Sequence record: PP400780
DNA: 64,000 nucleotides
DNA from: Escherichia phage FL18
Direction: 5' to 3' (one strand)
Notes under the pieces: model-generated
Database searches by the model: none
Told to the model about the DNA's origin: nothing
Seen by the model: the letters and a program-made list of their open reading frames with translations, nothing else
Position numbers and translations under genes: made by a program
Part shown: positions 1 through 64,000 of the stretch, piece by piece
How positions within the stretch are numbered: position 1 is the first letter of the stretch
Layout: each line of letters opens with the position of its first letter

Positions 1-128
1 CCAAAACAAATGGAGAACAAAATGAAACTTTTGCTTATTGCTTATGTTATAGTACAATACAATTATCCAATGTTTACGTATAACATGGTAAATGGTGTAA
101 TGAATCTTATTGAAGCGAGTATGGTAAA

Positions 129-308
129 ATGACACGTGAACAAGCTAATAAATTGATGGACCTTATCCGTGACTTACGTGAAGCCGATTCAGATTTGAAT
201 GATGTAGCTTATCATGCGGTAAATGATAACGGAGACTTTTATGAAAATCAGGTTGATGCTTGTCAGAATGATTTGGTGAATTTTGTTGAAACTTTAATTG
301 GTGAATAA
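129..308 (+). CDS. hypothetical small protein (59 aa)
   Basis: ATG at 129, TAA at 306-308, immediately upstream of next gene; below ORF-track size cutoff, found by manual translation. Confidence 0.3.
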   Translation: MTREQANKLMDLIRDLREADSDLNDVAYHAVNDNGDFYENQVDACQNDLVNFVETLIGE

Positions 309-309
309 T

Positions 310-840
310 ATGAAAACTGTAATTGAAACGACTGAGTTGTTTGGTGATTTATGTATCGAAAAACGTGGTTATGCTTACGTTCTGACACAAGAAGATGATG
401 CGGTTACTATTCTTCCTATGGAACTGGACAAGATTTTGAAACTCAATCCATCAGGCCATGCATCTGTAATTAACATTGGTGAAGACCTTCAAGTTCGTTT
501 TTATCACGGACTTTATAGTGGGGTTAATATCGAAACCGAAGATGAATGTTTTTCTATTAATAATTGGAAAACATTTGTCACTAAGGTGAAAGAATTCATG
601 GAATCTGAAACAGCCAAAAAGGCCAAACTTCAATGGGCTAAATGCCGTAATGCTTTTATTACAAATCAGGACCGCCCTGACTATACAACAGTCCTAGGCG
701 TTAATCCTTCTTATGAAGATGGTGATGTCATAGTTATTCGCCAAATTGATGACCTTCGTCAACATATCATTACATTAGACAAAGATGAGGCAGTTGCTCT
801 TAAAGCTTATCTCGATTCTATTATCCCGACTTTGAAATAA
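310..840 (+). CDS. hypothetical protein
   Basis: ORF track 298..840; first ATG at 310 (MKTVIETTELF...) taken as start. Confidence 0.55.
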   Translation: MKTVIETTELFGDLCIEKRGYAYVLTQEDDAVTILPMELDKILKLNPSGHASVINIGEDLQVRFYHGLYSGVNIETEDECFSINNWKTFVTKVKEFMESETAKKAKLQWAKCRNAFITNQDRPDYTTVLGVNPSYEDGDVIVIRQIDDLRQHIITLDKDEAVALKAYLDSIIPTLK

Positions 841-849
841 GGAATTATT

Positions 850-1323
850 ATGATTATCAATGAAAACTCTTGGCACTTTAAAATTTATACCGCGTTTAAT
901 AGTACATGGAATCGTCCGAAAACGTTGTGTGCTTATTTTTGGAAAACGTTAATCCCAGTATTGGCTGCTTCAATTATTGGATTTGCGATTTTAGCAGCAG
1001 TCACAATCATTGGCCAGGAAATTTTAACTAAATTCTTTGTTTTTAGCAGTCTATGGACATTAGTTCCGGCTTCAATTGGTGTAGGCATTTTAATGGTAGC
1101 AGTCATGGCTTTTATTGCTACCGGGTTGGTAATTGGTCCGTCTTGGTTGTTAGACAAATATAACGACAGAAAATATTATAAAGAAATTGAGCTCATTGCG
1201 CAAAACCAAGAACGAATTAAAAATGGACTTGAGCCTATTGAACGTAAGAAATCATTAATAGGTGAATACCTTAAAGCTCGTAAAGAAAAAGTCTGTCCTA
1301 CTCTTGAATATAAGGCTAAATGA
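850..1323 (+). CDS. predicted membrane protein
   Basis: long hydrophobic segments (LIPVLAASIIGFAILAAVTIIG; LVPASIGVGILMVAVMAFIATGLVIGP); stop overlaps next start. Confidence 0.55.
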   Translation: MIINENSWHFKIYTAFNSTWNRPKTLCAYFWKTLIPVLAASIIGFAILAAVTIIGQEILTKFFVFSSLWTLVPASIGVGILMVAVMAFIATGLVIGPSWLLDKYNDRKYYKEIELIAQNQERIKNGLEPIERKKSLIGEYLKARKEKVCPTLEYKAK

Positions 1324-2309
1324 TGAAAACGATTGTTAAGTCTTACTTTGGTAGCCACCTTTATGGAACGTCTACTCCTGAATCTGACGTCGATTTTAAA
1401 GAAATTTATGTCCCTCATGCTCGTGATATCTTGACCGGTAACGTTAAAGAACATATGAGCAAGAACACGAATAACACATCTTCTAAGAACACAAAAGACG
1501 ATGTGGATCATGAGTTGTATAGTCTCAAATATTTCTTTAAACTAGCTGCGGATGGTGAAACCGTCGCATTAGATATGCTTCACACTCCACCAAGTCTAGT
1601 AGTTAAATCTGATTTGCCTGATGTATGGAAGTATATTCAAGATAACAGGTCTCGTTTCTATACTACTAACATGAAATCTTATTTAGGGTATGTCCGTAAG
1701 CAAGCTTCTAAATACGGTGTCAAGGGTTCTCGACTGGCTGTTCTTCGTCAAGCCCTTAAACGTTCTAATGAATGGGGACAATACTTTGATAATGGTGCAG
1801 TAATTCGTTTATCACATATGAAGAATGTTCTGCCTGTAGGTGAATTTGCTTCGTGGGTTGAAACCGAAAACGAGAAAACAGGTAAGCAAACATTCTATAA
1901 TCTGTTAGACCGTAAATTCCAAGATACGTTAACCAATAAAGAGTTCAATGCCATCCTGGTTAAACTGGAAGAGAACTATGGCGAACGTGCTCGTAAGGCA
2001 GAAGCCAACGAAGGTATTGACTGGAAAGCATTGAGTCATGCATGTCGTGGTGGACTTCAATTATTGGAAATTTACAAAACCGGCGACCTGGTTTACCCAC
2101 TTCAGGATGCTCCATTTATTCTCGATGTTAAGCTTGGTAAACATACGTTTAAAACTGTACAAGAATTCCTAGAAGATATCGTTGACCAAGTTGAACATGC
2201 GTCAGAACAAGCCGCTAAGAACGGTATGCAACAAAAAGTAGATATGAGTTTCTGGGATGACTTCCTTGAACAAGTCTACTTAGAAAACCACAATTCGTAC
2301 TATAAATGA
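1320..2309 (+). CDS. predicted nucleotidyltransferase (Pol-beta superfamily minimal NTase fold)
   Basis: N-terminal motif GSHLYGTSTPESDVDF (G-S ... D-x-D) typical of minimal nucleotidyltransferase fold; function otherwise unknown. Confidence 0.5.
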   Translation: MMKTIVKSYFGSHLYGTSTPESDVDFKEIYVPHARDILTGNVKEHMSKNTNNTSSKNTKDDVDHELYSLKYFFKLAADGETVALDMLHTPPSLVVKSDLPDVWKYIQDNRSRFYTTNMKSYLGYVRKQASKYGVKGSRLAVLRQALKRSNEWGQYFDNGAVIRLSHMKNVLPVGEFASWVETENEKTGKQTFYNLLDRKFQDTLTNKEFNAILVKLEENYGERARKAEANEGIDWKALSHACRGGLQLLEIYKTGDLVYPLQDAPFILDVKLGKHTFKTVQEFLEDIVDQVEHASEQAAKNGMQQKVDMSFWDDFLEQVYLENHNSYYK

Positions 2310-2311
2310 TA

Positions 2312-2330
2312 AGGGCCTTCGGGCCCTTTA
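2312..2330 (+). terminator. stem-loop (GGGCC-TTCG-GGCCC) after nucleotidyltransferase gene
   Basis: GC-rich inverted repeat with TTCG tetraloop directly after stop codon; weak U-tract. Confidence 0.45.
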
Positions 2331-2351
2331 GGGGGTCAAAATATTTTTAAA

Positions 2352-2392
2352 AAGTAGTGTACACGCTTTTAGGATATGTTATTATAGACCTA
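2352..2392 (+). promoter_or_regulatory. T4-type early promoter (GTGTACA ... TATTATAG) with conserved leader ATGTTATTATAGACCTATCAAAACAAGAGGAG
   Basis: -35-like GTGTACA, AT-rich -10, conserved leader shared with 5 other sites in window. Confidence 0.5.
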
Positions 2393-2415
2393 TCAAAACA
2401 AGAGGAGAAAACAAA

Positions 2416-2634
2416 ATGAAAACCAAAATGTTAGAAATGATTCGTGAAGCAGGTGATAAAGGTCTTATGGTTAACACTCGTGATGCAGACCAACGTCAAG
2501 CATTCGGTGAACTGAAAGCTAAAGGTCTAGTTAAAGCATCCTTAGGAATTGGTAATGCATTACGAGTCACCTTAACCCCAGCCGGTAAAGCAGTGTTCTT
2601 TCAACCTCTTACCAAAAAATCTCGTCGCAAATAA
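2416..2634 (+). CDS. hypothetical protein (72 aa)
   Basis: ORF with GAGGAG SD 8 nt upstream of ATG. Confidence 0.55.
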   Translation: MKTKMLEMIREAGDKGLMVNTRDADQRQAFGELKAKGLVKASLGIGNALRVTLTPAGKAVFFQPLTKKSRRK

Positions 2635-2672
2635 TTGTTTACTTTTGCTTTAAACATGTTATTATAGACCTA
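2634..2672 (+). promoter_or_regulatory. early/middle promoter (TTGTTTAC plus TGCTTTA MotA-box-like, conserved leader)
   Basis: ttgtttacttttgctttaaacatgttattatagacctatc upstream of 2683 ORF. Confidence 0.45.
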
Positions 2673-2682
2673 TCGAAACGAA

Positions 2683-3684
2683 ATGAGTAAATTGGAGAAT
2701 AAAATGTTCAACGTTCAAATCAAAAAAGGTATCTATCGTAATAACGAAATCTCTGGTTCTTATGTTGCCACAAAGACCTGGTTCCCGGCAAAGCTTAATC
2801 CTGAATGTTCCCACTTAGGTGATGGTAAAATTTTCGTTATGATTGATGGTTCTGAACGTGGAGTATGGGTCTTCAAATCAGACATCATAATGGAAGGAGT
2901 TGAGACATCGCCAGTTGCAGTTGTTGAAAGCACTGAAGATATGAAAACTCGTATCAACAAACGCTTTAAAGTAATGAACATGATGACGAATGGCATTATC
3001 GATGGCAAAATTCGTTCACTCATTATTTCAGGTGCAGCTGGTATTGGTAAGACGTATTCTCTGGATAAAGCACTTAATAATGCTAATGATAACGGTTTCA
3101 TCAAATACAAAAGCATTAATGGTAAAATCTCTGGTATTGGCCTTTACGAACAACTTTGGCCCAACCGTGATGCAGACAGCGTTCTCTTAATCGACGACGT
3201 TGACGTATTCTCAGATATGGACATCTTGAACCTTCTTAAAGCAGCATTAGATACCGGAGATAAACGCAAAGTTTGTTGGAGCACTGCGTCATCTTATCTC
3301 GACGATAAGGGTATTGATAAAGAATTTGAGTTTGAAGGTACTATCGTTTTCATTACAAACGTTGATATCGATAAAGAGTTAGAACGCGGTTCTAAACTTG
3401 CTCCACACCTTCAAGCTTTAGTATCTCGTTCAGTGTATCTCGACCTTGGAGTACACTCTAATGAAGAGATTATGGTTCGAGTTGAAGATGTAATATTATC
3501 TACTGACATGATGCAGAAACGTGGTCTGACGGATGCAGAAACGTATAAAGCATTGTCCTGGATGAAGGCTAACGTATCTCGTCTTCGCAATGTATCATTA
3601 CGTACGGCTCTTTATGTAGCAGATTTTATTTCAACTGATAAAGATGGTTGGGAAGAAATCTCGGAAGTTACTTTACTGAAATAA
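2683..3684 (+). CDS. P-loop NTPase (AAA-like ATPase)
   Basis: Walker A GAAGIGKT and Walker B-like LLIDDVD in translation. Confidence 0.55.
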   Translation: MSKLENKMFNVQIKKGIYRNNEISGSYVATKTWFPAKLNPECSHLGDGKIFVMIDGSERGVWVFKSDIIMEGVETSPVAVVESTEDMKTRINKRFKVMNMMTNGIIDGKIRSLIISGAAGIGKTYSLDKALNNANDNGFIKYKSINGKISGIGLYEQLWPNRDADSVLLIDDVDVFSDMDILNLLKAALDTGDKRKVCWSTASSYLDDKGIDKEFEFEGTIVFITNVDIDKELERGSKLAPHLQALVSRSVYLDLGVHSNEEIMVRVEDVILSTDMMQKRGLTDAETYKALSWMKANVSRLRNVSLRTALYVADFISTDKDGWEEISEVTLLK

Positions 3685-3822
3685 GCTTATAGGAAGTTCT
3701 GAGGTAACAAAAGCCATAAAGATGAATAATCATATGGCTTACCTCAAAGAAGGACACCAGGAACCTACTGAGGGCATAGAAATATTTAAAAATAATGATG
3801 TACAAATCAAAGAGGATATGTT

Positions 3823-4110
3823 ATGGATTTTATGCAAAAAATTAAAGCCGCAGTCGAACTCTATGCTCATCGTATGGTTAGTTCTACAATGCAATATAGC
3901 GAGGAGGTTCGCCAGGACTCTTCCTTGAAAGGAAAAACTAAAGCCTTAATTACCTTAGATCGTTTGCAAAAGAATGCTATAGAGATGCTCCAGTACGACA
4001 AGGGTGTATATAAGAAAGAGCAGGAAGAGAAACTTAAATCTGAAAAATTACAAAAAATCCCGAAGTCTGTTTGGTTCAGTGGAAAAAATACCGAAAAAAG
4101 TTTCTTTTAG
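3823..4110 (+). CDS. hypothetical protein (95 aa)
   Basis: ORF with GAGGA SD 6 nt upstream of ATG. Confidence 0.45.
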   Translation: MDFMQKIKAAVELYAHRMVSSTMQYSEEVRQDSSLKGKTKALITLDRLQKNAIEMLQYDKGVYKKEQEEKLKSEKLQKIPKSVWFSGKNTEKSFF

Positions 4111-4150
4111 TTGTTTACAAGGTCTATGGTTATGTTATTATAGACCTATC
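4111..4150 (+). promoter_or_regulatory. T4-type early promoter with stem-loop-embedded -10 (GGTCTA ... TAGACC)
   Basis: ttgtttacaaggtctatggttatgttattatagacctatc; inverted repeat GGTCTA/TAGACC flanks the -10. Confidence 0.5.
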
Positions 4151-4168
4151 AACTACTGGAGGTAAAAC

Positions 4169-4696
4169 ATGAACGCTAAAGATATTTTCAACCTGGTAAA
4201 TTATAACGACGGTAAATTTAAATCTGAAGCACAAAGTAAGTTCTTTAATGACATTGCTTATGGTAATGAGATTACCGTGGACGGAGGTCAGATTTTCAAA
4301 TCTCGCTGGAATTGGATTGTTATCATAGATTCAGTTGGAATTGTTGAAGTCTACAAAAACACTAACAAAAAACGTACATTATTCTGGTCTCGTGAAACTA
4401 ACGAGCAGTACAAAAAGGATAAAGCATCTCGTTTATCCAAAGTAACCCAGGAAGATATCGAGTTTATCAAGAAAGATATCGAGATGTACGAAAATTTAAT
4501 TGCTGAAGACCAGGCAGTACTCGATAAGTTTGATGAAATTAAAGCTTCTCGTGAAATCCCTGACTTCATGAAAGAAACAGTAAACGAACGATACGCTCTC
4601 ACTTCAGAACGTATTGCAAACTATACAAAACAGAAAGCAGAACGTATTAGTACTCTTCGGAAATTTGAAGAACGTTTAAAGACGGTTCACGCATAA
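4169..4696 (+). CDS. hypothetical protein (175 aa)
   Basis: ORF with GGAGG SD upstream. Confidence 0.5.
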   Translation: MNAKDIFNLVNYNDGKFKSEAQSKFFNDIAYGNEITVDGGQIFKSRWNWIVIIDSVGIVEVYKNTNKKRTLFWSRETNEQYKKDKASRLSKVTQEDIEFIKKDIEMYENLIAEDQAVLDKFDEIKASREIPDFMKETVNERYALTSERIANYTKQKAERISTLRKFEERLKTVHA

Positions 4697-4758
4697 ACGC
4701 TTTACCCAAGGACGGGTTATAATGGTTTTGAGTTCCAATTCAATCTGAGGAAATAGTT

Positions 4759-5754
4759 ATGAGCATTACATCTTATGCGGTAAAACATGAAATTAACGGT
4801 TTATGTGCTTCACAGATTAAAGTGTGGTTTAAAGACCATAATGATCGCAGAGCACTTAATTATGAACAAATTGCTATCCAAGTTCATCAATTACTGGTTA
4901 GTAAATTTGATTTTCATATGCCGTCTGAAATCTATACTAATCTACCGCGAGCGCTTATTAAAGCGTGTAAAGGTTATGGAAAATCAATGGCTGATGGAAT
5001 CTTCAGCGCGCTGAATAAACTTAACGTTCTGTCGATGATTAACTCTAACAATATCCTGCGTAATTTAGGACGTACTGATTTGTTCGGTCGTGAACAGGGT
5101 AAAATGCCTTTGAAATGGATTGTTGCTCATCTTAACGAGAACCAAACACGTTTTCTGGCTGTATCAGCACGTTTACAAATGGGCCTAGATCGTCAGATGA
5201 ACTTTAAAACTCATCCACGTTATTCAGGTTCAACAGACTTTTATAAATGTGAGCTTCAAAAGGTCGGTGGCAAAACTGTCTTAGTAGTTCGTGTAACTTT
5301 TGAAGGACGACGTCAAGGATATTTTAACCTAATTGGCTCTGGTCTTAAACATTGCGGATTTATCGACGAAGTTGATATCAAGCGAGACGGCATTGGATAT
5401 CGTATTGGATATGTTTGTACTCTTAAAGAAGAGATTTTAGGCCCGATCCCAGGACTAAAAGACGTTAGATATAAAGACGAGCTCGTTGAAGAAATAAAAG
5501 AAGTTGAATATGATATCAACCAAGAAGATGCTCTTAAAGACCTTATTGATGAACTAAACCAAGACGTTATTCCGGTTCAGAAATTTGAATCAAAACATGC
5601 TGAGCAAATCAAATACTTTGAAGCTTTGATTAACGAACTTAATGTAACTATTCAACAGACTGACGATGAAATCTCACGATTAGCAGGCTTAAACGGTAAA
5701 AATAAAACAGAACGAGCTAATCTTATTCAAGTAGTAAAACTTCTTAAGGAATGA
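4759..5754 (+). CDS. hypothetical protein with C-terminal coiled-coil-like region
   Basis: 331-aa ORF preceded by promoter-like TTTACCC...TATAAT at 4698-4723. Confidence 0.5.
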   Translation: MSITSYAVKHEINGLCASQIKVWFKDHNDRRALNYEQIAIQVHQLLVSKFDFHMPSEIYTNLPRALIKACKGYGKSMADGIFSALNKLNVLSMINSNNILRNLGRTDLFGREQGKMPLKWIVAHLNENQTRFLAVSARLQMGLDRQMNFKTHPRYSGSTDFYKCELQKVGGKTVLVVRVTFEGRRQGYFNLIGSGLKHCGFIDEVDIKRDGIGYRIGYVCTLKEEILGPIPGLKDVRYKDELVEEIKEVEYDINQEDALKDLIDELNQDVIPVQKFESKHAEQIKYFEALINELNVTIQQTDDEISRLAGLNGKNKTERANLIQVVKLLKE

Positions 5755-5811
5755 TGTACAACCAAGGATGGTTGGAGTATAATGAATCTATCTTAACGAG
5801 AGGAAAATATT

Positions 5812-6765
5812 ATGACACGTTCACATTACATTGATTATTTTGCAGGTCTTATCGCTAACGTTCATGCCCAACGTGCTTCTGGTTCATTAGGATTTGATGT
5901 TCCACACCGAGTTGTAGTAAGTGGTATTCTTCGCGATTTTGGTACATACACAGGCCAAGAAAATCATATCTGTAAAGATACTCAGAATGCGTATTCTCAT
6001 TCATTAGGGACACTGCTTCAATGGTTCAAACGTTCTCGTTTATTATCTTCGACTGTAGCTCGCGATAACATTAAAAACTTTATGAAGCCGAGCTTTATTA
6101 AATCTGCGACATCTAAAACCGATTTGGTTGAATTCACTATTGTTAATGATGTTAAAAAGACTCATTTGGCTGATTGGTTATCTACCATTCCTGAAACTAA
6201 ATTTGCTGATAAATTTGCTTGTGAATTCAATAACCAAGTGAATATGCTTTTTAAACATTCTCGTAAATTATTTACAGGTGGCGATGGTCGTACAAATAAA
6301 GTTCATGCTAAAGATTGGGTTACTGCAGTATTCAAACCAACCGGTAATGGTAACGCATCATTGTCAATTGATATCCAGGTTCCTTATTACTACTCACGTA
6401 ATCTCGGTACCATGAAAGCCGAAGAAATTAATAAGCGCAACAAAACCGTTCGTTCGCTGTCTTATAAACTTTGTACGATGTTACAGATTATGGATGTTGT
6501 TGAAATGTTCGACGAAACCGAAGATAACGGTTCAATGTTATTCAGTTCTAATATTCGAATTAAGCTGAAGAACCCTAATACATATAAACCTAAGCCTATT
6601 AAAGAACCTAAAGTAGAAAAAGTTGATAACTTAAGAGAAGAACGCGAATATCTCAAATCTCGTCTGAAAGAAGTCGAAGCCCAGATTGCAGAACAGACTA
6701 AATCGTTAAAAGCTCTGAATGCGAAAGCGGATGGTTTACGAAATGCCATTGAGGTATTGAAATGA
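5812..6765 (+). CDS. hypothetical protein with C-terminal coiled-coil-like region
   Basis: 317-aa ORF with GAGG SD; preceded by GTACAACCAAGGATGGTTGGAGTATAAT promoter cassette. Confidence 0.5.
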   Translation: MTRSHYIDYFAGLIANVHAQRASGSLGFDVPHRVVVSGILRDFGTYTGQENHICKDTQNAYSHSLGTLLQWFKRSRLLSSTVARDNIKNFMKPSFIKSATSKTDLVEFTIVNDVKKTHLADWLSTIPETKFADKFACEFNNQVNMLFKHSRKLFTGGDGRTNKVHAKDWVTAVFKPTGNGNASLSIDIQVPYYYSRNLGTMKAEEINKRNKTVRSLSYKLCTMLQIMDVVEMFDETEDNGSMLFSSNIRIKLKNPNTYKPKPIKEPKVEKVDNLREEREYLKSRLKEVEAQIAEQTKSLKALNAKADGLRNAIEVLK

Positions 6766-7076
6766 AAAAGCGTCTATTAGAAGACATTGCAGCTTCAAGT
6801 AATTCCAGTTTAATTAAAATTATTATGGCCGGTGAAGAAGACGATCTGGAAATGCGCGGAAAGATTCATGGTTGTGATGATTATAGCAGCCCTATTAATT
6901 GGAATTCTGTAATGGTCATGGTTGAACGCCGCGAACGTGCTTCTAAAAACGTTCCTAATTGCCCTGAATGTGGAACTGAACAGGTGCAATTGGTCCATTG
7001 GCAGACTAATAATCTTCGTTATAAATGTCGCCATTGTAAACACCGATTTGACCGAGAAGAAAATGACCAAGCGTAA
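6762..7076 (+). CDS. zinc-ribbon protein
   Basis: CPECG ... CRHC paired Cys motifs near C-terminus. Confidence 0.5.
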
Positions 7077-7221
7077 AGAATATATGGAGACTGCTGAAAA
7101 GGCAGTCCGTGAATTAGCAATAGCTTATTATAATGAACATGGTAAATTTCCTGATAGATACAGCGTGCTTAAATCAGCTTTAACTCGTTCATATAAAAAA
7201 TATGCTATCAGAAGTAAGTGA
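7063..7221 (+). CDS. hypothetical small protein (52 aa)
   Basis: in-frame ATG inside ORF-track entry 6922..7221; the upstream part of that entry overlaps the previous gene. Confidence 0.3.
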
Positions 7222-7307
7222 TATTATATACAAACATAAAGAACAAACGGGCCAAAGTCTTGATTACGACGAGACTTTTAAACAAGTACTAGGAATTAAG
7301 GAATAAT

Positions 7308-7571
7308 ATGTTTAAAGTATATGGTTATGATAGCAACATCCATAAATGTGTGTATTGCGATAATGCAAAACGTCTTTTGACCGTGAAGAAACAGCCATTT
7401 GAATTTATCAATATTATGCCGGAAAAAGGTGTTTTTGATGATGAGAAAATTGCTGAGCTTCTGACTAAACTAGGTCGTGATACTCAAATCGGCTTGACAA
7501 TGCCTCAGGTATTTGCTCCTGATGGAAGTCATATTGGTGGATTTGACCAACTGCGAGAATATTTTAAATGA
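7308..7571 (+). CDS. nrdC: glutaredoxin/thioredoxin (T4 NrdC-like)
   Basis: 87 aa, CVYC active-site motif, near-identical to recalled T4 NrdC sequence. Confidence 0.85.
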   Translation: MFKVYGYDSNIHKCVYCDNAKRLLTVKKQPFEFINIMPEKGVFDDEKIAELLTKLGRDTQIGLTMPQVFAPDGSHIGGFDQLREYFK

Positions 7572-7903
7572 ACGATATTGATTTTGCCAAAGCATATAAA
7601 TTTGTAGCAACTCTTCTCGGCCCTGACGCTCCTACTAAGCTTGAAGTTTTAAATTCGATTCCGACTTCATTGGTTCGAGATGCTGAAATATGGACATGGG
7701 ACGACCCAGCTGTTTGTGAAGACCTGTACATTCTGATGAATGACATGATGGTTAAAAAGCCTGAAACAATGGTTACTATTACTGTTGAAGAATATAATCG
7801 CCTACAAGCCATCGAAGAGCTTCTGTGGAATGTTGAATCTGATTTGCCATCTGGGCTAGAATCCTGGGTTGATTATGAAGAGCTCAATAAGCTCCGCGGT
7901 TAA
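7568..7903 (+). CDS. hypothetical protein (111 aa)
   Basis: ORF translationally coupled to nrdC (ATGA overlap). Confidence 0.45.
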   Translation: MNDIDFAKAYKFVATLLGPDAPTKLEVLNSIPTSLVRDAEIWTWDDPAVCEDLYILMNDMMVKKPETMVTITVEEYNRLQAIEELLWNVESDLPSGLESWVDYEELNKLRG

Positions 7904-8004
7904 ACCGTGGTATTCGGCTCGACTGTCTCCCATCGAGCCAGACGTCGAAACAGTTTACAACGACGAAGAAACATGTTATGATGAGCCTTCAATAAATGAA
8001 TTAA

Positions 8005-8202
8005 TTGATATGGAAATGGGAAGAGATTATTATGCAAGTTAAATTATTGTACCGTTTATTAAAAAATGGCAAGCATGATTGGTATTTGCTTATTAAAACC
8101 GATCAGAATTTTTTCTCCGGACACCCATTTACAGTTCGTCCTACTAAACGTCAGCTTCGCAAAGCTAAACGTTCTCATCGTAACTTTTATAACGTTTACT
8201 AA
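8005..8202 (+). CDS. hypothetical small basic protein
   Basis: C-terminal motif VRPTKRQLRKAKRSH resembles C-terminus of ORF 35942..36154 (VRPTKRQIRQEKRKF). Confidence 0.35.
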   Translation: MIWKWEEIIMQVKLLYRLLKNGKHDWYLLIKTDQNFFSGHPFTVRPTKRQLRKAKRSHRNFYNVY

Positions 8203-8204
8203 AT

Positions 8205-8241
8205 TATAAATACCCTTATCTATTTAAGGTAAGGGTTTATC
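8205..8241 (+). promoter_or_regulatory. late promoter TATAAATA plus RBS-sequestering hairpin upstream of gene 49
   Basis: TATAAATA at 8205-8212; inverted repeat ACCCTTA (8212-8218) / TAAGGGT (8230-8236) includes SD AAGGG; ATG at 8242. Confidence 0.5.
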
Positions 8242-8715
8242 ATGTTATTATCAGGCGCAAAATATAAAGAAGAAAAACAAAAATTTTATGATGCACAGAA
8301 TGGTAAGTGTCCTATTTGCCACCGTGAATTAGACCCTGATGTTCAAGGTAACCATCTTGACCACGACCACGAATTAAACGGGCCAAAAGCCGGTAGAGTT
8401 CGTGGATTACTCTGTAATCTGTGCAACGCAGCAGAAGGTCAAATGAAGCATAAGTTCAACCGTTCCGGTCTTAAAGGACGTGGTGTCGACTACCTCGAAT
8501 GGCTTGAAGCTCTTCTTGTTTATTTGAAACAAGATTATTCTGATAATAATATCCATCCTAATTTTGTTCCAGACAAAACTAAAGAGTTCTCAAGACTAGG
8601 TAAAGAGGAAATGATGGCTGAGATGCTTCAAAGAGGATTTGAATATAATGAATCTGACACCAAAACACAGTTAATAACTTCATTTAAGAAGCAGCTTAGA
8701 AAGAGTTTAAAATGA
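8242..8715 (+). CDS. 49: endonuclease VII (Holliday junction resolvase)
   Basis: 157 aa, near-identical to recalled T4 gp49 (MLL.GK.YKEEKQKFYDAQNGKC ... HLDHDHELNGPKAG). Confidence 0.9.
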   Translation: MLLSGAKYKEEKQKFYDAQNGKCPICHRELDPDVQGNHLDHDHELNGPKAGRVRGLLCNLCNAAEGQMKHKFNRSGLKGRGVDYLEWLEALLVYLKQDYSDNNIHPNFVPDKTKEFSRLGKEEMMAEMLQRGFEYNESDTKTQLITSFKKQLRKSLK

Positions 8716-9380
8716 ATGTAGTATATAAACTATCATTTATTAGTAGAATTAATGCTAAAACCCCGCCATATTATTATATTGGAAGTAAAACCAATTGCAC
8801 TTTTGACGGAACGAATATTATTGATAAAAATGGTAAATTTTATTATTCGTCTTCGTCATCTTCCGAATTTCAAAAAGCTTTGTTGAAAGAAACACCGAAA
8901 GTTGAAATATTATATTTTCAATTAGTCGGAGATGAACAAATAACTAGCATTGAAGCTGAATTTCAAAAGAATATAGAAAAAGATATATGGAATAAAGAGT
9001 ATTTTAATTTAGCATATGCTAATGGTCAATTTACAACGTACGGTGTTTCTCCTTCTAAAGAAACTAGAGAAAAGCAATCAATAACCATGATTAAAAGAAA
9101 TCGTAATAAAGGTAAAAATCATGGATTTTATGGAAAGCATCATACTAATTTAGCCAGAAAGAAAATATCAGAAGCTTCTAAAAAATACTGGAAAGAAAAT
9201 CCACATCATGGATTTTCGCACACAAAGGAAGCTAAAATTAAAATTGGAATTTCATCTTCTATCAGGCATAAAGGAAGTGGAAATCCGATGTACGGCGTAA
9301 AACCTTGGAAAACTCCTAGCGTTGTTCCATGGAATTTAGGTAAAATGAAAGAAATGGTAAAACGAGTAAAACATGCATAG
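8712..9380 (+). CDS. Seg-like homing endonuclease (GIY-YIG-like N-terminus, NUMOD-like repeats)
   Basis: VYKLSF ... YYYIGSK motif; repeated K/R-rich helix motifs; GNPMYG; paralogous to ORF 18918..19451. Confidence 0.55.
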   Translation: MNVVYKLSFISRINAKTPPYYYIGSKTNCTFDGTNIIDKNGKFYYSSSSSSEFQKALLKETPKVEILYFQLVGDEQITSIEAEFQKNIEKDIWNKEYFNLAYANGQFTTYGVSPSKETREKQSITMIKRNRNKGKNHGFYGKHHTNLARKKISEASKKYWKENPHHGFSHTKEAKIKIGISSSIRHKGSGNPMYGVKPWKTPSVVPWNLGKMKEMVKRVKHA

Positions 9381-10203
9381 GTATTATATAATTTATAAAA
9401 TAACAAATATAATTAATTCAAAGGAATATATCGGTGCGCATAGCACCGATAACATAAATGATGGTTATATGGGATCAGGAACATTGATTCGTGCCGCTTT
9501 ATTAAAATATGGTAGAAAAAATTTTAATAAAGAAATTTTACATGTTTTTGATAATGAAAAACAAATGTATGATAAAGAAGCTGAACTCGTAACCGAAGAG
9601 TATTGTCTAAAAGAAAATACATATAATATTAAACCTGGTGGAAAAGGTGGAACTGCCTATGAACAGACACTTGAACATCGCCGCAAAAATAGTTTAGCAA
9701 ATAAAGGTAAAAAGAGAACAGAAGAAACTAAAATAGCTATTTCACGTGCTTTAAAGAAATATAAACGTACGCCAGAGCATCAAGCAAATTTAAATAAAGC
9801 CGTAAGCATAGCTATGAAGCGAAAAGATGTTAGAAGTAAATTAGCTGGAGAGCGGTCTGAGAAAGATAAATTACCTATATCAAACGGTGTTAAAAAATAT
9901 TACAATTCTTTGAGTGAAGAAGAACGCGAACTTCATCGCAAGCGAATTATTGAAGGTAAAAAGAATTCTCCCATGTCATTGGAATCTAGACAAAAGCTTT
10001 CAAAAGCTTTAAAAGGACTTCAAGTTGGTTCAAAAAATCCAATGTATGGAAAAATTTCTCCAACTAGCAAAACCGTTTCAGTTGACGGTATTAAATATGA
10101 TTCAATTAAAAAGTGCTCAAATGCCATAAAAGTTTCTAGACATCTTATACTAAAACGCTGTAATTCTACTGATGAAGCTTGGAAAAATTGGATATTATTA
10201 TGA
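9373..10203 (+). CDS. GIY-YIG homing endonuclease (Seg-like)
   Basis: YYIIYKITNIINSKEYIGAHST (GIY ... YIG), downstream N/E residues, NUMOD3-like repeats (TEETKIAISRALK; SLESRQKLSKALKG; NPMYGK). Confidence 0.75.
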   Translation: MHRYYIIYKITNIINSKEYIGAHSTDNINDGYMGSGTLIRAALLKYGRKNFNKEILHVFDNEKQMYDKEAELVTEEYCLKENTYNIKPGGKGGTAYEQTLEHRRKNSLANKGKKRTEETKIAISRALKKYKRTPEHQANLNKAVSIAMKRKDVRSKLAGERSEKDKLPISNGVKKYYNSLSEEERELHRKRIIEGKKNSPMSLESRQKLSKALKGLQVGSKNPMYGKISPTSKTVSVDGIKYDSIKKCSNAIKVSRHLILKRCNSTDEAWKNWILL

Positions 10204-10670
10204 ATTATGACAGAATATACCCGTGTTGCTTTGTGAATGGCCCTGGATGCAGGGTCGTTCTTTTCGTTACAGGTTGTTTGCATAAATGCGAAGGGTGTTA
10301 TAATAAATCAACATGGAATGCTAGAAATGGTGTTCCATTCACTGGTGAAACACTAGAACAATTAATTGAATGTTTGAATAATGATTATATAGAAGGATTG
10401 ACTATAACCGGAGGTGACCCTCTTTATCCTGATAACAGAGACGTGATTCACTCTGTGGTTCAAACTATTAAAAATCTTTATCCCAATAAAAGCATTTGGT
10501 TGTGGACAGGATATAAGTTTGAAGATATTAAACAACTAGAAATGCTTAAATATGTTGATGTTATTATTGATGGGAAGTATGAGAAAAATCTTCCGACTAA
10601 AAAGCTGTGGCGAGGATCAGATAATCAGCGACTTTGGTCAAATACCGATGTGGTGTGGAAACATGATTAA
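10200..10670 (+). CDS. nrdG: anaerobic ribonucleotide reductase activating protein (radical SAM)
   Basis: 156 aa from ATG at 10200 (MNYDRIYPCCFVNGPGCRVVLFVTGCLHKCEGCYN); matches recalled T4 NrdG. Confidence 0.85.
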   Translation: MNYDRIYPCCFVNGPGCRVVLFVTGCLHKCEGCYNKSTWNARNGVPFTGETLEQLIECLNNDYIEGLTITGGDPLYPDNRDVIHSVVQTIKNLYPNKSIWLWTGYKFEDIKQLEMLKYVDVIIDGKYEKNLPTKKLWRGSDNQRLWSNTDVVWKHD

Positions 10671-10785
10671 ATTGAATTATATTATGGATACTATAAATGA
10701 TATGATTTTTCATTTTGGTCCAGAATTTTATTCGCAGTATAGTTTAGTGCTTATCAATGCTTGGTTAATCAATTAAGGGTAAAAT

Positions 10786-11001
10786 ATGTATAAATTTCGT
10801 AAAGGTTTAGCTGATTTTCTTACAACTGTAACATTCTTTCTGTTTATGGCAGTTGGAGCTATTTTCCTTATTCCTTTTATTGCTATATTTTTCGTGATTA
10901 GTTTGATTTCTCCAGAAAAAGGACTATCTTCTAGTGAGTTCAATGAGCGTCTGGATAAAATTACTAACAAGCTGAATGCGGTTCTTGATAAAAAGGATTA
11001 A
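10786..11001 (+). CDS. small membrane protein (71 aa)
   Basis: hydrophobic core LTTVTFFLFMAVGAIFLIPFIAIFFVISLI. Confidence 0.45.
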   Translation: MYKFRKGLADFLTTVTFFLFMAVGAIFLIPFIAIFFVISLISPEKGLSSSEFNERLDKITNKLNAVLDKKD

Positions 11002-11003
11002 TT

Positions 11004-11315
11004 ATGATTAGTTTTGAGCGGTATGTAGTAGAGAGTTGGAATGGTTTTGATATGTTCGGTAATGACTATTATTTCTATGAATGTAGTCTGAACCCAAGCT
11101 TCTGGGCTGGACGTGAACAAGACCTCGAAGAAATCAACGCTCGTGCCGATTTGTTAGGTGAACTGCCTACGGTTTATTTTACCTTTGATGAATCCGGCTT
11201 CGTTATCCAGGTTTATTTTCCTGAAGAAAACTCTGGTGAGGATTCTGTTAATCCTCCTTATTGGGCTTACCAAGGAATTATTTCTCGTGGAACAAAACTC
11301 GAACTTAAAGAATAA
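11004..11315 (+). CDS. hypothetical protein (103 aa)
   Basis: ORF-track entry, early-operon orientation. Confidence 0.45.
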   Translation: MISFERYVVESWNGFDMFGNDYYFYECSLNPSFWAGREQDLEEINARADLLGELPTVYFTFDESGFVIQVYFPEENSGEDSVNPPYWAYQGIISRGTKLELKE

Positions 11316-11316
11316 G

Positions 11317-11610
11317 ATTGAAGTCTATGGAATTCCAGATGAAGTAGGTCGTTGTCCTGGATGTCAATCAGTTACAAAACTTCTAAAGGAGCTCAATGCT
11401 CCTTTTACTTTCTATAAAGTTCTTACAAATAATGGTAAGATTGAGTATGATCGTCCACTGATTGTATCTCTTGCTAAACGCGCTGGATTCACATCTCTTA
11501 ACATTCGTTATCCAGTCATTTTCATTAATGATTCTAGACAAAAGAATATTAAACACTTCAAAGAAACTCTCATTTCACTTGGATATGATAGAGATATCAT
11601 AGAAGATTAA
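11317..11610 (+). CDS. glutaredoxin-like protein (NrdH-like, CPGC motif); start codon uncertain
   Basis: IEVYGIPDEVGRCPGCQS redox motif; no in-frame ATG/GTG after upstream gene stop, possible ATT start at 11317; syntenic with T4 nrdH. Confidence 0.45.
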   Translation: MEVYGIPDEVGRCPGCQSVTKLLKELNAPFTFYKVLTNNGKIEYDRPLIVSLAKRAGFTSLNIRYPVIFINDSRQKNIKHFKETLISLGYDRDIIED

Positions 11611-11613
11611 GAC

Positions 11614-11634
11614 GGGCCCTCTGGGCCTTTCTTT
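11614..11634 (+). terminator. stem-loop GGGCCC-TCT-GGGCC followed by T-rich tract
   Basis: inverted repeat immediately after stop at 11610. Confidence 0.5.
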
Positions 11635-11704
11635 CTCACATTCTGTATATTACCATTCTAAGCTATCGTTCCTTTCTTATCATTCCCTAAAATATTTTTC
11701 ACAA

Positions 11705-11742
11705 AGTTGTTTACAACGAGCTCAAACCGTGGTATTATTAAC
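11705..11742 (+). promoter_or_regulatory. T4-type early promoter (GTTTACAA ... TATTATTA)
   Basis: aaagttgtttacaacgagctcaaaccgtggtattatta. Confidence 0.5.
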
Positions 11743-11768
11743 ATATGAATTGCCTTTGAGGATTTGAT

Positions 11769-11951
11769 ATGGTTGTGGTTGATAAAGAAATTAAAAAGGG
11801 ACAGTATTATCTTATTAATGGTAATGCTGTTCGCGTTACCTACGTAAATGGTTATGATGTTTATTATCTTATACTTAAGTTACATAAACACATGATTTGT
11901 GACCGTGCTGTATTTAGTTCAGTTGCTAAGGAAATTAAACTCCATGGGTAA
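11769..11951 (+). CDS. hypothetical protein (60 aa)
   Basis: ORF-track entry following promoter. Confidence 0.4.
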   Translation: MVVVDKEIKKGQYYLINGNAVRVTYVNGYDVYYLILKLHKHMICDRAVFSSVAKEIKLHG

Positions 11952-12237
11952 AACGTATCGTCGTAAAGACTTAAAAGTGCGTGATTATGACTATTTCGGA
12001 AAGCGTAAAGCTCCTGACGGTGTAAGTCATAAAGATATGGTTGAAAACATTTTTCGCTCAGATAAATGGCGTAGAATGAAAGGTATTGATTCAGAAGTTA
12101 AAGATGAGTTAAATCGTCAATTACGCGGTGAAGTAAGAAAGTTGAAAAAATCAGTTTACATTGACGATGATTTTGATTATAATACTTCTCAACGAGTTGC
12201 TAAACGTAAATCAAACGAGTGTTATCGTTACAGCTGA
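11944..12237 (+). CDS. hypothetical basic protein (97 aa)
   Basis: in-frame ATG (MGKTYRRKDLK...) within ORF-track entry 11899..12237. Confidence 0.45.
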   Translation: MGKTYRRKDLKVRDYDYFGKRKAPDGVSHKDMVENIFRSDKWRRMKGIDSEVKDELNRQLRGEVRKLKKSVYIDDDFDYNTSQRVAKRKSNECYRYS

Positions 12238-12376
12238 GGAAAATATGAATATCAAACGCATGCTTTTTAAGCAAGGGCTATATACTTTAAATGTTACTCC
12301 AAAAGGCGATACAACTAAGTGGTCAGTAAATGACTGGATTAAATTTATTGATGAAAACGGTAATTGGGAAATTTAA

Positions 12377-12577
12377 ATGAATCCTGAATCTAAATTATCG
12401 CAGCGAATTGCTGAAGAACGCGCCAAATTTTTCCAGAACATGAAACACAATGGTATTGAGGATGAAGTTTTTCTAAATTGGTTCTGGAATAATAAGTATG
12501 CAGCATGTGAAGGAGCTTTGTCATTGTCAGTCGCAATGATGTACGAAGGCTGGAAGGGTGCCAAAAAGTTTAGCTAA
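12377..12577 (+). CDS. hypothetical protein (66 aa)
   Basis: ORF-track entry; followed by terminator. Confidence 0.45.
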   Translation: MNPESKLSQRIAEERAKFFQNMKHNGIEDEVFLNWFWNNKYAACEGALSLSVAMMYEGWKGAKKFS

Positions 12578-12595
12578 GGGCTTCGGCCCTTTTTG
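12576..12595 (+). terminator. rho-independent terminator (AAGGGC-TTCG-GCCCTT-TTTT)
   Basis: perfect 6-bp GC stem, TTCG loop, T-tract. Confidence 0.6.
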
Positions 12596-12630
12596 GATAA
12601 TAAAATTTTTAACGTAATTGAGGATAATGT

Positions 12631-12957
12631 ATGACTATTCAAATTAAAAACGCCATCAATTCTTACGCATATGATAAAGTAGTTTCTTTGCTAGAAAAAG
12701 GCGATATTGTAACTCCTCAAATTTTGGATAAATGGGAAAAAGAGCTTCATCAAATGATGAAACAGAATGATCAGAAGATTGGACGCAACACTGTACGTGA
12801 ATTGTTGGTTCAATATATCTTGTCAGAATTTGATGTTAAAGCTTTTGGTGTAGAATCTAAAGCTTATCAAAAGCATGAAATTTCCGATAAAACTATTCGT
12901 CGCATGAAAAATCAACGCAAGAAAAAAATTGCAGACCTGAAAATTACTAAGGTATAA
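12631..12957 (+). CDS. hypothetical protein (108 aa)
   Basis: ORF with GAGGA SD upstream. Confidence 0.45.
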   Translation: MTIQIKNAINSYAYDKVVSLLEKGDIVTPQILDKWEKELHQMMKQNDQKIGRNTVRELLVQYILSEFDVKAFGVESKAYQKHEISDKTIRRMKNQRKKKIADLKITKV

Positions 12958-12959
12958 TT

Positions 12960-13175
12960 ATGAACGAAGCTCTTATTAACGATTTGCGTCTTGCTGGATA
13001 TGAAGTAAATACAAATGGCATTGGTTTAACTCAAATTGAAGGAAACGGATTCATCCTTGAGTATGAATTTAGCCAATGGTGGTTATATGCCAATTACGGC
13101 GAATTGATTGAATATGTTGACCAATTTGATTCACTAGATGCAGCTCTTGAAGCGGCTAAGTTGATGAATGTATGA
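12960..13175 (+). CDS. hypothetical protein (71 aa)
   Basis: tightly packed ORF. Confidence 0.45.
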   Translation: MNEALINDLRLAGYEVNTNGIGLTQIEGNGFILEYEFSQWWLYANYGELIEYVDQFDSLDAALEAAKLMNV

Positions 13176-13441
13176 AATTTATTAATATTTCTATTACTAT
13201 TGAAAATTATGGCATTTTCTATGTTGACCAATACATGAAAATTTCATTTTTCCCAAATAAGACTGGTGTTGGATATTGGGAAAGTCATGTTTCTGAATTA
13301 AATGAAAGTGAATATGTTAGCACACATGAAAAGTTTTTAGACTTTTTATATCATGCAGATTTAACTAGTCATTATATAGATATTCATGAATTTAAAAAGA
13401 TGATGGAGAAAGTGTTCCAAGCATACTGTTTACTTAGATAA
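13172..13441 (+). CDS. hypothetical protein (89 aa)
   Basis: ATGA-overlapping ORF. Confidence 0.45.
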   Translation: MKFINISITIENYGIFYVDQYMKISFFPNKTGVGYWESHVSELNESEYVSTHEKFLDFLYHADLTSHYIDIHEFKKMMEKVFQAYCLLR

Positions 13442-13454
13442 CTGATATCCTCTA

Positions 13455-13492
13455 TGCTTTAAGATAGATCTTCAAATATTATGATATAATAG
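13455..13492 (+). promoter_or_regulatory. promoter-like region upstream of gene 55 (TATAAT at 13485-13490 flanked by ATAGATCT repeats)
   Basis: aagatagatcttcaaatattatgatataatagatctatg. Confidence 0.4.
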
Positions 13493-13519
13493 ATCTATGA
13501 ATTGAGCTAAGAGGTGAAA

Positions 13520-14077
13520 ATGTCAGAAACTAAGCCTAAATATAATTACGTAAACAATAAAGAGCTTTTACAAGCTATTATTGATTGGAAAACAGAATTA
13601 GCAAATAATAAAGACCCAAATAAAGTAGTTCGTCAGAATGATACTATCGGATTAGCCATTATGCTTATTGCAGAAGGCTTATCTAAACGTTTCAACTTTT
13701 CAGGATACACCCAGTCTTGGAAACAAGAGATGATTGCAGATGGGATTGAAGCCTCTATTAAGGGACTTCATAATTTCGACGAAACTAAGTACAATAACCC
13801 GCATGCATACATAACTCGAGCTTGTTTTAATGCTTTTGTCCAACGTATCAAAAAAGAACGTAAGGAAGTTGCAAAGAAATATAGTTACTTCGTTCATAAT
13901 GTCTACGACAGTCATGACGATGATATGGTAGCGTTGGTAGATGAAACGTTTATTCAAGACATCTACGATAAAATGACGCATTATGAAGAATCCGCTTATA
14001 AAGCTCCTGGGGCTGAAAAGAAGGAAGTTGTTAGCGATTCGCCTAGTTTGGATTTTTTATATGAGGACGACAATTGA
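13520..14077 (+). CDS. 55: late-transcription sigma factor gp55
   Basis: [33 protein letters not shown] ... near-identical to recalled T4 gp55; ATG at 13520 with GAGG SD (ORF-track start 13514 is an upstream GTG). Confidence 0.9.
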
Positions 14078-14276
14078 CATCTCTAACTACTTAGAAGAAC
14101 CTTTTGACGAAGCAATCCCTTATTTGGTAAAACTGTTGGGTCGAGAATTTAAAATTAATTTTGACATCGACCCTTTGAACCCACATGACGTGTCATTTTC
14201 GATAAATGGGACTCCAGTTGAGTACGAGTTCCGTATTGAAGAGGACGGACGTTTTTATTTTAATTTAATGAGATAA
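14061..14276 (+). CDS. hypothetical protein (in T4 alpha-gt interval)
   Basis: ORF-track entry 13983..14276 trimmed to in-frame ATG at 14061. Confidence 0.3.
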
Positions 14277-14277
14277 T

Positions 14278-14601
14278 ATGACTACCGAGATTATTGAAAA
14301 TAAAGAAGCAGAAGATGCAGTAGCTAAAATGCTACAAGAAATCCAAAAGAAAAATGAAGCTGAAGCACGTAAAAAATCCGAAAAGATTCTTAAAAAGAAT
14401 CGTTTTGAACTAAACCGTCTTTATGCTCATGCTCAAGAAGCAGCAATTCAAAACAACTTCGAAGCTTACGAATATGCTATTAAGAAATCTCGGGATATTC
14501 TACGACAACCATATAATGACAAGTTAATTAAAATCCAGTGGGTTACTACTCGTCAGGCTATTGAGGACATCATTAATGGCGCTAGTTCAAACAAAGTTTA
14601 A
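14278..14601 (+). CDS. hypothetical protein (107 aa, charged/helical)
   Basis: ORF-track entry. Confidence 0.45.
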   Translation: MTTEIIENKEAEDAVAKMLQEIQKKNEAEARKKSEKILKKNRFELNRLYAHAQEAAIQNNFEAYEYAIKKSRDILRQPYNDKLIKIQWVTTRQAIEDIINGASSNKV

Positions 14602-14782
14602 ACGTCTGAAGCTGAACGCAGGGTTCACCCTTAAATTGGGAGGTCCTCTTTGTGTTAAAATTTCTGAAAAGGAATATCACGACGGTTCTATTACAGAAAT
14701 TTGTCCGCCTATTGTAAAGGCACACCCAAAACAACTCGTGTGGGTTGATTCATTTCAAGTTAAGAAATGGTGGAAACGATGA
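14576..14782 (+). CDS. hypothetical protein (68 aa)
   Basis: in-frame ATG within ORF-track entry 14561..14782. Confidence 0.35.
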   Translation: MALVQTKFKRLKLNAGFTLKLGGPLCVKISEKEYHDGSITEICPPIVKAHPKQLVWVDSFQVKKWWKR

Positions 14783-14821
14783 GAGAAATTGATTTAGGCA
14801 TTTTCTGAGAGGTGCTTATGC

Positions 14822-14995
14822 ATGACGAACATCCCGACTTCTGAAAATTTCGATAAAATCCGTAAAGGCAAAGCAGAAAGAATGAGACGTTTTAAAGAGT
14901 CTTATGATAAAGCTAAAGCCGAAGGAACTATTACATACAAGCCCATTCGATTTAAAAGTTCAAATGAGCCTCTGTACGGTGTACTATGTGGATAG
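14822..14995 (+). CDS. hypothetical small protein (57 aa)
   Basis: manual translation MTNIPTSENFDKIRKGKAERMRRFKESYDKAKAEG...; ends at terminator. Confidence 0.3.
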   Translation: MTNIPTSENFDKIRKGKAERMRRFKESYDKAKAEGTITYKPIRFKSSNEPLYGVLCG

Positions 14996-15019
14996 GAACT
15001 CTTCGGAGTTCCTTTTTTG
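14995..15019 (+). terminator. rho-independent terminator (GGAACTC-TTCG-GAGTTCC-TTTTTT)
   Basis: 7-bp stem, TTCG loop, T6 tract. Confidence 0.65.
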
Positions 15020-15064
15020 CTTTATAAACGGATGATAGAATGAATTAACTAATGAGGAAATAAT

Positions 15065-16084
15065 ATGAAAATTTTGCACTTAGGCGACTTCCATATCGGA
15101 GTCAAACAAGACGACCCATGGGTTCAAGATATTCAACGTGATGGTATTCGACAAGCAATTGAATACTCTAAGAAACACGGGATTAAAACTTGGATTCAGT
15201 ACGGTGATTGGTTTGACGTCCGTAAAGCAATAACACATCGTACAATGGAATTCAATCGTGAAATCGTTGATATGATTTCTAAAGCAGGCATTCACGTTCA
15301 TGTCACGATAGGAAACCATGACATGGCGTTTAAGAATACAATAACACCTAACACTGTTTCTGAATTGTTAACTCAATTTGAAAACTTTACTATTTACGAG
15401 CATCCGACTACTGTAGATTTTGACGGATGTCTGATTGATATCGTTCCATGGATGTGTGAAGAAAATACAGGTGAAATCTTAGAGCACATCAAGACTTCTT
15501 CTGCCGCATATTGTGTTGGGCACTGGGAACTGAATGGCTTTTATTTCTATAAAGGGATGAAGTCTCATGGGCTTGAACCTGATTTCTTAAAGACCTATAA
15601 ACAAGTCTGGTCTGGCCACTTCCATACAATCTCTGAAGCTGCTAACGTCAAATATATTGGGACACCATGGACCCTTACTGCAGGTGATGAGAACGACCCT
15701 CGCGGATTCTGGGTATTTGACACTGATGTTGAACGTATGGAATTTATTCCTAATGAAACAACATGGCATCGACGAATCACTTATCCATTTAAAGGCAAAA
15801 TCAATTATTCTGATTATACTAATCTAGCCGTACGTGTTATAGTATCAGAAATTGATTCAGAGTTGACTAAGTTTGAATCTGAACTTGAAAAAGTAGTTCA
15901 CTCTCTTCGTATGGTTTCTAAAGTTGATAACAGTGTTGAATCTGATGACGACCAGGAAATCGAGATTAAATCACTTCAAGATATCATTAAAGAATATATT
16001 GACGCGATTCCAGATATCTCAGACGAAGACAGAGAAGCGCTGGTCAAATATTCCAACGAACTTTATATTGAGGCGACACAATGA
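15065..16084 (+). CDS. 47: recombination endonuclease subunit gp47 (Mre11/SbcD-like)
   Basis: 339 aa; phosphoesterase motifs (LHLGDFH, GNHD); synteny with gp46. Confidence 0.9.
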   Translation: MKILHLGDFHIGVKQDDPWVQDIQRDGIRQAIEYSKKHGIKTWIQYGDWFDVRKAITHRTMEFNREIVDMISKAGIHVHVTIGNHDMAFKNTITPNTVSELLTQFENFTIYEHPTTVDFDGCLIDIVPWMCEENTGEILEHIKTSSAAYCVGHWELNGFYFYKGMKSHGLEPDFLKTYKQVWSGHFHTISEAANVKYIGTPWTLTAGDENDPRGFWVFDTDVERMEFIPNETTWHRRITYPFKGKINYSDYTNLAVRVIVSEIDSELTKFESELEKVVHSLRMVSKVDNSVESDDDQEIEIKSLQDIIKEYIDAIPDISDEDREALVKYSNELYIEATQ

Positions 16085-16338
16085 CTTTAGATGAATTTAA
16101 TAATGCTGGTCTTGGGCTTGAAGTTGAAATAGACGTTAAAGATGATGATGGATTCGAGAACACTATCAAGTATTGGATTGAACCATTACGTGTTGAAGGC
16201 AATGAAGTTAAAGCAGTTCATGTCTGCACCGACTGGGCTATTGAATTTAGCTTTAATATAATGGACAACGATACTCCCGGCTCTATTCTTAAAATGGCTG
16301 AAGCGTGTATTGAGGATGCGTATAATGACGAAGACTGA
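16081..16338 (+). CDS. hypothetical protein (85 aa, acidic)
   Basis: ORF between 47 and 46. Confidence 0.5.
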   Translation: MTLDEFNNAGLGLEVEIDVKDDDGFENTIKYWIEPLRVEGNEVKAVHVCTDWAIEFSFNIMDNDTPGSILKMAEACIEDAYNDED

Positions 16339-16564
16339 TTATGAAATCCATCGTCATGAATTTAGTATTGGTGACGGTTATATTGGTATCGTTGAATGGA
16401 CTGAGAATTACGAGGAATCAACTCCTCGTTTCTTTGGAACAATGTATGTTACCTGTGAGTACGCACCAGGTGTTGTTATGTATGCAGAACTAGATGAATA
16501 TTTTGCTGATAGGGATGACATGTTAAAATATGTAGAGGACTTCATTCGAAGAGAATACATATGA
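16310..16564 (+). CDS. hypothetical protein (84 aa)
   Basis: ORF between 47 and 46. Confidence 0.5.
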   Translation: MRMRIMTKTDYEIHRHEFSIGDGYIGIVEWTENYEESTPRFFGTMYVTCEYAPGVVMYAELDEYFADRDDMLKYVEDFIRREYI

Positions 16565-18249
16565 AATCATTTAAATTAAATCGTGTTCGTTATCAAAACA
16601 TCATGTCGGTAGGTGGGAATCCTATTGATATCCAATTAGATAAAGTCCAAAAGACATTAATCACCGGTAAAAATGGCGGCGGTAAATCTACGATGTTAGA
16701 AGCCGTTACTTTCGGACTTTTCGGTAAACCATTTCGTGATGTTAAGAAAGGACAAATCATTAATAGCACGAACAAGAAAGAGCTCTTAGTTGAGCTTTGG
16801 ATGGAATTCGATGATAAAAAATACTTCATTAAACGTGGCCAAAAGCCCAATATTTTCGAAATCTCCGTTGACGGTGTTCGTCTCGATGAATCTGCCAGCA
16901 GTCGTGACTTCCAAGAAGAATTTGAACGTAGCATCGGAATGTCATACGCGTCTTTTAAACAGATCGTTGTGCTTGGGACGGCAGGGTATACCCCTTTCAT
17001 GGCTCTTAGCACCCCTGCTCGTAGAAAACTTGTCGAAGACCTTTTAGAAGTCGGCACACTCGCTGAAATGGATAAAATCAATAAGTCTCAAGTTCGCGAA
17101 CTTAATTCTCAGGGACAAGTTCTTGATGCCAAGAAAGATGGTGTTATCCAACAAATTAAGATTTATAACGAGAATATCGAACGTCAAAAGAAATTATCTG
17201 GTGATAATGTAGCGCGTCTACAGAATATGTATGACGACCTAGCCAAAGAAGCTCGTTCATTAAAAGCAGAAATCGAAGAAGCTAATGAGCGACTACTTAA
17301 TATCGTTCTTGATGAAGACCCTACTGAGGCATTCAACAAGATAGGACAAGAAGCATTCTTGATTAAATCTAAAATCGACTCATACAACAAAGTTATTAAG
17401 ATGTATCATGACGGTGGCACATGTCCTACTTGTGCATCACAATTGCACCAGGGTGACCCTATTGTCTCTAAGATTACCGATAAGCTTCATGAATGTAATC
17501 ACTCATTCGAGCAACTTACCTGTCACAGAGATAATCTGAGTGTCCTAGTTGATGAATATAGAGCTAATGTTAAGACTAAGCAGGACCTTGCATCTGATAT
17601 TCGTACCAAGAAACAAGCAATGATTGCCACTATTGATAAAGCTAAGAAAGTTAAAGCTGCAATAGAACAAGCCTCGGCGGAATTTATCGACCATGCTGAT
17701 GAGGTAGCTTTGCTTCAAAAAGAACTTGATAAAATCATTAAAACAAAATCAGATATCGTTCTTGAAAAATATCATCGTGGTATTATCACAGATATGTTAA
17801 AAGATTCTGGTATTAAAGGTGCTATCATTAAAAAATATGTGCCTCTGTTTAATAAGCAGATTAACCATTATCTTAAAATCATGGAAGCCGATTACGTGTT
17901 TTCTATTGACGAAGAATTCAATGAATCTATAAAATCACGTGGCCGTGAAGAGTTCAGTTATGCTTCATTTAGTCAAGGTGAAAAGGCACGTATCGATATC
18001 GCATTGTTGTTTACATGGCGAGATATTGCTGAAAAGGTTTCTGGTGTTAAAATCAACACTCTAATTCTTGATGAGGTTTTTGATGGTGCTGTCGATTCTG
18101 AGGCTGTTAAGGCTATAGATACCATCCTTGGTAGTTTACAAAATACTAACGTGTTCATTATCTCTCATCGAGACCATGACCCTCAACGTTATGGACAACA
18201 TCTTCAAATGAGCAAAGTTGGACGATTTACTGTGATGACTGTCTCATAA
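16561..18249 (+). CDS. 46: recombination endonuclease subunit gp46 (Rad50/SbcC-like ATPase)
   Basis: 562 aa; Walker A GKNGGGKST, zinc hook CPTC, near-identical to recalled T4 gp46. Confidence 0.95.
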   Translation: MKSFKLNRVRYQNIMSVGGNPIDIQLDKVQKTLITGKNGGGKSTMLEAVTFGLFGKPFRDVKKGQIINSTNKKELLVELWMEFDDKKYFIKRGQKPNIFEISVDGVRLDESASSRDFQEEFERSIGMSYASFKQIVVLGTAGYTPFMALSTPARRKLVEDLLEVGTLAEMDKINKSQVRELNSQGQVLDAKKDGVIQQIKIYNENIERQKKLSGDNVARLQNMYDDLAKEARSLKAEIEEANERLLNIVLDEDPTEAFNKIGQEAFLIKSKIDSYNKVIKMYHDGGTCPTCASQLHQGDPIVSKITDKLHECNHSFEQLTCHRDNLSVLVDEYRANVKTKQDLASDIRTKKQAMIATIDKAKKVKAAIEQASAEFIDHADEVALLQKELDKIIKTKSDIVLEKYHRGIITDMLKDSGIKGAIIKKYVPLFNKQINHYLKIMEADYVFSIDEEFNESIKSRGREEFSYASFSQGEKARIDIALLFTWRDIAEKVSGVKINTLILDEVFDGAVDSEAVKAIDTILGSLQNTNVFIISHRDHDPQRYGQHLQMSKVGRFTVMTVS

Positions 18250-18285
18250 ACGCTTTAACATGATGTGGTTATAATGACCACATCA
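18250..18285 (+). promoter_or_regulatory. promoter with -10 TATAAT inside inverted repeat GATGTGG / CCACATC; MotA-box-like CGCTTTA upstream
   Basis: cgctttaacatgatgtggttataatgaccacatc. Confidence 0.45.
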
Positions 18286-18291
18286 AATTAA

Positions 18292-18492
18292 ATGGAGAAC
18301 AACATGGAGTATTCAACCGGTCAACATCTTCTTGTTGTCCCTGAAATTAAAAAATATGTTTTGACCAATACGTTTTCAGGTGAAGAACATATTGTTACTG
18401 AACAAATGCTCAAATCTGCTTTTAAAGATGAGTATAATAAAATAATGTCTAATCGCAATTCCGCATGGACAGTTACCGACTTCTACGAATAA
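18292..18492 (+). CDS. hypothetical protein (66 aa)
   Basis: ORF-track entry. Confidence 0.45.
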   Translation: MENNMEYSTGQHLLVVPEIKKYVLTNTFSGEEHIVTEQMLKSAFKDEYNKIMSNRNSAWTVTDFYE

Positions 18493-18504
18493 GAGAGAAA
18501 TAAT

Positions 18505-18921
18505 ATGTTTACTACTGTTAAAGGTTTCACTGCTGCTGATCTGAAAGTTACTTCTATCCGTACTGACGCTAACCCACATAACCATAATCGTGTTCGTAAA
18601 GCATGGGTCCTGCATTGTGATGAAGCAAGTGCTAAAAAACTCCAATCTTTGCCACAAGAAACTCGTTTTATGATTTATGGTTTTATTGATAACGATGTAT
18701 CTGATATGTGGATTCATCTGATGCGTAAGCACTATAAAGATTCTATCGAAGCAGGTGCTAAAATCGTTCTTGATAAAGACGGTTCTGAGCGTCTGGAAGA
18801 TTTCTACTGTGTTGATGCCGACGAACAACTAATTGCAGCTGGCGAAATTGTTGCTTCTAAAATTCCAGAATATATTGAATCACTGCCTGAAGCTATTAAA
18901 AAGCAGATGGTTGCTGCTTGA
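18505..18921 (+). CDS. hypothetical protein (138 aa); candidate RpbA-like by synteny
   Basis: sits where T4 has rpbA between 46 and 45; no sequence confirmation. Confidence 0.4.
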   Translation: MFTTVKGFTAADLKVTSIRTDANPHNHNRVRKAWVLHCDEASAKKLQSLPQETRFMIYGFIDNDVSDMWIHLMRKHYKDSIEAGAKIVLDKDGSERLEDFYCVDADEQLIAAGEIVASKIPEYIESLPEAIKKQMVAA

Positions 18922-19451
18922 TAATTATGAATTTAATATATCTTATAACCTTTTATAATCGTGAGATTAAAAATGAATACCCGTGTTATTATATAGGTTC
19001 TAAAGTTTCGTGTCATTTTAATGGAAAGGATATTATTGAAGATTCTACCGGTAAAATATATACCGGTAGTGTTAATTCCTCGTATTCTCCTTTATATAAC
19101 AGATTAATAGACCAAGGCGAATATTCTGTAAAAATTTTAGGCGAAACCACATTAGACCCTAGAAGAATAGAAAGACTATTCCAACTCAATGTTAAAGCCG
19201 TTTCAAATGAAAAATATTTTAATAAGGCTTATGCTAACGAGAAGTCTAGAATATCAGCTAAAGGATATGCACCGTATAAAAATTTAAAAACAGGCAAAAT
19301 AGTAAAACTTTCTAAAAACGAAATAAACGAAGATTACGTCGGTGTTAGAAAAAATTGCAAATTGTCGGAGAATCATTTAAACGCAATTAGAGAATTTCAA
19401 AAAAACATATTGGACCAAAGAACGAAGAGAGAAAGTTTCTATTCGTTCTAA
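18918..19451 (+). CDS. Seg-like homing endonuclease N-terminal module (paralog of 8712..9380)
   Basis: IYLITFYNREIKNEYPCYYIGSK ... KYFNKAYANEK parallels VYKLSFISRINAKTPPYYYIGSK ... EYFNLAYANG. Confidence 0.5.
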   Translation: MIIMNLIYLITFYNREIKNEYPCYYIGSKVSCHFNGKDIIEDSTGKIYTGSVNSSYSPLYNRLIDQGEYSVKILGETTLDPRRIERLFQLNVKAVSNEKYFNKAYANEKSRISAKGYAPYKNLKTGKIVKLSKNEINEDYVGVRKNCKLSENHLNAIREFQKNILDQRTKRESFYSF

Positions 19452-19455
19452 AAAA

Positions 19456-19818
19456 ATGTTTAACGATAGAGATTTTGCTTTAAAATTTAAAGATATAATG
19501 AATTCTCCTAATGTTAAAGATAAAATAAAAATATCTAAAACATTGTATTGGTCTAAACCTGAAAATAGAGCAAAGGCCTCTATCGCAGCTTCGAAAAGAA
19601 ATGCAACCAAAGAATTTAAGGATAAATTCAGAAAATCTAAAGCTAGAGGTACATGGATATTTCATGAACAAAAATTAAAGGAATTGTGGATTGCTTTAGG
19701 AAAACCAAGTTATATTACATTTAGAAAACATGCAATTCAGCATGGTTTTAATGATGAATCATACCAAGGTGCTATCCGGTCTTGGACAAATTATTATGCT
19801 AATAGGAAACCTAAATGA
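19456..19818 (+). CDS. basic DNA-binding-like protein; possible C-terminal part of split homing endonuclease
   Basis: starts 4 nt after the stop of 18918..19451 in a different frame; K/R-rich. Confidence 0.4.
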   Translation: MFNDRDFALKFKDIMNSPNVKDKIKISKTLYWSKPENRAKASIAASKRNATKEFKDKFRKSKARGTWIFHEQKLKELWIALGKPSYITFRKHAIQHGFNDESYQGAIRSWTNYYANRKPK

Positions 19819-20501
19819 AACTTAGCCGTGAAACCGTAAATATTCTGAAAAACTTCGCTTCTATTAACTCTGGCATTCTGCTGAGTCAAGGTAAATTTAT
19901 TATGACTCGTGCAGTTAATGGCACCACTTATGCGGAAGCAAATATCTCTGATGAAATTGATTTTGACGTAGCACTTTATGATTTGAATAGCTTCTTAAGC
20001 ATTTTGAGTCTAGTGTCTGATGATGCTGAAATTTCAATGCACACTGATGGCAATATTAAAATTGCAGATACACGTTCCACAGTTTATTGGCCTGCCGCTG
20101 ACAAGAGCACCATTGTTTTTCCTAATAAGCCAATTCAATTCCCAGTGGCTTCTGTGATTACTGAAATTAAAGCTGAAGACCTTCAACAATTGCTTCGAGT
20201 TTCACGTGGACTTCAGATTGATACAATTGCTATTACAAATAAAGATGGTAAAATTGTTATCAATGGCTATAATAAAGTTGAAGATTCCGGACTAACTCGT
20301 CCTAAGTATTCTTTGACTCTTACTGATTATGACGGTTCTAATAACTTTAACTTCGTAATCAATATGGCTAATATGAAAATCCAGCCAGGTAACTATAAAG
20401 TAATGTTGTGGGGAGCTGGTGATAAAGTTGCAGCTAAGTTTGAAAGCTCTCAAGTAAGTTATGTTATTGCGATGGAAGCCGATTCTACTCACGACTTCTA
20501 A
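19815..20501 (+). CDS. 45: sliding clamp gp45
   Basis: 228 aa, near-identical to recalled T4 gp45 (MKLS..T...LKNFA.INSGI ... EADSTHDF). Confidence 0.95.
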   Translation: MKLSRETVNILKNFASINSGILLSQGKFIMTRAVNGTTYAEANISDEIDFDVALYDLNSFLSILSLVSDDAEISMHTDGNIKIADTRSTVYWPAADKSTIVFPNKPIQFPVASVITEIKAEDLQQLLRVSRGLQIDTIAITNKDGKIVINGYNKVEDSGLTRPKYSLTLTDYDGSNNFNFVINMANMKIQPGNYKVMLWGAGDKVAAKFESSQVSYVIAMEADSTHDF

Positions 20502-20534
20502 GTCAAAGCTTTACGTTTATTGTGATACGATTAT

Positions 20535-20582
20535 GGAGGAGAAATCCTCCAGTTTAATGATAATGAGGAAAATTACATGATT
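20535..20582 (+). promoter_or_regulatory. intercistronic hairpin (GGAGGA-GAAA-TCCTCC) and putative RegA operator at gene 44 start
   Basis: hairpin 20535-20550; sequence AAAATTACATGATTACT around the gene 44 ATG resembles the T4 gene 44 RegA target. Confidence 0.35.
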
Positions 20583-21539
20583 ACTATCAATTCCAAAGAA
20601 CACATTCTAGAACAGAAATATCGTCCTTCTTCCATTGACGAATGTATTCTGCCTGCGTATGACCATGAAACATTCAAGTCTTTAGTATCTAAAGGAAAAC
20701 TTCCTCATATTATTTTGCACTCTCCATCTCCTGGTACCGGTAAAACAACCGTAGCAAAAGCATTATGTAATGATATCAATGCCGAAATGATGTTCGTCAA
20801 CGGTTCTGATTGTAAGATTGATTTTGTGCGTGGTCCATTAACTGCATTCGCTCGTTCAGTCTCAATGGAAGGCAAGCCTAAAGTTATTGTTATTGATGAA
20901 TTTGACCGTAGTGGCCTCGCCGAATCACAACGGCACCTTCGTACATTCATGGAAGAATTCTCTAGTAACTGTTCTATTATTATTACTGCCAACAACATCG
21001 ATGGAATTATTGAACCATTACGTAGTCGTTGTCGAGTTATCGAATTCGGACGTCCAACCGAAGAAGATAAAATCTCAATGATGAAGAAAATGATTCATCG
21101 TATGGTTGAAATCTGTAAGAACGAAAATATCGAAATCGCTGATATGAAAGTTGTTGCAGCTCTGGTTAAAAAGAACTTCCCAGACTTTCGTCGTACAATT
21201 GGTCAATTAGACCAGTACTCGTCTAAAGGTGTTCTTGATGCGGGTATTTTGTCTATCGTAACTAATGACCGTGGCACAGTCTCTGATGTTATCGAAGCAA
21301 TGAAGAACAAAGATATCAAACAGCTTCGTGCATTAGCTCCAAAATATGCCGCTGATTATTCATGGTTCATCGATAAATTAGTTTCAGAATGTTATGACCA
21401 AGTTGCGCCTGGTAAAAGTATTATTTCGCTTTACGAAATTGCAGGTGAAAATAATAAGTTTCATGGACTAGCTAGTAATATTGAATTACATGTTATGTAT
21501 ATGCTTCTTCAACTGACTTGTGAATTGACTTGGAAATAA
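20577..21539 (+). CDS. 44: clamp loader large subunit gp44 (AAA+)
   Basis: 320 aa; Walker [11 protein letters not shown]; near-identical to recalled T4 gp44. Confidence 0.95.
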
Positions 21540-21540
21540 T

Positions 21541-22104
21541 ATGAACTTATTTGATGATGACGTCCAGCTTAACGAGCACCAAATTGCATGGAAGTCTAAC
21601 GACGCTGATGCGATTCAAAAATGTGCTGACATGTTTAAAGAAAAACCTGAGAATGAATTCTTTAAAATCATTAATGCTATTAATGAAAAGAAATCTATGT
21701 CAATTGCTCAGGTCGACTACTCAAAATTTATGGTTGAGAACTCATTATCCCAGTTCCCAGAATGTATGCCAGCCGTTTACATGATGAACTTAGTCGGTTC
21801 TGAATTAAGTGATGAAGCGCACTTCAACTATATGATGGCGGCAATTCCACGTGGCCGACGATTCTCTAAATGGGCTAAACTAGTCGAAGACACTTCAGAG
21901 TTACTAGTTATCAAACTGTTGATGAAACATTACACAATCAACATGAATGATGCTACCGAGTATAAGCGGCTCCTTGAAAAAAATAACAAGTTGCCAATAG
22001 TCCTTAAAGAACTGAAGGCCATGGTCACTGATGAGTTTCTCAAAGAAGTTACAAAAAATGTGAAAGAACAAAAACAATTTAAAAAATTAGCATTGGAATG
22101 GTAA
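21541..22104 (+). CDS. 62: clamp loader small subunit gp62
   Basis: 187 aa, position between 44 and regA. Confidence 0.85.
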
Positions 22105-22106
22105 AA

Positions 22107-22475
22107 ATGATCGAAATTAAATTGAAGAACCCCGAAGATTTTCTGAAAGTCAAAGAGACTCTGACCCGTATGGGCATCGCTAATAACAAGGATAAAGTTC
22201 TTTATCAGTCCTGTCATATCCTCCAAAAGCAAGGTAAATATTACATCGTCCACTTTAAAGAAATGCTGCGTATGGACGGACGTCAGGTTGATATTGATGG
22301 TGAAGACTATCAGCGACGTGATTCGATTGCTCAGTTGCTTGAAGACTGGGGCTTGATTGTTATTGAAGACTCTGCTCGTGAAGATCTGTTTGGCCTGACT
22401 AATAACTTCCGTGTTATCTCTTTTAAACAGAAAGATGACTGGACTTTGAAAGCAAAATATACAATTGGTAATTAA
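22107..22475 (+). CDS. regA: translational repressor RegA
   Basis: 122 aa from ATG at 22107 (MIEIKLKNPEDFLKVKETLTRMGIANNKDKVLYQSCHILQK...), matches recalled T4 RegA. Confidence 0.9.
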   Translation: MIEIKLKNPEDFLKVKETLTRMGIANNKDKVLYQSCHILQKQGKYYIVHFKEMLRMDGRQVDIDGEDYQRRDSIAQLLEDWGLIVIEDSAREDLFGLTNNFRVISFKQKDDWTLKAKYTIGN

Positions 22476-22480
22476 AGCAA

Positions 22481-22499
22481 TGGGACTTCGGTCCCATTT
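22481..22499 (+). terminator. stem-loop TGGGAC-TTCG-GTCCCA followed by TTTGG
   Basis: inverted repeat after regA stop. Confidence 0.5.
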
Positions 22500-22528
22500 G
22501 GAGTATAATAAGTTCATCAACAAACAAA

Positions 22529-22556
22529 AGACAATAACTCGTCTAAAGGAAATTAA
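22529..22556 (+). promoter_or_regulatory. putative gp43 translational operator hairpin plus SD
   Basis: AGAC-AATAACTC-GTCT hairpin (8-nt loop) followed by AAGGA SD and ATG at 22557; resembles the T4/RB69 gene 43 autoregulatory operator. Confidence 0.45.
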
Positions 22557-25268
22557 ATGAAAGAATTTTACTTAACGGTTGAACAGATTGGTGATTCAAT
22601 TTTTGAACGTTACATCGATTCTAATGGCCGTGAACGTACTCGTGAAGTAGAATATAAACCATCACTGTTTGCTCATTGTCCAGAAAGTCAGGCTACGAAA
22701 TATTTCGATATCTACGGTAAGCCGTGTACTCGTAAGTTGTTCGCTAATATGCGTGATGCCTCCCAATGGATTAAACGCATGGAAGATATCGGACTTGAAG
22801 CACTTGGCATGGACGATTTCAAATTGGCGTATTTGTCTGACACTTATAACTATGAAATCAAATACGACCATACAAAAATTCGTGTGGCTAACTTCGACAT
22901 CGAAGTAACATCTCCGGATGGGTTCCCTGAGCCATCACAAGCAAAACATCCGATTGATGCTATCACCCATTATGACTCAATTGACGACAGGTTCTACGTA
23001 TTTGATCTATTGAATTCTCCATATGGTAATGTAGAAGAATGGTCTATTGAAATCGCTGCTAAGCTTCAAGAACAAGGCGGTGATGAAGTTCCATCTGAAA
23101 TTATCGATAAAATCATTTATATGCCGTTCGATAACGAAAAAGAATTGTTGATGGAATATCTCAACTTCTGGCAACAGAAAACTCCTGTCATTTTGACTGG
23201 ATGGAACGTTGAGTCATTCGATATTCCATATGTGTATAACCGAATCAAGAATATTTTTGGCGAATCTACTGCGAAACGTTTATCACCGCATCGTAAAACT
23301 CGTGTTAAAGTTATCGAAAACATGTATGGTTCTCGTGAAATCATTACATTGTTCGGTATCTCTGTTCTTGATTACATTGACCTTTACAAAAAATTCTCTT
23401 TTACCAATCAACCGTCGTATTCTCTGGATTACATTTCAGAATTTGAATTGAACGTTGGTAAACTGAAATATGATGGCCCTATTTCTAAGCTTCGTGAAAG
23501 CAATCACCAACGATATATAAGCTATAACATCATCGACGTGTATCGTGTATTGCAAATTGATGCTAAGCGTCAGTTCATCAACTTGAGTTTGGACATGGGT
23601 TATTATGCTAAGATACAGATTCAATCTGTGTTTAGCCCAATTAAAACATGGGATGCTATTATTTTTAATAGCCTTAAAGAGCAGAACAAGGTGATTCCAC
23701 AAGGTCGTTCTCACCCGGTTCAACCTTATCCCGGCGCTTTTGTTAAGGAACCTATTCCAAATCGATACAAATATGTAATGAGTTTCGACCTTACATCTCT
23801 GTATCCAAGTATTATTCGCCAAGTGAATATTAGCCCGGAAACAATAGCAGGAACGTTTAAAGTAGCTCCATTGCATGATTATATTAACGCAATCGCTGAA
23901 CGTCCTTCAGATGTGTACAGTTGCTCTCCTAACGGCATGATGTATTATAAAGACCGTGATGGTGTAGTTCCAACTGAAATCACTAAGGTCTTTAATCAAC
24001 GTAAAGAACATAAAGGTTACATGCTTGCAGCTCAACGTAATGGTGAAATAATTAAAGAGGCATTGCATAATCCTAATCTTTCTGTTGACGAACCATTAGA
24101 TGTTGATTATCGTTTCGACTTCAGCGATGAGATTAAAGAAAAGATTAAAAAGTTGTCTGCTAAATCTCTTAATGAAATGTTGTTTAGAGCTCAACGTACT
24201 GAAGTTGCAGGTATGACTGCACAAATTAACCGTAAATTGCTTATCAACTCGCTTTATGGTGCACTTGGAAACGTTTGGTTCCGTTATTACGATTTGCGTA
24301 ATGCAACTGCAATCACAACATTCGGGCAAATGGCTTTACAGTGGATTGAACGTAAAGTTAATGAATATCTGAATGAAGTTTGTGGTACAGAAGGTGAAGC
24401 TTTCGTTCTATATGGTGATACAGACTCCATTTATGTATCTGCAGATAAAATTATTGATAAGGTTGGTGAATCTAAATTCCGTGATACCAACCATTGGGTA
24501 GACTTCTTAGATAAGTTTGCACGTGAACGTATGGAACCTGCTATTGATAGAGGTTTCCGTGAAATGTGCGAATACATGAACAATAAACAACACTTAATGT
24601 TCATGGACCGAGAAGCTATCGCTGGGCCTCCGCTTGGTTCTAAAGGTATTGGCGGATTTTGGACTGGTAAGAAACGTTATGCATTAAACGTGTGGGATAT
24701 GGAAGGTACTCGTTACGCTGAGCCTAAACTCAAAATCATGGGTCTAGAAACTCAGAAATCTTCGACCCCTAAAGCAGTACAGAAAGCTCTTAAAGAATGT
24801 ATTCGTCGTATGCTTCAAGAAGGTGAAGAATCATTACAAGAATATTTTAAAGAGTTTGAAAAAGAATTCCGTCAATTGAATTATATTAGCATCGCGTCGG
24901 TATCTTCTGCGAATAACATTGCTAAATATGACGTAGGTGGATTCCCTGGTCCTAAATGCCCGTTCCATATTCGTGGAATTCTGACATATAACCGAGCTAT
25001 CAAAGGTAATATCGATGCACCACAAGTTGTAGAAGGTGAAAAAGTATATGTTCTGCCTTTACGTGAAGGAAACCCATTCGGTGATAAATGTATCGCATGG
25101 CCTTCTGGTACTGAAATCACAGATTTAATTAAAGACGATGTACTTCATTGGATGGACTACACTGTTCTCCTTGAGAAGACATTTATTAAACCACTTGAAG
25201 GATTCACATCAGCAGCGAAACTCGATTATGAGAAGAAAGCATCTCTGTTCGATATGTTCGATTTTTGA
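22557..25268 (+). CDS. 43: DNA polymerase gp43 (family B, RB69-type)
   Basis: 903 aa; exonuclease motif FDIEV, polymerase motifs DLTSLYPSII and YGDTDS; N-terminus matches recalled RB69 gp43. Confidence 0.97.
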   Translation: MKEFYLTVEQIGDSIFERYIDSNGRERTREVEYKPSLFAHCPESQATKYFDIYGKPCTRKLFANMRDASQWIKRMEDIGLEALGMDDFKLAYLSDTYNYEIKYDHTKIRVANFDIEVTSPDGFPEPSQAKHPIDAITHYDSIDDRFYVFDLLNSPYGNVEEWSIEIAAKLQEQGGDEVPSEIIDKIIYMPFDNEKELLMEYLNFWQQKTPVILTGWNVESFDIPYVYNRIKNIFGESTAKRLSPHRKTRVKVIENMYGSREIITLFGISVLDYIDLYKKFSFTNQPSYSLDYISEFELNVGKLKYDGPISKLRESNHQRYISYNIIDVYRVLQIDAKRQFINLSLDMGYYAKIQIQSVFSPIKTWDAIIFNSLKEQNKVIPQGRSHPVQPYPGAFVKEPIPNRYKYVMSFDLTSLYPSIIRQVNISPETIAGTFKVAPLHDYINAIAERPSDVYSCSPNGMMYYKDRDGVVPTEITKVFNQRKEHKGYMLAAQRNGEIIKEALHNPNLSVDEPLDVDYRFDFSDEIKEKIKKLSAKSLNEMLFRAQRTEVAGMTAQINRKLLINSLYGALGNVWFRYYDLRNATAITTFGQMALQWIERKVNEYLNEVCGTEGEAFVLYGDTDSIYVSADKIIDKVGESKFRDTNHWVDFLDKFARERMEPAIDRGFREMCEYMNNKQHLMFMDREAIAGPPLGSKGIGGFWTGKKRYALNVWDMEGTRYAEPKLKIMGLETQKSSTPKAVQKALKECIRRMLQEGEESLQEYFKEFEKEFRQLNYISIASVSSANNIAKYDVGGFPGPKCPFHIRGILTYNRAIKGNIDAPQVVEGEKVYVLPLREGNPFGDKCIAWPSGTEITDLIKDDVLHWMDYTVLLEKTFIKPLEGFTSAAKLDYEKKASLFDMFDF

Positions 25269-25308
25269 TATAATGTCATGGACGGTAAACTAATTAAATG
25301 AGAGAAAT

Positions 25309-25944
25309 ATGAAAACTACTCCTATTACTATCGCTATTGACGCAATCATAAAACAAGCTTCTTCTTTGGCCGCTATGGCCAAAGTAATTAGTCAAAACCC
25401 TGCTCGTTATAATGCTATTCTAGAAACTCTTCGACGCCCTGGACTTAGTAATTATGAAAGCCGGGTAATTATTACAGGTGTTGGTAAGAATGCTAATATC
25501 GCAACTAAAGCTTCCGAGACATTTGCTTCACTAGGTATTCCTAGCATGTATTTGAACACTGGGCATTATTCTCACGGTGATGCAGGATTCATTGCGCCTA
25601 ATGATGTGTTGATTCATATTAGTCGTTCTGGTAAGACTGAAGAAATGATAGGTGTTGCTAAACATCTTCGTATGATTCGTCCTCAGGTTAAACAGATTCT
25701 GTTACATTGTAACCCAGACATTCCACAAGAATACGAAGCTCTTTTTGATTATACGTTCTGTACTGGCATCGCGGTAGAGGTTGATGAGAATTCTCTGGCT
25801 CCGACTATGTCCACTACATTGTTGTTAGCGCTTATCGATACGTTTGCTATCAACCTTTCGTCTGAACGTGGATTTACCTCTAATGATTTCCTTAAGTTCC
25901 ATCCAGGCGGTGCACTAGGTGCCATGTTACGAGGCGAACAATGA
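25309..25944 (+). CDS. SIS-domain sugar-phosphate isomerase (arabinose-5-phosphate isomerase KdsD/GutQ-like, no CBS domains)
   Basis: ITGVGKNANIATK ... HGDAGFIAPNDVLIHISRSGKTEE ... APTMSTTLLLALID ... FHPGGALG align with recalled KdsD SIS-domain motifs. Confidence 0.7.
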   Translation: MKTTPITIAIDAIIKQASSLAAMAKVISQNPARYNAILETLRRPGLSNYESRVIITGVGKNANIATKASETFASLGIPSMYLNTGHYSHGDAGFIAPNDVLIHISRSGKTEEMIGVAKHLRMIRPQVKQILLHCNPDIPQEYEALFDYTFCTGIAVEVDENSLAPTMSTTLLLALIDTFAINLSSERGFTSNDFLKFHPGGALGAMLRGEQ

Positions 25945-26084
25945 AAGCAATAACAATAGGACTTTTACTATTGATGCTTGTCATGACTATCTACTGGAGC
26001 TTAACGGCTCCGGTAATGATTCCAACACTTGTAATTGGATGGATTATGATTGGACTACAAGCAAAGTATGAATGCTTTAACTAG
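25941..26084 (+). CDS. small membrane protein (47 aa)
   Basis: manual translation MKAITIGLLLLMLVMTIYWSLTAPVMIPTLVIGWIMIGLQAKYECFN; ATGA overlap with SIS gene stop; below ORF-track cutoff. Confidence 0.4.
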   Translation: MKAITIGLLLLMLVMTIYWSLTAPVMIPTLVIGWIMIGLQAKYECFN

Positions 26085-26097
26085 AATAGTGTACAAT
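26070..26097 (+). promoter_or_regulatory. putative MotA-dependent middle promoter (MotA box AATGCTTTA, -10 TACAAT 12 nt downstream)
   Basis: aatgctttaactagaatagtgtacaat upstream of nucleotidyltransferase-kinase gene. Confidence 0.4.
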
Positions 26098-26125
26098 ACT
26101 CCTACTTACCAATGAGGACTTTAAC

Positions 26126-27811
26126 ATGAAAAAAGCTGTTATTCTTGGTGCTGGACTGGCAACTCGTTTGTATCCAATAACGCATCATATTCCTAAGGTG
26201 CTTGTTAACTATAAACAAGATACTATTCTGAGCAATTTGTATACAATTTATTCTGACCTTGGCGCAGATGAAATTATTGTAGTAGTTCATTCAAAATTTG
26301 CTGAAACTGTTCGAGCTTATTGTGAACAAGAAGGGTTCAATGTGACTATTCGTACAGTTGATGAAGCGTATGGTTCTGCTTATGCTCTTGCTAAATTACA
26401 CAAAGATTTAGACGGCCATAATGTAATTGTTAACTGGTGTGATATTATTCCTGATTTTGGTTCATGGTCTTGGAATGTTAACGCAATCTATGTTAAGGGT
26501 GACGAATGTCGATATAATTTCGACGGTGAAAATATCACTAACGTAGGTTCAACAGGTGGTAATGTTGTAGGAATTTATCAGTTCAAAGACTGGGAATTCT
26601 ATATGGGTTCTACTGATGAGGAAATTCATGAATACTGCAAAGGACGTGATTTCGTAGAATTCCTTTACGGCAGCGCATTCAATAAATCAGAGCTTATGAA
26701 TCTAATTGATTTAGGTGATATGCCTAAACTTGAAAAAGCTCATGAAGTTCGTGAACTTAATCGTAGTTTTAATGCAGTTGAAATTGGTGAAGAAACTGTA
26801 ACTAAATTCGCATTAACCGAACAGGGTCGAGCTCTTCAGAAAGATGAGATTTCGTGGTATCTTAAAGTGAAATCAGATTCAGTTCCTCAGTTAGTTTCTG
26901 TTAATGAAAATAACTTTGAAATGGAACGCATTAAAGGTAAGCCTGCATTTGAATATATTAAATCCAAATCAAGTCTTGCTCGTCCACAAATTGTTGATGC
27001 AATTTTAGATGCACTGAAATTCAGCACAGACACTTATTTTGTAAGTCCTGAAACTGTTCGTCGTGATTTCACTAAAGAATTCTATACGAAAGTTATTGAT
27101 CGTTGTGAAAGCATTCAACCATTGATTGATTCATTTGGTAAAATCACACATGTGAACTACACTAAGATTGGACGTCTGAAGCCAATGCTGAAACAAGCTT
27201 TAGAACACCTCATTCGTTATCATAACCGTTCTCAGGGACAGTACTCTGTTATTCACGGTGACCCGAACTTCAGTAATACTATGATTACTGATAATGGCGA
27301 AGTCAAGTTTATCGACCCTCGTGGATATTTTGGTGAAACCAAGATTTACGGGCCAAAATTGTACGATGAAGCTAAAGTGCTTTATGCTGTTTCAGGTTAT
27401 GATGAATTCAATGCTAATCCGACCTGGGGGCAGTTTACTATTGATGAAACAACTTGTAATGTGACTATTAACATCAATCCATTAGTTTACAAATATAGAA
27501 AGATGAGTTCGTTTAACGAGTATCATCATTTGGCAGTGGCAATTATCTGGATTGCATTAGGCGGTTATTTCAAGAATAATCCACTTAAAGCGGTAGCCGC
27601 ATATTATAAAGGTATGGAACTTCTGACTAAGCAATTACGTAACATGGGCCGTGTACTTCAGGACGGCTCTATTAGTTATGACGTAGCAGAACCTGTAACG
27701 GCTACTCTGATTACAAAAAATCCTGGTAAATGGGTACTAACTGATAAAGAAACTGGTGTTTCCTATCGTCCAATCGGTGGCGATATCACTCATCAATGGG
27801 AACGAATCTAA
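26126..27811 (+). CDS. bifunctional sugar-1-phosphate nucleotidyltransferase / kinase-like fusion protein
   Basis: N-terminus MKKAVILGAGLATRLYPITHHIPKVLV (sugar nucleotidyltransferase G-rich loop); C-terminal region has protein-kinase-like HGDPNFSNTMI (catalytic loop) and FIDPRGYFG (DFG-like) as in APH/choline-kinase-type small-molecule kinases. Confidence 0.65.
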   Translation: MKKAVILGAGLATRLYPITHHIPKVLVNYKQDTILSNLYTIYSDLGADEIIVVVHSKFAETVRAYCEQEGFNVTIRTVDEAYGSAYALAKLHKDLDGHNVIVNWCDIIPDFGSWSWNVNAIYVKGDECRYNFDGENITNVGSTGGNVVGIYQFKDWEFYMGSTDEEIHEYCKGRDFVEFLYGSAFNKSELMNLIDLGDMPKLEKAHEVRELNRSFNAVEIGEETVTKFALTEQGRALQKDEISWYLKVKSDSVPQLVSVNENNFEMERIKGKPAFEYIKSKSSLARPQIVDAILDALKFSTDTYFVSPETVRRDFTKEFYTKVIDRCESIQPLIDSFGKITHVNYTKIGRLKPMLKQALEHLIRYHNRSQGQYSVIHGDPNFSNTMITDNGEVKFIDPRGYFGETKIYGPKLYDEAKVLYAVSGYDEFNANPTWGQFTIDETTCNVTININPLVYKYRKMSSFNEYHHLAVAIIWIALGGYFKNNPLKAVAAYYKGMELLTKQLRNMGRVLQDGSISYDVAEPVTATLITKNPGKWVLTDKETGVSYRPIGGDITHQWERI

Positions 27812-28197
27812 TGCACCGTGTAGAAAACATGCTTAATCTTTGTTTTGATGTCGATGATTGTATAACAGAGTGGAATAACAATCGTGATTACGTGAACTTC
27901 AAACCTGACGTCGAAATGGTGTCTGCCATTAATGCCCTGTATGATGCAGGGCATACCATAACGCTTTACACTGCTCGCGGTATGAAGTCAGTAGGTCCTG
28001 GACGTATAGCAATTGACATTCTCCCAAGTCTGATTCAGAACTTGGAAAACATTGGTTTGAAGTACCATAATTTGCTAACACATAAACCAGTATATGATTG
28101 GATTATCGACGACAAAGCTATGCGTCCTGACGAATTCAAAGCTCTTATGAATAAAGGCGAATTCGAAACATTTAAATCGTATAAACCGAATCTATAA
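27811..28197 (+). CDS. HAD-superfamily phosphatase-like protein (start uncertain: 27796, 27811 or 27829)
   Basis: N-terminal LCFDVDDCIT (motif I-like DxD), TITLYTARG (motif II-like), WIIDDK (motif IV-like). Confidence 0.5.
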   Translation: MHRVENMLNLCFDVDDCITEWNNNRDYVNFKPDVEMVSAINALYDAGHTITLYTARGMKSVGPGRIAIDILPSLIQNLENIGLKYHNLLTHKPVYDWIIDDKAMRPDEFKALMNKGEFETFKSYKPNL

Positions 28198-28253
28198 TAA
28201 TTTAAGTAAGACCTGCAAAAACCATCGCGTCAATTAACGTGAGATGCAAAAAA

Positions 28254-29414
28254 ATGAATACTTTTAAAATTGGAACGAATTTTGATTTAGCTCTTCTTGA
28301 TAAAATCGTAGAGCTCAATAAAACTTATCCTAATAGCTTGATAAACGAAGTATACGGCTCTACAAGAGAAATGGCTTTTGTAGCAGCCAGACCTGATTTT
28401 AGGCTTCCTGACGTTGACAAAAAGATGTTAGAAGATTACGTTAAACGTTGTAACGAATTAGGTATTTGCTTTAACTATACACTCAACACGATAAATCCTG
28501 GTTCAAAAAGAGAACTAGTTGAGTGGAAGAAGAAAGCTATTCAGGATTATGTTCAGTATCTTTGGTCAATAGGTGTATGGCGTATTACTATCGCTAACCC
28601 TGTTGTTATGGAAATTGTTCGTGAAGTCAATAAAGACATTGAGATTGAAGTTTCAACAATTCTACATGTCGATGCTGTAACTCAAATCAAATACTTGCAT
28701 GACCAGTATAATATCAAAAAGGTCTGCTGTGGAATTCATAAGAACCGTTCAGTTTCTTTCCTGAAGCGTGCAGCAGAGTTTTGCAATAAGAACAATATAA
28801 TATTTGAAGTTCTTGTAAATGAGTTCTGTTCTAATGCTGGTAAAGGGTATACAACACATTGTAGCTATCGTGACTCTTGCTATATTTTCCATAGTACTGA
28901 TGTTACAGCTGATGATGCTAAATCCTTAAACGGATATCCTATGCAGCACTGTATTAAAGCTCGTGATACAGACCCATTTAACTGGTTGAGAACTCGTTTT
29001 GTTCGTCCTCAAGATTTGAAACTTTATAATGATATTGGTATCACTCAATTCAAAGTTTCAGGACGTACAGGTAGCACAGACTACATTTTGAAAGTTCTTG
29101 AAGCATACGCTTCTGAAAAGTTTGAAGGTAATTTGTTAGAACTGTGGAAGCCTTTAGAGACTATTTTCACTCTTGAAAACGAAACTGAGTTTTCACATAC
29201 AGTAAATATTGAAACCTCTTTGTTAGATGGCTTTTTAGAAAAAAGGTGGTTCAGACATCCAGATTTCGATTGTGCTAATGAAATCTGCGGGACGACGTGT
29301 ACATATTGTGAAAGATATTATAAACGTCAATTATCTAAAAACGGGTTAGCAGAAAACTCTATATCTATTATTGATATAACTAACTCTGATGACGCTTTGA
29401 GGTACCCGGAATGA
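28254..29414 (+). CDS. Cys-rich protein of unknown function (candidate metallo/Fe-S enzyme)
   Basis: 386 aa from ATG at 28254; Cys clusters CCGIH, FCSNAGKGYTTHCSYRDSC and C-terminal CANEICGTTCTYC (contains CX3CX2C). Confidence 0.5.
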   Translation: MNTFKIGTNFDLALLDKIVELNKTYPNSLINEVYGSTREMAFVAARPDFRLPDVDKKMLEDYVKRCNELGICFNYTLNTINPGSKRELVEWKKKAIQDYVQYLWSIGVWRITIANPVVMEIVREVNKDIEIEVSTILHVDAVTQIKYLHDQYNIKKVCCGIHKNRSVSFLKRAAEFCNKNNIIFEVLVNEFCSNAGKGYTTHCSYRDSCYIFHSTDVTADDAKSLNGYPMQHCIKARDTDPFNWLRTRFVRPQDLKLYNDIGITQFKVSGRTGSTDYILKVLEAYASEKFEGNLLELWKPLETIFTLENETEFSHTVNIETSLLDGFLEKRWFRHPDFDCANEICGTTCTYCERYYKRQLSKNGLAENSISIIDITNSDDALRYPE

Positions 29415-29650
29415 TTTCTAGAAAAACTTTTAATCACCAACTTAATGAAGAGATTTTGACTACGAAACTGAACACTAACGAACAAATTCTTAAAAAGGCC
29501 CTTATGGGCCTGTTTGAAACCAAAGCGGCTAAAGTGATTAAAGGACCTGTTCAATTAGAATATTACGCTGATACATTTCTTCATAGTGTTCTTGGAAGTA
29601 TCGATGCTGAAGCTTTACGTTATATCAACATTGCCAAGAAATTCAAATAA
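29411..29650 (+). CDS. hypothetical protein (79 aa)
   Basis: ATGA-overlapping ORF at end of sugar cassette. Confidence 0.45.
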   Translation: MISRKTFNHQLNEEILTTKLNTNEQILKKALMGLFETKAAKVIKGPVQLEYYADTFLHSVLGSIDAEALRYINIAKKFK

Positions 29651-29692
29651 GCTTTACGAATTGAGTATATAATAAATTGTATTGAGGTAAAC

Positions 29693-30409
29693 ATGGGGAA
29701 ACATAACACAATGAAATATATCAAAGCCGCAGATTTTCAAACCGCATTTAAAGCAGTCAATCGTGAAATTTTAGAAAACCCGGAATTCGTAACTGATTCT
29801 CGTATTGGACGTTGTAATGAAATTGGGTCTATGACAGTAGTTGTTGACACTCCATCATCATTCAAAATGACTGACCCACGTATTAACCGCATCTCTTATG
29901 AATATGCCGAAGACTTCTGGAAGTTTATGATTTCTGGTGGTACCAACGCAGAAGAAGCGTTTAAGGCATATCCTAATGTCGCTAAATTTATTTCTAAACC
30001 AAAATCAGATGTTTTGCCGGCGAACTTCAATACTTTCTATGGTCCTCGCATTGCGGCCCAATTACCAGCTCTTCTAAAAGAACTTAAAGAGAAGCCTAAC
30101 TCTCGAAGAGTTGTGTTCCAAATTCTAGAAAGTTCTGATCAGGCTTTGCTTGATTCGGATGAAACGCTTGAATATCCATGTACTGACTCAGTGACTTATT
30201 ATATTCGTGATGGTAAGCTTTATACCCACTGTCATATGCGTTCTCAGAACTGTGCTGTTGTTATGCAGTTGGATTTTTATCTCCAAGGAAAATTACTTCA
30301 TTATATCGCTAACGAATGCGGTGTAGAAGTTGGTGATTATACTCATACCATGGTAAGTGCCCATGTGTTTGAACGTGATTTTGATTATGTTAAAGGATTC
30401 CTTGACTAA
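29693..30409 (+). CDS. 42: deoxynucleotide hydroxymethylase, thymidylate-synthase family (T4 gp42 dCMP hydroxymethylase-like)
   Basis: YPCTDSVTYYIRDGKLYTHCHMRSQNCAVVMQLDFY matches the TS/dCH catalytic core (PC nucleophile, MRS motif); synteny downstream of 43. Confidence 0.75.
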   Translation: MGKHNTMKYIKAADFQTAFKAVNREILENPEFVTDSRIGRCNEIGSMTVVVDTPSSFKMTDPRINRISYEYAEDFWKFMISGGTNAEEAFKAYPNVAKFISKPKSDVLPANFNTFYGPRIAAQLPALLKELKEKPNSRRVVFQILESSDQALLDSDETLEYPCTDSVTYYIRDGKLYTHCHMRSQNCAVVMQLDFYLQGKLLHYIANECGVEVGDYTHTMVSAHVFERDFDYVKGFLD

Positions 30410-31308
30410 TGGCTATTTTCCGCGTACCAATCTTGAGTATGCGGTCTTATGAAACTGGACAGTATGCTATCCTTAAGGATGGCAACTTCCAACTTCATTT
30501 GCACCGTGCTAATCCGGGTGATGTGATTACATATCCACGTAATGCATCTGATATTAAAGAATGCGAACGTCTTTTCCCAGAATTTAAGTTTGTTCCATTA
30601 TGGTATAAAGATAACGCTTATAACACTCGTAAATATTTCTGGTCTGAAAATGAATTTGTGGTTGATTCATTAATTGCTTATTATGATTGCGATTTTCTAA
30701 TCACAGATATAACTGGATATGACGGCGCTTTTGATGTAGAATTCAATTTCAATATCACTGCAGACCCTAATAAACCACGTTTTTATATTGACGAATTCTT
30801 AAAAACCGACATGTTGTCGGTTAATCGTTCAATCCAAACAACTGTGTTGAATGAACGTCAAAAAGAAGTGCTGGTTAACGCAGGTGCAGATGGTAATAAG
30901 ATTATCGTAACGCAGAAAGTTATACGTCCTTCCATCATGCAGCGTCTTGTAGGTGATTTGGCTCCTATTTATCTAGATGGTATTTTTCATCCATTTCGAA
31001 TTAGTGACCCGTGCTATCGTTTTGAACAAGTGGTTGAATGTGCAATTCAATTAGGTCAACCGCTTTATATAACCGATCCAAATAATAGCTTTGACAGAAA
31101 TAAGTATCCTGAAGAAGCGTTGATTCGAATTTTTAAACCAACTAAAACTGAGTACTATCAAATTCTTAAAGGACGTCCGAAGATTCAATATTTCGAAAAT
31201 CCTGAAGAGGTATTTCATCCAGGTCTTGGTGAGTTCATCTACTTTAATGCTTTAATTTCTTCACCGTATAATATACCTAAATATGAAGATGTCGTAATCG
31301 AGGAATAA
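30409..31308 (+). CDS. hypothetical protein occupying the T4 beta-glucosyltransferase locus (candidate DNA sugar transferase)
   Basis: 299 aa ORF between gene 42 and uvsX; no similarity to recalled T4 beta-GT. Confidence 0.45.
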   Translation: MAIFRVPILSMRSYETGQYAILKDGNFQLHLHRANPGDVITYPRNASDIKECERLFPEFKFVPLWYKDNAYNTRKYFWSENEFVVDSLIAYYDCDFLITDITGYDGAFDVEFNFNITADPNKPRFYIDEFLKTDMLSVNRSIQTTVLNERQKEVLVNAGADGNKIIVTQKVIRPSIMQRLVGDLAPIYLDGIFHPFRISDPCYRFEQVVECAIQLGQPLYITDPNNSFDRNKYPEEALIRIFKPTKTEYYQILKGRPKIQYFENPEEVFHPGLGEFIYFNALISSPYNIPKYEDVVIEE

Positions 31309-31309
31309 A

Positions 31310-31858
31310 ATGGCTAAAATTATTTTAGTAGATGGCCCGGATAATGCTGGTAAAACAACTTTCATTAATGACATAATGGAAATTAGTGAAAGATATGTAA
31401 AAATTGATTTCCCTAAACGAACAGTTGATGGACGTTTCGATGTTAAGTCTCGAAATGAAGTTGGCTGTTTTGAAACGATGTTGAATTATTTAGACCCTAC
31501 TAAGATTTATCTGTTAGACCGTGGATATATTAGTAACTGGGTTTACGGACGTATTCGACAAGATGCGGACTCGGTTCTTGACGTTTATGAACAGGATTAT
31601 ATTCGTCTTTGCCAAAACCATGATGTGTTCACAATTATTTTAACACGTAACGAAATGACTGAAAGTTTTGAAGACGACCTTATTACTTTGTCTTCATTCG
31701 GTTTTAATACAGTCATTTCACATTTTGAAGAGTTTGCAATTCATAACAAAATCCAAACGTATCAATTACTTAATCATGATGGTGCTAACAAAGTTATAGG
31801 ATTTAATGCAAGCGAACGTAATGGTTTGATTACAGAAATCATCAAATGGGCTCGTTAA
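31310..31858 (+). CDS. P-loop nucleoside/nucleotide kinase-like protein
   Basis: Walker A GPDNAGKTT near N-terminus; LLDRGYISNWVYG resembles the DR(Y) motif of TMK/dNK-type kinases. Confidence 0.5.
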   Translation: MAKIILVDGPDNAGKTTFINDIMEISERYVKIDFPKRTVDGRFDVKSRNEVGCFETMLNYLDPTKIYLLDRGYISNWVYGRIRQDADSVLDVYEQDYIRLCQNHDVFTIILTRNEMTESFEDDLITLSSFGFNTVISHFEEFAIHNKIQTYQLLNHDGANKVIGFNASERNGLITEIIKWAR

Positions 31859-31957
31859 GAGCCATTTAAAGTTTTAAATGCTGTATAACCCTTAGTATAT
31901 AATCATCTTATCTTTTAAACATGAGTAAAATATAATGATGCCTATGGAAAAAATACA

Positions 31958-33130
31958 ATGTCTGATTTAAAATCTCGTCTGATTAAAGCTTCTACTTCTA
32001 AAATGACTGCAGACTTGACTAAGTCTAAGCTGTTTAATAATCGTGATGAAGTCCCTACTCGTATTCCGATGTTGAATATTGCACTAGGTGGTGCTCTGAA
32101 TGCAGGATTGCAATCAGGCTTGACTATTTTTGCTGCACCTTCTAAACACTTTAAAACGTTGTTTGGACTGACCATGGTTGCAGCATATATGAAGAAATAT
32201 AAAGATGCAATCTGTTTGTTTTATGACTCAGAATTCGGTGCTTCAGAATCTTATTTTCGTTCAATGGGTGTTGATTTAGACCGTGTAGTTCATACACCAA
32301 TTCAGTCAGTCGAACAACTTAAAGTTGATATGACTAATCAGCTTGACGCTATTGAACGCGGTGATAAAGTTATTATCTTTATCGATTCAATCGGTAATAC
32401 TGCATCTAAGAAAGAAACCGAAGATGCATTGAACGAGAAAGTTGTAGGTGATATGTCTCGTGCTAAGGCACTTAAATCTCTTTTCCGTATTGTGACTCCT
32501 TATCTGACTATTAAAGATATTCCATGTGTTGCAATCAACCATACCGCAATGGAAATTGGTGGATTGTACCCTAAAGAGATTATGGGCGGCGGTACAGGTA
32601 TTCTTTACTCGGCTAACACTGTATTCTTTATCTCTAAACGTCAGGTTAAGGATGGCACTGAATTGACCGGTTATGACTTCACGTTGAAAGCAGAAAAATC
32701 TCGTACAGTTAAAGAGAAATCTACTTTCCCAATCACAGTTAATTTTGATGGTGGTATCGACCCATTCAGTGGCTTGTTAGAAATGGCAACTGAAATCGGT
32801 TTTGTAGTTAAGCCTAAAGCTGGTTGGTATGCTCGTGAATTCCTTGACGAAGAAACAGGTGAAATGATTCGTGAAGAGAAATCATGGCGTGCTAAAGCTA
32901 CTGATTGTGTAGAATTCTGGGGTCCTTTGTTTAAACACAAACCTTTCCGAGATGCAATTGAAACTAAATATAAACTAGGTGCTATCTCTTCTATTAAAGA
33001 AGTTGATGACGCTGTTAATGACCTTATTAATTGCAAAGCAACAACTAAAGTTCCGGTTAAAACTTCTGATGCTCCGTCTGCAGCAGATATAGAAAACGAC
33101 CTTGACGAAATGGAAGATTTCGATGAATAA
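31958..33130 (+). CDS. uvsX: recombinase UvsX (RecA/Rad51 family)
   Basis: 390 aa; MSDLKSRLIKASTSK ... near-identical to recalled T4 UvsX. Confidence 0.95.
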   Translation: MSDLKSRLIKASTSKMTADLTKSKLFNNRDEVPTRIPMLNIALGGALNAGLQSGLTIFAAPSKHFKTLFGLTMVAAYMKKYKDAICLFYDSEFGASESYFRSMGVDLDRVVHTPIQSVEQLKVDMTNQLDAIERGDKVIIFIDSIGNTASKKETEDALNEKVVGDMSRAKALKSLFRIVTPYLTIKDIPCVAINHTAMEIGGLYPKEIMGGGTGILYSANTVFFISKRQVKDGTELTGYDFTLKAEKSRTVKEKSTFPITVNFDGGIDPFSGLLEMATEIGFVVKPKAGWYAREFLDEETGEMIREEKSWRAKATDCVEFWGPLFKHKPFRDAIETKYKLGAISSIKEVDDAVNDLINCKATTKVPVKTSDAPSAADIENDLDEMEDFDE

Positions 33131-33464
33131 TCTCGATGATTTAAATCTAGAAATCATTGATGAATCCCCTTCTTCGGAAGGGGAGGACATTCGCAAAGAA
33201 CGAGTGTTTAATGAATCTCTTAAAATTATCCGTTCAGCAATGGAAAATGTCATTCAAGAGATTCTGATTACACTTGAAGACGGTTCCCATCATATAGTCT
33301 ATATTACAAAACTAGACTGGGTTGATGGTAAAATCGTAATGGACTTTGCAGTTCTTGACCAGGACAGAAAAGCAGAACTTGCACCACATGTTGAAAAATG
33401 TGTTACAATGCAAGTACAACAAGCTTTTAATGAACGAACCAAGAAAAAATTTAAATTCTTTTAA
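33123..33464 (+). CDS. hypothetical protein (113 aa) at the T4 gene 40 position
   Basis: in-frame ATG within ORF-track entry 33102..33464; synteny only. Confidence 0.45.
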   Translation: MNNLDDLNLEIIDESPSSEGEDIRKERVFNESLKIIRSAMENVIQEILITLEDGSHHIVYITKLDWVDGKIVMDFAVLDQDRKAELAPHVEKCVTMQVQQAFNERTKKKFKFF

Positions 33465-33473
33465 GGAGTTATC

Positions 33474-34916
33474 GTGGTAGAAATTATTTTGTCTCATCTC
33501 GTATATGACCAGGCTTATTTTTCTAAGGTCTGGCCTTATATGGATTCTGAGTATTTTGAGCGTGGACCAGCAAAAAATGTCTTTAAAATTATAAAGAGCC
33601 ACGTTAACGAATATAATGCAATGCCATCTATCAATGCGTTAAAGGTGGCTTTAGATAACAGTTCTTTAACTGAAGCCGAATATAAAGGAACTTCAGACCT
33701 AATTGAAAAATTGGCTGATACTCCTGAAGACCATGAATGGTTGGTTAAAGAAACTGAGAAATATGTCCAGCAAAAAGCGATGTATAATGCTACATCCAAA
33801 ATCATTGAGATTCAGTCTAATGCTGAACTACCTCCAGAACAACGTAACAAGAAAATGCCTGACGTAGGAGCTATTCCTGATATTATGCGTCAAGCACTTT
33901 CAATTTCGTTCGATAGTTATGTTGGACATGACTGGATGGAAGACTACGAAGCACGCTGGCTTTCTTATCTAAATAAAGCGCGTAAGGTCCCGTTCAAATT
34001 AAACATTTTGAATAAAATCACTAAAGGTGGTGCTGAAACAGGTACACTAAACGTTTTAATGGCCGGTGTTAACGTTGGTAAATCTTTAGGCCTTTGTTCA
34101 CTTGCTGCAGATTATCTTCAAACAGGTCATAATGTTCTTTATATTTCCATGGAAATGGCTGAAGAAGTTTGTGCTAAGCGTATAGATGCAAACATGCTTG
34201 ACGTATCACTCGATGATATCGATGATGGTAACGTATCTTATGCTGAATATAAAGCCAAGATGGAAAAATGGCGTTCAAAAACAACATTAGGACGTTTAGT
34301 AGTTAAACAGTATCCTACTGGCGGAGCTAATGCTAATACATTCCGTGCATTGCTTAATGAGTTAAAACTTAAGAAGAACTTTGTGCCATCTGTAATCATG
34401 GTTGATTACTTAGGTATTTGTGGGTCTTGTCGTATCAGAGTTTACACTGAAAATAGCTACACATTAGTTAAAGCTATCGCAGAAGAACTTCGTGCATTAG
34501 CAGTAGAATCTGAAACAGTTCTATGGACTGCAGCTCAAGTAGGACGTGCAGCATGGGATGCTTCAGACATGAACATGAGTGATATCGCAGAATCAGCAGG
34601 TTTACCAGCAACGGCAGATTTCATGTTGGCTGTAATTGAAACCGAAGAACTTGCACAAGCCGAACAACAACTTATCAAACAAATCAAATCACGATATGGT
34701 GATAAGAATAAGTGGAATAAATTCCTGATGGGTGTACGTAAAGGCAATCAGAAATGGGTTGAGATTGAGCAAGAAGGCATGAACACACCTAACACAGTAA
34801 ATGAAAACGCAGGTGCTCAGATGCGTCAGGCAGAGGTGAATCGTACGGAACGCGTAGGTAAAGCCAAAGCAACACGTGCTGACCTAGATAGCTTAGCCAA
34901 TGAGTTAAAATTTTAA
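33474..34916 (+). CDS. 41: replicative DNA helicase gp41 (DnaB-like)
   Basis: 480 aa, GTG start with AAGGAG SD; Walker A GVNVGKS; synteny. Confidence 0.9.
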   Translation: MVEIILSHLVYDQAYFSKVWPYMDSEYFERGPAKNVFKIIKSHVNEYNAMPSINALKVALDNSSLTEAEYKGTSDLIEKLADTPEDHEWLVKETEKYVQQKAMYNATSKIIEIQSNAELPPEQRNKKMPDVGAIPDIMRQALSISFDSYVGHDWMEDYEARWLSYLNKARKVPFKLNILNKITKGGAETGTLNVLMAGVNVGKSLGLCSLAADYLQTGHNVLYISMEMAEEVCAKRIDANMLDVSLDDIDDGNVSYAEYKAKMEKWRSKTTLGRLVVKQYPTGGANANTFRALLNELKLKKNFVPSVIMVDYLGICGSCRIRVYTENSYTLVKAIAEELRALAVESETVLWTAAQVGRAAWDASDMNMSDIAESAGLPATADFMLAVIETEELAQAEQQLIKQIKSRYGDKNKWNKFLMGVRKGNQKWVEIEQEGMNTPNTVNENAGAQMRQAEVNRTERVGKAKATRADLDSLANELKF

Positions 34917-34920
34917 TAAA

Positions 34921-34943
34921 AAGGAGACTTCGGTCTCCTTTCG
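34921..34943 (+). terminator. stem-loop GGAGAC-TTCG-GTCTCC followed by T-rich tract
   Basis: inverted repeat after gene 41 stop. Confidence 0.55.
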
Positions 34944-35004
34944 GGGTTTACATCTTCCTCTAGGCATGATATGATGTACTTACACAAACCAAGAGGAAAA
35001 CATT

Positions 35005-35379
35005 ATGAATATGTCTCAAGCAATTTTTACTGCAATCACCGAAAACACAACTGTTGAAGTAGTTTCTCCGCTGGCAACCTACGTTATTCTTGCTCCTAAA
35101 ACTATTGTATCTCGTATGGAAAACATGGGCAAACGTATCGTACAAATTGTTGGAGCTGGAAATCAAAAACTTGATTATCTACGAACCATCAAAGCTTATG
35201 AACATTTCCAACTCGAAAAAGGTTCTCCTATCCAGGTAGAACTCGTAAATGGTGATATCGTTCGAGCAATGTTCCATCATTTCTATGCATTGAATGACCC
35301 ATCTAAAGCGGTTCGTTTAATTGCATATGACGCAAACCAAAACGAAATCAACGCAGATGTATCTAAATTACGTTTTTAA
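35005..35379 (+). CDS. hypothetical protein (124 aa)
   Basis: ORF with GAGGA SD. Confidence 0.5.
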   Translation: MNMSQAIFTAITENTTVEVVSPLATYVILAPKTIVSRMENMGKRIVQIVGAGNQKLDYLRTIKAYEHFQLEKGSPIQVELVNGDIVRAMFHHFYALNDPSKAVRLIAYDANQNEINADVSKLRF

Positions 35380-35380
35380 G

Positions 35381-35426
35381 TTTACTTCTCCGGTAGTTGT
35401 GTTATTATAGATCTATCAACTACTGG
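35381..35426 (+). promoter_or_regulatory. T4-type early promoter with -10 between long inverted repeat (CCGGTAGTTG / CAACTACTGG)
   Basis: gtttacttctccggtagttgtgttattatagatctatcaactactgg. Confidence 0.5.
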
Positions 35427-35434
35427 AGAACAAA

Positions 35435-35752
35435 ATGAAAACCATCGATTGTAAAGCAGAATTTAAGATTTTTTATCATGGTTCAAGTAGTTCAGCTAAC
35501 ATCGAAAACATGCTTTGTCCTCCTGAAGAAACAGGAGTTCTGTCTGAAACTGGACGTAAGAAAAACTTGGATCGTGTATTCTTTACTGAAGATATCGGTT
35601 TAGCAAAGATTTATGCAGGACGAGCAGCACGCTCTTATGGAGGTGAACCACGTCTCTATCGAGTAATTTCTCCGGTAGATGTAGTTCAAATGAATGATAC
35701 TAAAGGTGCTACAGTTTATCACGCTGAATGGGCATTTTGCGAGGAAATATGA
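35435..35752 (+). CDS. hypothetical protein (105 aa)
   Basis: ORF-track entry. Confidence 0.5.
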   Translation: MKTIDCKAEFKIFYHGSSSSANIENMLCPPEETGVLSETGRKKNLDRVFFTEDIGLAKIYAGRAARSYGGEPRLYRVISPVDVVQMNDTKGATVYHAEWAFCEEI

Positions 35753-35940
35753 GCAAATTAACTAAAGTTACTTTTATCGGTTGGTTTAAAAGCGGTGAGA
35801 TGTTCACTAAAGATATCATGTTATCAGGTGATCGCGAAGAAATCGAGTGGGTTACGGTACAACTTGCTGAAGTGAACAATGCATTAGTTAAAGCATTTAT
35901 TAATGACGAGAAAGTTTTTGAAGCTGATTTCAGAGGATAA
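35749..35940 (+). CDS. hypothetical protein (63 aa)
   Basis: in-frame ATG within ORF-track entry 35728..35940. Confidence 0.4.
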   Translation: MSKLTKVTFIGWFKSGEMFTKDIMLSGDREEIEWVTVQLAEVNNALVKAFINDEKVFEADFRG

Positions 35941-35941
35941 T

Positions 35942-36154
35942 ATGTATTCAACTGTGTTTAAACCATCAGCATACGAATTTGCATCAACTACACAATGGAA
36001 AGCTCTTATTCTGGAAGGATGGGAACTAATGATGGACTGTGAAGCATCTGAAAAGTTTCCACACGGCAAAGTGGACTTCGTTAAATTTGCTGTGCGTCCG
36101 ACTAAACGACAGATTCGTCAAGAAAAACGCAAATTTCGAAAAAGTTTAAAATAG
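35942..36154 (+). CDS. hypothetical small basic protein (70 aa)
   Basis: in-frame ATG within ORF-track entry 35903..36154; C-terminal VRPTKRQIRQEKRKF motif shared with 8005..8202. Confidence 0.4.
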   Translation: MYSTVFKPSAYEFASTTQWKALILEGWELMMDCEASEKFPHGKVDFVKFAVRPTKRQIRQEKRKFRKSLK

Positions 36155-36190
36155 CTGTTTACAAGCACCACATACTGTGTTACTATATTT
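36154..36190 (+). promoter_or_regulatory. T4-type early promoter (GTTTACAA ... TACTAT)
   Basis: ctgtttacaagcaccacatactgtgttactatatttctatc. Confidence 0.45.
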
Positions 36191-36214
36191 CTATCAACTA
36201 CAGAGGAAATTGAA

Positions 36215-36583
36215 ATGAAAAAATTAATCGCTTTAGCAATGGTGTTCGGATTAACTGGATGTGGTGCTCATGGCTTTATCCCTAATAACGTTGGCCAACT
36301 GATTTACAATCCGAATGTTAAACAGTACAACCAACCTAAAGTTGAAGTGGAAGACCCGGTTACTGTAGGTAATCGAATGATTCAAGCTGATGCCCATGCT
36401 CAACGTTATCGTGATTCTGATACCGTAGCGTTGTCAAAAGAACAACGCGTTAAAGAACATTGCTTACAGGCTACTGAAATCGCATTCATTCGCTATGTTG
36501 AAACAACTGGTAAAGAGCCTACCCAGAAACAAATCGCGAATAACTACGTCCAGTGTATTGAACGTTTAAACAAATTTAATTAA
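36215..36583 (+). CDS. predicted lipoprotein (signal peptide with lipobox LTGC)
   Basis: MKKLIALAMVFGLTGCGAHG N-terminus. Confidence 0.55.
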   Translation: MKKLIALAMVFGLTGCGAHGFIPNNVGQLIYNPNVKQYNQPKVEVEDPVTVGNRMIQADAHAQRYRDSDTVALSKEQRVKEHCLQATEIAFIRYVETTGKEPTQKQIANNYVQCIERLNKFN

Positions 36584-36644
36584 TTGGTTTACGCAAAAGT
36601 TAAAACAAGATACTATAAACATAACAAATCAAGAGGAAATTAAC

Positions 36645-36893
36645 ATGGAATTATTCGTAGCTAGTTCAGTAGCAGTTTTAATCGCAGGTATTGGTTCAAT
36701 CATCATTTACATGTTGCCTTGGGTAATCGCACTTATTCGTGGCACAAAAAGCACAACAGCAATCTTCTTTGTATCTTTACTCTTTAACTGGACGATGATT
36801 GGTTGGATTGGAACTTTAATTTGGTCTATCGTTGCCGAAAAGAAATCTGCTCAGCAGCCTCAACAAGTAATTATTATTCGCGAAAAAGAATAA
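36645..36893 (+). CDS. imm: small membrane protein, superinfection-immunity (Imm)-like
   Basis: 82 aa, two TM segments, NWTMIGWIGTLIWSIV motif resembling the T4 Imm family; assignment from memory. Confidence 0.45.
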   Translation: MELFVASSVAVLIAGIGSIIIYMLPWVIALIRGTKSTTAIFFVSLLFNWTMIGWIGTLIWSIVAEKKSAQQPQQVIIIREKE

Positions 36894-36894
36894 A

Positions 36895-36936
36895 CTTGTT
36901 TACATTATAGATGGACTATGGTATAGTAGTCCTATC
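36895..36936 (+). promoter_or_regulatory. T4-type early promoter with -10 in stem-loop (GGACTA TGGTATAG TAGTCC)
   Basis: cttgtttacattatagatggactatggtatagtagtcctatc. Confidence 0.5.
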
Positions 36937-36956
36937 AAATCAACTAAGGAGTTAAA

Positions 36957-37250
36957 ATGAAAAAGTTATCATTGGCAGCAATCTTACTTGCAGTATCATG
37001 TGCACCGGCTCCAGTTACGGCAGGTTATGATAAAGACCTCTGTGAGTGGTCAATGACTGCAAATCAAGAAGATGTTGAACAACAAATCTTCTCTGATATC
37101 ATGAACATCACTAAACGAGACCGTCCTAATATGGTTAATAAAGTTGTTGAACAACTTAAGTCTGGCGGTATCATGCAGTACAACTATGTTTTGTATTGTG
37201 ACCCTAATTTCGATAACAAAGATATCGTAACCGAAATCACAGGTGAATAA
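36957..37250 (+). CDS. sp: periplasmic protein Spackle-like (superinfection exclusion)
   Basis: 97 aa, signal peptide, GYDKDLCEWSMTA ... GGIMQYNYVLYCD matches recalled T4 Sp (gene 61.3). Confidence 0.6.
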   Translation: MKKLSLAAILLAVSCAPAPVTAGYDKDLCEWSMTANQEDVEQQIFSDIMNITKRDRPNMVNKVVEQLKSGGIMQYNYVLYCDPNFDNKDIVTEITGE

Positions 37251-37251
37251 T

Positions 37252-37902
37252 ATGATTTATTACATGCACAAAAACGCACCATTTAAATATGGTAAATTTC
37301 CTAATGCACAATGTTATAATATAACGCCGAATGAAAATAATAACGGATACCATATTGGTGTAATTTTTGTAATTGTTAAAGATAACGAAATCGTTGCCTG
37401 GGCAGATTTTAAAGGTACAACATATGATGTTAATCCTGTGCCTTTCACATATTACAATATAATGGATTTGGCATATGATTATAATTGGTTTACTCATGAC
37501 ACGTTGGCTCATATTGAAGGTGTAGGATTTGACATCTCTTATTCTAGCTATTCATTATGTCCTATGAGCCGAGCTCACGGTAAAGATGTATCATATCTTT
37601 CAATTCGGAAACGTGTAAACTTCAAACGTAGTACAGAGTATGTTGGTGGACTCTTTGTTAAAGATAATAAAATAACCCGTATTAGTTATCCTTTAAGTGT
37701 AGGTCAAAAAGATGTTGATGTTGATTTAGACTTAACTGAAAGTAACATTAATCGTATTGCTTCTGTATATTTTGATATCGATGAAAAAATTGTAGTGTGT
37801 GGATACGAATTACCACCTGAAGAAAAGGCTGAAACAATTGAAGTCGAATTAGAAATTTCTGTTGATGACCAAATATTTAACGCATTTATGAATCGAGGTT
37901 AA
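37252..37902 (+). CDS. hypothetical protein (216 aa)
   Basis: in-frame ATG within ORF-track entry 37243..37902. Confidence 0.5.
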   Translation: MIYYMHKNAPFKYGKFPNAQCYNITPNENNNGYHIGVIFVIVKDNEIVAWADFKGTTYDVNPVPFTYYNIMDLAYDYNWFTHDTLAHIEGVGFDISYSSYSLCPMSRAHGKDVSYLSIRKRVNFKRSTEYVGGLFVKDNKITRISYPLSVGQKDVDVDLDLTESNINRIASVYFDIDEKIVVCGYELPPEEKAETIEVELEISVDDQIFNAFMNRG

Positions 37903-37903
37903 A

Positions 37904-38101
37904 ATGACTACTGCAATTTGCACTGGTTCTAAAATTAGTGTTTTTACAAGTTTTGAAGATTATGAAGTTGTTTCAAAACACCAATGCCATATTAGCGTAA
38001 AAGCTAATGATGGTGTAATTTGGAATATTCCACACTATGAAGACACTACATATGAAGTCACAGATGCGAACGGTGATAAAGCGATCTTTGTGATTGATTA
38101 A
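37904..38101 (+). CDS. hypothetical protein (65 aa)
   Basis: ORF-track entry. Confidence 0.45.
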   Translation: MTTAICTGSKISVFTSFEDYEVVSKHQCHISVKANDGVIWNIPHYEDTTYEVTDANGDKAIFVID

Positions 38102-38120
38102 ATATACTCAGGAGGTACCT

Positions 38121-38588
38121 ATGGGTATTATTAACACTGCAATAGATTCTGTTTATGCATATAAGTTTATTCGACTAATGCAAAAACCTTTTACTGAATG
38201 GAAAGCATACGAAGCCAAAATCATCGATGAACGTGGAAGTGTTCTTAAACGTCCTTCTACTCCAGAAGAGAAAGCGGCTTATACACCTTTTCATGCTTCA
38301 GTTCGTTCAATGAAGCGAATGATGAGCACTGTTCCAGGTCTTAATGGAATGGCCTCAATGATGTCTGCCTGGAGTGCTGTAGCTTCACGCTATAACATTA
38401 CAGAAGAACAACAGAAAGAAATATTTAAAGAACTCCCTTTATTTGAGGATATGGTTGCTGGTGATTCAGGTGGCAGCCCTCAAGCTATTGCATCAGGAAC
38501 AACTACAGGTGCAGTCGTAAATAAAGGCCCCGAACAAATTCCTTCCAAGAAAAGAAAGCGAATTAAAGTAAATATTAATAAGTTGTGA
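38121..38588 (+). CDS. hypothetical protein (155 aa)
   Basis: ATG at 38121 preceded by AGGAGG SD; within ORF-track entry 38094..38588. Confidence 0.5.
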   Translation: MGIINTAIDSVYAYKFIRLMQKPFTEWKAYEAKIIDERGSVLKRPSTPEEKAAYTPFHASVRSMKRMMSTVPGLNGMASMMSAWSAVASRYNITEEQQKEIFKELPLFEDMVAGDSGGSPQAIASGTTTGAVVNKGPEQIPSKKRKRIKVNINKL

Positions 38589-38627
38589 TAAGATGGCCTT
38601 ATTAATTTAAGGCCTCTGGAGAATACT

Positions 38628-39650
38628 ATGGCTGAATGGATAGATAATGAATTTGCTTATCGTGCGTTTTCTCACCTACCTCGTTTTAGACAAATCAATA
38701 ATTCAAGCACATTTAAATTAACATTTCGATGTCCAGTTTGTGGCGACTCCCAGACAGATGCAATGAAAGCTCGCGGATGGTATTACGGTGGTACTCCTGG
38801 TAATGTACATTGCTATAACTGTCAATACCACAATACAATTTCCGGATACTTAAAAGAGTACGATGAAGAGCTTTATCGCGAATATCTAATGGAAGTTCGT
38901 AAAGAAAAAGCTAGAATGGAACCAAAGATTGAAAAGGTTCCTGAAGCTAAGCCGGAGCCAGAGAAAAAGACTATAAATTCTTTGCCGTCTTGTTCTCGTC
39001 TGGACAAGTTGCCTGAAGAGCATCCTATTGTGAAATATGTTAAGTCTCGGTGTATTCCTAAAGAATCATGGAACAGATTATGGTTCACATTAGAATGGCC
39101 CAAATTGGTCAACAAGATTCAACCTGGTACGTATAAGAAAGAGATTCCCGAACCACGTTTAGTGATTCCTATTTTTAATAAAGACGGGAAGGCCGAGTCA
39201 TTCCAAGGACGTGCACTTCGTAAAGATGCTCCTCAGAAATATATCACTATTAAAGCATTTGAGTCTGCAACAAAAATTTATGGTGTTGAACGTGTTAAGG
39301 AAGGAGACGTCTGGGTAATGGAAGGCCCTATTGATAGTTTATTCATACCCAATGCAATCGCTATTACAGGCGGCTCAATAGATTTAGATGTGGTACCATT
39401 TAAAGAACGTCGGGTATGGGTAATGGATAATGAACCTAGGCATCCGGATACTATAGCTCGCATGAAGCGATTAGTTGATGCAGGCGAACGTGTCATGTTC
39501 TGGGACCGAGCTCCATGGAGTTCAAAGGATGTGAATGATATGGTAATGAAAGAAAATGCAACACCACAAGAAATTTTAGAATATATGAAACAGAATATTT
39601 CAAGTGGGTTGCATGCTAAAATGAGATTATCTCGTTATTCGAAGATTTAA
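38628..39650 (+). CDS. 61: DNA primase gp61
   Basis: 340 aa; zinc-binding CPVCGDS ... CYNC and Toprim region; near-identical to recalled T4 gp61. Confidence 0.95.
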   Translation: MAEWIDNEFAYRAFSHLPRFRQINNSSTFKLTFRCPVCGDSQTDAMKARGWYYGGTPGNVHCYNCQYHNTISGYLKEYDEELYREYLMEVRKEKARMEPKIEKVPEAKPEPEKKTINSLPSCSRLDKLPEEHPIVKYVKSRCIPKESWNRLWFTLEWPKLVNKIQPGTYKKEIPEPRLVIPIFNKDGKAESFQGRALRKDAPQKYITIKAFESATKIYGVERVKEGDVWVMEGPIDSLFIPNAIAITGGSIDLDVVPFKERRVWVMDNEPRHPDTIARMKRLVDAGERVMFWDRAPWSSKDVNDMVMKENATPQEILEYMKQNISSGLHAKMRLSRYSKI

Positions 39651-39844
39651 ACCAGACCTATAATAGCAAAGGCCAAATCAACTACAGTATCCAATGGAAC
39701 AGAAGGAACTATAATACCATGGGCAACTAACAATGGTGCAATCCCGAAGTTCCATGAAATAATGCCACCTACAACTATTGCAGCGATAGCAGTTTTCTTT
39801 TTATTGCCTTTAATAGCGTTGATTAACGATGGAAGTTTAAACAT
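39647..39844 (-). CDS. small membrane protein (65 aa), encoded on the minus strand
   Basis: reverse complement of 39844..39836 is ATGTTTAAA (MFK); AAGGAG SD upstream on minus strand; ORF track lists it as + but the + strand at 39647 reads TTA. Confidence 0.5.
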   Translation of the reverse strand: MFKLPSLINAIKGNKKKTAIAAIVVGGIISWNFGIAPLLVAHGIIVPSVPLDTVVDLAFAIIGLV

Positions 39845-39933
39845 AATATCTCCTTAGTTACCTTATTATTTATTACGCTTTATAAAATTAATGTTAGAAT
39901 TAACTCTCTTATACTGAATTGAAAGGAAAAATA

Positions 39934-40455
39934 ATGGCACACTTTAACGAATGTTCACAACTTATTTCTGGTGTTGATAAAGCAGAAGAAGCTTATTTTA
40001 ATGCTCTGATTCACGAAGATAAAGACCCACTGCAGGTAATGCTTGATATGCAGAAATCTTTACAGGTTCTTCTGGCAAATGACAAGCCTGAACATAACAA
40101 ACATCCTGATGAATTGGCTACTGCTGGTGATGTTGTTGATTGGCTGCGTAATCAGAAAGATTATATTGATGATGAATTTCGTGAACTGCTGACTTCACTT
40201 GGCGGTATGAGCAATGGTGAAAAAGCTGCCAGCAGTGTATGGAAGCCGTGGAAGGCACAACACGCTGAATATCGAAATCGTCGTATCGATGAACTGTCTC
40301 CTGAAGACCAGCTTGAAATTAAATTTGAAATGATTGATATTCTGCATTTCGTTCTAAATATGTTCCAAGGTCTAGGACTTTCTGCTGAAGAAATCTTCAA
40401 ACTGTATTATCTGAAAAACCAACACAACTTTGAACGTCAGGATAATGGTTACTAA
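39934..40455 (+). CDS. 56: dCTP pyrophosphatase gp56 (MazG-like dCTPase/dUTPase)
   Basis: MAHFNECSQLISGVDKAEE ... matches recalled T4 gp56; ATG at 39934 preferred over upstream TTG. Confidence 0.8.
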   Translation: MAHFNECSQLISGVDKAEEAYFNALIHEDKDPLQVMLDMQKSLQVLLANDKPEHNKHPDELATAGDVVDWLRNQKDYIDDEFRELLTSLGGMSNGEKAASSVWKPWKAQHAEYRNRRIDELSPEDQLEIKFEMIDILHFVLNMFQGLGLSAEEIFKLYYLKNQHNFERQDNGY

Positions 40456-40461
40456 TTAAGT

Positions 40462-40469
40462 TATAAATA
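40462..40469 (+). promoter_or_regulatory. late promoter TATAAATA upstream of soc
   Basis: exact TATAAATA; AAGGAG SD at 40489-40494; ATG at 40501. Confidence 0.55.
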
Positions 40470-40500
40470 CACCTGTAATTAAACAACAAAGGAGTTAATT

Positions 40501-40737
40501 ATGGGTGGTTATGTAAACATCAAAACCTTTACGCATCCTGCTGGTGAAGGTAAAGAAGTTAAAGGTATGGAAGTTTCTGTACCGTTTGAGATTTATTCAA
40601 ACGAACATCGGATTGCAGATTCTCATTACCAAATCTTTCCATCAGAAAAGGCAGCTTATTCTACTGTAGTTTCTGATGCAGCTGACTGGAAAACTAAGAA
40701 CGCTGCAATGTTTACCCCTACACCAGTAAGCGGTTAA
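40501..40737 (+). CDS. soc: small outer capsid protein Soc
   Basis: 78 aa; GYVNIKTF ... HYQIFPSEKAAYSTV matches recalled T4 Soc. Confidence 0.8.
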   Translation: MGGYVNIKTFTHPAGEGKEVKGMEVSVPFEIYSNEHRIADSHYQIFPSEKAAYSTVVSDAADWKTKNAAMFTPTPVSG

Positions 40738-40746
40738 ATAATTTAA

Positions 40747-40775
40747 GGAATCCTTCGGGATTCCTTTTTTTTTTT
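40747..40775 (+). terminator. rho-independent terminator (GGAATCC-TTCG-GGATTCC-T11)
   Basis: 7-bp stem, TTCG loop, 11-nt T tract. Confidence 0.7.
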
Positions 40776-40782
40776 GTTTCTA

Positions 40783-40815
40783 CAGTTTACAACCACTAAA
40801 AACTGTGTTAAGATA
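40783..40815 (+). promoter_or_regulatory. T4-type early promoter (GTTTACAACC ...)
   Basis: tacagtttacaaccactaaaaactgtgttaagat. Confidence 0.4.
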
Positions 40816-40842
40816 TTTTTACTTACTCAAGAGGAGAACAAT

Positions 40843-41070
40843 ATGTTAAATCGTTGGATTAAACCTAATAACACATTAGGTGCTTTGATTGCTCAAGAAG
40901 TTTCGTTGAAATACGGTCTTGGATATTACGATGATGTGGTCGTACACTCATTCATGATGGATGGTGAAGACGTCAAATTTAATGCCGAAATCCGTTGGGA
41001 TGATGGTGGTGTTCGTTTTGTTCGAGGAACAATTAATGCTTACGATACTGAAGAAGTTGTTTGCTGTTAA
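40843..41070 (+). CDS. hypothetical protein (75 aa)
   Basis: ATG at 40843 after GAGGAG SD; within ORF-track entry 40774..41070. Confidence 0.5.
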   Translation: MLNRWIKPNNTLGALIAQEVSLKYGLGYYDDVVVHSFMMDGEDVKFNAEIRWDDGGVRFVRGTINAYDTEEVVCC

Positions 41071-41083
41071 ACCAGGCGAAGGT

Positions 41084-41272
41084 ATGATGCCTATTCCTGA
41101 TACACACGAAAAAAGTTGTGAATATATCGGTGACGGAATGATGGAAGAAGTTGTTCGTCCTAAGTCTGCTTCAAGCTCTTCAAGTTATAATCATTCATAC
41201 GTATCGTCTTGGCCTGGTGATTCTGGGTCAAGTTATTCTGATTGTGGTTCAAGCTCAGGGAGCTGCGAATGA
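41084..41272 (+). CDS. hypothetical Ser-rich small protein (62 aa)
   Basis: in-frame ATG within ORF-track entry 40961..41272. Confidence 0.4.
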   Translation: MMPIPDTHEKSCEYIGDGMMEEVVRPKSASSSSSYNHSYVSSWPGDSGSSYSDCGSSSGSCE

Positions 41273-41448
41273 ACAAGATAGTTAAATGGTTTAAAAGCTG
41301 GGACGATGGTGTCGGTCCAGAAGATTGGCTGGATGTTCTTGAAGAGAATATGGTTAAAGAATTCCAGAAACACGAAGAGAAGATCATCGAAGATGAAGGC
41401 GAACGTATTGTAAAACTTTATATGGGTGAACCATCGAGGAAATTATAA
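41269..41448 (+). CDS. hypothetical protein (59 aa)
   Basis: in-frame ATG within ORF-track entry 41242..41448; ATGA overlap. Confidence 0.4.
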   Translation: MNKIVKWFKSWDDGVGPEDWLDVLEENMVKEFQKHEEKIIEDEGERIVKLYMGEPSRKL

Positions 41449-41912
41449 TGGATGCTATGTTATTTAAAATGTATTTGCTTGAAGCCAAGTCGTTTAAACA
41501 TATACCAGTAGAAGATAAGACTCCACTAGAAATAGCTATTCTCATTAACAAAAGTCTAAATAATCCGCAATATATCGTAGAAGAATTCTGCAAATTGCAG
41601 ATTCCTAAAGGTTACAAAATTCGTGTAGATCGAGTTGGAGCTATTACTCATTCTAAAAATTCTCCGTTTAGTCTTGAAGAAGGCATAAAGGACTTAGGTT
41701 ATGAATCTACGGAAAATGCCGTTTATGTGAATCCTGAAAAGCGTTTAGACTTGTTTGAAAAGCGAGACCATAAGTATTTTGCCAAAAAATACTTTATTAC
41801 ATCATTAGCAGATTTAATCCATTTGCAACGAGCTATTTGGAAATTTTTTAAGACAAAAGGTGTAGCACTAGAAACATTCTCTGAACCTGCTAGTTTTTAT
41901 TTAGGTGAATAA
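41448..41912 (+). CDS. hypothetical protein (154 aa)
   Basis: ORF-track entry. Confidence 0.5.
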   Translation: MDAMLFKMYLLEAKSFKHIPVEDKTPLEIAILINKSLNNPQYIVEEFCKLQIPKGYKIRVDRVGAITHSKNSPFSLEEGIKDLGYESTENAVYVNPEKRLDLFEKRDHKYFAKKYFITSLADLIHLQRAIWKFFKTKGVALETFSEPASFYLGE

Positions 41913-41913
41913 T

Positions 41914-42102
41914 ATGGACTTGATGAGTATGTTTGATGAGCCTGAAGTTGAGTCTCCTAAAGTGCATCGTAGTGAACTTGTTGATGAACTAGATAGTATT
42001 ATACAACGTCATGGCTTTAGTTTACCTGTTGAAGCCCTGAAAGACCTTGCCTCTTATTATGACGACCCTCCACCATGGAGTCCTTGGAGTCCTTGGAAAT
42101 GA
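41914..42102 (+). CDS. hypothetical protein (62 aa) with C-terminal PWSPWSPW repeat
   Basis: in-frame ATG within ORF-track entry 41905..42102; DNA tandem repeat GGAGTCCTT x2. Confidence 0.4.
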   Translation: MDLMSMFDEPEVESPKVHRSELVDELDSIIQRHGFSLPVEALKDLASYYDDPPPWSPWSPWK

Positions 42103-42263
42103 AAGAGAAATTGAAAGAGAAATTCTTACTAGAAATCAAGGAAAAAGACTTTGAGACATGGTATCGAATGGTGAAAGGGTTGACATTGCTTTTTAAAACA
42201 TCCTTATTCATGTTAGAACAACCTGGCCCTGATGGACCTTTAGTAGGAAAGCTTAAAAAGTAG
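42099..42263 (+). CDS. hypothetical protein (54 aa)
   Basis: in-frame ATG within ORF-track entry 42075..42263. Confidence 0.35.
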   Translation: MKEKLKEKFLLEIKEKDFETWYRMVKGLTLLFKTSLFMLEQPGPDGPLVGKLKK

Positions 42264-42318
42264 TTTACATTCCCTCCTCTCGTGTTATGATAGGCTTATC
42301 TTTAAATGGAGGACTATC

Positions 42319-42900
42319 ATGACATGTCAATCTGAACTTCAAGAACGCGAATACCTAACAAATCTGATTGATAGCAAATTCACCCGCCAAGAACAAAACA
42401 TTCTCTGGGCTTGCACCGATTCTAAGGAAGACCCGGATTTCCACTATGAATTAGACCATCTTGTTCGTAAGCATATGACTTCTACAGTACCAATAGAACT
42501 CTACCGTGGTGTAACTCCTGAAGAAGTAGAACGTCTTTCCCTTCTTTCTGTTGGATGTCATTGGTCTCCTGGACGAGTAACATCGTTCACAACTGATTTC
42601 AGTACAGCTCGTCAATTCTCTGGGAGTTGGGAATATCAGACGTACACTATTCTTAGTCTCAGGAATGCTCCATTCATTTTTGATTACTACCAAAACATGA
42701 TTAACATTGTACTTGCCGGAAAGAACCCTAAGCATGTTATGGAAGAAAAGCGTGTTGACGTCCTAGATATGATTGAATCTGAACAAGAGTATATGGTCTC
42801 AGGTATCTCTAGATTTGAGATTGTGGAAATTGAAGACTTAGAATATGACCCTTTATCTCGATTATACAAAATCATTCATTTGAAAATGTTGAATTTTTAG
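42319..42900 (+). CDS. Mod-like ADP-ribosyltransferase (R-S-E type)
   Basis: YRG ... TSFTTDFSTA ... ESEQEYM (Arg, S-x-S, E-x-E elements); synteny with T4 modA/modB between soc and dda. Confidence 0.55.
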   Translation: MTCQSELQEREYLTNLIDSKFTRQEQNILWACTDSKEDPDFHYELDHLVRKHMTSTVPIELYRGVTPEEVERLSLLSVGCHWSPGRVTSFTTDFSTARQFSGSWEYQTYTILSLRNAPFIFDYYQNMINIVLAGKNPKHVMEEKRVDVLDMIESEQEYMVSGISRFEIVEIEDLEYDPLSRLYKIIHLKMLNF

Positions 42901-42932
42901 TGTACAAACTCTACCGACGATGATACTATACT
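42899..42932 (+). promoter_or_regulatory. T4-type early promoter (GTGTACAAA ... TACTATAC)
   Basis: gtgtacaaactctaccgacgatgatactatac. Confidence 0.4.
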
Positions 42933-42957
42933 TTTATCAACCAGAGGAGAAACCTAA

Positions 42958-43566
42958 ATGTTTATGCCATATAACGAGTGTGAAATTGAAGAAATGGTTC
43001 GTCGTGCTCAAAACCCCGAATATCAAGATGTATTGCAGTACGAAATTGATAGTCAATTCAGCGACATTGAACAAAGTGTACTGTGGCAGTGTATGGAAAA
43101 CAAGCCAGACAGCATCCAACAAGATTTAAGTGCAATTGTTCGTAGAAATTGGTCGTCTTCTGTTCCTGAGACAATGTATCGTGGAATCTCTAAGAAAACT
43201 ATGGCCACACTCGATGATAAAGGCATTGGTAGTATTATTAAATTTGACAGAGTAATGAGCTTCAGCCCAGTGTTCGGTGTAGCACGTAACTTTGCTTCGT
43301 ATAATTTTTACGGAACATTTAATATGTTCTGCATCAAAGATGCACCATTTGCTTTCAACTTCCGTGAACATATGCTTAACATGATTCTGGCTGCGCCATC
43401 TTGTGAGTTCAATGGAGCTTTCCCTGAAGCGACAAGACGGTCTAATGCTAGACTTATATCTGACGAATGTGAATTTATGCTCCCTATAGGGACTACACTG
43501 CGTGTAGATTCTATTATTCAAGATGGACGTTATACAATCTGGAATCTGTCTATTGTCAGTTACTGA
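42958..43566 (+). CDS. Mod-like ADP-ribosyltransferase (R-S-E type), paralog of previous
   Basis: YRG ... SFSPVFGVA ... DECEFML; shared WQC/WAC motif near N-terminus with 42319 ORF. Confidence 0.55.
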   Translation: MFMPYNECEIEEMVRRAQNPEYQDVLQYEIDSQFSDIEQSVLWQCMENKPDSIQQDLSAIVRRNWSSSVPETMYRGISKKTMATLDDKGIGSIIKFDRVMSFSPVFGVARNFASYNFYGTFNMFCIKDAPFAFNFREHMLNMILAAPSCEFNGAFPEATRRSNARLISDECEFMLPIGTTLRVDSIIQDGRYTIWNLSIVSY

Positions 43567-43639
43567 CTGAATTGGAATAACCGGATGGAACTCAGAACCA
43601 TTATAACACATAAAAAATTAAAGCATTTTATGAAAAAAG

Positions 43640-43672
43640 AGTGTACACTACCTGAGGGCATGATATTATAAA
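43640..43672 (+). promoter_or_regulatory. T4-type early promoter (GTGTACAC ... TATTATA)
   Basis: gtgtacactacctgagggcatgatattataaag. Confidence 0.4.
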
Positions 43673-43719
43673 GCTTATCAGCTAAATGACCTAACGTCCG
43701 TAAGACAGAGGAAAATATT

Positions 43720-44466
43720 ATGTTATCAAATAATAAAATTAACAAAATCAATCGTCGTCTTGACCACACCAGAGCTTCTGCGAAGAGACGCTCTAAGGAT
43801 TTTAACTTAGACTTTAATTACCTTAAAAACATTCTTGATCAAAAGGTCTGCGCTTACTCAGGTGAATCTTTTAATAACTCTGTTGAAGGTGAGAAATTAT
43901 CCTTAGAACGTTTTAATAATGATATAGGCTACATTAAAGGTAATGTTATTCCGGTTAAGAAAAAATATAACACGGCTCGTTCTGATTTAACATTAGAAGA
44001 ACTTATTGAGAAACGTGATGCCATTGCAAGACGTATCGCTAATCCTTCTGTCCGTAAAGTAGAGAAACTTAATCTCGACGAGAAGAAATGGGCCCAAATT
44101 AAAAAGGTTTATGATACTATTTTAAAAATCCGGGCAAAACGTGAAAATCGTGTTAAGCATATGGCGAACATGATGAAAAATCAACCTTTATCTAACGAAT
44201 CTAAACTTAGAATTGTTGCTTTGAAAGCACGCATTAATGGCTCACATCAAGCAGAAGGCCATGAACTTACTAAACTCAACGTTCTTCTTAAAGGCTCTGA
44301 CTGGAAAACTAAAACTAAATTAACTGACGCTGAATCGCTTTTCGATACATATGATAAAGTTATCCAAGGTCTGCAACGTTTTGAAAAGATTAGTTTCATT
44401 GGTAAATTAAAATTGAAACGTGGCTTACCACTTAGCGCATCATTATTCCAACTGATTAAAGGTTAA
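43720..44466 (+). CDS. hypothetical basic protein (248 aa); Srd-like by position
   Basis: sits where T4 has srd upstream of dda; no sequence confirmation. Confidence 0.35.
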   Translation: MLSNNKINKINRRLDHTRASAKRRSKDFNLDFNYLKNILDQKVCAYSGESFNNSVEGEKLSLERFNNDIGYIKGNVIPVKKKYNTARSDLTLEELIEKRDAIARRIANPSVRKVEKLNLDEKKWAQIKKVYDTILKIRAKRENRVKHMANMMKNQPLSNESKLRIVALKARINGSHQAEGHELTKLNVLLKGSDWKTKTKLTDAESLFDTYDKVIQGLQRFEKISFIGKLKLKRGLPLSASLFQLIKG

Positions 44467-44468
44467 TT

Positions 44469-44780
44469 ATGGTTTATGTATATGCAATAGTTTATCGAGA
44501 TATGGAAGGATTTACTGTCCCGGTTCCACTTGATGAGCATCGTCCTGCAGTATTTTTTAGAAAGGATATTGCAGATAAAGTTTTCGATACTTTGAAAACA
44601 CAGTATAAAACAGATTTAAAAATGGGAGTTCTAAGAATGGTCGAAACTCCGCGTAAGTTCTGGTTTAATAAGCTTGAAATGAAACACGTTAAACTAGATG
44701 CGGAGACGCAAAGATTGTATCAACGAATCCTGGACACAGGCCGTATTGTTAGTATTCCAATTGCAGGGACTTTACGATGA
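44469..44780 (+). CDS. hypothetical protein (103 aa)
   Basis: ORF-track entry, overlaps dda start. Confidence 0.5.
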   Translation: MVYVYAIVYRDMEGFTVPVPLDEHRPAVFFRKDIADKVFDTLKTQYKTDLKMGVLRMVETPRKFWFNKLEMKHVKLDAETQRLYQRILDTGRIVSIPIAGTLR

Positions 44781-46090
44781 CATTTGATGATTTGACTGAA
44801 GGCCAGAAAAACGCCTTCAACGTTGTTATGAACGCTATTAAAGAAAAGAAACATCACGTAACTATTAATGGGCCTGCTGGTACAGGTAAAACAACCCTTA
44901 CTAGATTCATCGTTGAAGCCCTTATTTCTTCTGGAGAATCAGGTATTATTTTAGCGGCCCCTACACATGCTGCTAAAAAGGTTCTAAGCAAACTTGCTGG
45001 TCAAGAAGCATCGACTATTCATAGCATTCTTAAAATCAACCCAACTACATACGAAGAAAATGTATTGTTTGAACAGAAAAAGGTTCCCGACTTAGCCTTG
45101 TGTCGTGTACTGTTATTTGATGAAGCGTCAATGTGCGACCGTTCTCTGTTTAAAATAATGTTAGCTAGTATCCCTAAATGGTGCACAGTAATTGGAATCG
45201 GCGACCGATGCCAGATTCGTCCGGTAGACCCAGGCGAATCAACTGCGTATCTAAGTCCTTTCTTCACTCACAAAGACTTCGTGCAATGCAACCTTACAGA
45301 AGTTAAACGTAGCAATGCACCAATTATTGATGTTGCGACTGACATTCGTAATGGCAAATGGATTTACGATAAAGTAGTTGACGGGCATGGTGTTCATGGA
45401 TATACAGACCTTAAATCGTATATGACGAACTATTTTAACGTCGTTAAAACTCCTGAAGACCTTTTTGAAAATCGAATGATGGCATTCACAAATAAGTCGG
45501 TGGACAAGTTAAATTCAATTATTCGCCGAAAACTTCTTGAAACAGAAAAACCATTTATTAAAGACGAAGTCATTGTTCTACAAGAGCCATTTACTAAGAC
45601 ATATAAGCTAGATGGTAAAAATATGACCGAAATGCTTTTCAATAACGGGCAATTCGTTCGTATTCGAGATGCTGTAGAAACGTCTACATTCGTTAAAGCA
45701 CGTGGTGTTTCAGGCGAATATATGATACGATACTGGAATCTTACAGTAGAAACATATGGGGATGATGAAGAATACATCCGCGAAGATATAAAGGTTATTT
45801 CTTCTGAAGAAGAGCTTTATAAATTCAATTTGTTTTTGGCTAAGACCGCAGAAACATACAAATTTTGGAATAAAGGTGGTAAAGCTCCGTGGAGCGAATT
45901 CTGGGATGCTAAACGTATGTTCACTAAGGTGAAGGCACTACCGGTATCAACCTTCCATAAGGCCCAGGGTATGTCTGTTGACACGGCCTTTGTTTATACA
46001 CCGTGTATCCATTATGCTGATTCAGAATTAGCTAAACAGTTATTGTATGTCGGCACAACTCGTGGTCGTTTTGACGTCCATTTTATTTGA
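44777..46090 (+). CDS. dda: DNA helicase Dda (SF1B)
   Basis: 437 aa; Walker A GPAGTGKT, Walker B LFDEASM; synteny. Confidence 0.9.
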   Translation: MTFDDLTEGQKNAFNVVMNAIKEKKHHVTINGPAGTGKTTLTRFIVEALISSGESGIILAAPTHAAKKVLSKLAGQEASTIHSILKINPTTYEENVLFEQKKVPDLALCRVLLFDEASMCDRSLFKIMLASIPKWCTVIGIGDRCQIRPVDPGESTAYLSPFFTHKDFVQCNLTEVKRSNAPIIDVATDIRNGKWIYDKVVDGHGVHGYTDLKSYMTNYFNVVKTPEDLFENRMMAFTNKSVDKLNSIIRRKLLETEKPFIKDEVIVLQEPFTKTYKLDGKNMTEMLFNNGQFVRIRDAVETSTFVKARGVSGEYMIRYWNLTVETYGDDEEYIREDIKVISSEEELYKFNLFLAKTAETYKFWNKGGKAPWSEFWDAKRMFTKVKALPVSTFHKAQGMSVDTAFVYTPCIHYADSELAKQLLYVGTTRGRFDVHFI

Positions 46091-46099
46091 GAGAAAATT

Positions 46100-46777
46100 A
46101 TGAGCACTGATGTTATTATAGATTTTGAAACATTCGGCAATACATCAAAAGCGGCTGTTATTGACCTTGCGGTTATTGCATATAATTCAGACCCTGAAGT
46201 TGTTGAATCATTTGAAGAACTTGTTCAACGAGGTAAGCGAATTAAATTTAATTTAGCTTCTCAAAAAGGGAAGCGAGTTTTCGCTAAATCCACTATGAAA
46301 TGGTGGAAAGAACAATCAGCAGAAGCACGTAAAAACCTGGCCCCGTCTGAAGACGATGTCACTACGCTTGAAGGCATTAAAATCTTTTTAGACTATTGCC
46401 GAGCTAATAAAGTTGACCAATGGAAATCACAGATGTGGTGCCGTGGTATGAGCTTTGACTTCCCGATCTTGGTCGATTTGATTCGTGACCTCTATCGTGA
46501 TGAAGGTGTTCTTGAACCAGATATTGATACTGATAAATTAGAACCTGTTAAATTCTGGGCTCAACGTGATATTCGTACGGCAATCGAAGCTTACTCGTTG
46601 ACACGAGGAGTAAGTATGTGTCCATTACCGATGGGTACGCTAAAAGGATTCGTTGCCCATGATAGTATTCATGATTGTGCTAAAGATATTTTGATGTTAA
46701 AATATGCTCAGCGTTATGCGCTTGGCCTTGAAGATGTCCCTGAGAATCCTGACCCGTTAAGTGTAAAACAGCGATAA
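46100..46777 (+). CDS. dexA: exonuclease A (DexA-like 3'-5' exonuclease)
   Basis: 225 aa; N-terminal IIDFETFG (DEDD-type motif) ; synteny after dda. Confidence 0.7.
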   Translation: MSTDVIIDFETFGNTSKAAVIDLAVIAYNSDPEVVESFEELVQRGKRIKFNLASQKGKRVFAKSTMKWWKEQSAEARKNLAPSEDDVTTLEGIKIFLDYCRANKVDQWKSQMWCRGMSFDFPILVDLIRDLYRDEGVLEPDIDTDKLEPVKFWAQRDIRTAIEAYSLTRGVSMCPLPMGTLKGFVAHDSIHDCAKDILMLKYAQRYALGLEDVPENPDPLSVKQR

Positions 46778-46781
46778 AATC

Positions 46782-46813
46782 AGTTTACAACCAAGGACGG
46801 TTGGAGTATAATC
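46782..46813 (+). promoter_or_regulatory. T4-type early promoter cassette GTTTACAACCAAGGACGGTTGGAGTATAAT
   Basis: near-identical copies at 5755-5783 and 47339-47371. Confidence 0.55.
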
Positions 46814-46843
46814 TTTCTATCTTAACCAAACAGGAAAAACATT

Positions 46844-47338
46844 ATGAATATCAATACTACGGCTACTTACATCCTGAAAGACGAAAAACAAATTAACTGG
46901 TATGGTGCTTCAGTGCGAGCTTATGAAAAGTTTTGTGAAATTTTAGGTGCCACTCAAGGTAATAGTTTCACTATTGTTAACTTCATCAAACAAGCTGAAG
47001 GCCCTTGGTTATTCTTAGAAATTAAAAATTCATATGGTACAATTTCTACTACCGCCCTTCCAAGCACCGACTTTGAACTGTTGATTGAAGAAGTAGAACC
47101 CGTTAAAGATATCTGTATTGATATGGATATCGCTTGTATGTACGGTACTCTGATTAAGCCTATTGAGCCTACTGATTTGTTGTGTAAAGCTGTTTCAATT
47201 CGACGTCCGTTCGCAGGTCCAGTAAATGGATGGGTGACTGATCAGTGGATTGAAGACGGTGTTGAACTTCTGAACGTTGTTCATGCAGGTGATTTTAGTG
47301 TAGTTCCACGTAGTGCTGTGGTTAATATCCTTAATTAA
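46844..47338 (+). CDS. hypothetical protein, member 1 of tandem paralog family
   Basis: C-terminus DQWIEDGVELLNVVHAGDFSVVP shared with two downstream ORFs. Confidence 0.55.
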   Translation: MNINTTATYILKDEKQINWYGASVRAYEKFCEILGATQGNSFTIVNFIKQAEGPWLFLEIKNSYGTISTTALPSTDFELLIEEVEPVKDICIDMDIACMYGTLIKPIEPTDLLCKAVSIRRPFAGPVNGWVTDQWIEDGVELLNVVHAGDFSVVPRSAVVNILN

Positions 47339-47372
47339 TGTTGTACATCCAAGGATGGATGGAGTATAATGA
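47338..47372 (+). promoter_or_regulatory. T4-type early promoter cassette GTTGTACATCCAAGGATGGATGGAGTATAAT
   Basis: copy of the 46782 cassette. Confidence 0.5.
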
Positions 47373-47400
47373 ATTCAACTTAAACAAAGAGAGAAAAATT

Positions 47401-47865
47401 ATGATTACTATTGGTGAAATTAAGCGTGTATCAACTGCATCCCGTTCTAAAGCCGCAGGTCGTCTGGTTGAAGTTGTCGGACTTCGCACAAATGGCATGG
47501 GACGTATTAAAGAAGTTAAAGTTCGAATCATTCCTAGTTTTGGACGTCAGGATACTCAGTACGCTTACGTAAGTCCTAAATTCTTGGAAACTCGTGTAAG
47601 TGCCCACTTTGCTTCAAGCGATATCGTTGAGCCTACTACACAGTTCAAATGGGCCCTTTGCAAAGGTGTTGAATTCCAGACTGATAAAGAATTTGACTTC
47701 ATCGATGAATACGGTTATCCAAGCAAAACTGATACTATGTGTGGCTTTATTAGTGACCAATGGGTTGAAGATGGTGAAAAGTTATACAATATCGTATTCT
47801 TAGGTGACTTCCGAGTTGTTAAAGAATCTGAAATCACTCGCTATGTGTCTCCTCGTAAAGCTTAA
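47401..47865 (+). CDS. hypothetical protein, member 2 of tandem paralog family
   Basis: ATG at 47401; C-terminus DQWVEDGEKLYNIVFLGDFRVV. Confidence 0.55.
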   Translation: MITIGEIKRVSTASRSKAAGRLVEVVGLRTNGMGRIKEVKVRIIPSFGRQDTQYAYVSPKFLETRVSAHFASSDIVEPTTQFKWALCKGVEFQTDKEFDFIDEYGYPSKTDTMCGFISDQWVEDGEKLYNIVFLGDFRVVKESEITRYVSPRKA

Positions 47866-47874
47866 GGAATTATT

Positions 47875-48294
47875 ATGAATATTGTAAATCTCTCTACAGG
47901 TGATTACGTATATGTATCTGTTGCTTCTCGCTCTAAAGTTGCCGGGAAGTTGGTTGAAGTTCTTTCTGTGAGTGATCCGGTTTTTGGACGTAACGAAGTT
48001 AAAGTTCGTGATGCTGATGGTAACATTGGTTACGTTAAAAGCCAATTCATTGAACCAGAAGAAAAAGCGTTCAAATGGGGACTATGCAGATCAGTTTCTG
48101 TTGAAAAAGACCATGAATTCACTATTGCTGCGGCAACTGATGGAACACCGTGGAAAACTAAGCAAATCGCCGGATTTATTAGCGACCGTTGGGTAGAAGA
48201 TGGTGTTAAGCTTTATAACATCGTTTTCGCTGGTCAGTTCATGGTAGTTCCTGAATTCCAAATTAAAAAATATAGCCCAGCTGCTTTCGCATAA
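47875..48294 (+). CDS. hypothetical protein, member 3 of tandem paralog family
   Basis: C-terminus DRWVEDGVKLYNIVFAGQFMVVP; N-terminal VSVASRSKVAGKLVEV similar to member 2. Confidence 0.55.
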   Translation: MNIVNLSTGDYVYVSVASRSKVAGKLVEVLSVSDPVFGRNEVKVRDADGNIGYVKSQFIEPEEKAFKWGLCRSVSVEKDHEFTIAAATDGTPWKTKQIAGFISDRWVEDGVKLYNIVFAGQFMVVPEFQIKKYSPAAFA

Positions 48295-48296
48295 AA

Positions 48297-48348
48297 TTGT
48301 TTACTTCTCCTCTGGTTTTGATATTATAACCATATCAACCAGAGGAGA
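48297..48348 (+). promoter_or_regulatory. T4-type early promoter with -10 flanked by perfect 11-bp inverted repeat (CTCCTCTGGTT / AACCAGAGGAG)
   Basis: ttgtttacttctcctctggttttgatattataaccatatcaaccagaggag; 3' arm contains the SD. Confidence 0.55.
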
Positions 48349-48353
48349 ATAAT

Positions 48354-48878
48354 ATGTTAGTTTACCGCGTAGAACGTAGTTTTTGTACTCAACGTGAATC
48401 ATTACCAGGAATTGCTATCGAAGACGGTAAAGCCGTCAGAATTTGGGAAACCTCTTGGAATAAAGAACCTCGCTCGCCATACGGTTGGTCGGGTGCCGAC
48501 AACTCTGAAGAAACATGGGAGTTCCTTGATAAACATGGAATAATCTCAGGTAACTTCTACCATCACGGCGACAACTATAATGTCCCTAATCGTCCTACAG
48601 TAAATGAAGACAAACTCCTTGAACAAAATATCTTAAGATACTATAGAATTGAGCACGCATTTGAATTGAGTGAAGATTGGGCTCAAGGGTTCTATTTTGG
48701 ATTTGAAAGTGTTGACGCGGTTTATGCATGGTTTGATGACCAGGTGGATGTTGAACTCTTGAAAGCTAAAGGATACTACATCGCGGTCTATGAAGCACCT
48801 GATTTCATCCTCGGAAGTTGTCAATTAATGTTTAGACGTTCATTGGCAGAACAAGTTGATTTTATTTTGCTAAAATGA
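48354..48878 (+). CDS. hypothetical protein (174 aa)
   Basis: ORF-track entry. Confidence 0.5.
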   Translation: MLVYRVERSFCTQRESLPGIAIEDGKAVRIWETSWNKEPRSPYGWSGADNSEETWEFLDKHGIISGNFYHHGDNYNVPNRPTVNEDKLLEQNILRYYRIEHAFELSEDWAQGFYFGFESVDAVYAWFDDQVDVELLKAKGYYIAVYEAPDFILGSCQLMFRRSLAEQVDFILLK

Positions 48879-48879
48879 T

Positions 48880-48929
48880 GTACAACAACTATGGTCTATG
48901 ATACTATAGACCTATCAAAACAAGAGGAG
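48880..48929 (+). promoter_or_regulatory. T4-type early promoter with stem-loop (GGTCTA / TAGACC) and conserved leader
   Basis: tgatgtacaacaactatggtctatgatactatagacctatcaaaacaagaggag. Confidence 0.5.
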
Positions 48930-48935
48930 AATATT

Positions 48936-49163
48936 ATGAAACGTCAAATCATTAAAAACGTAACTACTGATTCAAACATCGATGAGTTTGAAGATGTTCT
49001 GTTTAATCCTGATTTAGTTGTTGTACAGAAAAACTGGACCGAATTTTTATGCTACACCGAAGTGGTTTACGTTTACGAAAAACTCGGCGATGAAATGCCT
49101 ATCTATGGTATCTTCCGTGAAATCACTGAAAATGGTACAACTTATTGGAAGGAAACTTACTAA
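48936..49163 (+). CDS. hypothetical protein (75 aa)
   Basis: ATG at 48936 after GAGGAG SD; ORF-track start 48891 lies in the promoter. Confidence 0.5.
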
Positions 49164-49573
49164 TGGCTAATAAATTCCGCGTTAACTCATGGTACCAATT
49201 TATAGATAAACGTGCCCAAGAAGAGTTTATTAAAGACCACACTGATAATGGGATTTATTCACGACGTCTTGGCATGGAACCATTTAAAGTATTAGATGTT
49301 GACCATCTTGGACGTCCTACTAAAATTGTGACATCTACTGGCACGGTTGGATATGCATCAGGCGGTGATATCCTTGATGAAAACTTTATCTGGCTTTCCA
49401 CGAATGAAGCAGAGTTCTTTGACGAAGTTGAAAATCCGTATCAAGCGTCCGAAGAGCAAGATTCTGGTGAACTTGATGAATTGTCTGAATTTCCGGCGAT
49501 GACGATTACTATCGAAAATAACGACCAGGCATGGTCTTTGTATCAAATGTTGAAAGCACATTTTAAGGAATAA
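49163..49573 (+). CDS. hypothetical acidic protein (136 aa)
   Basis: ATG at 49163 (TAATG overlap) within ORF-track entry 49145..49573. Confidence 0.5.
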
Positions 49574-49575
49574 TA

Positions 49576-49755
49576 ATGCCGTTATACGACTATAAATGCC
49601 AATCTGAAGATTGTGGACATGAATATGAAAAAATTAAAAGGATTTCTGAACGAGAAAACGATGTTTGCCCTGAATGTCATCGTCTGTCTACTCGTCGGGT
49701 TTCTGCTCCTAAACATGTGAACGGTGGTTTTTACGACTTACTTAAGAAGGGTTAA
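49576..49755 (+). CDS. zinc-ribbon protein (FmdB-like, 59 aa)
   Basis: manual translation MPLYDYKCQSEDCGHEYEKIKRISERENDVCPECHR...; two CxxC pairs; below ORF-track cutoff. Confidence 0.5.
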   Translation: MPLYDYKCQSEDCGHEYEKIKRISERENDVCPECHRLSTRRVSAPKHVNGGFYDLLKKG

Positions 49756-49757
49756 TT

Positions 49758-50183
49758 ATGGCTTTTAAAGGTTTTGAAGTTGGTAAGAAATATCGTATTA
49801 TCAAAGGACAGGAAGATAATTTCTTGAGAATTCTTAATACGACTGGTAAACGTCTTAATACTAATCTGCATACTACTTTATTGTCCAAAGATTTTATTGT
49901 GGAAGAGATGATTGGTTACGGTGTTTCGGTTATTGCTGTAGAAGCCGTAGGCGATTATGGCCGAACTATTCATAGTATGCAAGGTGATATTCTGCTTTAT
50001 GGTGCAGAATTTAAATTCTTTGAAGAAGTTCCGGAACCAGATACAGCTGTCGATTTCAAAAAAGGCTCTATAGAATTTGTTGATGGTTCGGTGATCGTAT
50101 CAGGCGATGTGGTCATTACAGTTAAAAGTGAACAAGGGCGTTTGGCTGCAATCGATACACTTCAGAAAATTAAATTTAAATAA
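49758..50183 (+). CDS. hypothetical protein (141 aa)
   Basis: ORF-track entry; followed by terminator. Confidence 0.5.
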   Translation: MAFKGFEVGKKYRIIKGQEDNFLRILNTTGKRLNTNLHTTLLSKDFIVEEMIGYGVSVIAVEAVGDYGRTIHSMQGDILLYGAEFKFFEEVPEPDTAVDFKKGSIEFVDGSVIVSGDVVITVKSEQGRLAAIDTLQKIKFK

Positions 50184-50200
50184 GGGCTTCGGCCCTTTTT
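50182..50200 (+). terminator. rho-independent terminator (AAGGGC-TTCG-GCCCTT-TTT), same motif as at 12576
   Basis: identical stem-loop sequence to the 12576 terminator. Confidence 0.6.
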
Positions 50201-50246
50201 GCTTTAGATTTCGGATGATAGAATACCTTCATAACGAGGAGACAAC

Positions 50247-52064
50247 ATGATTAAAAATGAAATTAAGGTATTGACAGATGTAGAACATATTAAGAAACGT
50301 AGTGGTATGTATATTGGTTCTTCGGCTAAAGAAGCACATGAGCGTTTTTTGTTTGGTAAATATCAACAAGTTGAATATGTTCCTGGTCTGGTTAAATTAA
50401 TCGATGAGATTATTGACAACTCGGTTGATGAAGCTATTCGTACATCATTTAAGTTTGCAAATAAAATTGATGTGCAAATTAAAAATAATCAAGTTTCGGT
50501 GGAAGATAACGGACGTGGTATTCCTCAAGGTTTAGTTACTGACCAAACAGGTGAACAAATTCCTGGTCCTGTAGCGGCCTGGACTATTCCAAAGGCTGGT
50601 GGTAACTTTGGTGATGATTCTGAACGCAAGACTGGTGGTATGAACGGCGTCGGGAGTAGTTTAACTAATATCTTCTCTACGTTGTTTACAGGCATCACGT
50701 CAGATGGCGAAAACGAAATCACTGTTAACTGTTCAAACGGAATGGAAAACAAATCATGGTCTTCTAAGAAATCTAAAGGTAAAGGCACTAAAGTAATCTT
50801 CACTCCTGATTTCTCTTCATTTGAAGAACATAATTTATCTCAAATTTATTTAGATATTACTTTAGACCGACTTCAAACATTGGCAGTCGTTTATCCTGAT
50901 ATCAAGTTCACATTTAATGGTAAAAAGGTTGATGGTAATTTTAAACGATTTGCTAAACAATTTGGTGAAGATAACATCATTCAAGAAAATGATAAAGTCT
51001 CTATAGCATTCACAACATCACCAGATGGCTTCCGTCATTTAACTTATGTGAATAACATCCATACTAAAAATGGTGGCCATCATGTTGAATGCGTAATGGA
51101 TGATATCTGCGAACATCTTTTGCCGGGTATTAAAAAGAAATATAAGGGTATTGAAGTCACTAAAGCTCGTGTTAAAGAATGCCTCACAATGTTGATGTTT
51201 ATTAGAGACATGAGCAACATGCGTTTTGATTCTCAGACTAAAGAACGTTTAACGTCAACGTATGGTGATATTCGTAATCATATCCAATTAGATGCTAAGA
51301 AAATTGCTCAGGCACTTCTTAAAAACGAAGCCTTGATTATGCCTATTGTTGAAGCAGCATTAGCTCGTAAATTGGCAGCAGAAAAGGCTGCAGAAACTAA
51401 AGCAGCTAAAAAGGCAACTAAAGCTAAGGTTCATAAGCATATTAAAGCTAACCAATGTGGTAAAGATGCAGATACGACATTGTTTTTAACAGAAGGTGAT
51501 TCGGCAATTGGTTATCTCATTGATGTTCGTGACCGTGAACTACACGGCGGATTCCCATTACGTGGTAAGGTGATGAATAGCTGGGGTATGTCATATGCTG
51601 ATATGATGAAGAACAAAGAGCTCTTTGATATCTGTGCTATCACAGGTCTTATTCTTGGTGAAAAGGCAGAGAATACGAACTATCGTAATATTGCAATTAT
51701 GACCGATGCCGATCACGACGGTCTTGGAAGTATTTATCCTGCTTTGCTTGCTTTCTTTAGTAATTGGCCCGAATTGTTTGAACAAGGACGTATTCGCTTT
51801 GTTAAAACACCTGTAATTATTGCACAAATTGGCAAAACTCAAAAATGGTTTTATACTGTAGCTGAGTATGAAGAAGTTAAAGATACACTGCCTAAGCATA
51901 GTATTCGATACATCAAGGGATTAGGCTCCCTTGAAAAGTCAGAGTATCGTGAAATGATTCAGAACCCTGTGTACGACGTAGTTAAACTTCCTGAAAATTG
52001 GAAAGAACTCTTTGAAATGTTGTTGGGTGATGATTCAGAACTTCGTAAAGAATGGATGTCCTAA
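50247..52064 (+). CDS. 39: DNA topoisomerase II large subunit (fused gene 39 + gene 60 equivalent; GyrB-like ATPase + Toprim)
   Basis: 605 aa single ORF; GHKL motifs (EIIDNSVDE, EDNGRGIP) and C-terminal MTDADHDGLGSIYPALLAFFSNWPELFEQGRIRF matching recalled T4 gp60; no interruption. Confidence 0.9.
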   Translation: MIKNEIKVLTDVEHIKKRSGMYIGSSAKEAHERFLFGKYQQVEYVPGLVKLIDEIIDNSVDEAIRTSFKFANKIDVQIKNNQVSVEDNGRGIPQGLVTDQTGEQIPGPVAAWTIPKAGGNFGDDSERKTGGMNGVGSSLTNIFSTLFTGITSDGENEITVNCSNGMENKSWSSKKSKGKGTKVIFTPDFSSFEEHNLSQIYLDITLDRLQTLAVVYPDIKFTFNGKKVDGNFKRFAKQFGEDNIIQENDKVSIAFTTSPDGFRHLTYVNNIHTKNGGHHVECVMDDICEHLLPGIKKKYKGIEVTKARVKECLTMLMFIRDMSNMRFDSQTKERLTSTYGDIRNHIQLDAKKIAQALLKNEALIMPIVEAALARKLAAEKAAETKAAKKATKAKVHKHIKANQCGKDADTTLFLTEGDSAIGYLIDVRDRELHGGFPLRGKVMNSWGMSYADMMKNKELFDICAITGLILGEKAENTNYRNIAIMTDADHDGLGSIYPALLAFFSNWPELFEQGRIRFVKTPVIIAQIGKTQKWFYTVAEYEEVKDTLPKHSIRYIKGLGSLEKSEYREMIQNPVYDVVKLPENWKELFEMLLGDDSELRKEWMS

Positions 52065-52090
52065 GCTCCTTCGGGAGCTTCATTTTAATT
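52063..52090 (+). terminator. stem-loop AAGCTCC-TTCG-GGAGCTT followed by T-rich tract
   Basis: inverted repeat overlapping gene 39 stop. Confidence 0.5.
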
Positions 52091-52106
52091 TTAATAAGGC
52101 TTAATT

Positions 52107-53207
52107 ATGAAAGTTATGTTTATCCCATCTCGCGCAGTCCCATTTAACCCAGAACGTGTACAAGGTGGTCTTGAAGCAGTACATTTAAATGTGTTGAAAT
52201 ATCTTGTGTCCATCGGTGCTGATATTGATTATATCGGCTTTGATAATGACACGTTTGGTGACTGGAAGGTTAATCATCATCCTGTTGGTCATCTGACTAA
52301 ATTCAGTCTAGGTATGAGTTATACTATGGCTCGTAAGATTGTTGAACTAGCCGGCATTAATGAGTACGATTTCGTTGTTACAATGGAACCGACCAAACTA
52401 ACCGTTCAGGCAATTAAAGACGCAGGTCTCTCTAAAGTTCATAAGAATTTTATGGCAACACCATTTGAACCAGTATCTCGTGGCATTGTTCAAATTTGGG
52501 ACCAGACTATTCAAATTCATAAGAACGGTGGTAAGAGTTATGCTCCTACTAAAGCCTTCCGTGAATTTGAACGCAAATATTGTTATATGACTTCAGGTCT
52601 GACTGACAAAATTGATTATGATTATTGGCGAGCAAATCCGTTGTTTGAAGCCGAAGATTATCCGGTTATTTGTTTGAATGATAAACCTGAAGTTCTTCCG
52701 GCGACGGATCTGATTATTAGTGCACAACGTTATGACACTAAAATGCGTCGTACTGATGTTGCTCTTGAAGCGATTAAAGCACTAGGCGAAAATGGTGCAG
52801 GATACTGTCCAAGCAAATGGGCGCCACCGGCTAAATATCCTGTTATTATTGATGCTCCACACAGTGAAATTATGGAACGTCTTAAAACAGCTAAAGCACT
52901 TATTAATACGTGTCCTGACACAGGTACGGTAGAGAATAGTTCTATTGAAGCCATCTCTAAAGGTGTCCCTGTAATCCAGTTAGTTTTTAAGGATTATCCT
53001 CATGCGACATTTGAATACGACCCAGATACTGTGCGTGTAGAAATTGATTCCTCTACTCCTAAGAAAGAAGTAGTTGCGCTTTACACAAAAGCTGTATTAG
53101 AATTCACTGACACATACGAAGCTCGAGTTAAACGTGCTGAAGCTGTATGGAAGAAGTATAACCGAGATGCAGTTGTTGCGATGTGGGATAAAATCTTCAC
53201 AGCGTAA
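52107..53207 (+). CDS. putative glycosyltransferase (GT-B fold, GT4-like)
   Basis: N-terminus MKVMFIPSRAVPFNPERVQGGLEAVHLNVLKYL and C-terminal ENSSIEAISKGVPVIQ resemble GT4 N-terminal and EX7E-region motifs; judged by eye. Confidence 0.45.
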   Translation: MKVMFIPSRAVPFNPERVQGGLEAVHLNVLKYLVSIGADIDYIGFDNDTFGDWKVNHHPVGHLTKFSLGMSYTMARKIVELAGINEYDFVVTMEPTKLTVQAIKDAGLSKVHKNFMATPFEPVSRGIVQIWDQTIQIHKNGGKSYAPTKAFREFERKYCYMTSGLTDKIDYDYWRANPLFEAEDYPVICLNDKPEVLPATDLIISAQRYDTKMRRTDVALEAIKALGENGAGYCPSKWAPPAKYPVIIDAPHSEIMERLKTAKALINTCPDTGTVENSSIEAISKGVPVIQLVFKDYPHATFEYDPDTVRVEIDSSTPKKEVVALYTKAVLEFTDTYEARVKRAEAVWKKYNRDAVVAMWDKIFTA

Positions 53208-53299
53208 ATCCTGAATAGCCTGAGGCACTATTACACATAAGATGATAGATTATATGGTCTTTAGTAATAGTGCCCTAGGAATCTACTGAAGAGAATATT

Positions 53300-53500
53300 A
53301 TGAGAACATATAACGTGGACTTGGAACTTTTTGATAAAGCAGTGCTCCGGGAATTCCGGCTTATCCAAAGATTTTTTGATATCGAGTCAGCAGAGTCCTT
53401 TAAAGAACGCTTTAAAGAAATTCGATATAAAATACAAACCGATACAGCTACTAAAGAAGAACTTCTCGAAGTGGCAGAAATTTTTAAACGTAACTTGTGA
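53300..53500 (+). CDS. hypothetical protein (66 aa)
   Basis: ORF-track entry. Confidence 0.45.
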   Translation: MRTYNVDLELFDKAVLREFRLIQRFFDIESAESFKERFKEIRYKIQTDTATKEELLEVAEIFKRNL

Positions 53501-53512
53501 TGAGAGAAAAAT

Positions 53513-54325
53513 ATGATTATTGAAACGGCTAAAGAAACGATTATTGGTTCTGGTGGTAAAAGCACAGCATTTACTATTCAAGGCAATAGCAAAGTTTATA
53601 AGATTTTGTCTAATGACCTTTATACAAACAAAGAATTGGCTTGTGTACGTGAATTAATCACAAACTGTATCGATGGACAAATTCTTAATGGTTGCACTGA
53701 TAAGTTTATTGTTCAGGCTCCAGGTCGTTTAGACCCACGTTTTGTAGTTCGAGACTTTGGTCCTGGTATGAGTGATTTCACCATTCGAGGTAATGACGAA
53801 GAGCCAGGAATCTATAACTCATATTTTGCTTCAACTAAAACATCGAGTAACGATTTCATTGGTGGATTCGGACTCGGCTCTAAAGCTCCACTAGCATATA
53901 CCGATACGTTTAACATTACTTCTTATCATAATGGTGAAGTTCGTGGTTATGTAATTTATCAAGATGACAGTGGTCCACAGATTAAGCCAACCTTCGTAGA
54001 TAAGATGGGTCCTGATGACCGGACCGGCGTTGAAGTAGTTGTGCCTGTTAACCCAGAAGATTTTGAAAAGTTCGCATCCGAAATTGCATATGTTATGCGT
54101 CCTCTAGGTGATATTGCAGAAGTTCGCGGTGTTAAAGATATCAAATACTTTCCTGAATTCGATGATGTTTATTTAGCCAAGGAAGCTCCATGGGGTGAAC
54201 GTGGTAATATCATGGCTGTTTATGGTGGTATTGTATATCCAATCGGAAGTGTTATTAAAGAACAAACCTGGATGATGACGCGATGCACACTACGGCTGGT
54301 TAGAATGCAACGAAGTTGTTATTGA
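53513..54325 (+). CDS. rIIA: rIIA-like protein, N-terminal GHKL ATPase domain (apparently truncated/frameshifted)
   Basis: GHKL N-box ELITNCID, G1 box DFGPGM, G2 box GGFGLGSK; only 270 aa before stop versus about 725 aa in T4 rIIA. Confidence 0.6.
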
Positions 54326-54467
54326 AATCCCACCGGTAGATGCAGAATATCTTGAAGAAGGAGACCGCATTTATTTTGGCGAACTACACATCAGAGGTAT
54401 CTATGGTAAAGACGAACTTGGGGCTGTTGAGGCTGAAGAGTCTTCCGACATTTATCCTGTCGAATGA
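54279..54467 (+). other. open frame-0 segment plausibly continuing rIIA after a +1 frame change
   Basis: translation [40 protein letters not shown]... resembles recalled T4 rIIA region ...NWLSIRNEVNYIKFP... Confidence 0.35.
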
Positions 54468-54960
54468 GTTTTTGACTAGCGAAATGAAGGTTAAGATCGC
54501 TGATACTGCTCGGTACTCGTTGAAACAAGATCCAGACCAAAACAAAGAAGATGTAGTTCGACGTTGTAAGGTTGCGGTCTTTGCAGAGTATGTAGTAGCA
54601 AATTGGCTAGACGGATATGTTAATAAAGGTATTGAAGACGTAGAAGACCCGTACACGTATGCATGGGACGTGTTAGCCCATCCCAAGTATTGTGGAATTC
54701 GTGTAGAAGTCAAGACACACCAGATAGATTCTAAATGGATTTCGGTTACCACAGGATACAGTGGTGATTATCCGGGTGGTAATGGAATCAATATAGGGCC
54801 CTTCCTTAATCATCGAGTCGCAGATTGCATTATTATATTAGATGTCAAAGAAACCTCACCTGACGTCTTCTCTTATTCTATAAAGTTCGTGGGAGACCAT
54901 GAAGACCTAAAGAAAATCGTCCGTAAGAGCAACTACAACGGGTGGTATCTTCATCTTTAA
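54340..54960 (+). CDS. hypothetical protein in a third frame (possible rIIA C-terminal remnant or separate gene; weak PD-(D/E)xK-like signature)
   Basis: AWDVLAHPKYCGIRVEVKT contains D ... E-x-K pattern; first ATG downstream of the frame-0 stop is at 54481. Confidence 0.4.
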   Translation: MQNILKKETAFILANYTSEVSMVKTNLGLLRLKSLPTFILSNEFLTSEMKVKIADTARYSLKQDPDQNKEDVVRRCKVAVFAEYVVANWLDGYVNKGIEDVEDPYTYAWDVLAHPKYCGIRVEVKTHQIDSKWISVTTGYSGDYPGGNGINIGPFLNHRVADCIIILDVKETSPDVFSYSIKFVGDHEDLKKIVRKSNYNGWYLHL

Positions 54961-54970
54961 TTTCATAAAA

Positions 54971-55010
54971 ATGTTTACAACTAAGTAGGACTATGATATA
55001 GTAGTCCTAT
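54971..55010 (+). promoter_or_regulatory. T4-type early promoter with -10 in stem-loop (AGGACTA TGATATAG TAGTCCT)
   Basis: atgtttacaactaagtaggactatgatatagtagtcctatc. Confidence 0.5.
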
Positions 55011-55028
55011 CTAAAAGAGGATAACATC

Positions 55029-55292
55029 ATGAAATTTAAATTTTTCTACGCAAAACATAAAGTGACCGGTGAGTTTGTTTCAATGTACAACACTGTAGAT
55101 GACGAAGGGATGATTTATACTCATTTAAGTCTATCTCATTGGGACTCAGACGTGCCTTATATGTCATCTGAAGCCGAAATAACTCGTTTAGTTAATGGAC
55201 ATATGAACGACCATTTTGGTGTTATTCTTTCTAAAGACCTTAAAGAGGTTATCAACAAAGGATATATGGAACTCGCGGAAGTTGAGATATGA
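55029..55292 (+). CDS. hypothetical protein (87 aa)
   Basis: ORF-track entry with GAGGA SD. Confidence 0.5.
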   Translation: MKFKFFYAKHKVTGEFVSMYNTVDDEGMIYTHLSLSHWDSDVPYMSSEAEITRLVNGHMNDHFGVILSKDLKEVINKGYMELAEVEI

Positions 55293-55482
55293 GCTCTAAA
55301 ATGTGGATAGGAATATGGTTGCTTAGTATCCCAATGATTTGTATAATATTTTCAATTGTGTTGAGGTACTTATGAAAAATGCACTTCTTATTGTACTAAG
55401 AACAATTTGTGATGCGTGGTTTTACATTGCATGTTCGTTCACTGGAACATGGTTGGCTTTAACATATTTTAATGTAATTTAA

Positions 55483-55525
55483 TTGTTTACATCAAGGTAG
55501 GATTATGGTATAGTAGTCCTATCAA
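55483..55525 (+). promoter_or_regulatory. T4-type early promoter with -10 in stem-loop (same cassette family as 36895 and 54971)
   Basis: ttgtttacatcaaggtaggattatggtatagtagtcctatc. Confidence 0.5.
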
Positions 55526-55542
55526 ATCAAGAGGAAAACAAA

Positions 55543-55743
55543 ATGGCTAAGCTTTTTAAAGATGTTGAAATTGGTGAAAAATTTGTCCTGAATAATGGTC
55601 AGCAGCTTATTCGTGTAGCTTCTATAGCCGGACAAACTCATAACTGTATCGCCCCAACGTGTTGGGCCCGATTCTTTATTGAGGATGACACCGAATGTTT
55701 AACTGTTGAAGAGCTTTTTGAACGTTCTGATATGGCCGAATAA
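55543..55743 (+). CDS. hypothetical protein (66 aa)
   Basis: ORF-track entry. Confidence 0.5.
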   Translation: MAKLFKDVEIGEKFVLNNGQQLIRVASIAGQTHNCIAPTCWARFFIEDDTECLTVEELFERSDMAE

Positions 55744-55745
55744 AA

Positions 55746-55781
55746 TTGTACAAACTCTTGAGAGCAGAGTATAATGCTCTC
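55746..55781 (+). promoter_or_regulatory. T4-type early promoter with -10 TATAAT between inverted repeat GAGAGC / GCTCTC
   Basis: ttgtacaaactcttgagagcagagtataatgctctc. Confidence 0.5.
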
Positions 55782-55819
55782 ATGGATTACAAAAACATTA
55801 ATCAATTGAGGAAATTAGC

Positions 55820-56266
55820 ATGACCAAATATTTAACTCGTAAAGACCTTCTGGCAGTTGGCGGTGAAGTTGTTGCAGTAGTTCGTAATGGCGAATACGGT
55901 TCTGAAGTTTCTAAAGAGTTTCGTTCTCGTGAAGGTTTTTACTTCTTCGTTAAAGGTTCATCTGATTGGCGACAAGTAGCAGCACGATTCTTTGTAGGAC
56001 GTCAACGTTCTAAACAAGGGTTGGATGCAATTCTTTCTCATATTCGTCAAGGCCGTTCGCAACTAGCCCGTACCATGGGCACTAACAATATTGAATATGA
56101 TGTAATCTTTGTTTCAGCTAAGAACATGAAACCTCTGACTACTGGTTATGGTAAAGGTCAATTGGCTCTGGCGTTCACTCGCAATCATTCATCAGAATAT
56201 CAAACACTCACTGAAATGAACCGTCTTCTGGCAGATAATTTCAAATTCATTCTGCAGAGTTACTAA
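55820..56266 (+). CDS. ndd: nucleoid disruption protein Ndd-like
   Basis: 148 aa; GFYFFVKG ... [30 protein letters not shown] ... [38 protein letters not shown] resembles recalled T4 Ndd; synteny upstream of 52. Confidence 0.5.
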
Positions 56267-56273
56267 TTTATAT

Positions 56274-56305
56274 AGGCCTATTAAGTTGGGCCTTTAATTT
56301 ATTTT
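56274..56305 (+). terminator. stem-loop AGGCC ... GGCCT followed by T-rich tract
   Basis: inverted repeat after ndd-like stop. Confidence 0.4.
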
Positions 56306-56318
56306 TGAGGTAATTAAA

Positions 56319-56465
56319 ATGATAGCATGGATTATTGCATTGCTGTGTTGGTCGTTTTTATTCGTTAACACTTTAGTTACAGGCGAAACAACAGTATTTC
56401 AACAGGCGGTATCACAAGGTACCTTAGCGGTCTTAGCTCTTCTTAACGTATTAAAAGGCGAGTAA
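56319..56465 (+). CDS. small membrane protein (48 aa)
   Basis: manual translation MIAWIIALLCWSFLFVNTLVTGETTVFQQAVSQGTLAVLALLNVLKGE. Confidence 0.35.
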   Translation: MIAWIIALLCWSFLFVNTLVTGETTVFQQAVSQGTLAVLALLNVLKGE

Positions 56466-56605
56466 TGATTAAGAAAATCTTAGCAGGAGCCTTCGGGCTC
56501 TTGTTGTTGCTTACGGTTCTGTACTACGGTGTGATGTTTGGGCTAATCCAAGTAGTGCTTTTCATTTCAGATGTTATAATGGTTATTCGTTCATTAATAT
56601 GGTGA
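56465..56605 (+). CDS. small membrane protein (46 aa)
   Basis: manual translation MIKKILAGAFGLLLLLTVLYYGVMFGLIQVVLFISDVIMVIRSLIW; ATGA-type overlap. Confidence 0.35.
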   Translation: MIKKILAGAFGLLLLLTVLYYGVMFGLIQVVLFISDVIMVIRSLIW

Positions 56606-56609
56606 AAAT

Positions 56610-57935
56610 ATGCAATTGAATTCTCGTAATCTAAAAAGTATTATTGATAACGAAGCCTTAGCATATGCGATGTACACCGTTGAAAACCGTGCAATCCCAA
56701 ACATGATTGATGGATTTAAGCCGGTTCAACGTTTTGTGGTTCATCGTGCGTTAGATTTGGCTCGTGGTAATAAAGAAAAATTTCATAAACTTGCGTCAAT
56801 TGCAGGCGGTGTTGCAGATTTAGGTTATCACCATGGTGAATCTTCTGCACAAGATGCAGGTGCATTGATGGCTAACACATGGAACAACAACTATCCACTG
56901 TTAGATGGCCAAGGCAACTTTGGTTCTCGAACAGTCCAAAAAGCTGCAGCATCTCGTTATATTTTTGCTCGTGTAAGTAAAAATTTCTATAACGTATATA
57001 AAGATACTGAATATGCTCCAGCTCATGAAGATAAAGAACACATTCCACCAAAATTCTATCTTCCTATTATTCCGACAGTTCTTTTGAATGGTGTCTCTGG
57101 TATTGCAACCGGTTACGCAACAAATATTCTGCCTCATAGTTTTAAATCAGTCAAAAAGGCTGTATTACAAGCTCTTCAAGGTAAAAATGTCACTAAGCCA
57201 AAAGTTGAATTCCCGGAATTCCGTGGTGAAGTACATGAAGTTGATGGGCGTTATGAGATTCACGGAACATATAAGTTCACATCTCGCACTCAAATGCAGA
57301 TAACTGAAATCCCATATAAATTCGACCGTGAAACGTATGTGAGTAAGGTTCTTGACCCGTTGGAAGACAAAGGTCTAATCTCATGGGAAGATGATTGTGG
57401 TGAACACGGCTTTGGGTTTAAGGTGAAGTTCCGTAAAGAGTACTCGCTTCCTGATGATGAAGAGCTACGTCATGAAAAAATCATGAAAGATTTTAGTCTC
57501 ATCGAACGTCGTTCACAAAACATCACAGTGATTAATGAAAAGGGTAAATTAGCTGTCTACGATAACGTAGTGGACTTAATCAAAGATTTTGTTGAAGTCC
57601 GTAAGACTTACGTTCAGAAACGTATTGACAACAAAATCCTTGAATCTGAAAAAGCATTTAAACTGGCTTTTGCTAAGGCACACTTCATCAAAAAAGTTAT
57701 CAACGGTGAAATTGTGATTCAGGGCAAGACTCGTAAAGCTTTGACTGAAGAGCTAGCACAAATCGAAATGTATAAAGAACATGTCGATAAACTGGTAGGT
57801 CTTAACATCTTCCATATCACTTCTGACGAAGCACGTAAACTAGCAGAAGAAGCTAAAGCTAAGAAAGAAGAAAATGAGTATTGGAAGTCTACTGATGTTG
57901 TGACAGAGTATACTAAAGACTTGGAGGCACTTTGA
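56610..57935 (+). CDS. 52: DNA topoisomerase II medium subunit gp52 (GyrA-like)
   Basis: 441 aa; AMYTVENRAIPNMIDGFKPVQR and active-site region matching type IIA topoisomerase A subunit; recalled T4 gp52. Confidence 0.9.
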   Translation: MQLNSRNLKSIIDNEALAYAMYTVENRAIPNMIDGFKPVQRFVVHRALDLARGNKEKFHKLASIAGGVADLGYHHGESSAQDAGALMANTWNNNYPLLDGQGNFGSRTVQKAAASRYIFARVSKNFYNVYKDTEYAPAHEDKEHIPPKFYLPIIPTVLLNGVSGIATGYATNILPHSFKSVKKAVLQALQGKNVTKPKVEFPEFRGEVHEVDGRYEIHGTYKFTSRTQMQITEIPYKFDRETYVSKVLDPLEDKGLISWEDDCGEHGFGFKVKFRKEYSLPDDEELRHEKIMKDFSLIERRSQNITVINEKGKLAVYDNVVDLIKDFVEVRKTYVQKRIDNKILESEKAFKLAFAKAHFIKKVINGEIVIQGKTRKALTEELAQIEMYKEHVDKLVGLNIFHITSDEARKLAEEAKAKKEENEYWKSTDVVTEYTKDLEAL

Positions 57936-58011
57936 GTGCCCTAGCCTTAGGATTTCTCAGTGCAATAGCTGCACTAGTGATTTGGCTATATTGGTTGGAC
58001 AAACATGATTA

Positions 58012-58030
58012 GGGAGCTTCGGCTCCCTTT
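58012..58030 (+). terminator. rho-independent terminator (GGGAGC-TTCG-GCTCCC-TTT)
   Basis: 6-bp GC stem, TTCG loop, T-rich tail. Confidence 0.55.
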
Positions 58031-58050
58031 GTGCATTTTCCTCACAAAAC

Positions 58051-58096
58051 AGTTTACACGTGCTTCAAACATGATATTATAGACCTATCAAAACAA
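58051..58096 (+). promoter_or_regulatory. early/middle promoter upstream of motA (GTTTACA, TGCTTCA MotA-box-like, conserved leader)
   Basis: agtttacacgtgcttcaaacatgatattatagacctatcaaaacaa. Confidence 0.5.
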
Positions 58097-58119
58097 AACA
58101 ACCAAATTGGAGAAATAAA

Positions 58120-58752
58120 ATGTCTAAAGTTACTTACATCATCAAAGCTTCTGAAAACGTTCTGAATGAAAAAACTGCTGCAATAATGGTTTATATCATT
58201 AAGAACAACTTCACAACTGCTGCCAATGTCCGTGAAGCTCTGGAAGCAGAATACAATGCATCAGTTGTTAACTCTAACATTGGTGTATTGATTAAGAAAG
58301 GTTTAGTCGAAAAATCTGGTGATGGACTTGTAGCAACAGGCGAAGCAATGGATATTATCCAAAAAGCTGCAGACCTATTTGCTCAAGAAAATGCTCCAGA
58401 ACTTCTTCAGAAACGTAACACCAGAAAAGCACGTGGAGTTACTCCTGAAATGCATGAACTAGCAAACTTTGTTTTTGAAAATATTAAAGATAAAGTTGAA
58501 GTTAAAGAAATTGGTGAAAACCGTAGTAACTTGGAAGTTCGATTTGCAAAACGAGTTCTAGGTATTCGTCAGATCGAAATTCGTCGAGATGGCGCTCTTA
58601 GAATCTTTGCATACAACATGTCAGAAACTGAATCAAAGCTGTTTACTTCTCTTGAAAATGATGTTAAGATTAAGATCGGTGGTAAATATACCTACATTGA
58701 CTTCCCTAATGTGTCCAAAGAAATCATTACCCTTGTAACTAACGTACTGTGA
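58120..58752 (+). CDS. motA: middle-transcription activator MotA
   Basis: 210 aa; MSKVTYIIKAS ... VVNSNIGVLIKKGLVEKSGDGL matches recalled T4 MotA. Confidence 0.85.
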   Translation: MSKVTYIIKASENVLNEKTAAIMVYIIKNNFTTAANVREALEAEYNASVVNSNIGVLIKKGLVEKSGDGLVATGEAMDIIQKAADLFAQENAPELLQKRNTRKARGVTPEMHELANFVFENIKDKVEVKEIGENRSNLEVRFAKRVLGIRQIEIRRDGALRIFAYNMSETESKLFTSLENDVKIKIGGKYTYIDFPNVSKEIITLVTNVL

Positions 58753-58762
58753 GGAATACATA

Positions 58763-59092
58763 ATGAATAAGCTGAATATTATTAACGAACTTCGTAAATG
58801 TGCAGAACCTACTCAGGAAGGATGGGATATTTGGTACCACGGGGCTTATTTAGGGACAATTGTAAAGATTAAAGCAGGCCAATATACGGTTATTCGTGAA
58901 AATAATGACGCGCCATTTGGCCTTCGTAAAAACTACATGGCAGCGATCAGTTCATTTGTTGATGCAGCTTACGAAATCTATAAAGAAGATTATAAAGAAT
59001 ATCAGCAGTCACAACCGGTTATTCGTTCGATTGGTGTAAATAAACAAGCACAAAAATCTATTTGGCAACGTATTAAGGAATGGTTTAAATGA
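58763..59092 (+). CDS. hypothetical protein (109 aa)
   Basis: ORF-track entry. Confidence 0.5.
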
Positions 59093-59550
59093 AAACTTTT
59101 AAAGAACGTTTAGCTCTGTTAGATAAAGCTTTGTCGCGTGAGACTCCGGAAAGTCTGGCTGCTAAATTAGCTTCTTACGGTGGTGAATATACAGAACAAA
59201 ATGTTTTAGACGAAGTTCCTGAAATCTGTTGGCAGACTGTGTATTGGGATGAAAACCAAAAGTATCAACGACGAATTGTCTGTGCAGCCAACCGTTTTAA
59301 ATTAAAAGATGGACGAACTCTTGTTATTCCAGGTGCTCGTCATTATTCTAAAGATATGGCAGAAGTTTTAGATGTAGTTAAACCTCAATTAGTTACTCAG
59401 CAAGTTTGTGATGATGACCAAGGGTTTATTGATCAATATAGTAATTATTGGACACGTGAAGAAGCAATGATTATTGCAACTTACGCTGGACAAGTACGTA
59501 TTGAACGTGGTGGTAATGAAAAAGAACTTTACTCTGAGGACCTTTACTAA
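59089..59550 (+). CDS. hypothetical protein (153 aa)
   Basis: ORF-track entry. Confidence 0.5.
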
Positions 59551-59846
59551 TGAATATTAAAAAGTTTCAAATTGATGGAATTACGAATCAAATTAAGGCA
59601 TTGGAATATGCTAACAAAATGATGTCAACTAATTGGGGAATTTATACCAATGAGCCGGGATTTAAGTTCTGCGATATGGAATTCGCCAAAAAGCTTGTAG
59701 GAAAAGATTATGTATGTCCATTTAGTTCTCCAGTAAATGGAATGCTAAAACCTGCTTTACGCGATCTTTATATTGCGATGAACGAAGAAATGATAAAAGA
59801 GTTAAAACGTCAACTGAAGGTGATTCAATTTGGCCAGGGAAATTAA
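59550..59846 (+). CDS. hypothetical protein (98 aa)
   Basis: ORF-track entry. Confidence 0.5.
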   Translation: MNIKKFQIDGITNQIKALEYANKMMSTNWGIYTNEPGFKFCDMEFAKKLVGKDYVCPFSSPVNGMLKPALRDLYIAMNEEMIKELKRQLKVIQFGQGN

Positions 59847-60048
59847 TTCAAAATCTGATTATTTTAATTCTCTCAATGATAAAGATAAAAATCTAATAAG
59901 GCATTTTATTGTTGAGATGGGATATACGGATACACACGATTTAAGAGAACATATATTTGAATGTGGTGTAGCTAAAAAGTTTTCATTCACATGCAAATGT
60001 TTGAGAGAGGTAATTCAGCACTATGAACAATTTAGTCGCAAAACATAA
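59830..60048 (+). CDS. hypothetical protein (72 aa)
   Basis: ORF-track entry. Confidence 0.4.
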   Translation: MAREINSKSDYFNSLNDKDKNLIRHFIVEMGYTDTHDLREHIFECGVAKKFSFTCKCLREVIQHYEQFSRKT

Positions 60049-60131
60049 TTTTAATAAAGCTTCTGTTCATAAAGATAAGAAGAAAGCGTTTAAAGAATCT
60101 AATCGCAAACAGAAACATAAGGGGAAGGTCT

Positions 60132-60410
60132 ATGATTATTGATTCTCAGTCCGTGGTTCAATACACAATCAAAATTGATATTCTAGAAAAGCTATATAAG
60201 TTTCTACCAAATTTATACCACTCAATTGTCAGTGAATTAGTTGAAGAACTGCATCTTGAGAATAATGATTTCTTGATTGGAACTTATAAAGACCTCTCAA
60301 AAGCAGGATATTTTTACGTAATTCCAGCTCCAGGAAAAAGTATCGATGATGTATTAAAAACTATAATGATTTATGTCCATGATTACGAAATTGAAGATTA
60401 TTTCGAATGA
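60132..60410 (+). CDS. hypothetical protein (92 aa)
   Basis: ORF-track entry. Confidence 0.45.
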   Translation: MIIDSQSVVQYTIKIDILEKLYKFLPNLYHSIVSELVEELHLENNDFLIGTYKDLSKAGYFYVIPAPGKSIDDVLKTIMIYVHDYEIEDYFE

Positions 60411-60559
60411 GTCATAATCTTGAAAAGGTAATCGAGCATAATGTAGCTCAGGAACGTGAGTCGTTCAAAGAATTCGTAGAAAAAATTTTTGAAGAAAATA
60501 ACACAGACCAGTTTACAAATCAAGCGTCTGATGATATTATAACAAAGTCAACTAATTGA
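60407..60559 (+). CDS. hypothetical small protein (50 aa)
   Basis: manual translation; overlaps the asiA promoter, so may not be expressed independently. Confidence 0.25.
   Translation: MSHNLEKVIEHNVAQERESFKEFVEKIFEENNTDQFTNQASDDIITKSTN
60509..60545 (+). promoter_or_regulatory. T4-type early promoter upstream of asiA (GTTTACAAAT ... TATTATAA)
   Basis: cagtttacaaatcaagcgtctgatgatattataac. Confidence 0.5.
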
Positions 60560-60571
60560 GTGGTATAGTTA

Positions 60572-60844
60572 ATGAATAAAAATATTGATACAGTTCGTGA
60601 AATTATTACTGTTGCGTCTATTTTGATTAAATTTTCCAGAGAAGATATTGTTGAAAATCGTGCTAATTTTATTGCATTTCTGAATGAGATTGGAGTAACG
60701 CATGAAGGTAGAAAATTAAATCAGAATTCATTCCGTAAAATTGTTTCTGAATTAACTCAAGAAGATAAGAAAACCCTCATCGACGAATTCAACGAGGGTT
60801 TTGAGGGTGTATATCGATATCTAGAGATGTATACGAACAAATAA
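60572..60844 (+). CDS. asiA: anti-sigma70 factor AsiA
   Basis: 90 aa; MNKNIDTVREIITVASILIKFSREDIVENRANFIAFLNEIGV ... matches recalled T4 AsiA. Confidence 0.9.
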   Translation: MNKNIDTVREIITVASILIKFSREDIVENRANFIAFLNEIGVTHEGRKLNQNSFRKIVSELTQEDKKTLIDEFNEGFEGVYRYLEMYTNK

Positions 60845-61501
60845 TTATTTAGCCCTTCCTAATATTCTGGCCGCCTGAGCACATATTGATTCAAGGCGGT
60901 CATTACTTATATGATCATTTCTATACCAGTACATGGTTATCGTTCCAGCATAGATATTATCCAAATTAAAATATGGACAACTGTACATGTAGTTTATTTC
61001 GGGAGTAGGCTTTTTAGTTGGTAAAAAAGCAAATTTTGAGTTGGAATAATAATGACGTCCATTTAAATGAACTGTATATTCATCCATAGTTTTATCAACA
61101 GGATATCCTCCAAGTGATTTTTCACTTATTGTTGAAGGTAATTTTCCTTCGTATGCTATAATATCAACAAAATAGTTTAAGTTTTTAGGGCGGAAAGAAT
61201 ACACCGCACTAAAGTCTGCCTCAGATGATATATGAACTATCTGGAGTTGTTCCAGGGCGACAGATTCAAAGCGTGCAGTTCTTTCCTTTTCAATAATTTC
61301 ACGGTATGTTTCATACTTTGATTGCTTATAGTACTCAAAGAAACTATCTCCCCTATACCAAACAATCGCCATTATAAACAAAAGAATTACGACAGCTACC
61401 CGGGAAGCAAGAACTTTCCCGGTAGCGTTATCTTTGAACAAGCGATCTAGAACACCAAATAGAATATCAGAGGGCGAAAATGATATTCTAGGTGCTGCCA
61501 T
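60845..61501 (-). CDS. t: holin T
   Basis: 218 aa; MAAPRISFSPSDILFGVLDRLFKDNATGKVLASR ... single TM then large periplasmic domain; matches recalled T4 gp t; AAGGAGGG SD. Confidence 0.9.
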   Translation of the reverse strand: MAAPRISFSPSDILFGVLDRLFKDNATGKVLASRVAVVILLFIMAIVWYRGDSFFEYYKQSKYETYREIIEKERTARFESVALEQLQIVHISSEADFSAVYSFRPKNLNYFVDIIAYEGKLPSTISEKSLGGYPVDKTMDEYTVHLNGRHYYSNSKFAFLPTKKPTPEINYMYSCPYFNLDNIYAGTITMYWYRNDHISNDRLESICAQAARILGRAK

Positions 61502-61532
61502 AGACCCTCCTTTTAAGGATATTTATTCAAAA

Positions 61533-62306
61533 TTATACTCTTGAACCGTATATTGTACCAACCTTAGTCCATGTTGGGGCATTTCCGGTAACAGCTTTAC
61601 CTGCTGCGCCGCCGTTATATTCTGTACCGTTACCTTGAGTATTACATCTTCCTCCAGCAGCACCAACGTTACCGCCCGCACCGCCTGTATATGCACTAAG
61701 AGACCCCTCACCAACAGATCCTTTACCAGGAGCGGAAATAGTACCAGCAGTTGCACCGGAACTCATATGAGAGGAAGACCCACCAGCACCGAATGGGCAC
61801 CCACCGCCACCGCCAAATATTAGTTTACCCCTGTTACCGCCGCCACCGCCGCCGCCGCCGCCTGCAATAGCTCCGCCATTATTAATTCTTAGTCTCCCAC
61901 CAATATCGTTTTGAATACAATGACCCCCAGCTGAGCCAGGACTATTGCTACCACCATTACCTCCACGACCATACATTGTTACGCCATGTATATTTAACTG
62001 AACATATTCATTTGGTGTATCTCCGTACATGAAGAATAAAGGAACATCTTTAGAATATGATACTAAATCTCCAGTGATATTAAACACTATAGGTGCACTA
62101 CCTGCCTCAAAACATCTATCTCGGAACCATTGACCATTGAAGTTATGGTCTGCTCCAAGTGTGTGAATTACTTCAACAGATCGACCTATCATATTACTCA
62201 TCCAAAACGGAATTCCCATTCTCAATCTCTGTGCGGCACCACCCATCCAAGGATCTCCAGTCTGTACCCTCGCAGACCATCCTACCCACGGTCCTTCAAC
62301 TGCCAT
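61533..62306 (-). CDS. 38: long tail fibre adhesin gp38 (T2-type, glycine-rich motifs)
   Basis: multiple poly-Gly stretches (GGGGGGGGG, GGGGG) separated by short variable segments; ATG at 62306 with GGAG SD preferred over ORF-track GTG at 62312. Confidence 0.7.
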
Positions 62307-62314
62307 ATACACCT

Positions 62315-62336
62315 CCGAGGGGCTGAAGCCCCTCTT
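62315..62336 (-). other. intercistronic hairpin between gene 37 and gene 38 (GAGGGGC-TTCA-GCCCCTC on the minus strand)
   Basis: perfect 7-bp GC-rich inverted repeat between the 37 stop and the 38 SD. Confidence 0.4.
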
Positions 62337-62337
62337 A

Positions 62338-64000
62338 TTATTTTAACAATGATTTAACTAATTTTTTAAGCTCTTCAATCTCTGACTTAAGTTCTGCAAT
62401 TTCTGCAGTATGTTCATTGATTGCAGCTGTATTTAAACCAATTACACCGTTATAGTTCAAACGAAGTAAAGCTTCGCCATCAGGGTCACCTTCAACTAAT
62501 TCAGGCAAAATAGCTTGAACTTCTTGAGCTATCAAACCGGCGTTTGGTTCCCATTTCTGATTACCATCTTCGTCAGTTCCACGTTTCTGCATATATGTGT
62601 AACCATTAATTTTGGAAAGCTTCTCAGAAGCATTTTCAAATTTAATTAAATCCTTTTTAACACGAATATCAGAACGAACATAAACATCGCGGACATATGT
62701 AGAATAGGCATCGCTCTGTTGGACTAAATGACCATGAGAAACGATAGCTCTTCCGGTTTCTGTCCAAAAAGCACCAGTTGTATCCCAAAGCCCAGGATGA
62801 GATTGATAGCCTGCTCCCCAGTTTGCAATATGTATACCATTGGCAACCATATTGATTCGGCCGTCACCACCATGAACTAATCCTGTATCATTATCACCAA
62901 TAACAAGACATGGTCCAGTCCACACTGGGTCGCCACCGCCAGCCGATAATCTTGCTCCGGTTTTAACCATGTTAGGAACATACATAACTCCATTGTGGTG
63001 AAATTCATAGATGGCTTGTGGGCCGGAACCATTTTCCTGATTACCTACACGAATAATACCTTGTGCCCATATATTAGGGGCACGGCGCATACCAAAATCT
63101 ACGCCGGAAAAATATCCTTCATTCGTAATACCAGATCTTCCTTTAATAATAGGATAATAACAGTCATTACTGACACTACCAAAATCCACAAATACAGGAG
63201 CTTCTAAGCCCCATTGGTCACCCCATGCACCGGATTGATGGGCCGACCATTGTGCAGCCTTTATATAAAGGCGGTCCCTATTAAAATAAAAAGTATCCGA
63301 CCCTTGAGGAGCTAAACTAATTTCCCCGCTATTATGAATATTAACACCCGAATTAGTTTGGAAACTATAAAACGATAGGGCGTTATGAGCGCCGCCATTG
63401 CCCACATACCAGTTATTAACGCCTGCTTTTTGTCCTTTCACATAACCAGATTCAGTTGCCGCACTGTTAATAACAATAGCATCCGAGTTTGTATTCAGAG
63501 TTAAACGGCCGGTCATCGTGTCGCCTTCTTTAGAAACACGGGTAGCAATAGCGTCACGGATATTTGTAGTGTCTCCTGCTGAAGTAAACGATTTCCAAAT
63601 ATCCGAGAAAATATTACCATTTCTAGCAATAGTAGCTTCACCGCCGCCGACCTGAACGTTATCTGGGAAGTTAACAGTACCGTCTTGATTAAAACGAGAC
63701 GTATGGCCTTGTGATCCATCTTCTTTGATATGGTGTAAAACAAATGTACCCGAATTAATTTCAGTACCTAAAGACCAAACGCATTTACCGTTTAAAAACT
63801 TCTGTTTAACAATAGGATAATATTTGCTTACAGCATCATCGATTTCCTGGAAAATAGGAGCCGCTTGAGCATATTGAATGTCATAACCGCCAGCTCCCGC
63901 ACCGTGACCAGTAAATTTAATATAGCCGTTTGCTGCGAACGTATTGTAACTTGATTGTAAATCTGGAATAGTAACTTTACCAGTATCTAAAGCCATACTA
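62338..64000 (-). CDS. 37: long tail fibre distal subunit gp37, C-terminal part (5' end lies beyond the window)
   Basis: C-terminal intramolecular-chaperone-like domain ([31 protein letters not shown] ... [14 protein letters not shown]); open to window edge. Confidence 0.75.

Follow-up and report, generated by a model that had tools for sequence, protein, structure and literature searches.

The interval between positions 25309 and 29650 of the window (the whole 64,000-nt stretch of Escherichia phage FL18 DNA that was analysed, record PP400780) is very probably the sugar-donor half of an RB69-type arabinosyl-5-hydroxycytosine (5hoC) DNA hypermodification cluster, and would make UDP-arabinofuranose (UDP-Araf) by the sugar route described below. 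The arabinose-donor gene cluster of RB69-type phages has already been published, the literature on the RB69/HY126 system comprising Thomas 2018, Mahler 2025, He 2026 and Lee 2026 (PMC13326640). The genes concerned are the following:

22557-25268, gp43 polymerase, upstream flank
25309-25944, + strand, predicted single-domain SIS arabinose-5-phosphate isomerase of 211 aa, RB69 gp55 orthologue (Pfam SIS, E 4.8e-10)
25941-26084, + strand, conserved hydrophobic 47-aa ORF, RB69 gp54 region (PHROG 3610, E 6.8e-27)
26126-27811, + strand, AfhE-type bifunctional enzyme of 561 aa, RB69 gp52:53 (NTP_transferase and kinase families)
27811-28197, + strand, AfhF-type HAD phosphatase of 128 aa, RB69 gp51 (PDB 9iqw)
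28254-29414, + strand, U32-family Fe-S protein of 386 aa, RB69 gp50 (Peptidase_U32, E 7.5e-11, above the gathering score)
29411-29650, + strand, 79-aa gp49 ("orfX"), small protein accompanying U32 (92% identity to RB69 gp49)
29693-30409, + strand, flavin/O2-dependent 5-hydroxy-dCMP synthase of the ThyA superfamily, RB69 gp48 (Thymidylat_synt, E 2.3e-15)
30409-31308, + strand, GT-B glycosyltransferase, candidate first arabinosyltransferase on 5hoC, RB69 gp46:47
31310-31858, + strand, thymidylate-kinase-like nucleotide kinase, RB69 gp45 (PHROG 761; 98.4% identity to gp45)
39919-40455, + strand, gp56-type dCTPase (Pfam dUTPase_2, E 1.9e-6)
52107-53207, + strand, candidate second arabinosyltransferase, RB69 gp3 / ORF003c

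An ORF check of 25309-29650 recovered all four co-oriented enzyme genes that an earlier, sequence-only reading had placed at 25309-29414, with the same boundaries and on the + strand, together with two small ORFs absent from that reading (25941-26084 and 29411-29650), each of which overlaps its upstream gene by 4 bp. BLASTP comparisons gave 92-99.5% identity between the proteins of the interval and RB69 gp49-gp55, in agreement with the RB69-like nature recognised earlier. The orthologues of gp55, gp52:53, gp51, gp48, gp46:47 and gp45 were 98-99.5% identical to each RB69 protein and, in the region bounded by gene 43 and uvsX, came in the RB69 order. A set of 152 phage records showed 95-99% nucleotide identity over 80% or more of the interval, and the dN/dS of the U32 gene was about 0.04-0.07 (versus the PM2 and TG1 orthologues), indicating strong purifying selection. 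The phage records, the RB69 identity and the low U32 dN/dS together indicate that these genes are real and not chance ORFs. Small ORFs syntenic with 25941-26084 were also present in PM2 and TG1. The window is a member of the group formed by RB69 gp45-gp55 plus gp3 and the HY126 Afh cluster, with the same gene order. Whereas the RB69 reference carries frameshift sequencing errors in gp52/53 and gp46/47, the corresponding window ORFs are intact and single, and the GIY-YIG homing endonuclease gene that lies inside the cassette of JM17, the closest complete genome, has no counterpart in the window.

The SIS protein (25309-25944; PHROG 5670) was 98.1% identical to RB69 gp55 and matched the NCBIfam KpsF/GutQ (111 bits; TIGR00393, E 5e-32) and KdsD (106 bits) models, as well as PDB 3etn (E 6.8e-25) and 2xhz (E 1.4e-18). 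Because the match spans only residues 47-202 of the 328 of KdsD, the CBS pair is missing, and no C-terminal tandem CBS domains were found in its 211 aa. Likewise, it did not reach the full-length equivalog score of NCBIfam KdsD and GutQ (106 and 80 bits versus cut-offs of 505 and 481). It thus resembles the single-domain API of Bacteroides fragilis (3etn), which is also devoid of the CBS pair, and would correspond to the SIS domain of KdsD (2xhz), with the KdsD/GutQ equivalog cut-offs standing far above its score. Lee 2026 (PMC13326640) proposed an isomerase role for RB69 gp55, and the predicted step is the conversion of ribulose-5-P into D-arabinose-5-P (Ara5P).

In the 26126-27811 protein, an N-terminal sugar-1-P nucleotidyltransferase and a C-terminal APH/choline-kinase-like domain are fused in one 561-aa ORF, which is 99.4-99.5% identical to RB69 gp52 and gp53. 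Pfam NTP_transferase was located at residues 3-99 (E 8.5e-10) and kinase families matched weakly at 308-409; NCBIfam sugar-1-P nucleotidyltransferases and PDB 1jyk were also matched, and the GAGLATRLYP and HGDPNFSN motifs could be read from the sequence. The HAD phosphatase (27811-28197) shared 127 out of 128 residues with PDB 9iqw, matched the TIGR01689 capsule-biosynthesis phosphatase (E 1.6e-13) and PDB 1xpj (E 1.4e-10), and presented the HAD DxD motif (FDVDDC) plus IIDDK. The enzyme classes assigned earlier were therefore upheld for the isomerase, the nucleotidyltransferase/kinase and the HAD phosphatase, while the protein described as Cys-rich turned out to be a U32-family Fe-S protein.

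According to He 2026, as cited in Lee 2026 (PMC13326640), the HY126 AfhE kinase converts Ara5P into Ara-1,5-P2, the AfhF phosphatase converts the latter into Ara1P and the AfhE N-terminal domain makes UDP-Araf. By analogy, the C-terminal kinase domain of the 26126-27811 protein would phosphorylate Ara5P at C1 to give arabinofuranose-1,5-bisphosphate, the HAD phosphatase would take off the 5-phosphate to leave Ara1P, and the N-terminal domain would then combine Ara1P with UTP into UDP-Araf. Published work on nearly identical proteins backs these predicted kinase, phosphatase and nucleotidyltransferase steps. Together with the domain content, that work (PMC13326640) also sustains the earlier claim that the cassette supplies an NDP-arabinose donor for DNA glycosylation, and Thomas 2018 had proposed UDP-arabinose synthesis for ORF055c and ORF53_52c. 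Counting against the sugar route, the Thanatos paper found the AfhE homologue inactive in the assays tried in vitro; it was the GT1 homologue that, according to this paper, had UDP-xylose pyrophosphorylase activity.

The ThyA-like gene at 29693-30409 lies beyond 25309-29650 but belongs to the system. Its product was 99.2% identical to the assayed RB69 gp48 and 98% identical to PDB 9iqc/9ir2/9iqu. Inspection of the sequence MRSQNCAVVMQLD revealed D169N and N177D (E. coli numbering), the signature of 5-hydroxy-dCMP synthase defined in Lee 2026 (PMC13326640). A T4 gp42-type folate hydroxymethyl transfer was considered for this protein and rejected, position 169 being Asn and not Asp. The same study showed that RB69 gp48 binds flavin, makes 5hodCMP with oxygen from 18O2 and is sufficient alone in aerobic E. 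coli, and that RB69 DNA has arabinosyl-5hoC, as determined by NMR, MS and 18O2 labelling. Arabinosylated 5-hydroxycytosine was likewise detected by LC-MS/NMR in the virion DNA of RB69 and Mosigvirus NP (PMC13326640, PMC13390438). The ThyA-like synthase would supply the modified nucleotide, and the GT-B transferase and nucleotide kinase genes come next. The GT-B protein (30409-31308), a single ORF here, was 98-99% identical to RB69 gp46 plus gp47, whose role as first arabinosyltransferase was hypothesised in Lee 2026 (PMC13326640). The second arabinosyltransferase candidate (52107-53207) matched RB69p003 in length and in its place after the gp39 topoisomerase gene, and a transferase role was proposed for RB69 gp3 / ORF003c in Thomas 2018 and Lee 2026 (PMC13326640).

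The sequence-only reading had interpreted the cassette as an hmC arabinosylation pathway with a gp42-type hydroxymethylase as neighbour, the phosphatase acting before the kinase and the Cys-rich protein as fourth pathway enzyme, and had been aware of no biochemical characterisation, which was published in 2025-2026. Thomas 2018 did report arabinosyl-hmC for RB69, the phosphatase-first route still appears in Table 1 of Lee 2026 (PMC13326640), and the ThyA homologue has N177D and L143E in common with T4 gp42. This version is nevertheless very unlikely, since NMR, MS and 18O2 data place an ether-linked arabinose on 5-hydroxycytosine (PMC13326640) and the hmC assignment is now termed erroneous (PMC13390438). 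The neighbour, given its identity to RB69 gp48, is the flavin/O2-dependent synthase. The order of the steps also has to be inverted: as cited in PMC13326640, He et al. found that HY126 AfhE phosphorylates Ara5P first and AfhF dephosphorylates the bisphosphate, free arabinose being no intermediate. Finally, the Cys-rich protein carries a Peptidase_U32 domain with conserved Fe-S-type cysteines and is found elsewhere with nucleotide and shikimate genes, sometimes without sugar-nucleotide genes. Ara5P being the Kdo precursor, the cassette could alternatively act on host envelope sugars (Kdo, LPS, capsule) and not on DNA, as the KpsF/GutQ and EcbF-BcbF family matches and the deposition of PDB 9iqw as a "capsule biosynthesis protein" might suggest. 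We regard this as scarcely credible, because arabinose is present in the virion DNA of RB69 and relatives (PMC13326640, PMC13390438), AfhE and AfhF make UDP-Araf (He 2026, as cited in PMC13326640), phage glycosyltransferases use this donor on DNA (Lee 2026) and the genes always occur together with those for the hydroxylase, transferase and kinase.

The preferred reading, a UDP-Araf supply for DNA hypermodification, follows the same logic as T4 hmC glucosylation, that is, dCTP depletion, dCMP modification by a ThyA-superfamily enzyme, phosphorylation, incorporation and glycosylation, for which T4 uses the gp56 dCTPase, the gp42 dCMP hydroxymethylase, the gp1 kinase and the alpha/beta-glucosyltransferases. 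Moreover, the modification genes of T4 and of the window lie at the same place in the genome, flanked by gene 43 and uvsX, and the gp56-type dCTPase noticed earlier is indeed encoded at 39919-40455. In contrast to T4, the hydroxyl of the RB69-type modification sits directly on C5, without a methylene bridge; the ThyA-like enzyme depends on flavin and O2 while gp42 depends on folate, and arabinofuranose comes from a phage-made donor while glucose comes from host UDP-glucose. The RB69-type transferases have no sequence kinship to T4 alpha- or beta-glucosyltransferase. The earlier reading, which noted only that recognisable T4 glucosyltransferases are lacking, also has to be amended in that the phage has two GT-B arabinosyltransferase candidates (30409-31308 and 52107-53207).

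The 28254-29414 protein is probably outside the sugar route. It contains the Pfam PF01136 domain and the U32 TIM-barrel fold, with 5d88 as top fold match. Comparison of 30 homologues revealed 10 invariant cysteines, including C340, C345, C349 and C352, and the protein presents a C-terminal CX4CX3CX2C cluster and an FKxxGR motif. C203 and C209, whose aligned counterparts are C169 and C176 in UbiU and the motif cysteines in RlhA and TrhP, are predicted 4Fe-4S ligands. The closest E. coli paralogue was RlhA, although the likeness was modest (hhalign probability of 77%, versus 6% for TrhP, 5% for UbiU and 0.4% for UbiV). No NCBIfam equivalog was matched, UbiU scoring 18.5 bits versus a cut-off of 440, and an exhaustive profile search retrieved only 1662 clusters, in keeping with a distinct, remote subfamily. 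With RlhA, TrhP and UbiU-UbiV, the window protein has in common the Pfam U32 domain, the TIM-barrel, two putative Fe-S ligand cysteines, FKxxGR and, in its relatives, a genomic tie to prephenate supply. Formation of 5-hydroxycytidine in 23S rRNA, a hydroxylation at the same cytosine ring position, requires RlhA, which also has extra C-terminal cysteines. On the other hand, the C-terminal domains of RlhA (ho5C2501, 23S rRNA) and TrhP (ho5U34, tRNA) are absent from the window protein, its CX4CX3CX2C cluster differs from those proteins and UbiU-UbiV, and its gene context suggests that it acts on deoxynucleotides or DNA and not on RNA or quinone.

In other phages, a chorismate mutase gene (AroQ; those scanned exceeded the Pfam gathering score) adjoins U32 in 56 non-Mosigvirus Straboviridae records, and the pair is kept together where genes are rearranged. 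Domain searches and comparison with phage chorismate mutases found none in the 64,000-nt window. The 29411-29650 protein was 41-51% identical to an extra small ORF that, in PM2, TG1 and other phages, separates U32 from chorismate mutase, and its homologues in Mosigvirus clusters are often truncated. As a candidate AroQ chorismate mutase it was rejected, with no CM_2 match at E<=10, a negative BLASTP against the syntenic phage chorismate mutases and an hhalign probability of 0.2%. Among 35 divergent phage U32 loci, GT1 homologues adjoined U32 in 23 and DAHP synthase and/or chorismate mutase in eight, and kinase homologues accompanied it in most. Within the 8-10 kb flanks examined, a ThyA-like gene was present in one out of 35, though it could occur beyond, and nine combined SIS-AfhE and U32 without it. 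At least 11 divergent loci carried kinase-GT1-U32 without SIS or AfhE genes, and in nine of these a dCTPase gene comes first; in ThyA-less phages, U32 overlaps the GT1-type transferase gene and comes after dNMP-kinase-like and dCTPase genes. We found no report in the accessible literature of the U32-chorismate mutase adjacency, of the ThyA-less U32-kinase-transferase loci or of the DAHP-synthase/chorismate-mutase neighbours in the eight divergent loci. U32 is missing from Acinetobacter phages and from E. coli Dhakavirus IME08, which shows that arabinosyl-5hoC synthesis can do without it.

From these data we infer that the U32 protein might be a second pyrimidine C5-hydroxylase, O2-independent and prephenate-dependent, which would draw its oxygen from prephenate. 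U32 hydroxylation pathways need prephenate and Fe-S clusters (PMC10990095, PMC5727448), and E. coli has paired routes that resemble the ThyA-like/U32 pair, namely TrhO/TrhP for ho5U and UbiI/H/F versus UbiU/V for ubiquinone. It counts against this proposal that hydroxylase activity in vitro has so far been shown for no U32 protein, that the window contains no chorismate mutase, that U32 is dispensable and gp48 sufficient in aerobic E. coli, that the likeness to RlhA is modest, and that ThyA-like genes could lie outside the flanks examined in the divergent loci. Alternatively, the protein could act on the sugar or sugar nucleotide and tailor the pentose, for instance by reduction or epimerisation. 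In Table 1 of Lee 2026 (PMC13326640) gp50 is labelled a "sugar or heterocycle reductase", the gene directly follows the three sugar-route genes, the TIM-barrel is common to many sugar enzymes, and such a role might explain the deoxypentose reported for Thanatos, whose U32 is 79% identical. However, RB69 has the gene and yet its arabinose is plain, the 11 or more kinase-GT1-U32 loci without SIS or AfhE have no such sugar route, sugar tailoring gives no reason for a neighbouring chorismate mutase or DAHP synthase gene, and none of the characterised U32 proteins acts as a sugar enzyme, all of which makes this role unlikely. Hydroxylation of phage or host tRNA/rRNA, as by TrhP/RlhA, tuning translation and unrelated to DNA modification, seems improbable to us as well: although the characterised nucleic-acid U32 enzymes have RNA substrates and the E. 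coli paralogue nearest to this protein is RlhA, the gene sits inside a DNA-modification cluster, its arrangement in ThyA-less phages ties it to transferase, dNMP-kinase-like and dCTPase genes, and its 386 aa (versus 653 for RlhA and 453 for TrhP) leave out their C-terminal domains. If the U32 protein is indeed a second, O2-independent hydroxylase, the phage could make 5-hydroxycytosine nucleotides in an anoxic host.

The sequence-only reading was correct in the position and shared orientation of its four enzyme ORFs and had overlooked two small ORFs, of 47 and 79 aa, within the same interval (25309-29650). The features considered here are as follows.

22557-25268, + strand, gp43 DNA polymerase gene, upstream flank of the interval
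25309-25944, + strand, SIS protein of 211 aa (gp55 in RB69), from ORF and domain searches
25941-26084, + strand, strongly hydrophobic 47-aa ORF, with a 4-bp overlap onto the SIS stop
26126-27811, + strand, 561-aa AfhE-type protein (gp52:53), NTP_transferase domain at the N-terminus, weak small-molecule-kinase matches at the C-terminus
27811-28197, + strand, HAD-like AfhF-type protein of 128 aa (gp51), from domain search
28254-29414, + strand, Peptidase_U32 protein of 386 aa (gp50), from domain search
29411-29650, + strand, 79-aa ORF (gp49, orfX), overlapping the U32 gene by 4 bp
29693-30409, + strand, thymidylate-synthase-superfamily gene (gp48), downstream flank of the interval
39919-40455, dCTPase, elsewhere in the window
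52107-53207, second transferase candidate, counterpart of RB69 ORF003c/gp3, elsewhere in the window

The minus strand of the interval contained no ORF longer than 75 aa and its base composition was uniform with that of the flanks. Between 24 and 33 kb, the Rfam search returned no match and the repeat search nothing meaningful. Promoter-like and terminator-like sites were no commoner than in shuffled sequence. The 47-aa ORF, which may encode a membrane peptide, belongs to a conserved family (PHROG 3610) with syntenic small ORFs in PM2 and TG1; the RB69 annotation has a 36-aa version only. Upstream, the adjacent ORFs at 8712-9380 and 9373-10203 carried NUMOD3 and I-TevI-like DNA-binding motifs and are probably homing endonuclease genes.

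The interval matched 195 phage records, 152 of them with at least 80% coverage at 95-99% nucleotide identity, and the best match was Escherichia phage JM17 (99.4%). The JM17 cassette (PP400779.1 45708-50750) contains an insertion of about 700 bp, annotated as a GIY-YIG homing endonuclease, which the window does not have. The polymerase and all cluster proteins were of RB69-type Mosigvirus origin: gp45 (nucleotide kinase), gp46:47 (GT1, a GT-B transferase), gp48, gp50, gp51, gp52:53 and gp55 were 98-99.5% identical to those of RB69, and gp49 was 92% identical. The 561-aa and 299-aa genes were unbroken single ORFs, in agreement with the literature, where frameshift errors of the RB69 reference have been corrected. 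The HAD protein shared 127 of 128 residues with structure 9iqw and the ThyA-like protein was 98% identical to 9iqc, 9ir2 and 9iqu, deposits that we take to stem from the work of He et al. on HY126. The SIS gene was missing, with AfhE and AfhF kept, from Dhakavirus IME08 (locus L012) and from Klebsiella phages (L007 and L024), which presumably draw arabinose-5-phosphate from host KdsD or GutQ.

UDP-arabinose synthesis by these genes is an already established system and not a new one, ORF055c and ORF53_52c having been put forward as candidates by Thomas et al. 2018 (PMC6024577). The arabinosylation pathway proposed from the sequence was right in outline and already published, and several of its details required correction. 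Using LC-MS, NMR and GC-MS, Lee et al. 2026 (PMC13326640) found mono- and di-arabinosylated 5-hydroxycytosine in RB69 DNA, with the arabinose joined directly to C5 by an ether bond, and a 2026 AEM paper called the older arabinosyl-hmC assignment erroneous; the acceptor base is 5-hydroxycytosine rather than hmC. The neighbour taken for a gp42-type hydroxymethylase is the ThyA homologue gp48, which carries a flavin and makes 5-hydroxy-dCMP with oxygen from 18O2 (PMC13326640). According to the account of He et al. 2026 given by Lee et al. (PMC13326640), HY126 AfhF is a Mg-dependent phosphatase whose substrate is arabinofuranose-1,5-bisphosphate. As far as that account goes, the reported biochemistry reverses the proposed order of phosphatase before kinase, and the statement that no biochemical characterisation of the enzymes was known is out of date. 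The isomerase step is predicted from similarity: the SIS protein matched the single-domain arabinose-5-phosphate isomerase 3etn (E 6.8e-25) and did not have the CBS pair of KdsD. In Thanatos (PMC12838424), UDP-xylose pyrophosphorylase activity was reported for the GT1 homologue TH1_063 and not for the AfhE homologue TH1_060, though the latter was essential for the phage; these activities conflict with the role assignments in RB69 and HY126. With this cassette a phage builds for itself a sugar donor not available from its host, and the escape from restriction and CRISPR conferred by hypermodification of every cytosine is likewise already established.

The Cys-rich protein, counted among the sugar-route enzymes in the sequence-only reading, is a Peptidase_U32 protein with no role in the proposed route. 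In Lee et al. 2026 (PMC13326640), gp50 appears as a table entry only, "sugar or heterocycle reductase", and is absent from the discussion, where the RlhA and TrhP papers are cited as unrelated hydroxylation routes. The gp50 of the window exceeded the Pfam U32 gathering score, and its AlphaFold model, built with a 30-sequence alignment as input, reached a pLDDT of 90.5. Ten cysteines were invariant across these 30 sequences, as was the C-terminal CX4CX3CX2C cluster. C203 and C209 aligned with C169 and C176 of UbiU and with their counterparts in RlhA and TrhP; mutation of UbiU C176 impairs Fe-S binding and abolishes function. The best match among the four E. coli U32 proteins was RlhA (hhalign E 2e-5, 203 columns), which is required for 5-hydroxycytidine formation in 23S rRNA. 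A PDB sequence search gave no match at E<=1. The protein belongs to a remote U32 subfamily: no NCBIfam equivalog was matched, and when 1.84 billion representatives were searched exhaustively with a profile only 1662 clusters were returned. As a phage subfamily it is large, with at least 456 of these clusters (at 50% identity) at E<=1e-30. Its dN/dS of 0.04-0.07 indicated strong purifying selection.

To characterise the U32 neighbourhood, 50 loci, 10 on metagenome contigs and 40 from IMG/VR, were collected and then searched with the window's proteins as seeds. Fifteen Straboviridae loci had the RB69 layout, and the remaining 35 encoded U32 at 40-58% identity. Within flanks of 8-10 kb, only one of these 35 divergent loci had a ThyA-like gene. 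A GT1 transferase homologue was found in 23, its end usually coinciding with the start of U32, and a gp45-like kinase in most. The order dCTPase-kinase-GT1-U32 was found in 9 of the 35, and GT1-SIS-AfhE occurred together with U32 in 9. Locus L022 is an example of dCTPase-kinase-GT1-U32, and L054 has GT1-kinase-SIS-AfhE-DAHPS/CM-U32. In eight divergent loci a shikimate-pathway gene adjoined U32, encoding DAHP synthase, a DAHP synthase-chorismate mutase fusion or chorismate mutase; DAHP synthase was identified by 237 bits to its own model versus 63 bits to Kdo8P synthase. By their ThyA-less kinase-GT1-U32 clusters, many uncultured phages stand out as likely to carry glycosylated hydroxypyrimidines.

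Other genes were also seen near U32 in these contigs. In three unrelated contigs a radical SAM/SPASM gene lay a few kb or less from the U32 homologue (L001 1314-2249, L002 14160-15185 and L020 7972-9000); its product could be a maturase or electron-transfer partner of U32. L002, an 86-kb contig that also encodes dockerin/GH43 proteins, carried at 10001-17428 two U32 paralogues, accompanied by genes for an NT5C 5'-nucleotidase, a PnuC-like transporter, a deoxynucleoside kinase, the radical SAM/SPASM protein and a nucleoside deoxyribosyltransferase. The search detected neither a GT1 nor a kinase homologue, and this gene group may serve deoxynucleoside salvage or modification in an anaerobe. At L015 6465-14179 the order was kinase, GT1-like transferase, U32, TET-associated glycosyltransferase (TAGT, E 4e-8) and dUTPase/DCD, with no ThyA-like or TET gene in view and a UDP-galactopyranose mutase further on; the product of this phage locus may be a galactofuranosylated hydroxypyrimidine similar to the one in Rhizobium phage RL38JI.

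A small AroQ chorismate mutase also adjoined U32 in related Straboviridae. All five copies scanned exceeded the CM_2 gathering threshold (Entb_45 of Enterobacter, PM2 of Pectobacterium, TG1 of Yersinia, a Klebsiella phage and Thanatos-2 of Shewanella), and in Thanatos-2 U32 and chorismate mutase had relocated together as a unit. By tblastn, the U32-adjacent gene was present in 56 records, including Serratia phages LC53 and 92A1, whose DNA is reported to contain arabinosyl-hydroxycytosine. Mosigviruses, the window included, had no chorismate mutase, and a profile HMM search of all window ORFs was empty.

We considered whether gp49 could be a decayed chorismate mutase and rejected it: gp49 had no CM_2 match, BLASTP and hhalign were negative, and PM2 and TG1 have a gp49 homologue in addition to their chorismate mutase, namely the small ORF that separates it from U32. 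The motif YYxDAFxHSxxGxIxAExxRHINxAKR was common to gp49 and the small ORFs beside U32 in PM2, TG1 and others. Since 11 of 32 variants in Mosigvirus metagenome clusters were shortened to 47-58 aa, gp49 may be dispensable. In Klebsiella phage Clarke_MM3 both chorismate mutase and orfX were missing, and the ThyA-like gene came directly after U32. Two inspected loci, of Lazarus (an Acinetobacter phage) and IME08 (an E. coli Dhakavirus), were missing U32 and retained the rest of the arabinosylation gene set. A restriction of U32 to phages of facultative anaerobes was also discarded, the correlation being partial only, with both Lazarus and the E. coli phage IME08 devoid of U32; the anaerobic-growth marker nrdD was not found in window 1-21 kb, which was uninformative.

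Every characterised U32 pathway is an O2-independent hydroxylation that depends on Fe-S clusters and on prephenate, the latter being the demonstrated oxygen donor for UbiU-V (PMC10990095, PMC5727448, PMC6599085). We propose, at evenly balanced confidence, that the phage subfamily consists of Fe-S, prephenate-dependent, O2-independent hydroxylases making 5-hydroxypyrimidine deoxynucleotides for DNA glycosylation. An alternative, O2-independent pyrimidine C5-hydroxylase would be the simplest explanation for a U32 gene that travels with prephenate-supply genes and takes the position of the ThyA-like hydroxylase, next to the same kinase and, in 23 of 35 loci, also next to the same transferase. A sugar-tailoring enzyme or an RNA hydroxylase would fit these gene contexts less well, and a true peptidase carries negligible weight, since its genomic setting, the Fe-S cysteines and the way the U32 family is now viewed speak against it. 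We go no further than even confidence in the hydroxylase because no in vitro reconstitution of a U32 enzyme is known, the window itself lacks a chorismate mutase, the inspected relatives from Acinetobacter and Dhakavirus do without U32, and the ThyA-less contigs were seen in part (8-10 kb flanks). The literature search found no paper linking phage U32 to prephenate; He 2026 and Mahler 2025 may already treat gp50.

If U32 is such a hydroxylase, RB69-like phages would have two routes to 5-hydroxycytosine, an aerobic one through the flavin-carrying ThyA-like enzyme and an anaerobic one through U32, the latter backing up the O2-requiring gp48. The pair would mirror the paired aerobic and anaerobic routes of E. 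coli for ho5U and ubiquinone. In many uncultured phages U32 would be the sole hydroxylation route, some of them supplying prephenate through a DAHP synthase and/or chorismate mutase of their own.

To our knowledge, the only 5-hydroxy-dCMP synthase demonstrated so far needs O2. The hosts of such phages are gut and sediment bacteria, which are often anoxic. The U32 lead bears on two questions, how 5-hydroxycytosine is made without oxygen and what chemistry the U32 family performs. If true, the prephenate route would close the gap left by the O2-dependent synthase and explain DNA modification in anoxic hosts. It would also give the U32 family its first DNA-pathway substrate, offer in dCMP a small and soluble one, and add DNA precursors to RNA and quinones as targets of O2-independent hydroxylation.

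What the first reader, a model, noticed from the sequence alone, without database searches (positions are those of the whole stretch)
26126..27811. Single polypeptide fusing a sugar nucleotidyltransferase domain with a kinase-like domain
The N-terminal 250 or so residues start with the G-rich loop typical of sugar-1-phosphate nucleotidyltransferases (MKKAVILGAGLATRLYP). The C-terminal part contains HGDPNFSNTMI and FIDPRGYFG, resembling the catalytic and DFG-like loops of APH/choline-kinase-type kinases. This architecture is reminiscent of bifunctional salvage enzymes that make an NDP-sugar from a free sugar in two steps (sugar-1-kinase plus pyrophosphorylase). A putative MotA-box middle promoter (26070-26097) sits immediately upstream.
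Basis: inference. Interest (0 to 1): 0.75.

Follow-up and report, generated by a model that had tools for sequence, protein, structure and literature searches.

The report
Phage UDP-arabinose kinase–pyrophosphorylase fusion enzyme

Summary
It is 99.5% identical to RB69 ORF53_52c (gp52:53), so the window is an RB69-like Mosigvirus.

Both domains hold up:
- Pfam places residues 3-99 in NTP_transferase, above the curated cut-off.
- The catalytic residues of both domains are invariant in 30 homologues, down to 28% identity.

The upstream MotA-type motif (TGCTTTA-N12-TACAAT, 26073-26097) belongs to a class found 19 times in the window against 1.8 expected. Both of its boxes are conserved in a distant relative.

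The function is published. Thomas et al. 2018 showed the single 561-aa ORF and proposed a role in UDP-arabinose synthesis. Lee et al. (NAR 2026), citing He et al. (Nat Chem Biol 2026), equate it with AfhE. AfhE phosphorylates D-arabinose-5-phosphate at C1, a HAD phosphatase (the next gene) removes the 5-phosphate, and the N-terminal domain then makes UDP-arabinofuranose for arabinosylating 5-hydroxycytosine.

Verdict: already known, low interest.

A side lead concerns the neighbouring U32 gene. In related phages a chorismate mutase gene lies next to it.

The parts
26073..26097 (+). MotA-type (T4 middle) promoter-like site: MotA box TGCTTTA 26073-26079, 12-nt spacer, -10 TACAAT 26092-26097. The expected transcription start is near 26104.
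   Evidence: 19 matches to TGCTTYA-N11-13-TANNNT in the window against 1.78 expected; both boxes are invariant in JK42, Bas46 and the distant Winklervirus LC53, while the spacer sequence diverges. No transcript data; function is inferred.
26114..26117 (+). Shine-Dalgarno GAGG, 8 nt before the ATG at 26126
   Evidence: Read directly; conserved in LC53.
26126..27811 (+). Gene for the 561-aa bifunctional enzyme, the orthologue of RB69 ORF53_52c / gp52:53 and a homologue of AfhE
   Evidence: (99.5% identical to RB69 over 561 aa); PMC6024577 section 3.4; PMC13326640 section 27.
26126..26740 (+). N-terminal domain (about residues 1-205): sugar-1-phosphate nucleotidyltransferase, proposed UDP-arabinofuranose pyrophosphorylase. 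Invariant residues: G10, R14, L15 (G-loop), K24, D106, D195, G197, D198, K201.
26741..27646 (+). C-terminal kinase domain (about residues 206-507), eukaryotic-like / APH-choline-kinase fold, proposed D-arabinose-5-phosphate 1-kinase. Invariant residues: K227 (beta3 Lys), E241 (alphaC Glu), H377-G378-D379 (catalytic loop), N384, D397 (DFG-like Asp in IDPRG), plus R213, R326, R399, K417 and K488.
27647..27808 (+). C-terminal extension (about residues 508-561) of unknown role. It is present in the T4-like phage and close metagenomic homologues and absent from the more distant ones. Model confidence is lower here (pLDDT 73-86).
   Evidence: Alignment columns 690-749; pLDDT blocks and DSSP.
25309..25944 (+). 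SIS-domain arabinose-5-phosphate isomerase (RB69 gp55 orthologue). It supplies the kinase substrate from ribulose-5-phosphate.
   Evidence: Pfam SIS. NCBIfam KpsF/GutQ E 5e-32 and KdsD E 2e-30, both below the curated cut-offs. phrog_5670. PMC13326640.
27796..28197 (+). HAD-like phosphatase (RB69 gp51 orthologue, AfhF homologue). It overlaps the end of the kinase-NTase gene; an alternative in-frame start at 27811 forms TAATG with that gene's stop codon.
   Evidence: NCBIfam TIGR01689 capsule biosynthesis phosphatase E 1.9e-13, and HAD-IIIA weak. phrog_1238. Sequence. PMC13326640 section 27.
29693..30409 (+). Thymidylate-synthase homologue (RB69 gp48 orthologue), the published 5-hydroxy-dCMP synthase that makes the acceptor base
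   Evidence: Pfam Thymidylat_synt; PMC13326640 (experimental for RB69 gp48).
30409..31308 (+). 299-aa ORF, the counterpart of RB69 gp46:47 (predicted first DNA arabinosyltransferase). It would use the UDP-arabinose.
   Evidence: ORF. Assignment is by position and by PMC13326640 Table 1; I did not test it here.
31310..31858 (+). 182-aa P-loop nucleotide kinase-like ORF (RB69 gp45 counterpart)
   Evidence: ORF. Annotated 'putative thymidylate kinase' in Bas46. Not tested further.

Best explanation
The gene encodes the Mosigvirus orthologue of the phage enzyme AfhE (RB69 gp52:53). It is a two-domain enzyme in the pathway that turns the host's ribulose-5-phosphate into UDP-D-arabinofuranose. That sugar donor is used to arabinosylate 5-hydroxycytosine in phage DNA.

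Proposed sequence of steps:
1. The SIS isomerase (25309-25944) converts ribulose-5-P to D-arabinose-5-P.
2. The C-terminal kinase domain of this protein uses ATP to phosphorylate C1, giving arabinofuranose-1,5-bisphosphate.
3. The HAD phosphatase encoded by the overlapping downstream gene (27796-28197) removes the 5-phosphate, giving arabinofuranose-1-P.
4. The N-terminal nucleotidyltransferase domain condenses it with UTP to give UDP-arabinofuranose and pyrophosphate.
5. GT-B arabinosyltransferases (30409-31308 and one elsewhere in the genome) transfer the sugar to 5-hydroxycytosine. The precursor of that base, 5-hydroxy-dCMP, is made by the thymidylate-synthase homologue (29693-30409).

The gene is probably transcribed from a MotA-dependent middle promoter at 26073-26097, and possibly also by read-through from upstream.

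Shown here: the ORF, both folds, conservation of the catalytic residues, near-identity to RB69, the gene neighbourhood, and the promoter-like motif with its conservation.

Taken from the literature: the substrates, the order of steps and the use of UTP (shown for HY126 AfhE/AfhF, as reported second-hand in PMC13326640), and the structure of the DNA modification (shown for RB69).

Inferred: that this near-identical protein does the same, and that acting on the 5-phosphate locks the sugar in the furanose ring form.
For: - **ORF and motifs:**
- **Identity to RB69:** 99.5% to RB69 ORF052c+053c. The match comes in two pieces only because of the known single-base error in the RB69 record (PMC6024577 section 3.4, which also showed a single band of about 64 kDa on expression).
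- **Catalytic residues:** invariant in both domains across 30 homologues down to 28% identity.
- **Neighbourhood in the window:** SIS isomerase, HAD phosphatase, ThyA homologue and the glycosyltransferase-position ORF.
- **Linkage in remote phages:**
  - Acinetobacter DLP1 has SIS, NTase-kinase, HAD and ThyA-like genes in a row.
  - Dhakavirus IME08 has NTase-kinase, HAD, a kinase and a ThyA-like gene.
  - Enterococcus phage 9183 has ThyA, a HAD-like gene and NTase-kinase together.
  - Tenacibaculum phage PTm5 has NTase-kinase, a histidine phosphatase and a ThyA-like gene.
- **Rosetta-stone fusions:** proteins of 890-955 aa carry HAD, SIS, NTase and kinase in one chain.
- **Literature:** PMC13326640 section 27 assigns RB69 gp52:53 as the AfhE homologue and gives the A5P -> A1,5P2 -> A1P -> UDP-Araf order. 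Bas46, 99.1% identical, has been annotated 'putative enzyme involved in UDP-arabinose biosynthesis' since 2021.
- **Established analogy (own knowledge):** the ADP-heptose pathway has the same logic, with GmhA (SIS isomerase), HldE kinase, GmhB (HAD phosphatase) and HldE adenylyltransferase.
- **Entry metabolite:** IME08 lacks its own SIS gene. This fits A5P, which Gram-negative hosts already make for Kdo synthesis, as the entry metabolite.
Against: - I have no enzymology for this protein or for RB69 gp52:53 itself. The biochemical data are for HY126 AfhE, whose sequence I could not obtain, and the primary paper (He et al. 2026) is not in the held library. I know it only through PMC13326640.
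- Table 1 of PMC13326640 still lists the alternative order (HAD: Araf5P -> Ara; kinase: Ara -> Araf1P), so the two sources of annotation disagree within one paper.
- The kinase domain scores below every Pfam kinase cut-off by sequence.
- Nucleotide specificity (UTP rather than another NTP) cannot be read from the sequence.
- The promoter is only a consensus match. It lies inside the end of the 47-aa upstream ORF, and there are no transcript data.
Confidence: 0.85

Rival explanations
1. Free-sugar salvage order, as the first reader proposed and as Table 1 of PMC13326640 lists. The HAD phosphatase first dephosphorylates arabinose-5-P to free D-arabinose. The kinase domain then phosphorylates the anomeric hydroxyl of the free sugar. 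The NTase domain acts immediately afterwards, so the fusion would catalyse two consecutive steps, as AmgK/MurU do.
For: The closest structural relatives of the kinase domain act on substrates without a phosphate group: choline, glucosamine, fructosamine, aminoglycosides and maltose. MurU, whose partner AmgK phosphorylates a free sugar, is among the best NTase matches. Fusing two enzymes is most easily explained if they catalyse consecutive steps. Table 1 of PMC13326640 gives this order.
Against: The text of PMC13326640 (section 27) reports that HY126 AfhE has D-arabinose-5-phosphate kinase activity and that AfhF dephosphorylates the 1,5-bisphosphate. Free D-arabinose would equilibrate mainly to the pyranose form, whereas the product is a furanoside (inference). 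The ADP-heptose pathway shows the same kinase-phosphatase-NTase order, also with a fused kinase/NTase (own knowledge). Several invariant Arg/Lys residues beyond the usual kinase set (R213, R326, R399, K417) would suit an anionic substrate, but this is weak evidence.
Confidence: 0.1
2. Same architecture but a different product: the enzyme activates another sugar or polyol phosphate, or uses another nucleotide (CTP, GTP or dTTP), and is not dedicated to UDP-arabinose.
For: The best single structural and sequence match of the NTase domain is a cytidylyltransferase (LicC). Distant family members are fused to a cupin/mannose-6-P-isomerase-like domain instead of SIS (P0106, P0107), so the family as a whole probably handles more than one sugar. 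Nucleotide specificity was not testable here.
Against: The protein is 99.5% identical to the RB69 protein. RB69 DNA carries arabinose on 5-hydroxycytosine (PMC13326640, PMC6024577). The neighbouring isomerase is of the KpsF/GutQ/KdsD arabinose-5-P type. HY126 AfhE is reported to be a UDP-D-arabinose pyrophosphorylase.
Confidence: 0.04
3. GlmU-like bifunctional enzyme, as several GenBank records annotate it ('bifunctional protein GlmU'), or a LicC-LicA-type phosphocholine activating enzyme.
For: GenBank annotations in JK42, JK45, mobillu and others. Weak NCBIfam hits to GlmU-type models over residues 3-109 only. LicC and LicA are both among the structural matches.
Against: All GlmU-type hits cover only the shared NTase N-terminus and lie far below the cut-offs (for example 22 bits against 367). 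The C-terminal domain has a kinase fold, not a left-handed beta-helix acetyltransferase fold. The gene context is nucleotide and DNA modification, not choline or cell-wall metabolism.
Confidence: 0.01

Closest known systems
AfhE of Escherichia phage HY126 and RB69 gp52:53 (ORF53_52c): bifunctional D-arabinose-5-phosphate kinase / UDP-D-arabinose pyrophosphorylase of the arabinosyl-5-hydroxycytosine pathway (He et al., Nat Chem Biol 2026, as cited in PMC13326640; Thomas et al. 2018, PMC6024577)
   Same: Same length (561 aa) and 99.5% identical to the RB69 protein. Same two-domain architecture. [quoted passage not shown]
   Different: Nothing of substance. The window's gene is intact, whereas the RB69 GenBank record splits it through a sequencing error. 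Identity to HY126 AfhE itself could not be measured.
ADP-heptose pathway: GmhA (SIS isomerase), HldE (fused kinase/adenylyltransferase), GmhB (HAD phosphatase)
   Same: Same pathway logic: a ketose phosphate is isomerised to an aldose phosphate, an anomeric kinase makes a bisphosphate, a HAD phosphatase removes the distal phosphate, and an NTase acts last. The kinase and NTase are fused even though their steps are not consecutive (own knowledge of the pathway; SIS and HAD assignments).
   Different: This is analogy, not homology, for the fused enzyme. By own knowledge, the HldE kinase domain has a ribokinase/PfkB fold and its transferase domain a cytidylyltransferase-like fold. Here the folds are APH/choline-kinase type and RmlA/LicC type. 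The sugar is a pentose and the nucleotide is UTP.
AmgK/MurU (MurNAc anomeric kinase plus uridylyltransferase) and LicA/LicC (choline kinase plus CTP:phosphocholine cytidylyltransferase; fused as LicCA in some bacteria)
   Different: Those kinases act on unphosphorylated substrates, and their two steps are consecutive with no phosphatase between them. Sequence identity is only 11-21%. Their biological role is cell-wall recycling or phosphocholine decoration, not DNA modification.
Eukaryotic and Bacteroides salvage fusions: L-fucokinase/GDP-fucose pyrophosphorylase (FKP) and Leishmania arabino/fucokinase-pyrophosphorylases
   Same: One polypeptide combines a sugar-1-kinase with an NDP-sugar pyrophosphorylase.
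   Different: By own knowledge, their kinase domain is of the GHMP family. No GHMP kinase appears among the listed matches of the model. They act on free sugars.

Membership tests
AfhE / RB69 gp52:53 family (phage arabinose-5-P kinase / UDP-arabinose pyrophosphorylase) | N-terminal sugar-1-phosphate nucleotidyltransferase domain with the GxGxRL loop and a conserved Lys | tested here: met
AfhE / RB69 gp52:53 family (phage arabinose-5-P kinase / UDP-arabinose pyrophosphorylase) | C-terminal eukaryotic-like (APH/choline kinase) kinase domain with an intact catalytic set | tested here: met
AfhE / RB69 gp52:53 family (phage arabinose-5-P kinase / UDP-arabinose pyrophosphorylase) | Orthology to the described proteins | tested here: met
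   99.5% identity over all 561 residues to RB69 ORF052c+053c, and 99.1% to Bas46 bas46_0146. The homology of RB69 gp52:53 to AfhE is stated in PMC13326640.
AfhE / RB69 gp52:53 family (phage arabinose-5-P kinase / UDP-arabinose pyrophosphorylase) | Gene cluster with an arabinose-5-P isomerase, a HAD phosphatase, a ThyA-like 5hodCMP synthase and a DNA glycosyltransferase | tested here: met
   The same core is linked in DLP1, IME08, phage 9183 and PTm5. The glycosyltransferase assignment was not tested independently.
AfhE / RB69 gp52:53 family (phage arabinose-5-P kinase / UDP-arabinose pyrophosphorylase) | Enzyme activities: A5P + ATP -> Araf-1,5-P2, and Araf-1-P + UTP -> UDP-Araf | not testable with these tools
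   Reported for HY126 AfhE by He et al. 2026, as cited in PMC13326640 section 27. The primary paper is not held.
GlmU (name given in several GenBank records) | C-terminal left-handed beta-helix acetyltransferase domain, and a full-length match to GlmU models | tested here: not met
   GlmU models match residues 3-109 only, at 14-23 bits against cut-offs of 367-718. The C-terminal domain is a mixed alpha/beta kinase fold.
HldE (ADP-heptose bifunctional kinase/adenylyltransferase) | PfkB/ribokinase-fold kinase domain and a cytidylyltransferase-like adenylyltransferase domain | tested here: not met
LicC-LicA / AmgK-MurU type salvage pairs | Kinase acts on an unphosphorylated substrate and the NTase uses its product directly, with no intervening phosphatase | not testable with these tools
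   The folds are shared. However, the locus carries a dedicated, translationally overlapping HAD phosphatase, and the literature reports A5P as the kinase substrate.

The most novel reading that the evidence does not exclude
For the 561-aa gene itself, little room is left. The most novel reading not excluded is that its roughly 54-residue C-terminal extension (about residues 508-561), present in the T4-like phage and close metagenomic homologues and absent from the more distant ones, docks the HAD phosphatase or a glycosyltransferase, so that the bisphosphate intermediate is channelled between the two non-consecutive active sites.

The more interesting open reading concerns the module the gene sits in. 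The very highly conserved U32-family gene (28254-29414) lies two genes downstream. In most related lineages it is directly followed by a chorismate mutase gene with all its catalytic residues intact. This pair could be a prephenate-dependent, O2-independent hydroxylase system of the RlhA/TrhP/UbiUV type. It might make 5-hydroxycytosine when the host grows without oxygen, as a back-up for the O2- and flavin-dependent ThyA-like synthase.
Probability: 0.2. Interest if true: 0.6.

Novelty: already known. Interest (0 to 1): 0.15.

Why it matters
The enzyme supplies the sugar donor for a DNA hypermodification, mono- and di-arabosylated 5-hydroxycytosine replacing all cytosine. This modification shields Mosigvirus genomes from many restriction enzymes and influences their sensitivity to type IV restriction and CRISPR systems. 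That is relevant to phage therapy and phage engineering. UDP-D-arabinofuranose is also a rare sugar nucleotide, so the enzyme has some biocatalytic interest.

All of this has already been recognised in the literature (PMC6024577, PMC13326640, and the papers they cite). Re-finding it here adds confirmation and a corrected annotation: many GenBank records call the protein 'GlmU' or 'hypothetical'. It does not add new biology.

Tried and rejected
- **Solved structure by sequence.** I searched the PDB by sequence for a structure of this enzyme or of AfhE. Only distant NTase matches appeared (best LicC, E 2e-5) and nothing for the kinase domain.
- **Primary papers.** I tried to read He et al. 2026 and Mahler et al. 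2025. Neither is held, and no supplements of PMC13326640 are held. The identity to HY126 AfhE and the primary enzymology could therefore not be checked.
- **Sigma-70 promoter and terminator scan of 25000-31000.** Counts were no higher than in shuffled sequence, so it was uninformative.
- **Is the 79-aa ORF (29411-29650) a diverged chorismate mutase?**
  - No Pfam hit even at E 10.
  - BLASTP against the LC53 chorismate mutase was negative.
  - Profile-profile probability was 0.15%.
  - Its homologues are confined to close Mosigvirus relatives.
  - Rejected: it is an unrelated small ORF in that position.
- **Does the U32 gene track host oxygen physiology?** It is absent from the Acinetobacter phages but also from the E. 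coli Dhakavirus IME08. The correlation is therefore imperfect.
- **GlmU, HldE and FKP-type assignments.** All were rejected on fold.
Full report
**Observation**

It begins MKKAVILGAGLATRLYP and contains HGDPNFSNTMI (residues 377-387) and FIDPRGYFG (395-403).

It is a real, conserved gene. It matches phrog_4098 end to end (E 3e-295). tblastn finds it in 373 phage genome records, 363 of them at 80% coverage or more. The 5.8-billion-protein search gave 314 homologues.

The window is an RB69-like Mosigvirus:
- The upstream ORF 22557-25268 (903 aa) lies where Bas46 and JK42 annotate the DNA polymerase, and I recognise its sequence as the RB69 gp43 polymerase (own knowledge).
- The 4.4-kb region is 95-99% identical to about 150 Mosigvirus genomes.
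- The protein is 99.5% identical to RB69 ORF052c+053c.

**Domains**

The N-terminal part is a sugar-1-phosphate nucleotidyltransferase:
- Pfam NTP_transferase matches residues 3-99 at 39.1 bits, above the 21.2-bit cut-off.
- The best PDB sequence match is the cytidylyltransferase LicC.

By sequence alone the kinase part is only hinted at. APH, fructosamine kinase, EcKL and RIO1 all hit residues 344-409 below their cut-offs. I therefore built a 30-sequence alignment reaching down to 28% identity and predicted the structure from it. The model has mean pLDDT 92.0 and pTM 0.88.

The invariant columns of the alignment are the catalytic sets expected for both folds:
- NTase: G10, R14, L15, K24, D106, D195, G197, D198, K201.
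- Kinase: K227, E241, H377-G378-D379, N384, D397.

Both active sites are therefore under selection across the family. A C-terminal extension (about residues 508-561), present in the T4-like phage and close metagenomic homologues and missing from the more distant ones, is modelled less confidently. It has no assigned role.

**Promoter**

The site is TGCTTTA (26073-26079), 12 nt, TACAAT (26092-26097). It fits the T4 middle-promoter pattern.
- That pattern occurs 19 times in the window against 1.78 +/- 1.28 in shuffles, so the class is real in this genome.
- In an alignment with JK42, Bas46 and the distant Serratia phage LC53, both boxes and the GAGG ribosome-binding site are invariant. The spacer between the boxes has diverged in sequence but kept its length. 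This is a phylogenetic footprint.
- Function remains inferred, because there are no transcript data.

**Surroundings**

Upstream lie a SIS-domain isomerase of the KpsF/GutQ/KdsD type (25309-25944) and a conserved 47-aa hydrophobic ORF.

Downstream, in order:
- a HAD-like phosphatase that overlaps the stop codon (27796 or 27811 to 28197);
- a U32-family protein (28254-29414);
- a 79-aa ORF;
- a thymidylate-synthase homologue (29693-30409);
- a 299-aa ORF in the position of RB69 gp46:47;
- a P-loop kinase, followed by uvsX.

The core linkage of NTase-kinase, a phosphatase and a ThyA-like gene recurs far away:
- Acinetobacter phage DLP1;
- Dhakavirus IME08, which lacks its own isomerase;
- Enterococcus siphovirus 9183;
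- Tenacibaculum jumbo phage PTm5, where a histidine phosphatase replaces the HAD enzyme.

Distant homologues of 890-955 aa carry HAD, SIS, NTase and kinase in one chain. This is a Rosetta-stone argument that the four activities form one pathway.

**What is known**

- Thomas et al. 2018 (PMC6024577, section 3.4) resequenced RB69. They showed that ORF053c and ORF052c are one 561-residue ORF, expressed it as a band of about 64 kDa, noted fusions to SIS domains in Butyrivibrio, and proposed a role in UDP-arabinose synthesis.
- The BASEL phage Bas46 has carried the annotation 'putative enzyme involved in UDP-arabinose biosynthesis' since 2021.
- Lee et al. (NAR 2026, PMC13326640) showed that RB69 DNA carries mono- and di-arabosylated 5-hydroxycytosine, and that gp48 makes 5-hydroxy-dCMP.
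- The same paper describes gp52:53 as the homologue of HY126 AfhE, which He et al. [quoted passage not shown] The HAD enzyme AfhF (gp51) removes the 5-phosphate of the 1,5-bisphosphate between the two steps.
- Their structural matches (4y7t, 1jyk, 3ham, 6hwl) agree with mine.

I could not read He et al. or Mahler et al. 2025 directly.

**Mechanism**

The best-supported scheme has five steps:
1. ribulose-5-P to arabinose-5-P (SIS isomerase);
2. arabinose-5-P to arabinofuranose-1,5-bisphosphate (kinase domain);
3. bisphosphate to arabinofuranose-1-P (HAD phosphatase);
4. arabinofuranose-1-P plus UTP to UDP-arabinofuranose (NTase domain);
5. transfer of the sugar to 5-hydroxycytosine in DNA.

This mirrors the ADP-heptose pathway (GmhA, HldE, GmhB), including the fusion of two non-consecutive activities, but with unrelated kinase and transferase folds. 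It is analogy, not membership.

It is still listed in Table 1 of PMC13326640. The reported AfhE/AfhF biochemistry contradicts it. So does the chemical argument that a 5-phosphate forces the furanose ring (an inference). I give it about 0.1.

The GenBank label 'GlmU' is wrong, because the C-terminal domain has a kinase fold and not an acetyltransferase beta-helix.

**Verdict**

The feature is already known, so interest is low.

**Side observations**

(a) *Giant-virus fusions.* The four-domain HAD-SIS-NTase-kinase fusions sit on contigs that look like giant-virus genomes. P0084 lies next to RNA polymerase Rpb2, RNA_pol_N and a MutS-HNH gene. Another fusion comes from a Ceratiomyxa transcriptome.

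(b) *The U32 gene.*
- It is found in 221 phage records, always at 80% identity or more. This is far more conserved than the kinase-NTase, which falls to 42% within the Straboviridae.
- In Winklervirus, Kanagawavirus, Marfavirus, Tegunavirus, Bragavirus and Shewanella phages it is immediately followed by a chorismate mutase gene (Pfam CM_2, 44.6 bits). That gene has invariant R8, R25, K36, E49, S71 and Q75. By my recollection, their spacing matches the E. coli chorismate mutase catalytic residues.
- U32 proteins RlhA, TrhP and UbiU/V are O2-independent hydroxylases that depend on prephenate. RlhA makes 5-hydroxycytidine in rRNA (PMC5727448, PMC6599085, PMC10990095).
- A prephenate-dependent, oxygen-independent route to 5-hydroxycytosine in these phages is therefore an attractive hypothesis. 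PMC13326640 does not raise it.
- Against it: in this window the chorismate-mutase slot holds an unrelated 79-aa ORF. Only two of the four canonical cluster cysteines align. Dhakavirus and Acinetobacter phages manage without the gene.

Noticed in passing
window 28254-29414 (+) (an alternative GTG start lies at 28239): A U32-family ('peptidase') gene sits between the HAD phosphatase and the ThyA-like 5hodCMP synthase. It is present in 221 phage records, all at 80% identity or more, which makes it much more conserved than the neighbouring kinase-NTase. None of the 57 Acinetobacter phage records that carry the kinase-NTase appears among them, and DLP1 and Dhakavirus IME08 lack it in their clusters. 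It keeps two of the four canonical U32 Fe-S cysteines in an alignment with UbiU, UbiV and RlhA, and has an extra C-terminal CX4CX3CX2C cluster. Known U32 members (RlhA, TrhP, UbiU/V) are prephenate-dependent, O2-independent hydroxylases, and RlhA makes 5-hydroxycytidine. It might be an anaerobic route to 5-hydroxycytosine. PMC13326640 lists it only as 'sugar or heterocycle reductase'.
   Followed up: partly
L010:6158-6502 (Serratia phage LC53); also L013:2492-2731, L011:2486-2731, L012:2447-2740, L014:2342-2728, L015:2507-2764: In most non-Mosigvirus relatives a small chorismate mutase gene (Pfam CM_2, 44.6 bits; invariant R8, R25, K36, E49, S71, Q75) directly follows the U32 gene, often overlapping it, and precedes the ThyA-like gene. 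tblastn finds it in 54 phage records. Chorismate mutase makes prephenate, the oxygen donor of U32 hydroxylases.
   Followed up: partly
window 29411-29650 (+): A 79-aa ORF occupies the slot held by the chorismate mutase in related phages, and is the same length as the Entb_45 chorismate mutase. It shows no detectable similarity to that family: no Pfam hit, and an hhalign probability of 0.15%. Its homologues are restricted to close Mosigvirus relatives (80% identity or more). Function unknown.
   Followed up: yes
P0084 on L002:8001-10781 (GCA_013558355.1 contig JACCDH010973257.1); also P0088, P0089, P0091, P0092, P0095, P0109: Proteins of 890-955 aa fuse HAD, SIS, nucleotidyltransferase and APH-like kinase domains in one chain, which covers the whole ribulose-5-P to NDP-arabinose pathway. 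P0084 lies next to RNA polymerase Rpb2, RNA_pol_N and a MutS-HNH gene, a context typical of giant viruses. P0091 comes from a Ceratiomyxa fruticulosa transcriptome. Other variants of 786-790 aa carry a cupin/mannose-6-P-isomerase-like C-terminus instead.
   Followed up: partly
window 25941-26084 (+): A conserved 47-aa hydrophobic ORF (phrog_3610, E 7e-27) lies between the isomerase and the kinase-NTase gene. Its ATG overlaps the isomerase stop codon (ATGA), and its 3' end contains the MotA box. The LC53 counterpart is annotated as having transmembrane segment(s). It has no assigned role in the arabinosylation pathway.
   Followed up: no
window 27796-27813: The HAD phosphatase gene overlaps the end of the kinase-NTase gene. 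One candidate start is 27796, 16 nt inside that gene. A second, in-frame ATG at 27811 forms TAATG with the stop codon. GenBank records disagree on the start (Bas46 gives 402 nt, JK42 gives 387 nt). Either way the arrangement suggests translational coupling of the two enzymes.
   Followed up: no
L018 (Dhakavirus IME08) and L006 (Tenacibaculum phage PTm5): The module varies between lineages. IME08 keeps the kinase-NTase, HAD, nucleotide kinase, ThyA-like and glycosyltransferase-position genes but has no isomerase, U32 or chorismate mutase. PTm5 has a histidine phosphatase in place of the HAD enzyme next to the kinase-NTase and ThyA-like genes, which looks like a non-orthologous replacement of the phosphatase step.
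   Followed up: no
GenBank records JK42, JK45, mobillu, phi25-307, CAU_ECP01, ESCO47, Entb_45: The protein is widely mis-annotated as 'bifunctional protein GlmU', and the HAD phosphatase as 'phosphoheptose isomerase'. Neither label fits the folds or family matches found here.
   Followed up: yes

Follow-up and report, generated by a model that had tools for sequence, protein, structure and literature searches.

A divergent U32-family protein in the DNA-modification cluster of Escherichia phage FL18, proposed as an oxygen-independent cytosine C5 hydroxylase

The window analysed here, a stretch of 64,000 nucleotides from Escherichia phage FL18, contains a sugar- and base-modification cluster with the order SIS isomerase, kinase/nucleotidyltransferase, HAD phosphatase, U32 gene, 79-aa ORF, ThyA homologue, glycosyltransferase and nucleotide kinase (Table 1). 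This gene order confirms the original prediction that the gene under study lies inside a sugar cassette. Its open reading frame is real; the mechanical ORF start is the GTG at 28239, and the ATG at 28254 is preferred because it is used in the public annotations of near-identical phages, giving a product of 386 aa that ends with the stop codon at 29414. This product is the orthologue of RB69 gp50 in a Mosigvirus (RB69-like coliphage) setting, and the neighbouring ThyA homologue has 100% identical counterparts in Mosigvirus phages. A promoter/terminator scan of positions 25000-32200 returned 22 sites against 28.5 expected from shuffled sequence, which is no excess; T4 late-promoter boxes showed no enrichment, and a tRNA scan of the whole window found no tRNA genes.

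Table 1. Genes and candidate metal sites of the modification cluster (positions in the 64,000-nucleotide window).
Feature	Position	Strand	Basis or remark
SIS-domain arabinose-5-phosphate isomerase (gp55 orthologue)	25309..25944	+	Pfam SIS, annotation, PMC13326640
Bifunctional sugar kinase / UDP-arabinose pyrophosphorylase (gp52:53, AfhE-like)	26126..27811	+	Pfam NTP_transferase, weak kinase-family matches, PMC13326640
HAD-like phosphatase (gp51, AfhF-like)	27796..28197	+	phrog_1238, PMC13326640
U32-family putative Fe-S protein, orthologue of RB69 gp50; proposed to hydroxylate cytosine at C5 with prephenate and without O2	28254..29414	+	386 aa
Core U32 Cys region C192, C203, C209, C233; candidate 4Fe-4S site	28827..28952	+	110/110 invariance, alignment map, RlhA mutagenesis (PMC5727448)
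C-terminal C340-x4-C345-x3-C349-x2-C352; candidate second metal or Fe-S site	29271..29309	+	invariant 110/110
79-aa ORF (RB69 ORF049c, phrog_8601)	29411..29650	+	start overlaps U32 stop codon
ThyA homologue (RB69 gp48 orthologue), flavin- and O2-dependent 5-hydroxy-dCMP synthase	29693..30409	+	Pfam Thymidylat_synt; PMC13326640
DNA arabinosyltransferase (gp46:47 orthologue)	30409..31308	+	phrog_3891, PMC13326640 Table 1
Thymidylate-kinase-like nucleotide kinase (gp45 orthologue)	31310..31858	+	phrog_761, PMC13326640 Table 1

The original prediction recognised no family for this protein, which proved wrong. Pfam Peptidase_U32 (PF01136) matches residues 94-286 with 42.2 bits against a gathering cut-off of 22.4, and the PHROG profile phrog_5757 spans residues 1-386 with an E value of 5e-267. 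The same Pfam model is above threshold for the orthologue of Enterobacter phage Entb_45 and for nearly all of the 120 homologues listed, and no Pfam match other than PF01136 was found in the protein. A direct sequence search of PDB chains returned nothing at E<=1; structure prediction followed by fold comparison, the check originally proposed, gave a predicted TIM barrel like that of the solved U32 structure, the Mk0906 protein (PDB 5D88), which was found by structure comparison only. By sequence and predicted fold, it belongs to the U32 iron-sulfur family as a divergent member. Its identity between genera is 82-89%, a conservation equal to that of gp48 or higher. Most database annotations read this family name literally, as "peptidase" or "collagenase-like protease", and collagenolytic activity has been reported for some members. 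Such a role is hardly credible here, as no known catalytic mechanism stands behind that activity (PMC5727448), the E. coli members characterised genetically are required for hydroxylation (PMC10990095), and the gene sits among others for the modification of nucleotides and DNA.

The protein contains 13 cysteines in total, and all three clusters quoted in the original prediction are found in the translated ORF, namely VCCGIH (C158/C159), FCSNAGKGYTTHCSYRDSC (C192, C203 and C209) and CANEICGTTCTYC (C340, C345, C349 and C352, including a CX3CX2C). In an alignment of 110 sequences with identities as low as 47% (mean column identity 48%), C158, C192, C203, C209, C233, C340, C345, C349 and C352 are invariant in every homologue and C177 is kept in 107 of them; consequently, the clusters are not a product of chance. 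Members of the U32 family bind 4Fe-4S clusters (PMC5727448, PMC10990095), and the essential C169, C176 and E161 of RlhA align with C192, C209 and E185 of the phage protein. Four invariant cysteines occupy the corresponding region of the phage protein, but with the spacing C192-x10-C203-x5-C209-x23-C233 as compared with C-x6-C-x15-C-x3-C in RlhA and TrhP; of the four cluster cysteines in the E. coli paralogues, the third and fourth find no counterpart in the alignment. The C-terminal four-cysteine cluster is absent from UbiU, UbiV and TrhP, and the alignment of this region with the essential C-terminal cysteines of RlhA, C580 and C611, is gap-rich. Fe-S binding by the phage protein is thus plausible from its family and its cysteine pattern. 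With regard to the CX3CX2C motif, the part of the original prediction that envisaged Fe-S ligation remains plausible, given the U32 family, the nine invariant cysteines and the four-cysteine C-terminal set, but a radical-SAM-type site does not stand: the motif belongs to an invariant set of four cysteines, which would leave no iron open for SAM. Radical SAM membership was rejected also because no Radical_SAM Pfam match appeared at E<=1 and the fold is that of U32.

The chemistry of the cluster is known from RB69, whose DNA carries arabinosyl-5-hydroxycytosine, with plain arabinose attached directly to 5-hydroxycytosine (5hoC), and in which cytidine is the only nucleoside reported to be modified (PMC13326640, 2026). 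RB69 gp48, the ThyA homologue, produces 5-hydroxy-dCMP with flavin and O2, and 18O2 labelling showed that the oxygen derives from O2. The phage also encodes a dCTPase, 5hoC is formed at the mononucleotide level, and the proposed three-enzyme path from ribulose-5-P to NDP-arabinofuranose contains no U32 step; gp50 is named once, as "sugar or heterocycle reductase", without discussion (PMC13326640). The same study lists the cluster of Acinetobacter phage DLP3, with arabinosyl and tri-arabinosyl 5hoC, without a U32 gene. For Shewanella phage Thanatos, which has U32, a "deoxypentose" is reported, and the Thanatos paper models TH1_065 without comment. Nothing on the U32 gene is given in a preprint that describes transposon mutagenesis of LC53 and Bas46.

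A further indication of function comes from gene linkage. Chorismate mutase is the enzyme that makes prephenate, and in related T4-like phages of most other genera its gene is fused to that of U32 at the latter's end. In Entb_45, the gene of a genuine chorismate mutase (CM_2 at 40.9 bits, cut-off 27) has its start within the stop codon of U32. Its homologues occur in 51 phage records and adjoin a ThyA homologue or the U32 gene in every row listed; the EcCM residues R11, R28, K39, S84 and Q88 are invariant in the phage enzymes. In Shewanella phage Thanatos-1, the U32-chorismate mutase pair has been displaced together to another position in the cluster. Furthermore, seven loci of non-T4 viral contigs have a homologue of DAHP synthase adjoining U32, fused to chorismate mutase in five of them, so that the linkage is found in two unrelated virus groups. 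The FL18 window itself lacks chorismate mutase according to Pfam, BLASTP and hhalign checks. The slot that the enzyme holds in most other genera is filled here by the 79-aa ORF, whose product is predicted as a two-helix hairpin in a single-sequence AF2 model and contains no cysteine. A diverged chorismate mutase was considered for this ORF and rejected, since BLASTP found no similarity, neither Pfam nor NCBIfam gave a match, and the hhalign probability was 0.15%.

The enzymes that consistently accompany U32 are chorismate mutase and others that act at the level of nucleotides rather than on sugars, and this bears directly on the sugar-tailoring role originally suggested, in which the protein would act as an epimerase, oxidase, reductase or radical enzyme on an NDP-pentose or on the DNA-bound sugar. 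The location within the sugar cassette, the TIM barrel, a common fold among sugar enzymes, and the deoxypentose of Thanatos all fit such a role, but it is very improbable: the RB69 arabinose is unaltered, DLP3 reaches its (tri-)arabinosyl 5hoC without a listed U32, the NDP-arabinofuranose route has no place for one (PMC13326640), no sugar-enzyme family was matched, and the chorismate mutase would be left unexplained. The sugar-tailoring role is unsupported, and the evidence points instead to hydroxylation of the base.

Regarding the distribution, U32 occurs in 221 phage records, with hosts that, among the genera named, are all Enterobacterales or Shewanella, and the gp48-type gene in 373 records, 57 of them from phages of Acinetobacter and 20 from phages of Rhizobium. 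Phages of Acinetobacter and Pseudomonas have clusters that are syntenic apart from lacking the U32 cassette; in Acinetobacter phage Konradin and Pseudomonas phage PspYZU05, the gene in the HAD slot directly adjoins ThyA, with no U32, gp49-like or chorismate mutase gene between them. A handful of independent lineages lies behind this correlation between U32 and host. E. coli phages of the genus Dhakavirus carry the gp48-type gene without U32, and U32 is therefore not indispensable in enteric hosts. The non-T4 U32 loci show the reverse arrangement: a gp46/47-like glycosyltransferase is present in 24 of 35, a gp52/53-like kinase/nucleotidyltransferase in 17 and an SIS isomerase in 10, while no gp48-type gene lies within 10 kb of any of them and ThyA of any kind accompanies one, in canonical form. 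A pattern-limited scan of this collection for ThyA-like genes also returned none of these contigs. Where environmental contigs have the gp48-type gene, they contain the glycosyltransferase and the kinase and lack U32; within the 10 kb neighbourhoods and the pattern-limited scan, the two genes are complementary across viral contigs. The genome-encoded close relatives of the non-T4 contig U32 proteins belong to anaerobic lineages only. Nucleotide kinases are constant neighbours of U32, and a dCMP deaminase adjoins it in several non-T4 loci.

The same distribution weighs on the idea that gp50 is a redox partner of gp48, with its Fe-S electrons reducing a loosely bound flavin, so that the O2 route would be aided rather than replaced. 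The two genes lie close together, gp48 requires reduced flavin, and the listing of gp50 as a reductase (PMC13326640) would agree with this. Such a partnership is nonetheless quite improbable, because the non-T4 loci pair U32 with the sugar module and have no gp48-type gene within 10 kb (34 of 35 have no ThyA at all), gp48-type genes work in Acinetobacter and Rhizobium phages that have no U32, and a reductase role leaves the chorismate mutase linkage unexplained.

On balance, and with moderate confidence, gp50 is best understood as an enzyme that hydroxylates dCMP at C5 with prephenate and without O2, offering a way round gp48 under anoxia. Since gp48 draws its oxygen from O2, a separate route of hydroxylation is needed when O2 is absent, and since the phage has a dCTPase and 5hoC is made on mononucleotides (PMC13326640), the logical place for such a route to enter is the nucleotide pool. 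We infer that gp50 would convert dCMP into 5-hydroxy-dCMP, the product that gp48 makes in air, with prephenate as the oxygen donor. The core site C192/C203/C209/C233, probably together with the C340-C352 site, would carry electrons away from the pyrimidine, while C5 would receive hydroxide from prephenate as the latter is decarboxylated to phenylpyruvate. RB69-like phages would rely on the host PheA/TyrA for prephenate, and most other genera on the phage's own chorismate mutase. In an anoxic gut host, U32 may thus keep up the supply of the 5-hydroxycytosine nucleotide that replaces C in the DNA, where the arabosyltransferase would later decorate it. RlhA (ho5C2501), TrhP (ho5U34) and UbiU/V are Fe-S proteins required for O2-independent, prephenate-dependent hydroxylation (PMC5727448, PMC10990095). 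Prephenate is the proven oxygen donor in the UbiU/UbiV ubiquinone pathway, and in vitro reconstitution of prephenate-dependent U32 hydroxylation is still awaited (PMC10990095).

Several observations count for or against the proposed hydroxylase. The RlhA product, 5-hydroxycytosine, is the base found in RB69 DNA, which counts in favour. On the other side, the phage U32 clade is only a very distant relative of RlhA, TrhP and UbiU/V (the clade HMM scores TrhP at 15.3, RlhA at 9.5, UbiU at 6.1 and UbiV at -1.4 bits), its cysteine spacing is unlike that of the E. coli paralogues, and the phage of this window has no chorismate mutase. To our knowledge, U32 enzymes act on RNA and on a prenylated phenol, and never on a free nucleotide, which likewise counts against it.

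It is also conceivable, although unlikely, that the protein is a prephenate-dependent hydroxylase with another substrate, such as cytosine in DNA that has already been replicated, dCTP or dCDP, dUMP (with 5-hydroxy-dUMP as the product), or host RNA, either tRNA or rRNA, as for TrhP and RlhA. The characterised nucleic-acid U32 enzymes all act on polynucleotides (PMC10990095, PMC5727448), and in those non-T4 loci where a dCMP deaminase lies beside U32, uracil would be a fitting substrate. Against these substrates stand the absence of any Pfam domain beyond the U32 core, where RlhA has an extra DUF3656, the dCTPase and the mononucleotide-level synthesis of 5hoC, the constant presence of nucleotide kinases, and the restriction of the reported modification in RB69 DNA to cytidine (PMC13326640).

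Beyond dCMP hydroxylation in FL18, it can be tentatively suggested, as a possibility somewhat short of probable, that phages encode a self-contained, O2-independent hydroxylation of free pyrimidine deoxynucleotides, composed of U32 and their own prephenate supply (chorismate mutase or a DAHP-synthase/chorismate mutase fusion). Phages of aerobes would then have only the flavin- and O2-dependent ThyA-type enzyme, those of facultative anaerobes both, and many uncultured viruses with closest genome-encoded relatives in anaerobes only U32 and the glycosyltransferase module. If true, the proposed hydroxylase would account for replication in the anoxic gut by phages in which arabosyl-5-hydroxycytosine stands in place of every C, although their known hydroxylase needs O2, and would give a function to a strongly conserved gene left unexplained by the 2026 pathway paper (PMC13326640). 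It would also provide the first small soluble substrate for in vitro reconstitution of U32 chemistry, a single chain of 386 aa acting on dCMP being far more tractable than systems built on a tRNA, a ribosome intermediate or the prenylated precursor of a quinone. In anaerobic viromes, glycosylated 5-hydroxypyrimidine DNA would be expected to form a large class that has so far gone unseen, and new DNA hypermodifications are predicted in viruses of anaerobes; a bacterial operon of a kinase-methyltransferase and U32 may make methoxylated nucleotides. For phage therapy, oxygen and the status of the host aromatic pathway are suggested to affect the fitness of such phages.

Among known proteins, the structural match Mk0906 has 247 aa, no assigned function, and 11-14% identity to the phage protein in structural alignments. 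RlhA (YdcP), which is required for the formation of 5-hydroxycytidine at C2501 of E. coli 23S rRNA, has 5-hydroxycytosine as its product base and works without O2 but with a requirement for prephenate and Fe-S; the C169, C176 and E161 of its U32 core are conserved in the phage protein, and both have further cysteines in the C-terminal region, essential in RlhA. RlhA differs in having 653 aa with DUF3656 and in acting on a ribosome assembly intermediate, as compared with 386 aa and a proposed free deoxynucleotide substrate; by Pfam, the phage protein lacks the DUF3656 C-terminal to the U32 motif that defines the RlhA subfamily. RB69 gp48 and DLP3 gp80, of the ThyA superfamily, yield the same product as that proposed for gp50, and gp48 is encoded in the same gene cluster, but their fold and cofactor are unrelated and they require O2. 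The UbiU-UbiV system, in which U32 Fe-S proteins replace the flavin monooxygenases UbiI/H/F under anoxia, mirrors the proposed relation of gp50 to gp48; unlike the single phage protein, it consists of two proteins with a lipid substrate and the accessory factor UbiT encoded alongside, and the UbiU NCBIfam equivalog model gives the phage protein 18.5 bits against a cut-off of 440. Of the E. coli paralogues, TrhP (YegQ) scores highest, with 15.3 bits, but has only 19% identity; it acts on a tRNA uridine and lacks the C-terminal four-cysteine cluster. In this last case, ho5U34 of tRNA is reportedly made either by the O2-dependent TrhO or by the prephenate-dependent U32 enzyme TrhP, and this logic, one modification served by an O2-independent and an O2-dependent route, resembles that proposed for gp50 and gp48.

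The window comes from a T4-like coliphage, genus Mosigvirus (RB69 group). Its 26000-31400 segment matches phage JM17 at 99.4% identity and over 150 further records at about 98%. The U32 gene, which starts at the ATG at 28254 in public annotations, encodes a protein sharing 99.5% identity with RB69 gp50. The kinase/nucleotidyltransferase and the glycosyltransferase are intact single ORFs here; in the RB69 reference record each is split in two (052c/053c and 046/047), and the splits are put down to sequencing errors in the literature. Across the same segment JM17 (PP400779.1, 46399-52500) is about 700 bp longer and has an annotated GIY-YIG homing endonuclease, and in Erwinia phage Virsaitis27 a Seg-like homing endonuclease lies between the HAD and U32 genes. 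The sugar/U32 cluster seems to be an insertion hotspot for these endonucleases.

Coordinates of features in the window and in the compared loci (L-numbers; positions within each locus)
Feature	Coordinates	Strand	Remarks
SIS isomerase	25309-25944	+	
Kinase/nucleotidyltransferase	26126-27811	+	561 aa
HAD phosphatase	27796-28197	+	
U32 gene (gp50 orthologue)	28254-29414	+	386 aa
79-aa ORF (RB69 ORF049c)	29411-29650	+	overlaps U32 stop codon
ThyA homologue (gp48)	29693-30409	+	
Glycosyltransferase	30409-31308	+	299 aa
Thymidylate-kinase-like protein	31310-31858	+	
Mini AroQ mutase loci	L002:7158-7397; L012-L025; L085:4384-4728; L086:5983-6240		
DAHP-synthase::chorismate-mutase fusions beside U32	L036:8411-9433; L039:7302-8357; L040:8332-9387; L050:11079-12197; L038:9-971		
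About 200-aa family beside U32 (examples)	L048:16570-17172; L049:9280-9942		
U32-ending operons (P. faecalis, Tannerella, Clostridia-like contig)	L072:3044-7137; L069:5186-9080; L004:7135-11098		
Seg-like homing endonuclease, Virsaitis27	L085:2578-3216		
Bp7 locus	L060:6097-7699		

Both the gene and its annotation as U32 are already known. The original prediction had recognised no family, yet one is given by the Pfam Peptidase_U32 match (42.2 bits, cut-off 22.4) and by phrog_5757, which spans the full length; a sequence search of PDB chains gave no match. Pairwise identity to the four E. coli U32 paralogues is only 16-21%, a clade HMM scores TrhP, RlhA, UbiU and UbiV at 15.3, 9.5, 6.1 and -1.4 bits, respectively, and the NCBIfam UbiU model reaches 18.5 bits (cut-off 440). 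This remoteness makes the gp50 clade a U32 subfamily of its own. Between genera its members retain 82-89% identity, at least as much as gp48 (74-84%) and far more than the sugar enzymes.

The Cys motifs quoted in the original prediction are present exactly as given in the ORF. In an alignment of 110 homologues, with identity reaching down to 47%, nine cysteines are invariant (C158, C192, C203, C209, C233, C340, C345, C349 and C352) and C177 is kept in 107. C192 and C209 align with C169/C176 of both RlhA and UbiU and with C170/C177 of TrhP, and E185 aligns with RlhA E161; in RlhA, C169 and C176 are essential, as are the C-terminal C580 and C611, and E161 is important (PMC5727448). Nothing in the phage protein aligns with the third and fourth cysteines of the E. 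coli paralogues; the phage clade has C203 and C233 instead, with the spacing C-x10-C-x5-C-x23-C. The CX3CX2C motif belongs to an invariant C-terminal set, C-x4-C-x3-C-x2-C, which is absent from UbiU, UbiV and TrhP. MAFFT sets these residues on the C-terminal cysteines of RlhA through long gaps, and the placement is consequently not taken as homology. The two four-Cys sets suggest two candidate metal or Fe-S sites.

According to a 2026 revision, RB69 DNA contains mono- and poly-arabinosylated 5-hydroxycytosine (5hoC), not arabosyl-hmC (PMC13326640). In that paper, which cites in vitro reconstitution by He et al., 5-hydroxy-dCMP is produced by gp48, a flavin-binding ThyA homologue whose hydroxyl oxygen comes from O2, as established by 18O2 labelling; 5hoC arises at the mononucleotide stage and is a substrate of the phage dNMP kinase afterwards, and a phage dCTPase is also listed. 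The proposed sugar route runs from ribulose-5-P to NDP-arabinofuranose via the SIS, kinase/pyrophosphorylase and HAD enzymes. Regarding gp50, it appears there in Table 1 only, as 'Sugar or heterocycle reductase' (match 5D88) and without discussion; the words chorismate, prephenate, TrhP and RlhA are absent. A sugar-tailoring step, originally predicted from the position of the gene in the cassette, is contradicted by the plain arabinose of RB69 and by Acinetobacter phage DLP3, which carries tri-arabinosyl-5hoC with no U32 gene listed in its cluster (PMC13326640), and is improbable.

The U32 proteins that have been characterised contain Fe-S and are needed for hydroxylation without O2: RlhA for ho5C2501 of 23S rRNA, TrhP for ho5U34 of tRNA and UbiU/V for three hydroxylation steps on the way to ubiquinone. 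All of them need prephenate, the proven oxygen donor for UbiU/V, and an in vitro assay exists so far for none (PMC10990095, PMC5727448). It is extremely doubtful that gp50 is a peptidase. For gp50, the analysis establishes the family, the fold, the conserved residues, the gene linkage and the distribution. As to its cofactors, oxygen donor, substrate and physiological role, we infer, with a modest preference, that gp50 is an O2-independent, prephenate-dependent C5 hydroxylase giving 5-hydroxy-dCMP when gp48 lacks O2; we propose a viral U32 hydroxylase with a deoxynucleotide substrate. Since 5hoC is made at the mononucleotide level (PMC13326640), an anoxic route must enter at the nucleotide pool, which argues for dCMP, and the nucleotide kinases that accompany U32 in every context examined point the same way. 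That gp50 is a U32 hydroxylase with a different substrate (DNA cytosine, dUMP or host RNA, for instance) is rather unlikely. By analogy with the UbiU/V scheme, the dCMP hydroxylase would oxidise the pyrimidine by two electrons leaving via the Fe-S cluster(s), and prephenate would decarboxylate to phenylpyruvate, handing hydroxide to C5. In RB69-like phages prephenate would be supplied by host PheA/TyrA, and most other genera would add their own mutase. The host enzymes are feedback-inhibited and repressed by aromatic amino acids in rich media, a situation that a phage-borne mutase would fit.

Such a mutase is found next to U32. In Entb_45, an Enterobacter phage (Kanagawavirus), the stop codon of U32 contains the start of a 79-aa ORF for a true chorismate mutase of the AroQ type (Pfam CM_2 40.9 bits, cut-off 27; many NCBIfam chorismate mutase matches). 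Its homologues occur in 51 phage records, with hosts in Klebsiella, Serratia, Yersinia, Enterobacter, Edwardsiella, Erwinia, Pectobacterium, Providencia, Morganella, Kosakonia and Shewanella, and also in coliphage EcS1; all matches listed lie under or beside the ThyA homologue or U32 gene. Proteus phages have more diverged versions. When the phage enzymes are aligned to the mutase domain of E. coli PheA, the EcCM active-site residues R11, R28, K39, S84 and Q88 prove invariant in them; the T4-like mutases are about 10 residues shorter between helices, and R51 is not conserved in them. Even in the rearranged cluster of Shewanella phage Thanatos-1, U32 and mutase remain adjacent with overlapping stop and start codons. 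Furthermore, a DAHP-synthase homologue adjoins U32 in seven non-T4 viral loci, fused to a CM_2 domain in five of them (Pfam 88.7 and 71.8 bits). The association of U32 with prephenate supply thus recurs independently in non-T4 viral contigs.

A mini AroQ mutase directly follows U32 in T4-like phages of many Enterobacterales genera and Shewanella; most GenBank records label it hypothetical, and PHROGs gives its family (phrog_10027) as 'unknown function'. The EcS1/Serratia CHI14 type is 114 aa long, and its N-terminus, MRRINH.MNE, resembles that of the gp49 family. Some fusion-bearing contigs exceed 190 kb, and loci L006 and L024 have a DAHP-synthase-like gene without the mutase domain; the arrangement resembles an auxiliary shikimate-pathway module carried by viruses. 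The window's ORF049c (phrog_8601), considered as a mutase relative, proved unrelated. It has no Cys, is a predicted two-helix hairpin and keeps Y51, D54, F56, H58, S59, G62, E67, R70, N73 and K76 invariant in five homologues. The family lies between U32 and mutase in the Yersinia, Pectobacterium and one uncultured T4-like locus examined, and a weak homologue adjoins the mutase in Serratia 92A1; it might be a U32 accessory factor. No accessible paper was found that ties chorismate mutase or U32 to these phages, nor one with the functional reading, the mutase linkage or the three-state distribution described below, and prior publication is possible.

U32 was detected by tblastn in 221 phage records, whose hosts, among the genera named, are all Enterobacterales or Shewanella, facultative anaerobes. 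The gp48-type gene occurs in 373, including 57 Acinetobacter, 20 Rhizobium, Agrobacterium and one Pseudomonas phage. Acinetobacter phage Konradin and Pseudomonas phage PspYZU05 have a syntenic cluster in which the HAD-slot gene and the ThyA gene are immediate neighbours: exactly the U32 block, with its optional gp49 and mutase, is missing. As a counter-example, the block is also missing in E. coli Dhakavirus phages, so U32 is dispensable for some coliphages; few independent lineages lie behind the host correlation. These phages, of which Bp7 is an example, have the gp48-type hydroxylase and sugar module without the block, and would offer a natural control for the anaerobic-bypass hypothesis.

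Beyond T4-like phages, about 250 metagenomic proteins share 45-58% identity with the phage U32 protein. The 35 non-T4 loci analysed comprise 32 IMG/VR viral loci and three contigs from protein look-ups, one of which seems bacterial; several are on 200-466 kb contigs. Most often U32 is accompanied there by homologues of the gp46/47 glycosyltransferase (in 24 loci), of the gp52/53 kinase/nucleotidyltransferase (in 17) and of the SIS isomerase (in 10), with thymidylate-kinase-like protein and dCMP deaminase also common. ThyA lies within 10 kb of U32 in one of the 35, and this copy is canonical (E 9e-42 to E. coli ThyA vs 6e-6 to gp48). A reciprocal scan for gp48-type genes gave 46 viral loci, none of them a non-T4 U32 contig; both genes occur together in enteric T4-likes only, and environmental gp48-type contigs (45-59% identity, GC 0.30-0.57) mostly have glycosyltransferase and kinase with no U32. 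That gp50 serves as a redox helper for the gp48 flavin is contradicted by these U32-only and gp48-only modules and is improbable. In reference genomes, close U32 relatives (44-52% identity) are confined to anaerobic lineages, including Erysipelotrichales, Oscillospiraceae, Lachnospiraceae, Romboutsia, Gastranaerophilaceae, Tannerella and Phocaeicola faecalis.

In 16 non-T4 viral loci U32 is adjoined by a family of about 200 aa without Pfam or PHROG match; it takes the slot held by the HAD phosphatase in T4-like clusters and may consequently be its non-homologous replacement. In P. faecalis, Tannerella and a Clostridia-like contig, a clade member is the last gene of an operon with a conserved order: GP88 (PF17338), a guanylate-kinase-like::SAM-methyltransferase fusion, an uncharacterised 265-aa protein, then U32. 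Locus L004 additionally has NT5C, a PnuC-like transporter, a deoxynucleoside kinase, a radical SAM/SPASM protein, a second U32 and a nucleoside 2-deoxyribosyltransferase. This operon may be a cellular pathway to a hydroxylated, then methylated nucleotide.

Collectively, the distribution falls into three states: the ThyA-type enzyme only, in phages of aerobes; ThyA-type enzyme and U32, in phages of facultative anaerobes; and U32 only, in contigs for which the nearest relatives encoded in genomes belong to anaerobes. This pattern is the signature of non-orthologous displacement inside an otherwise shared module, and it mirrors both UbiI/H/F versus UbiU/V and TrhO versus TrhP.
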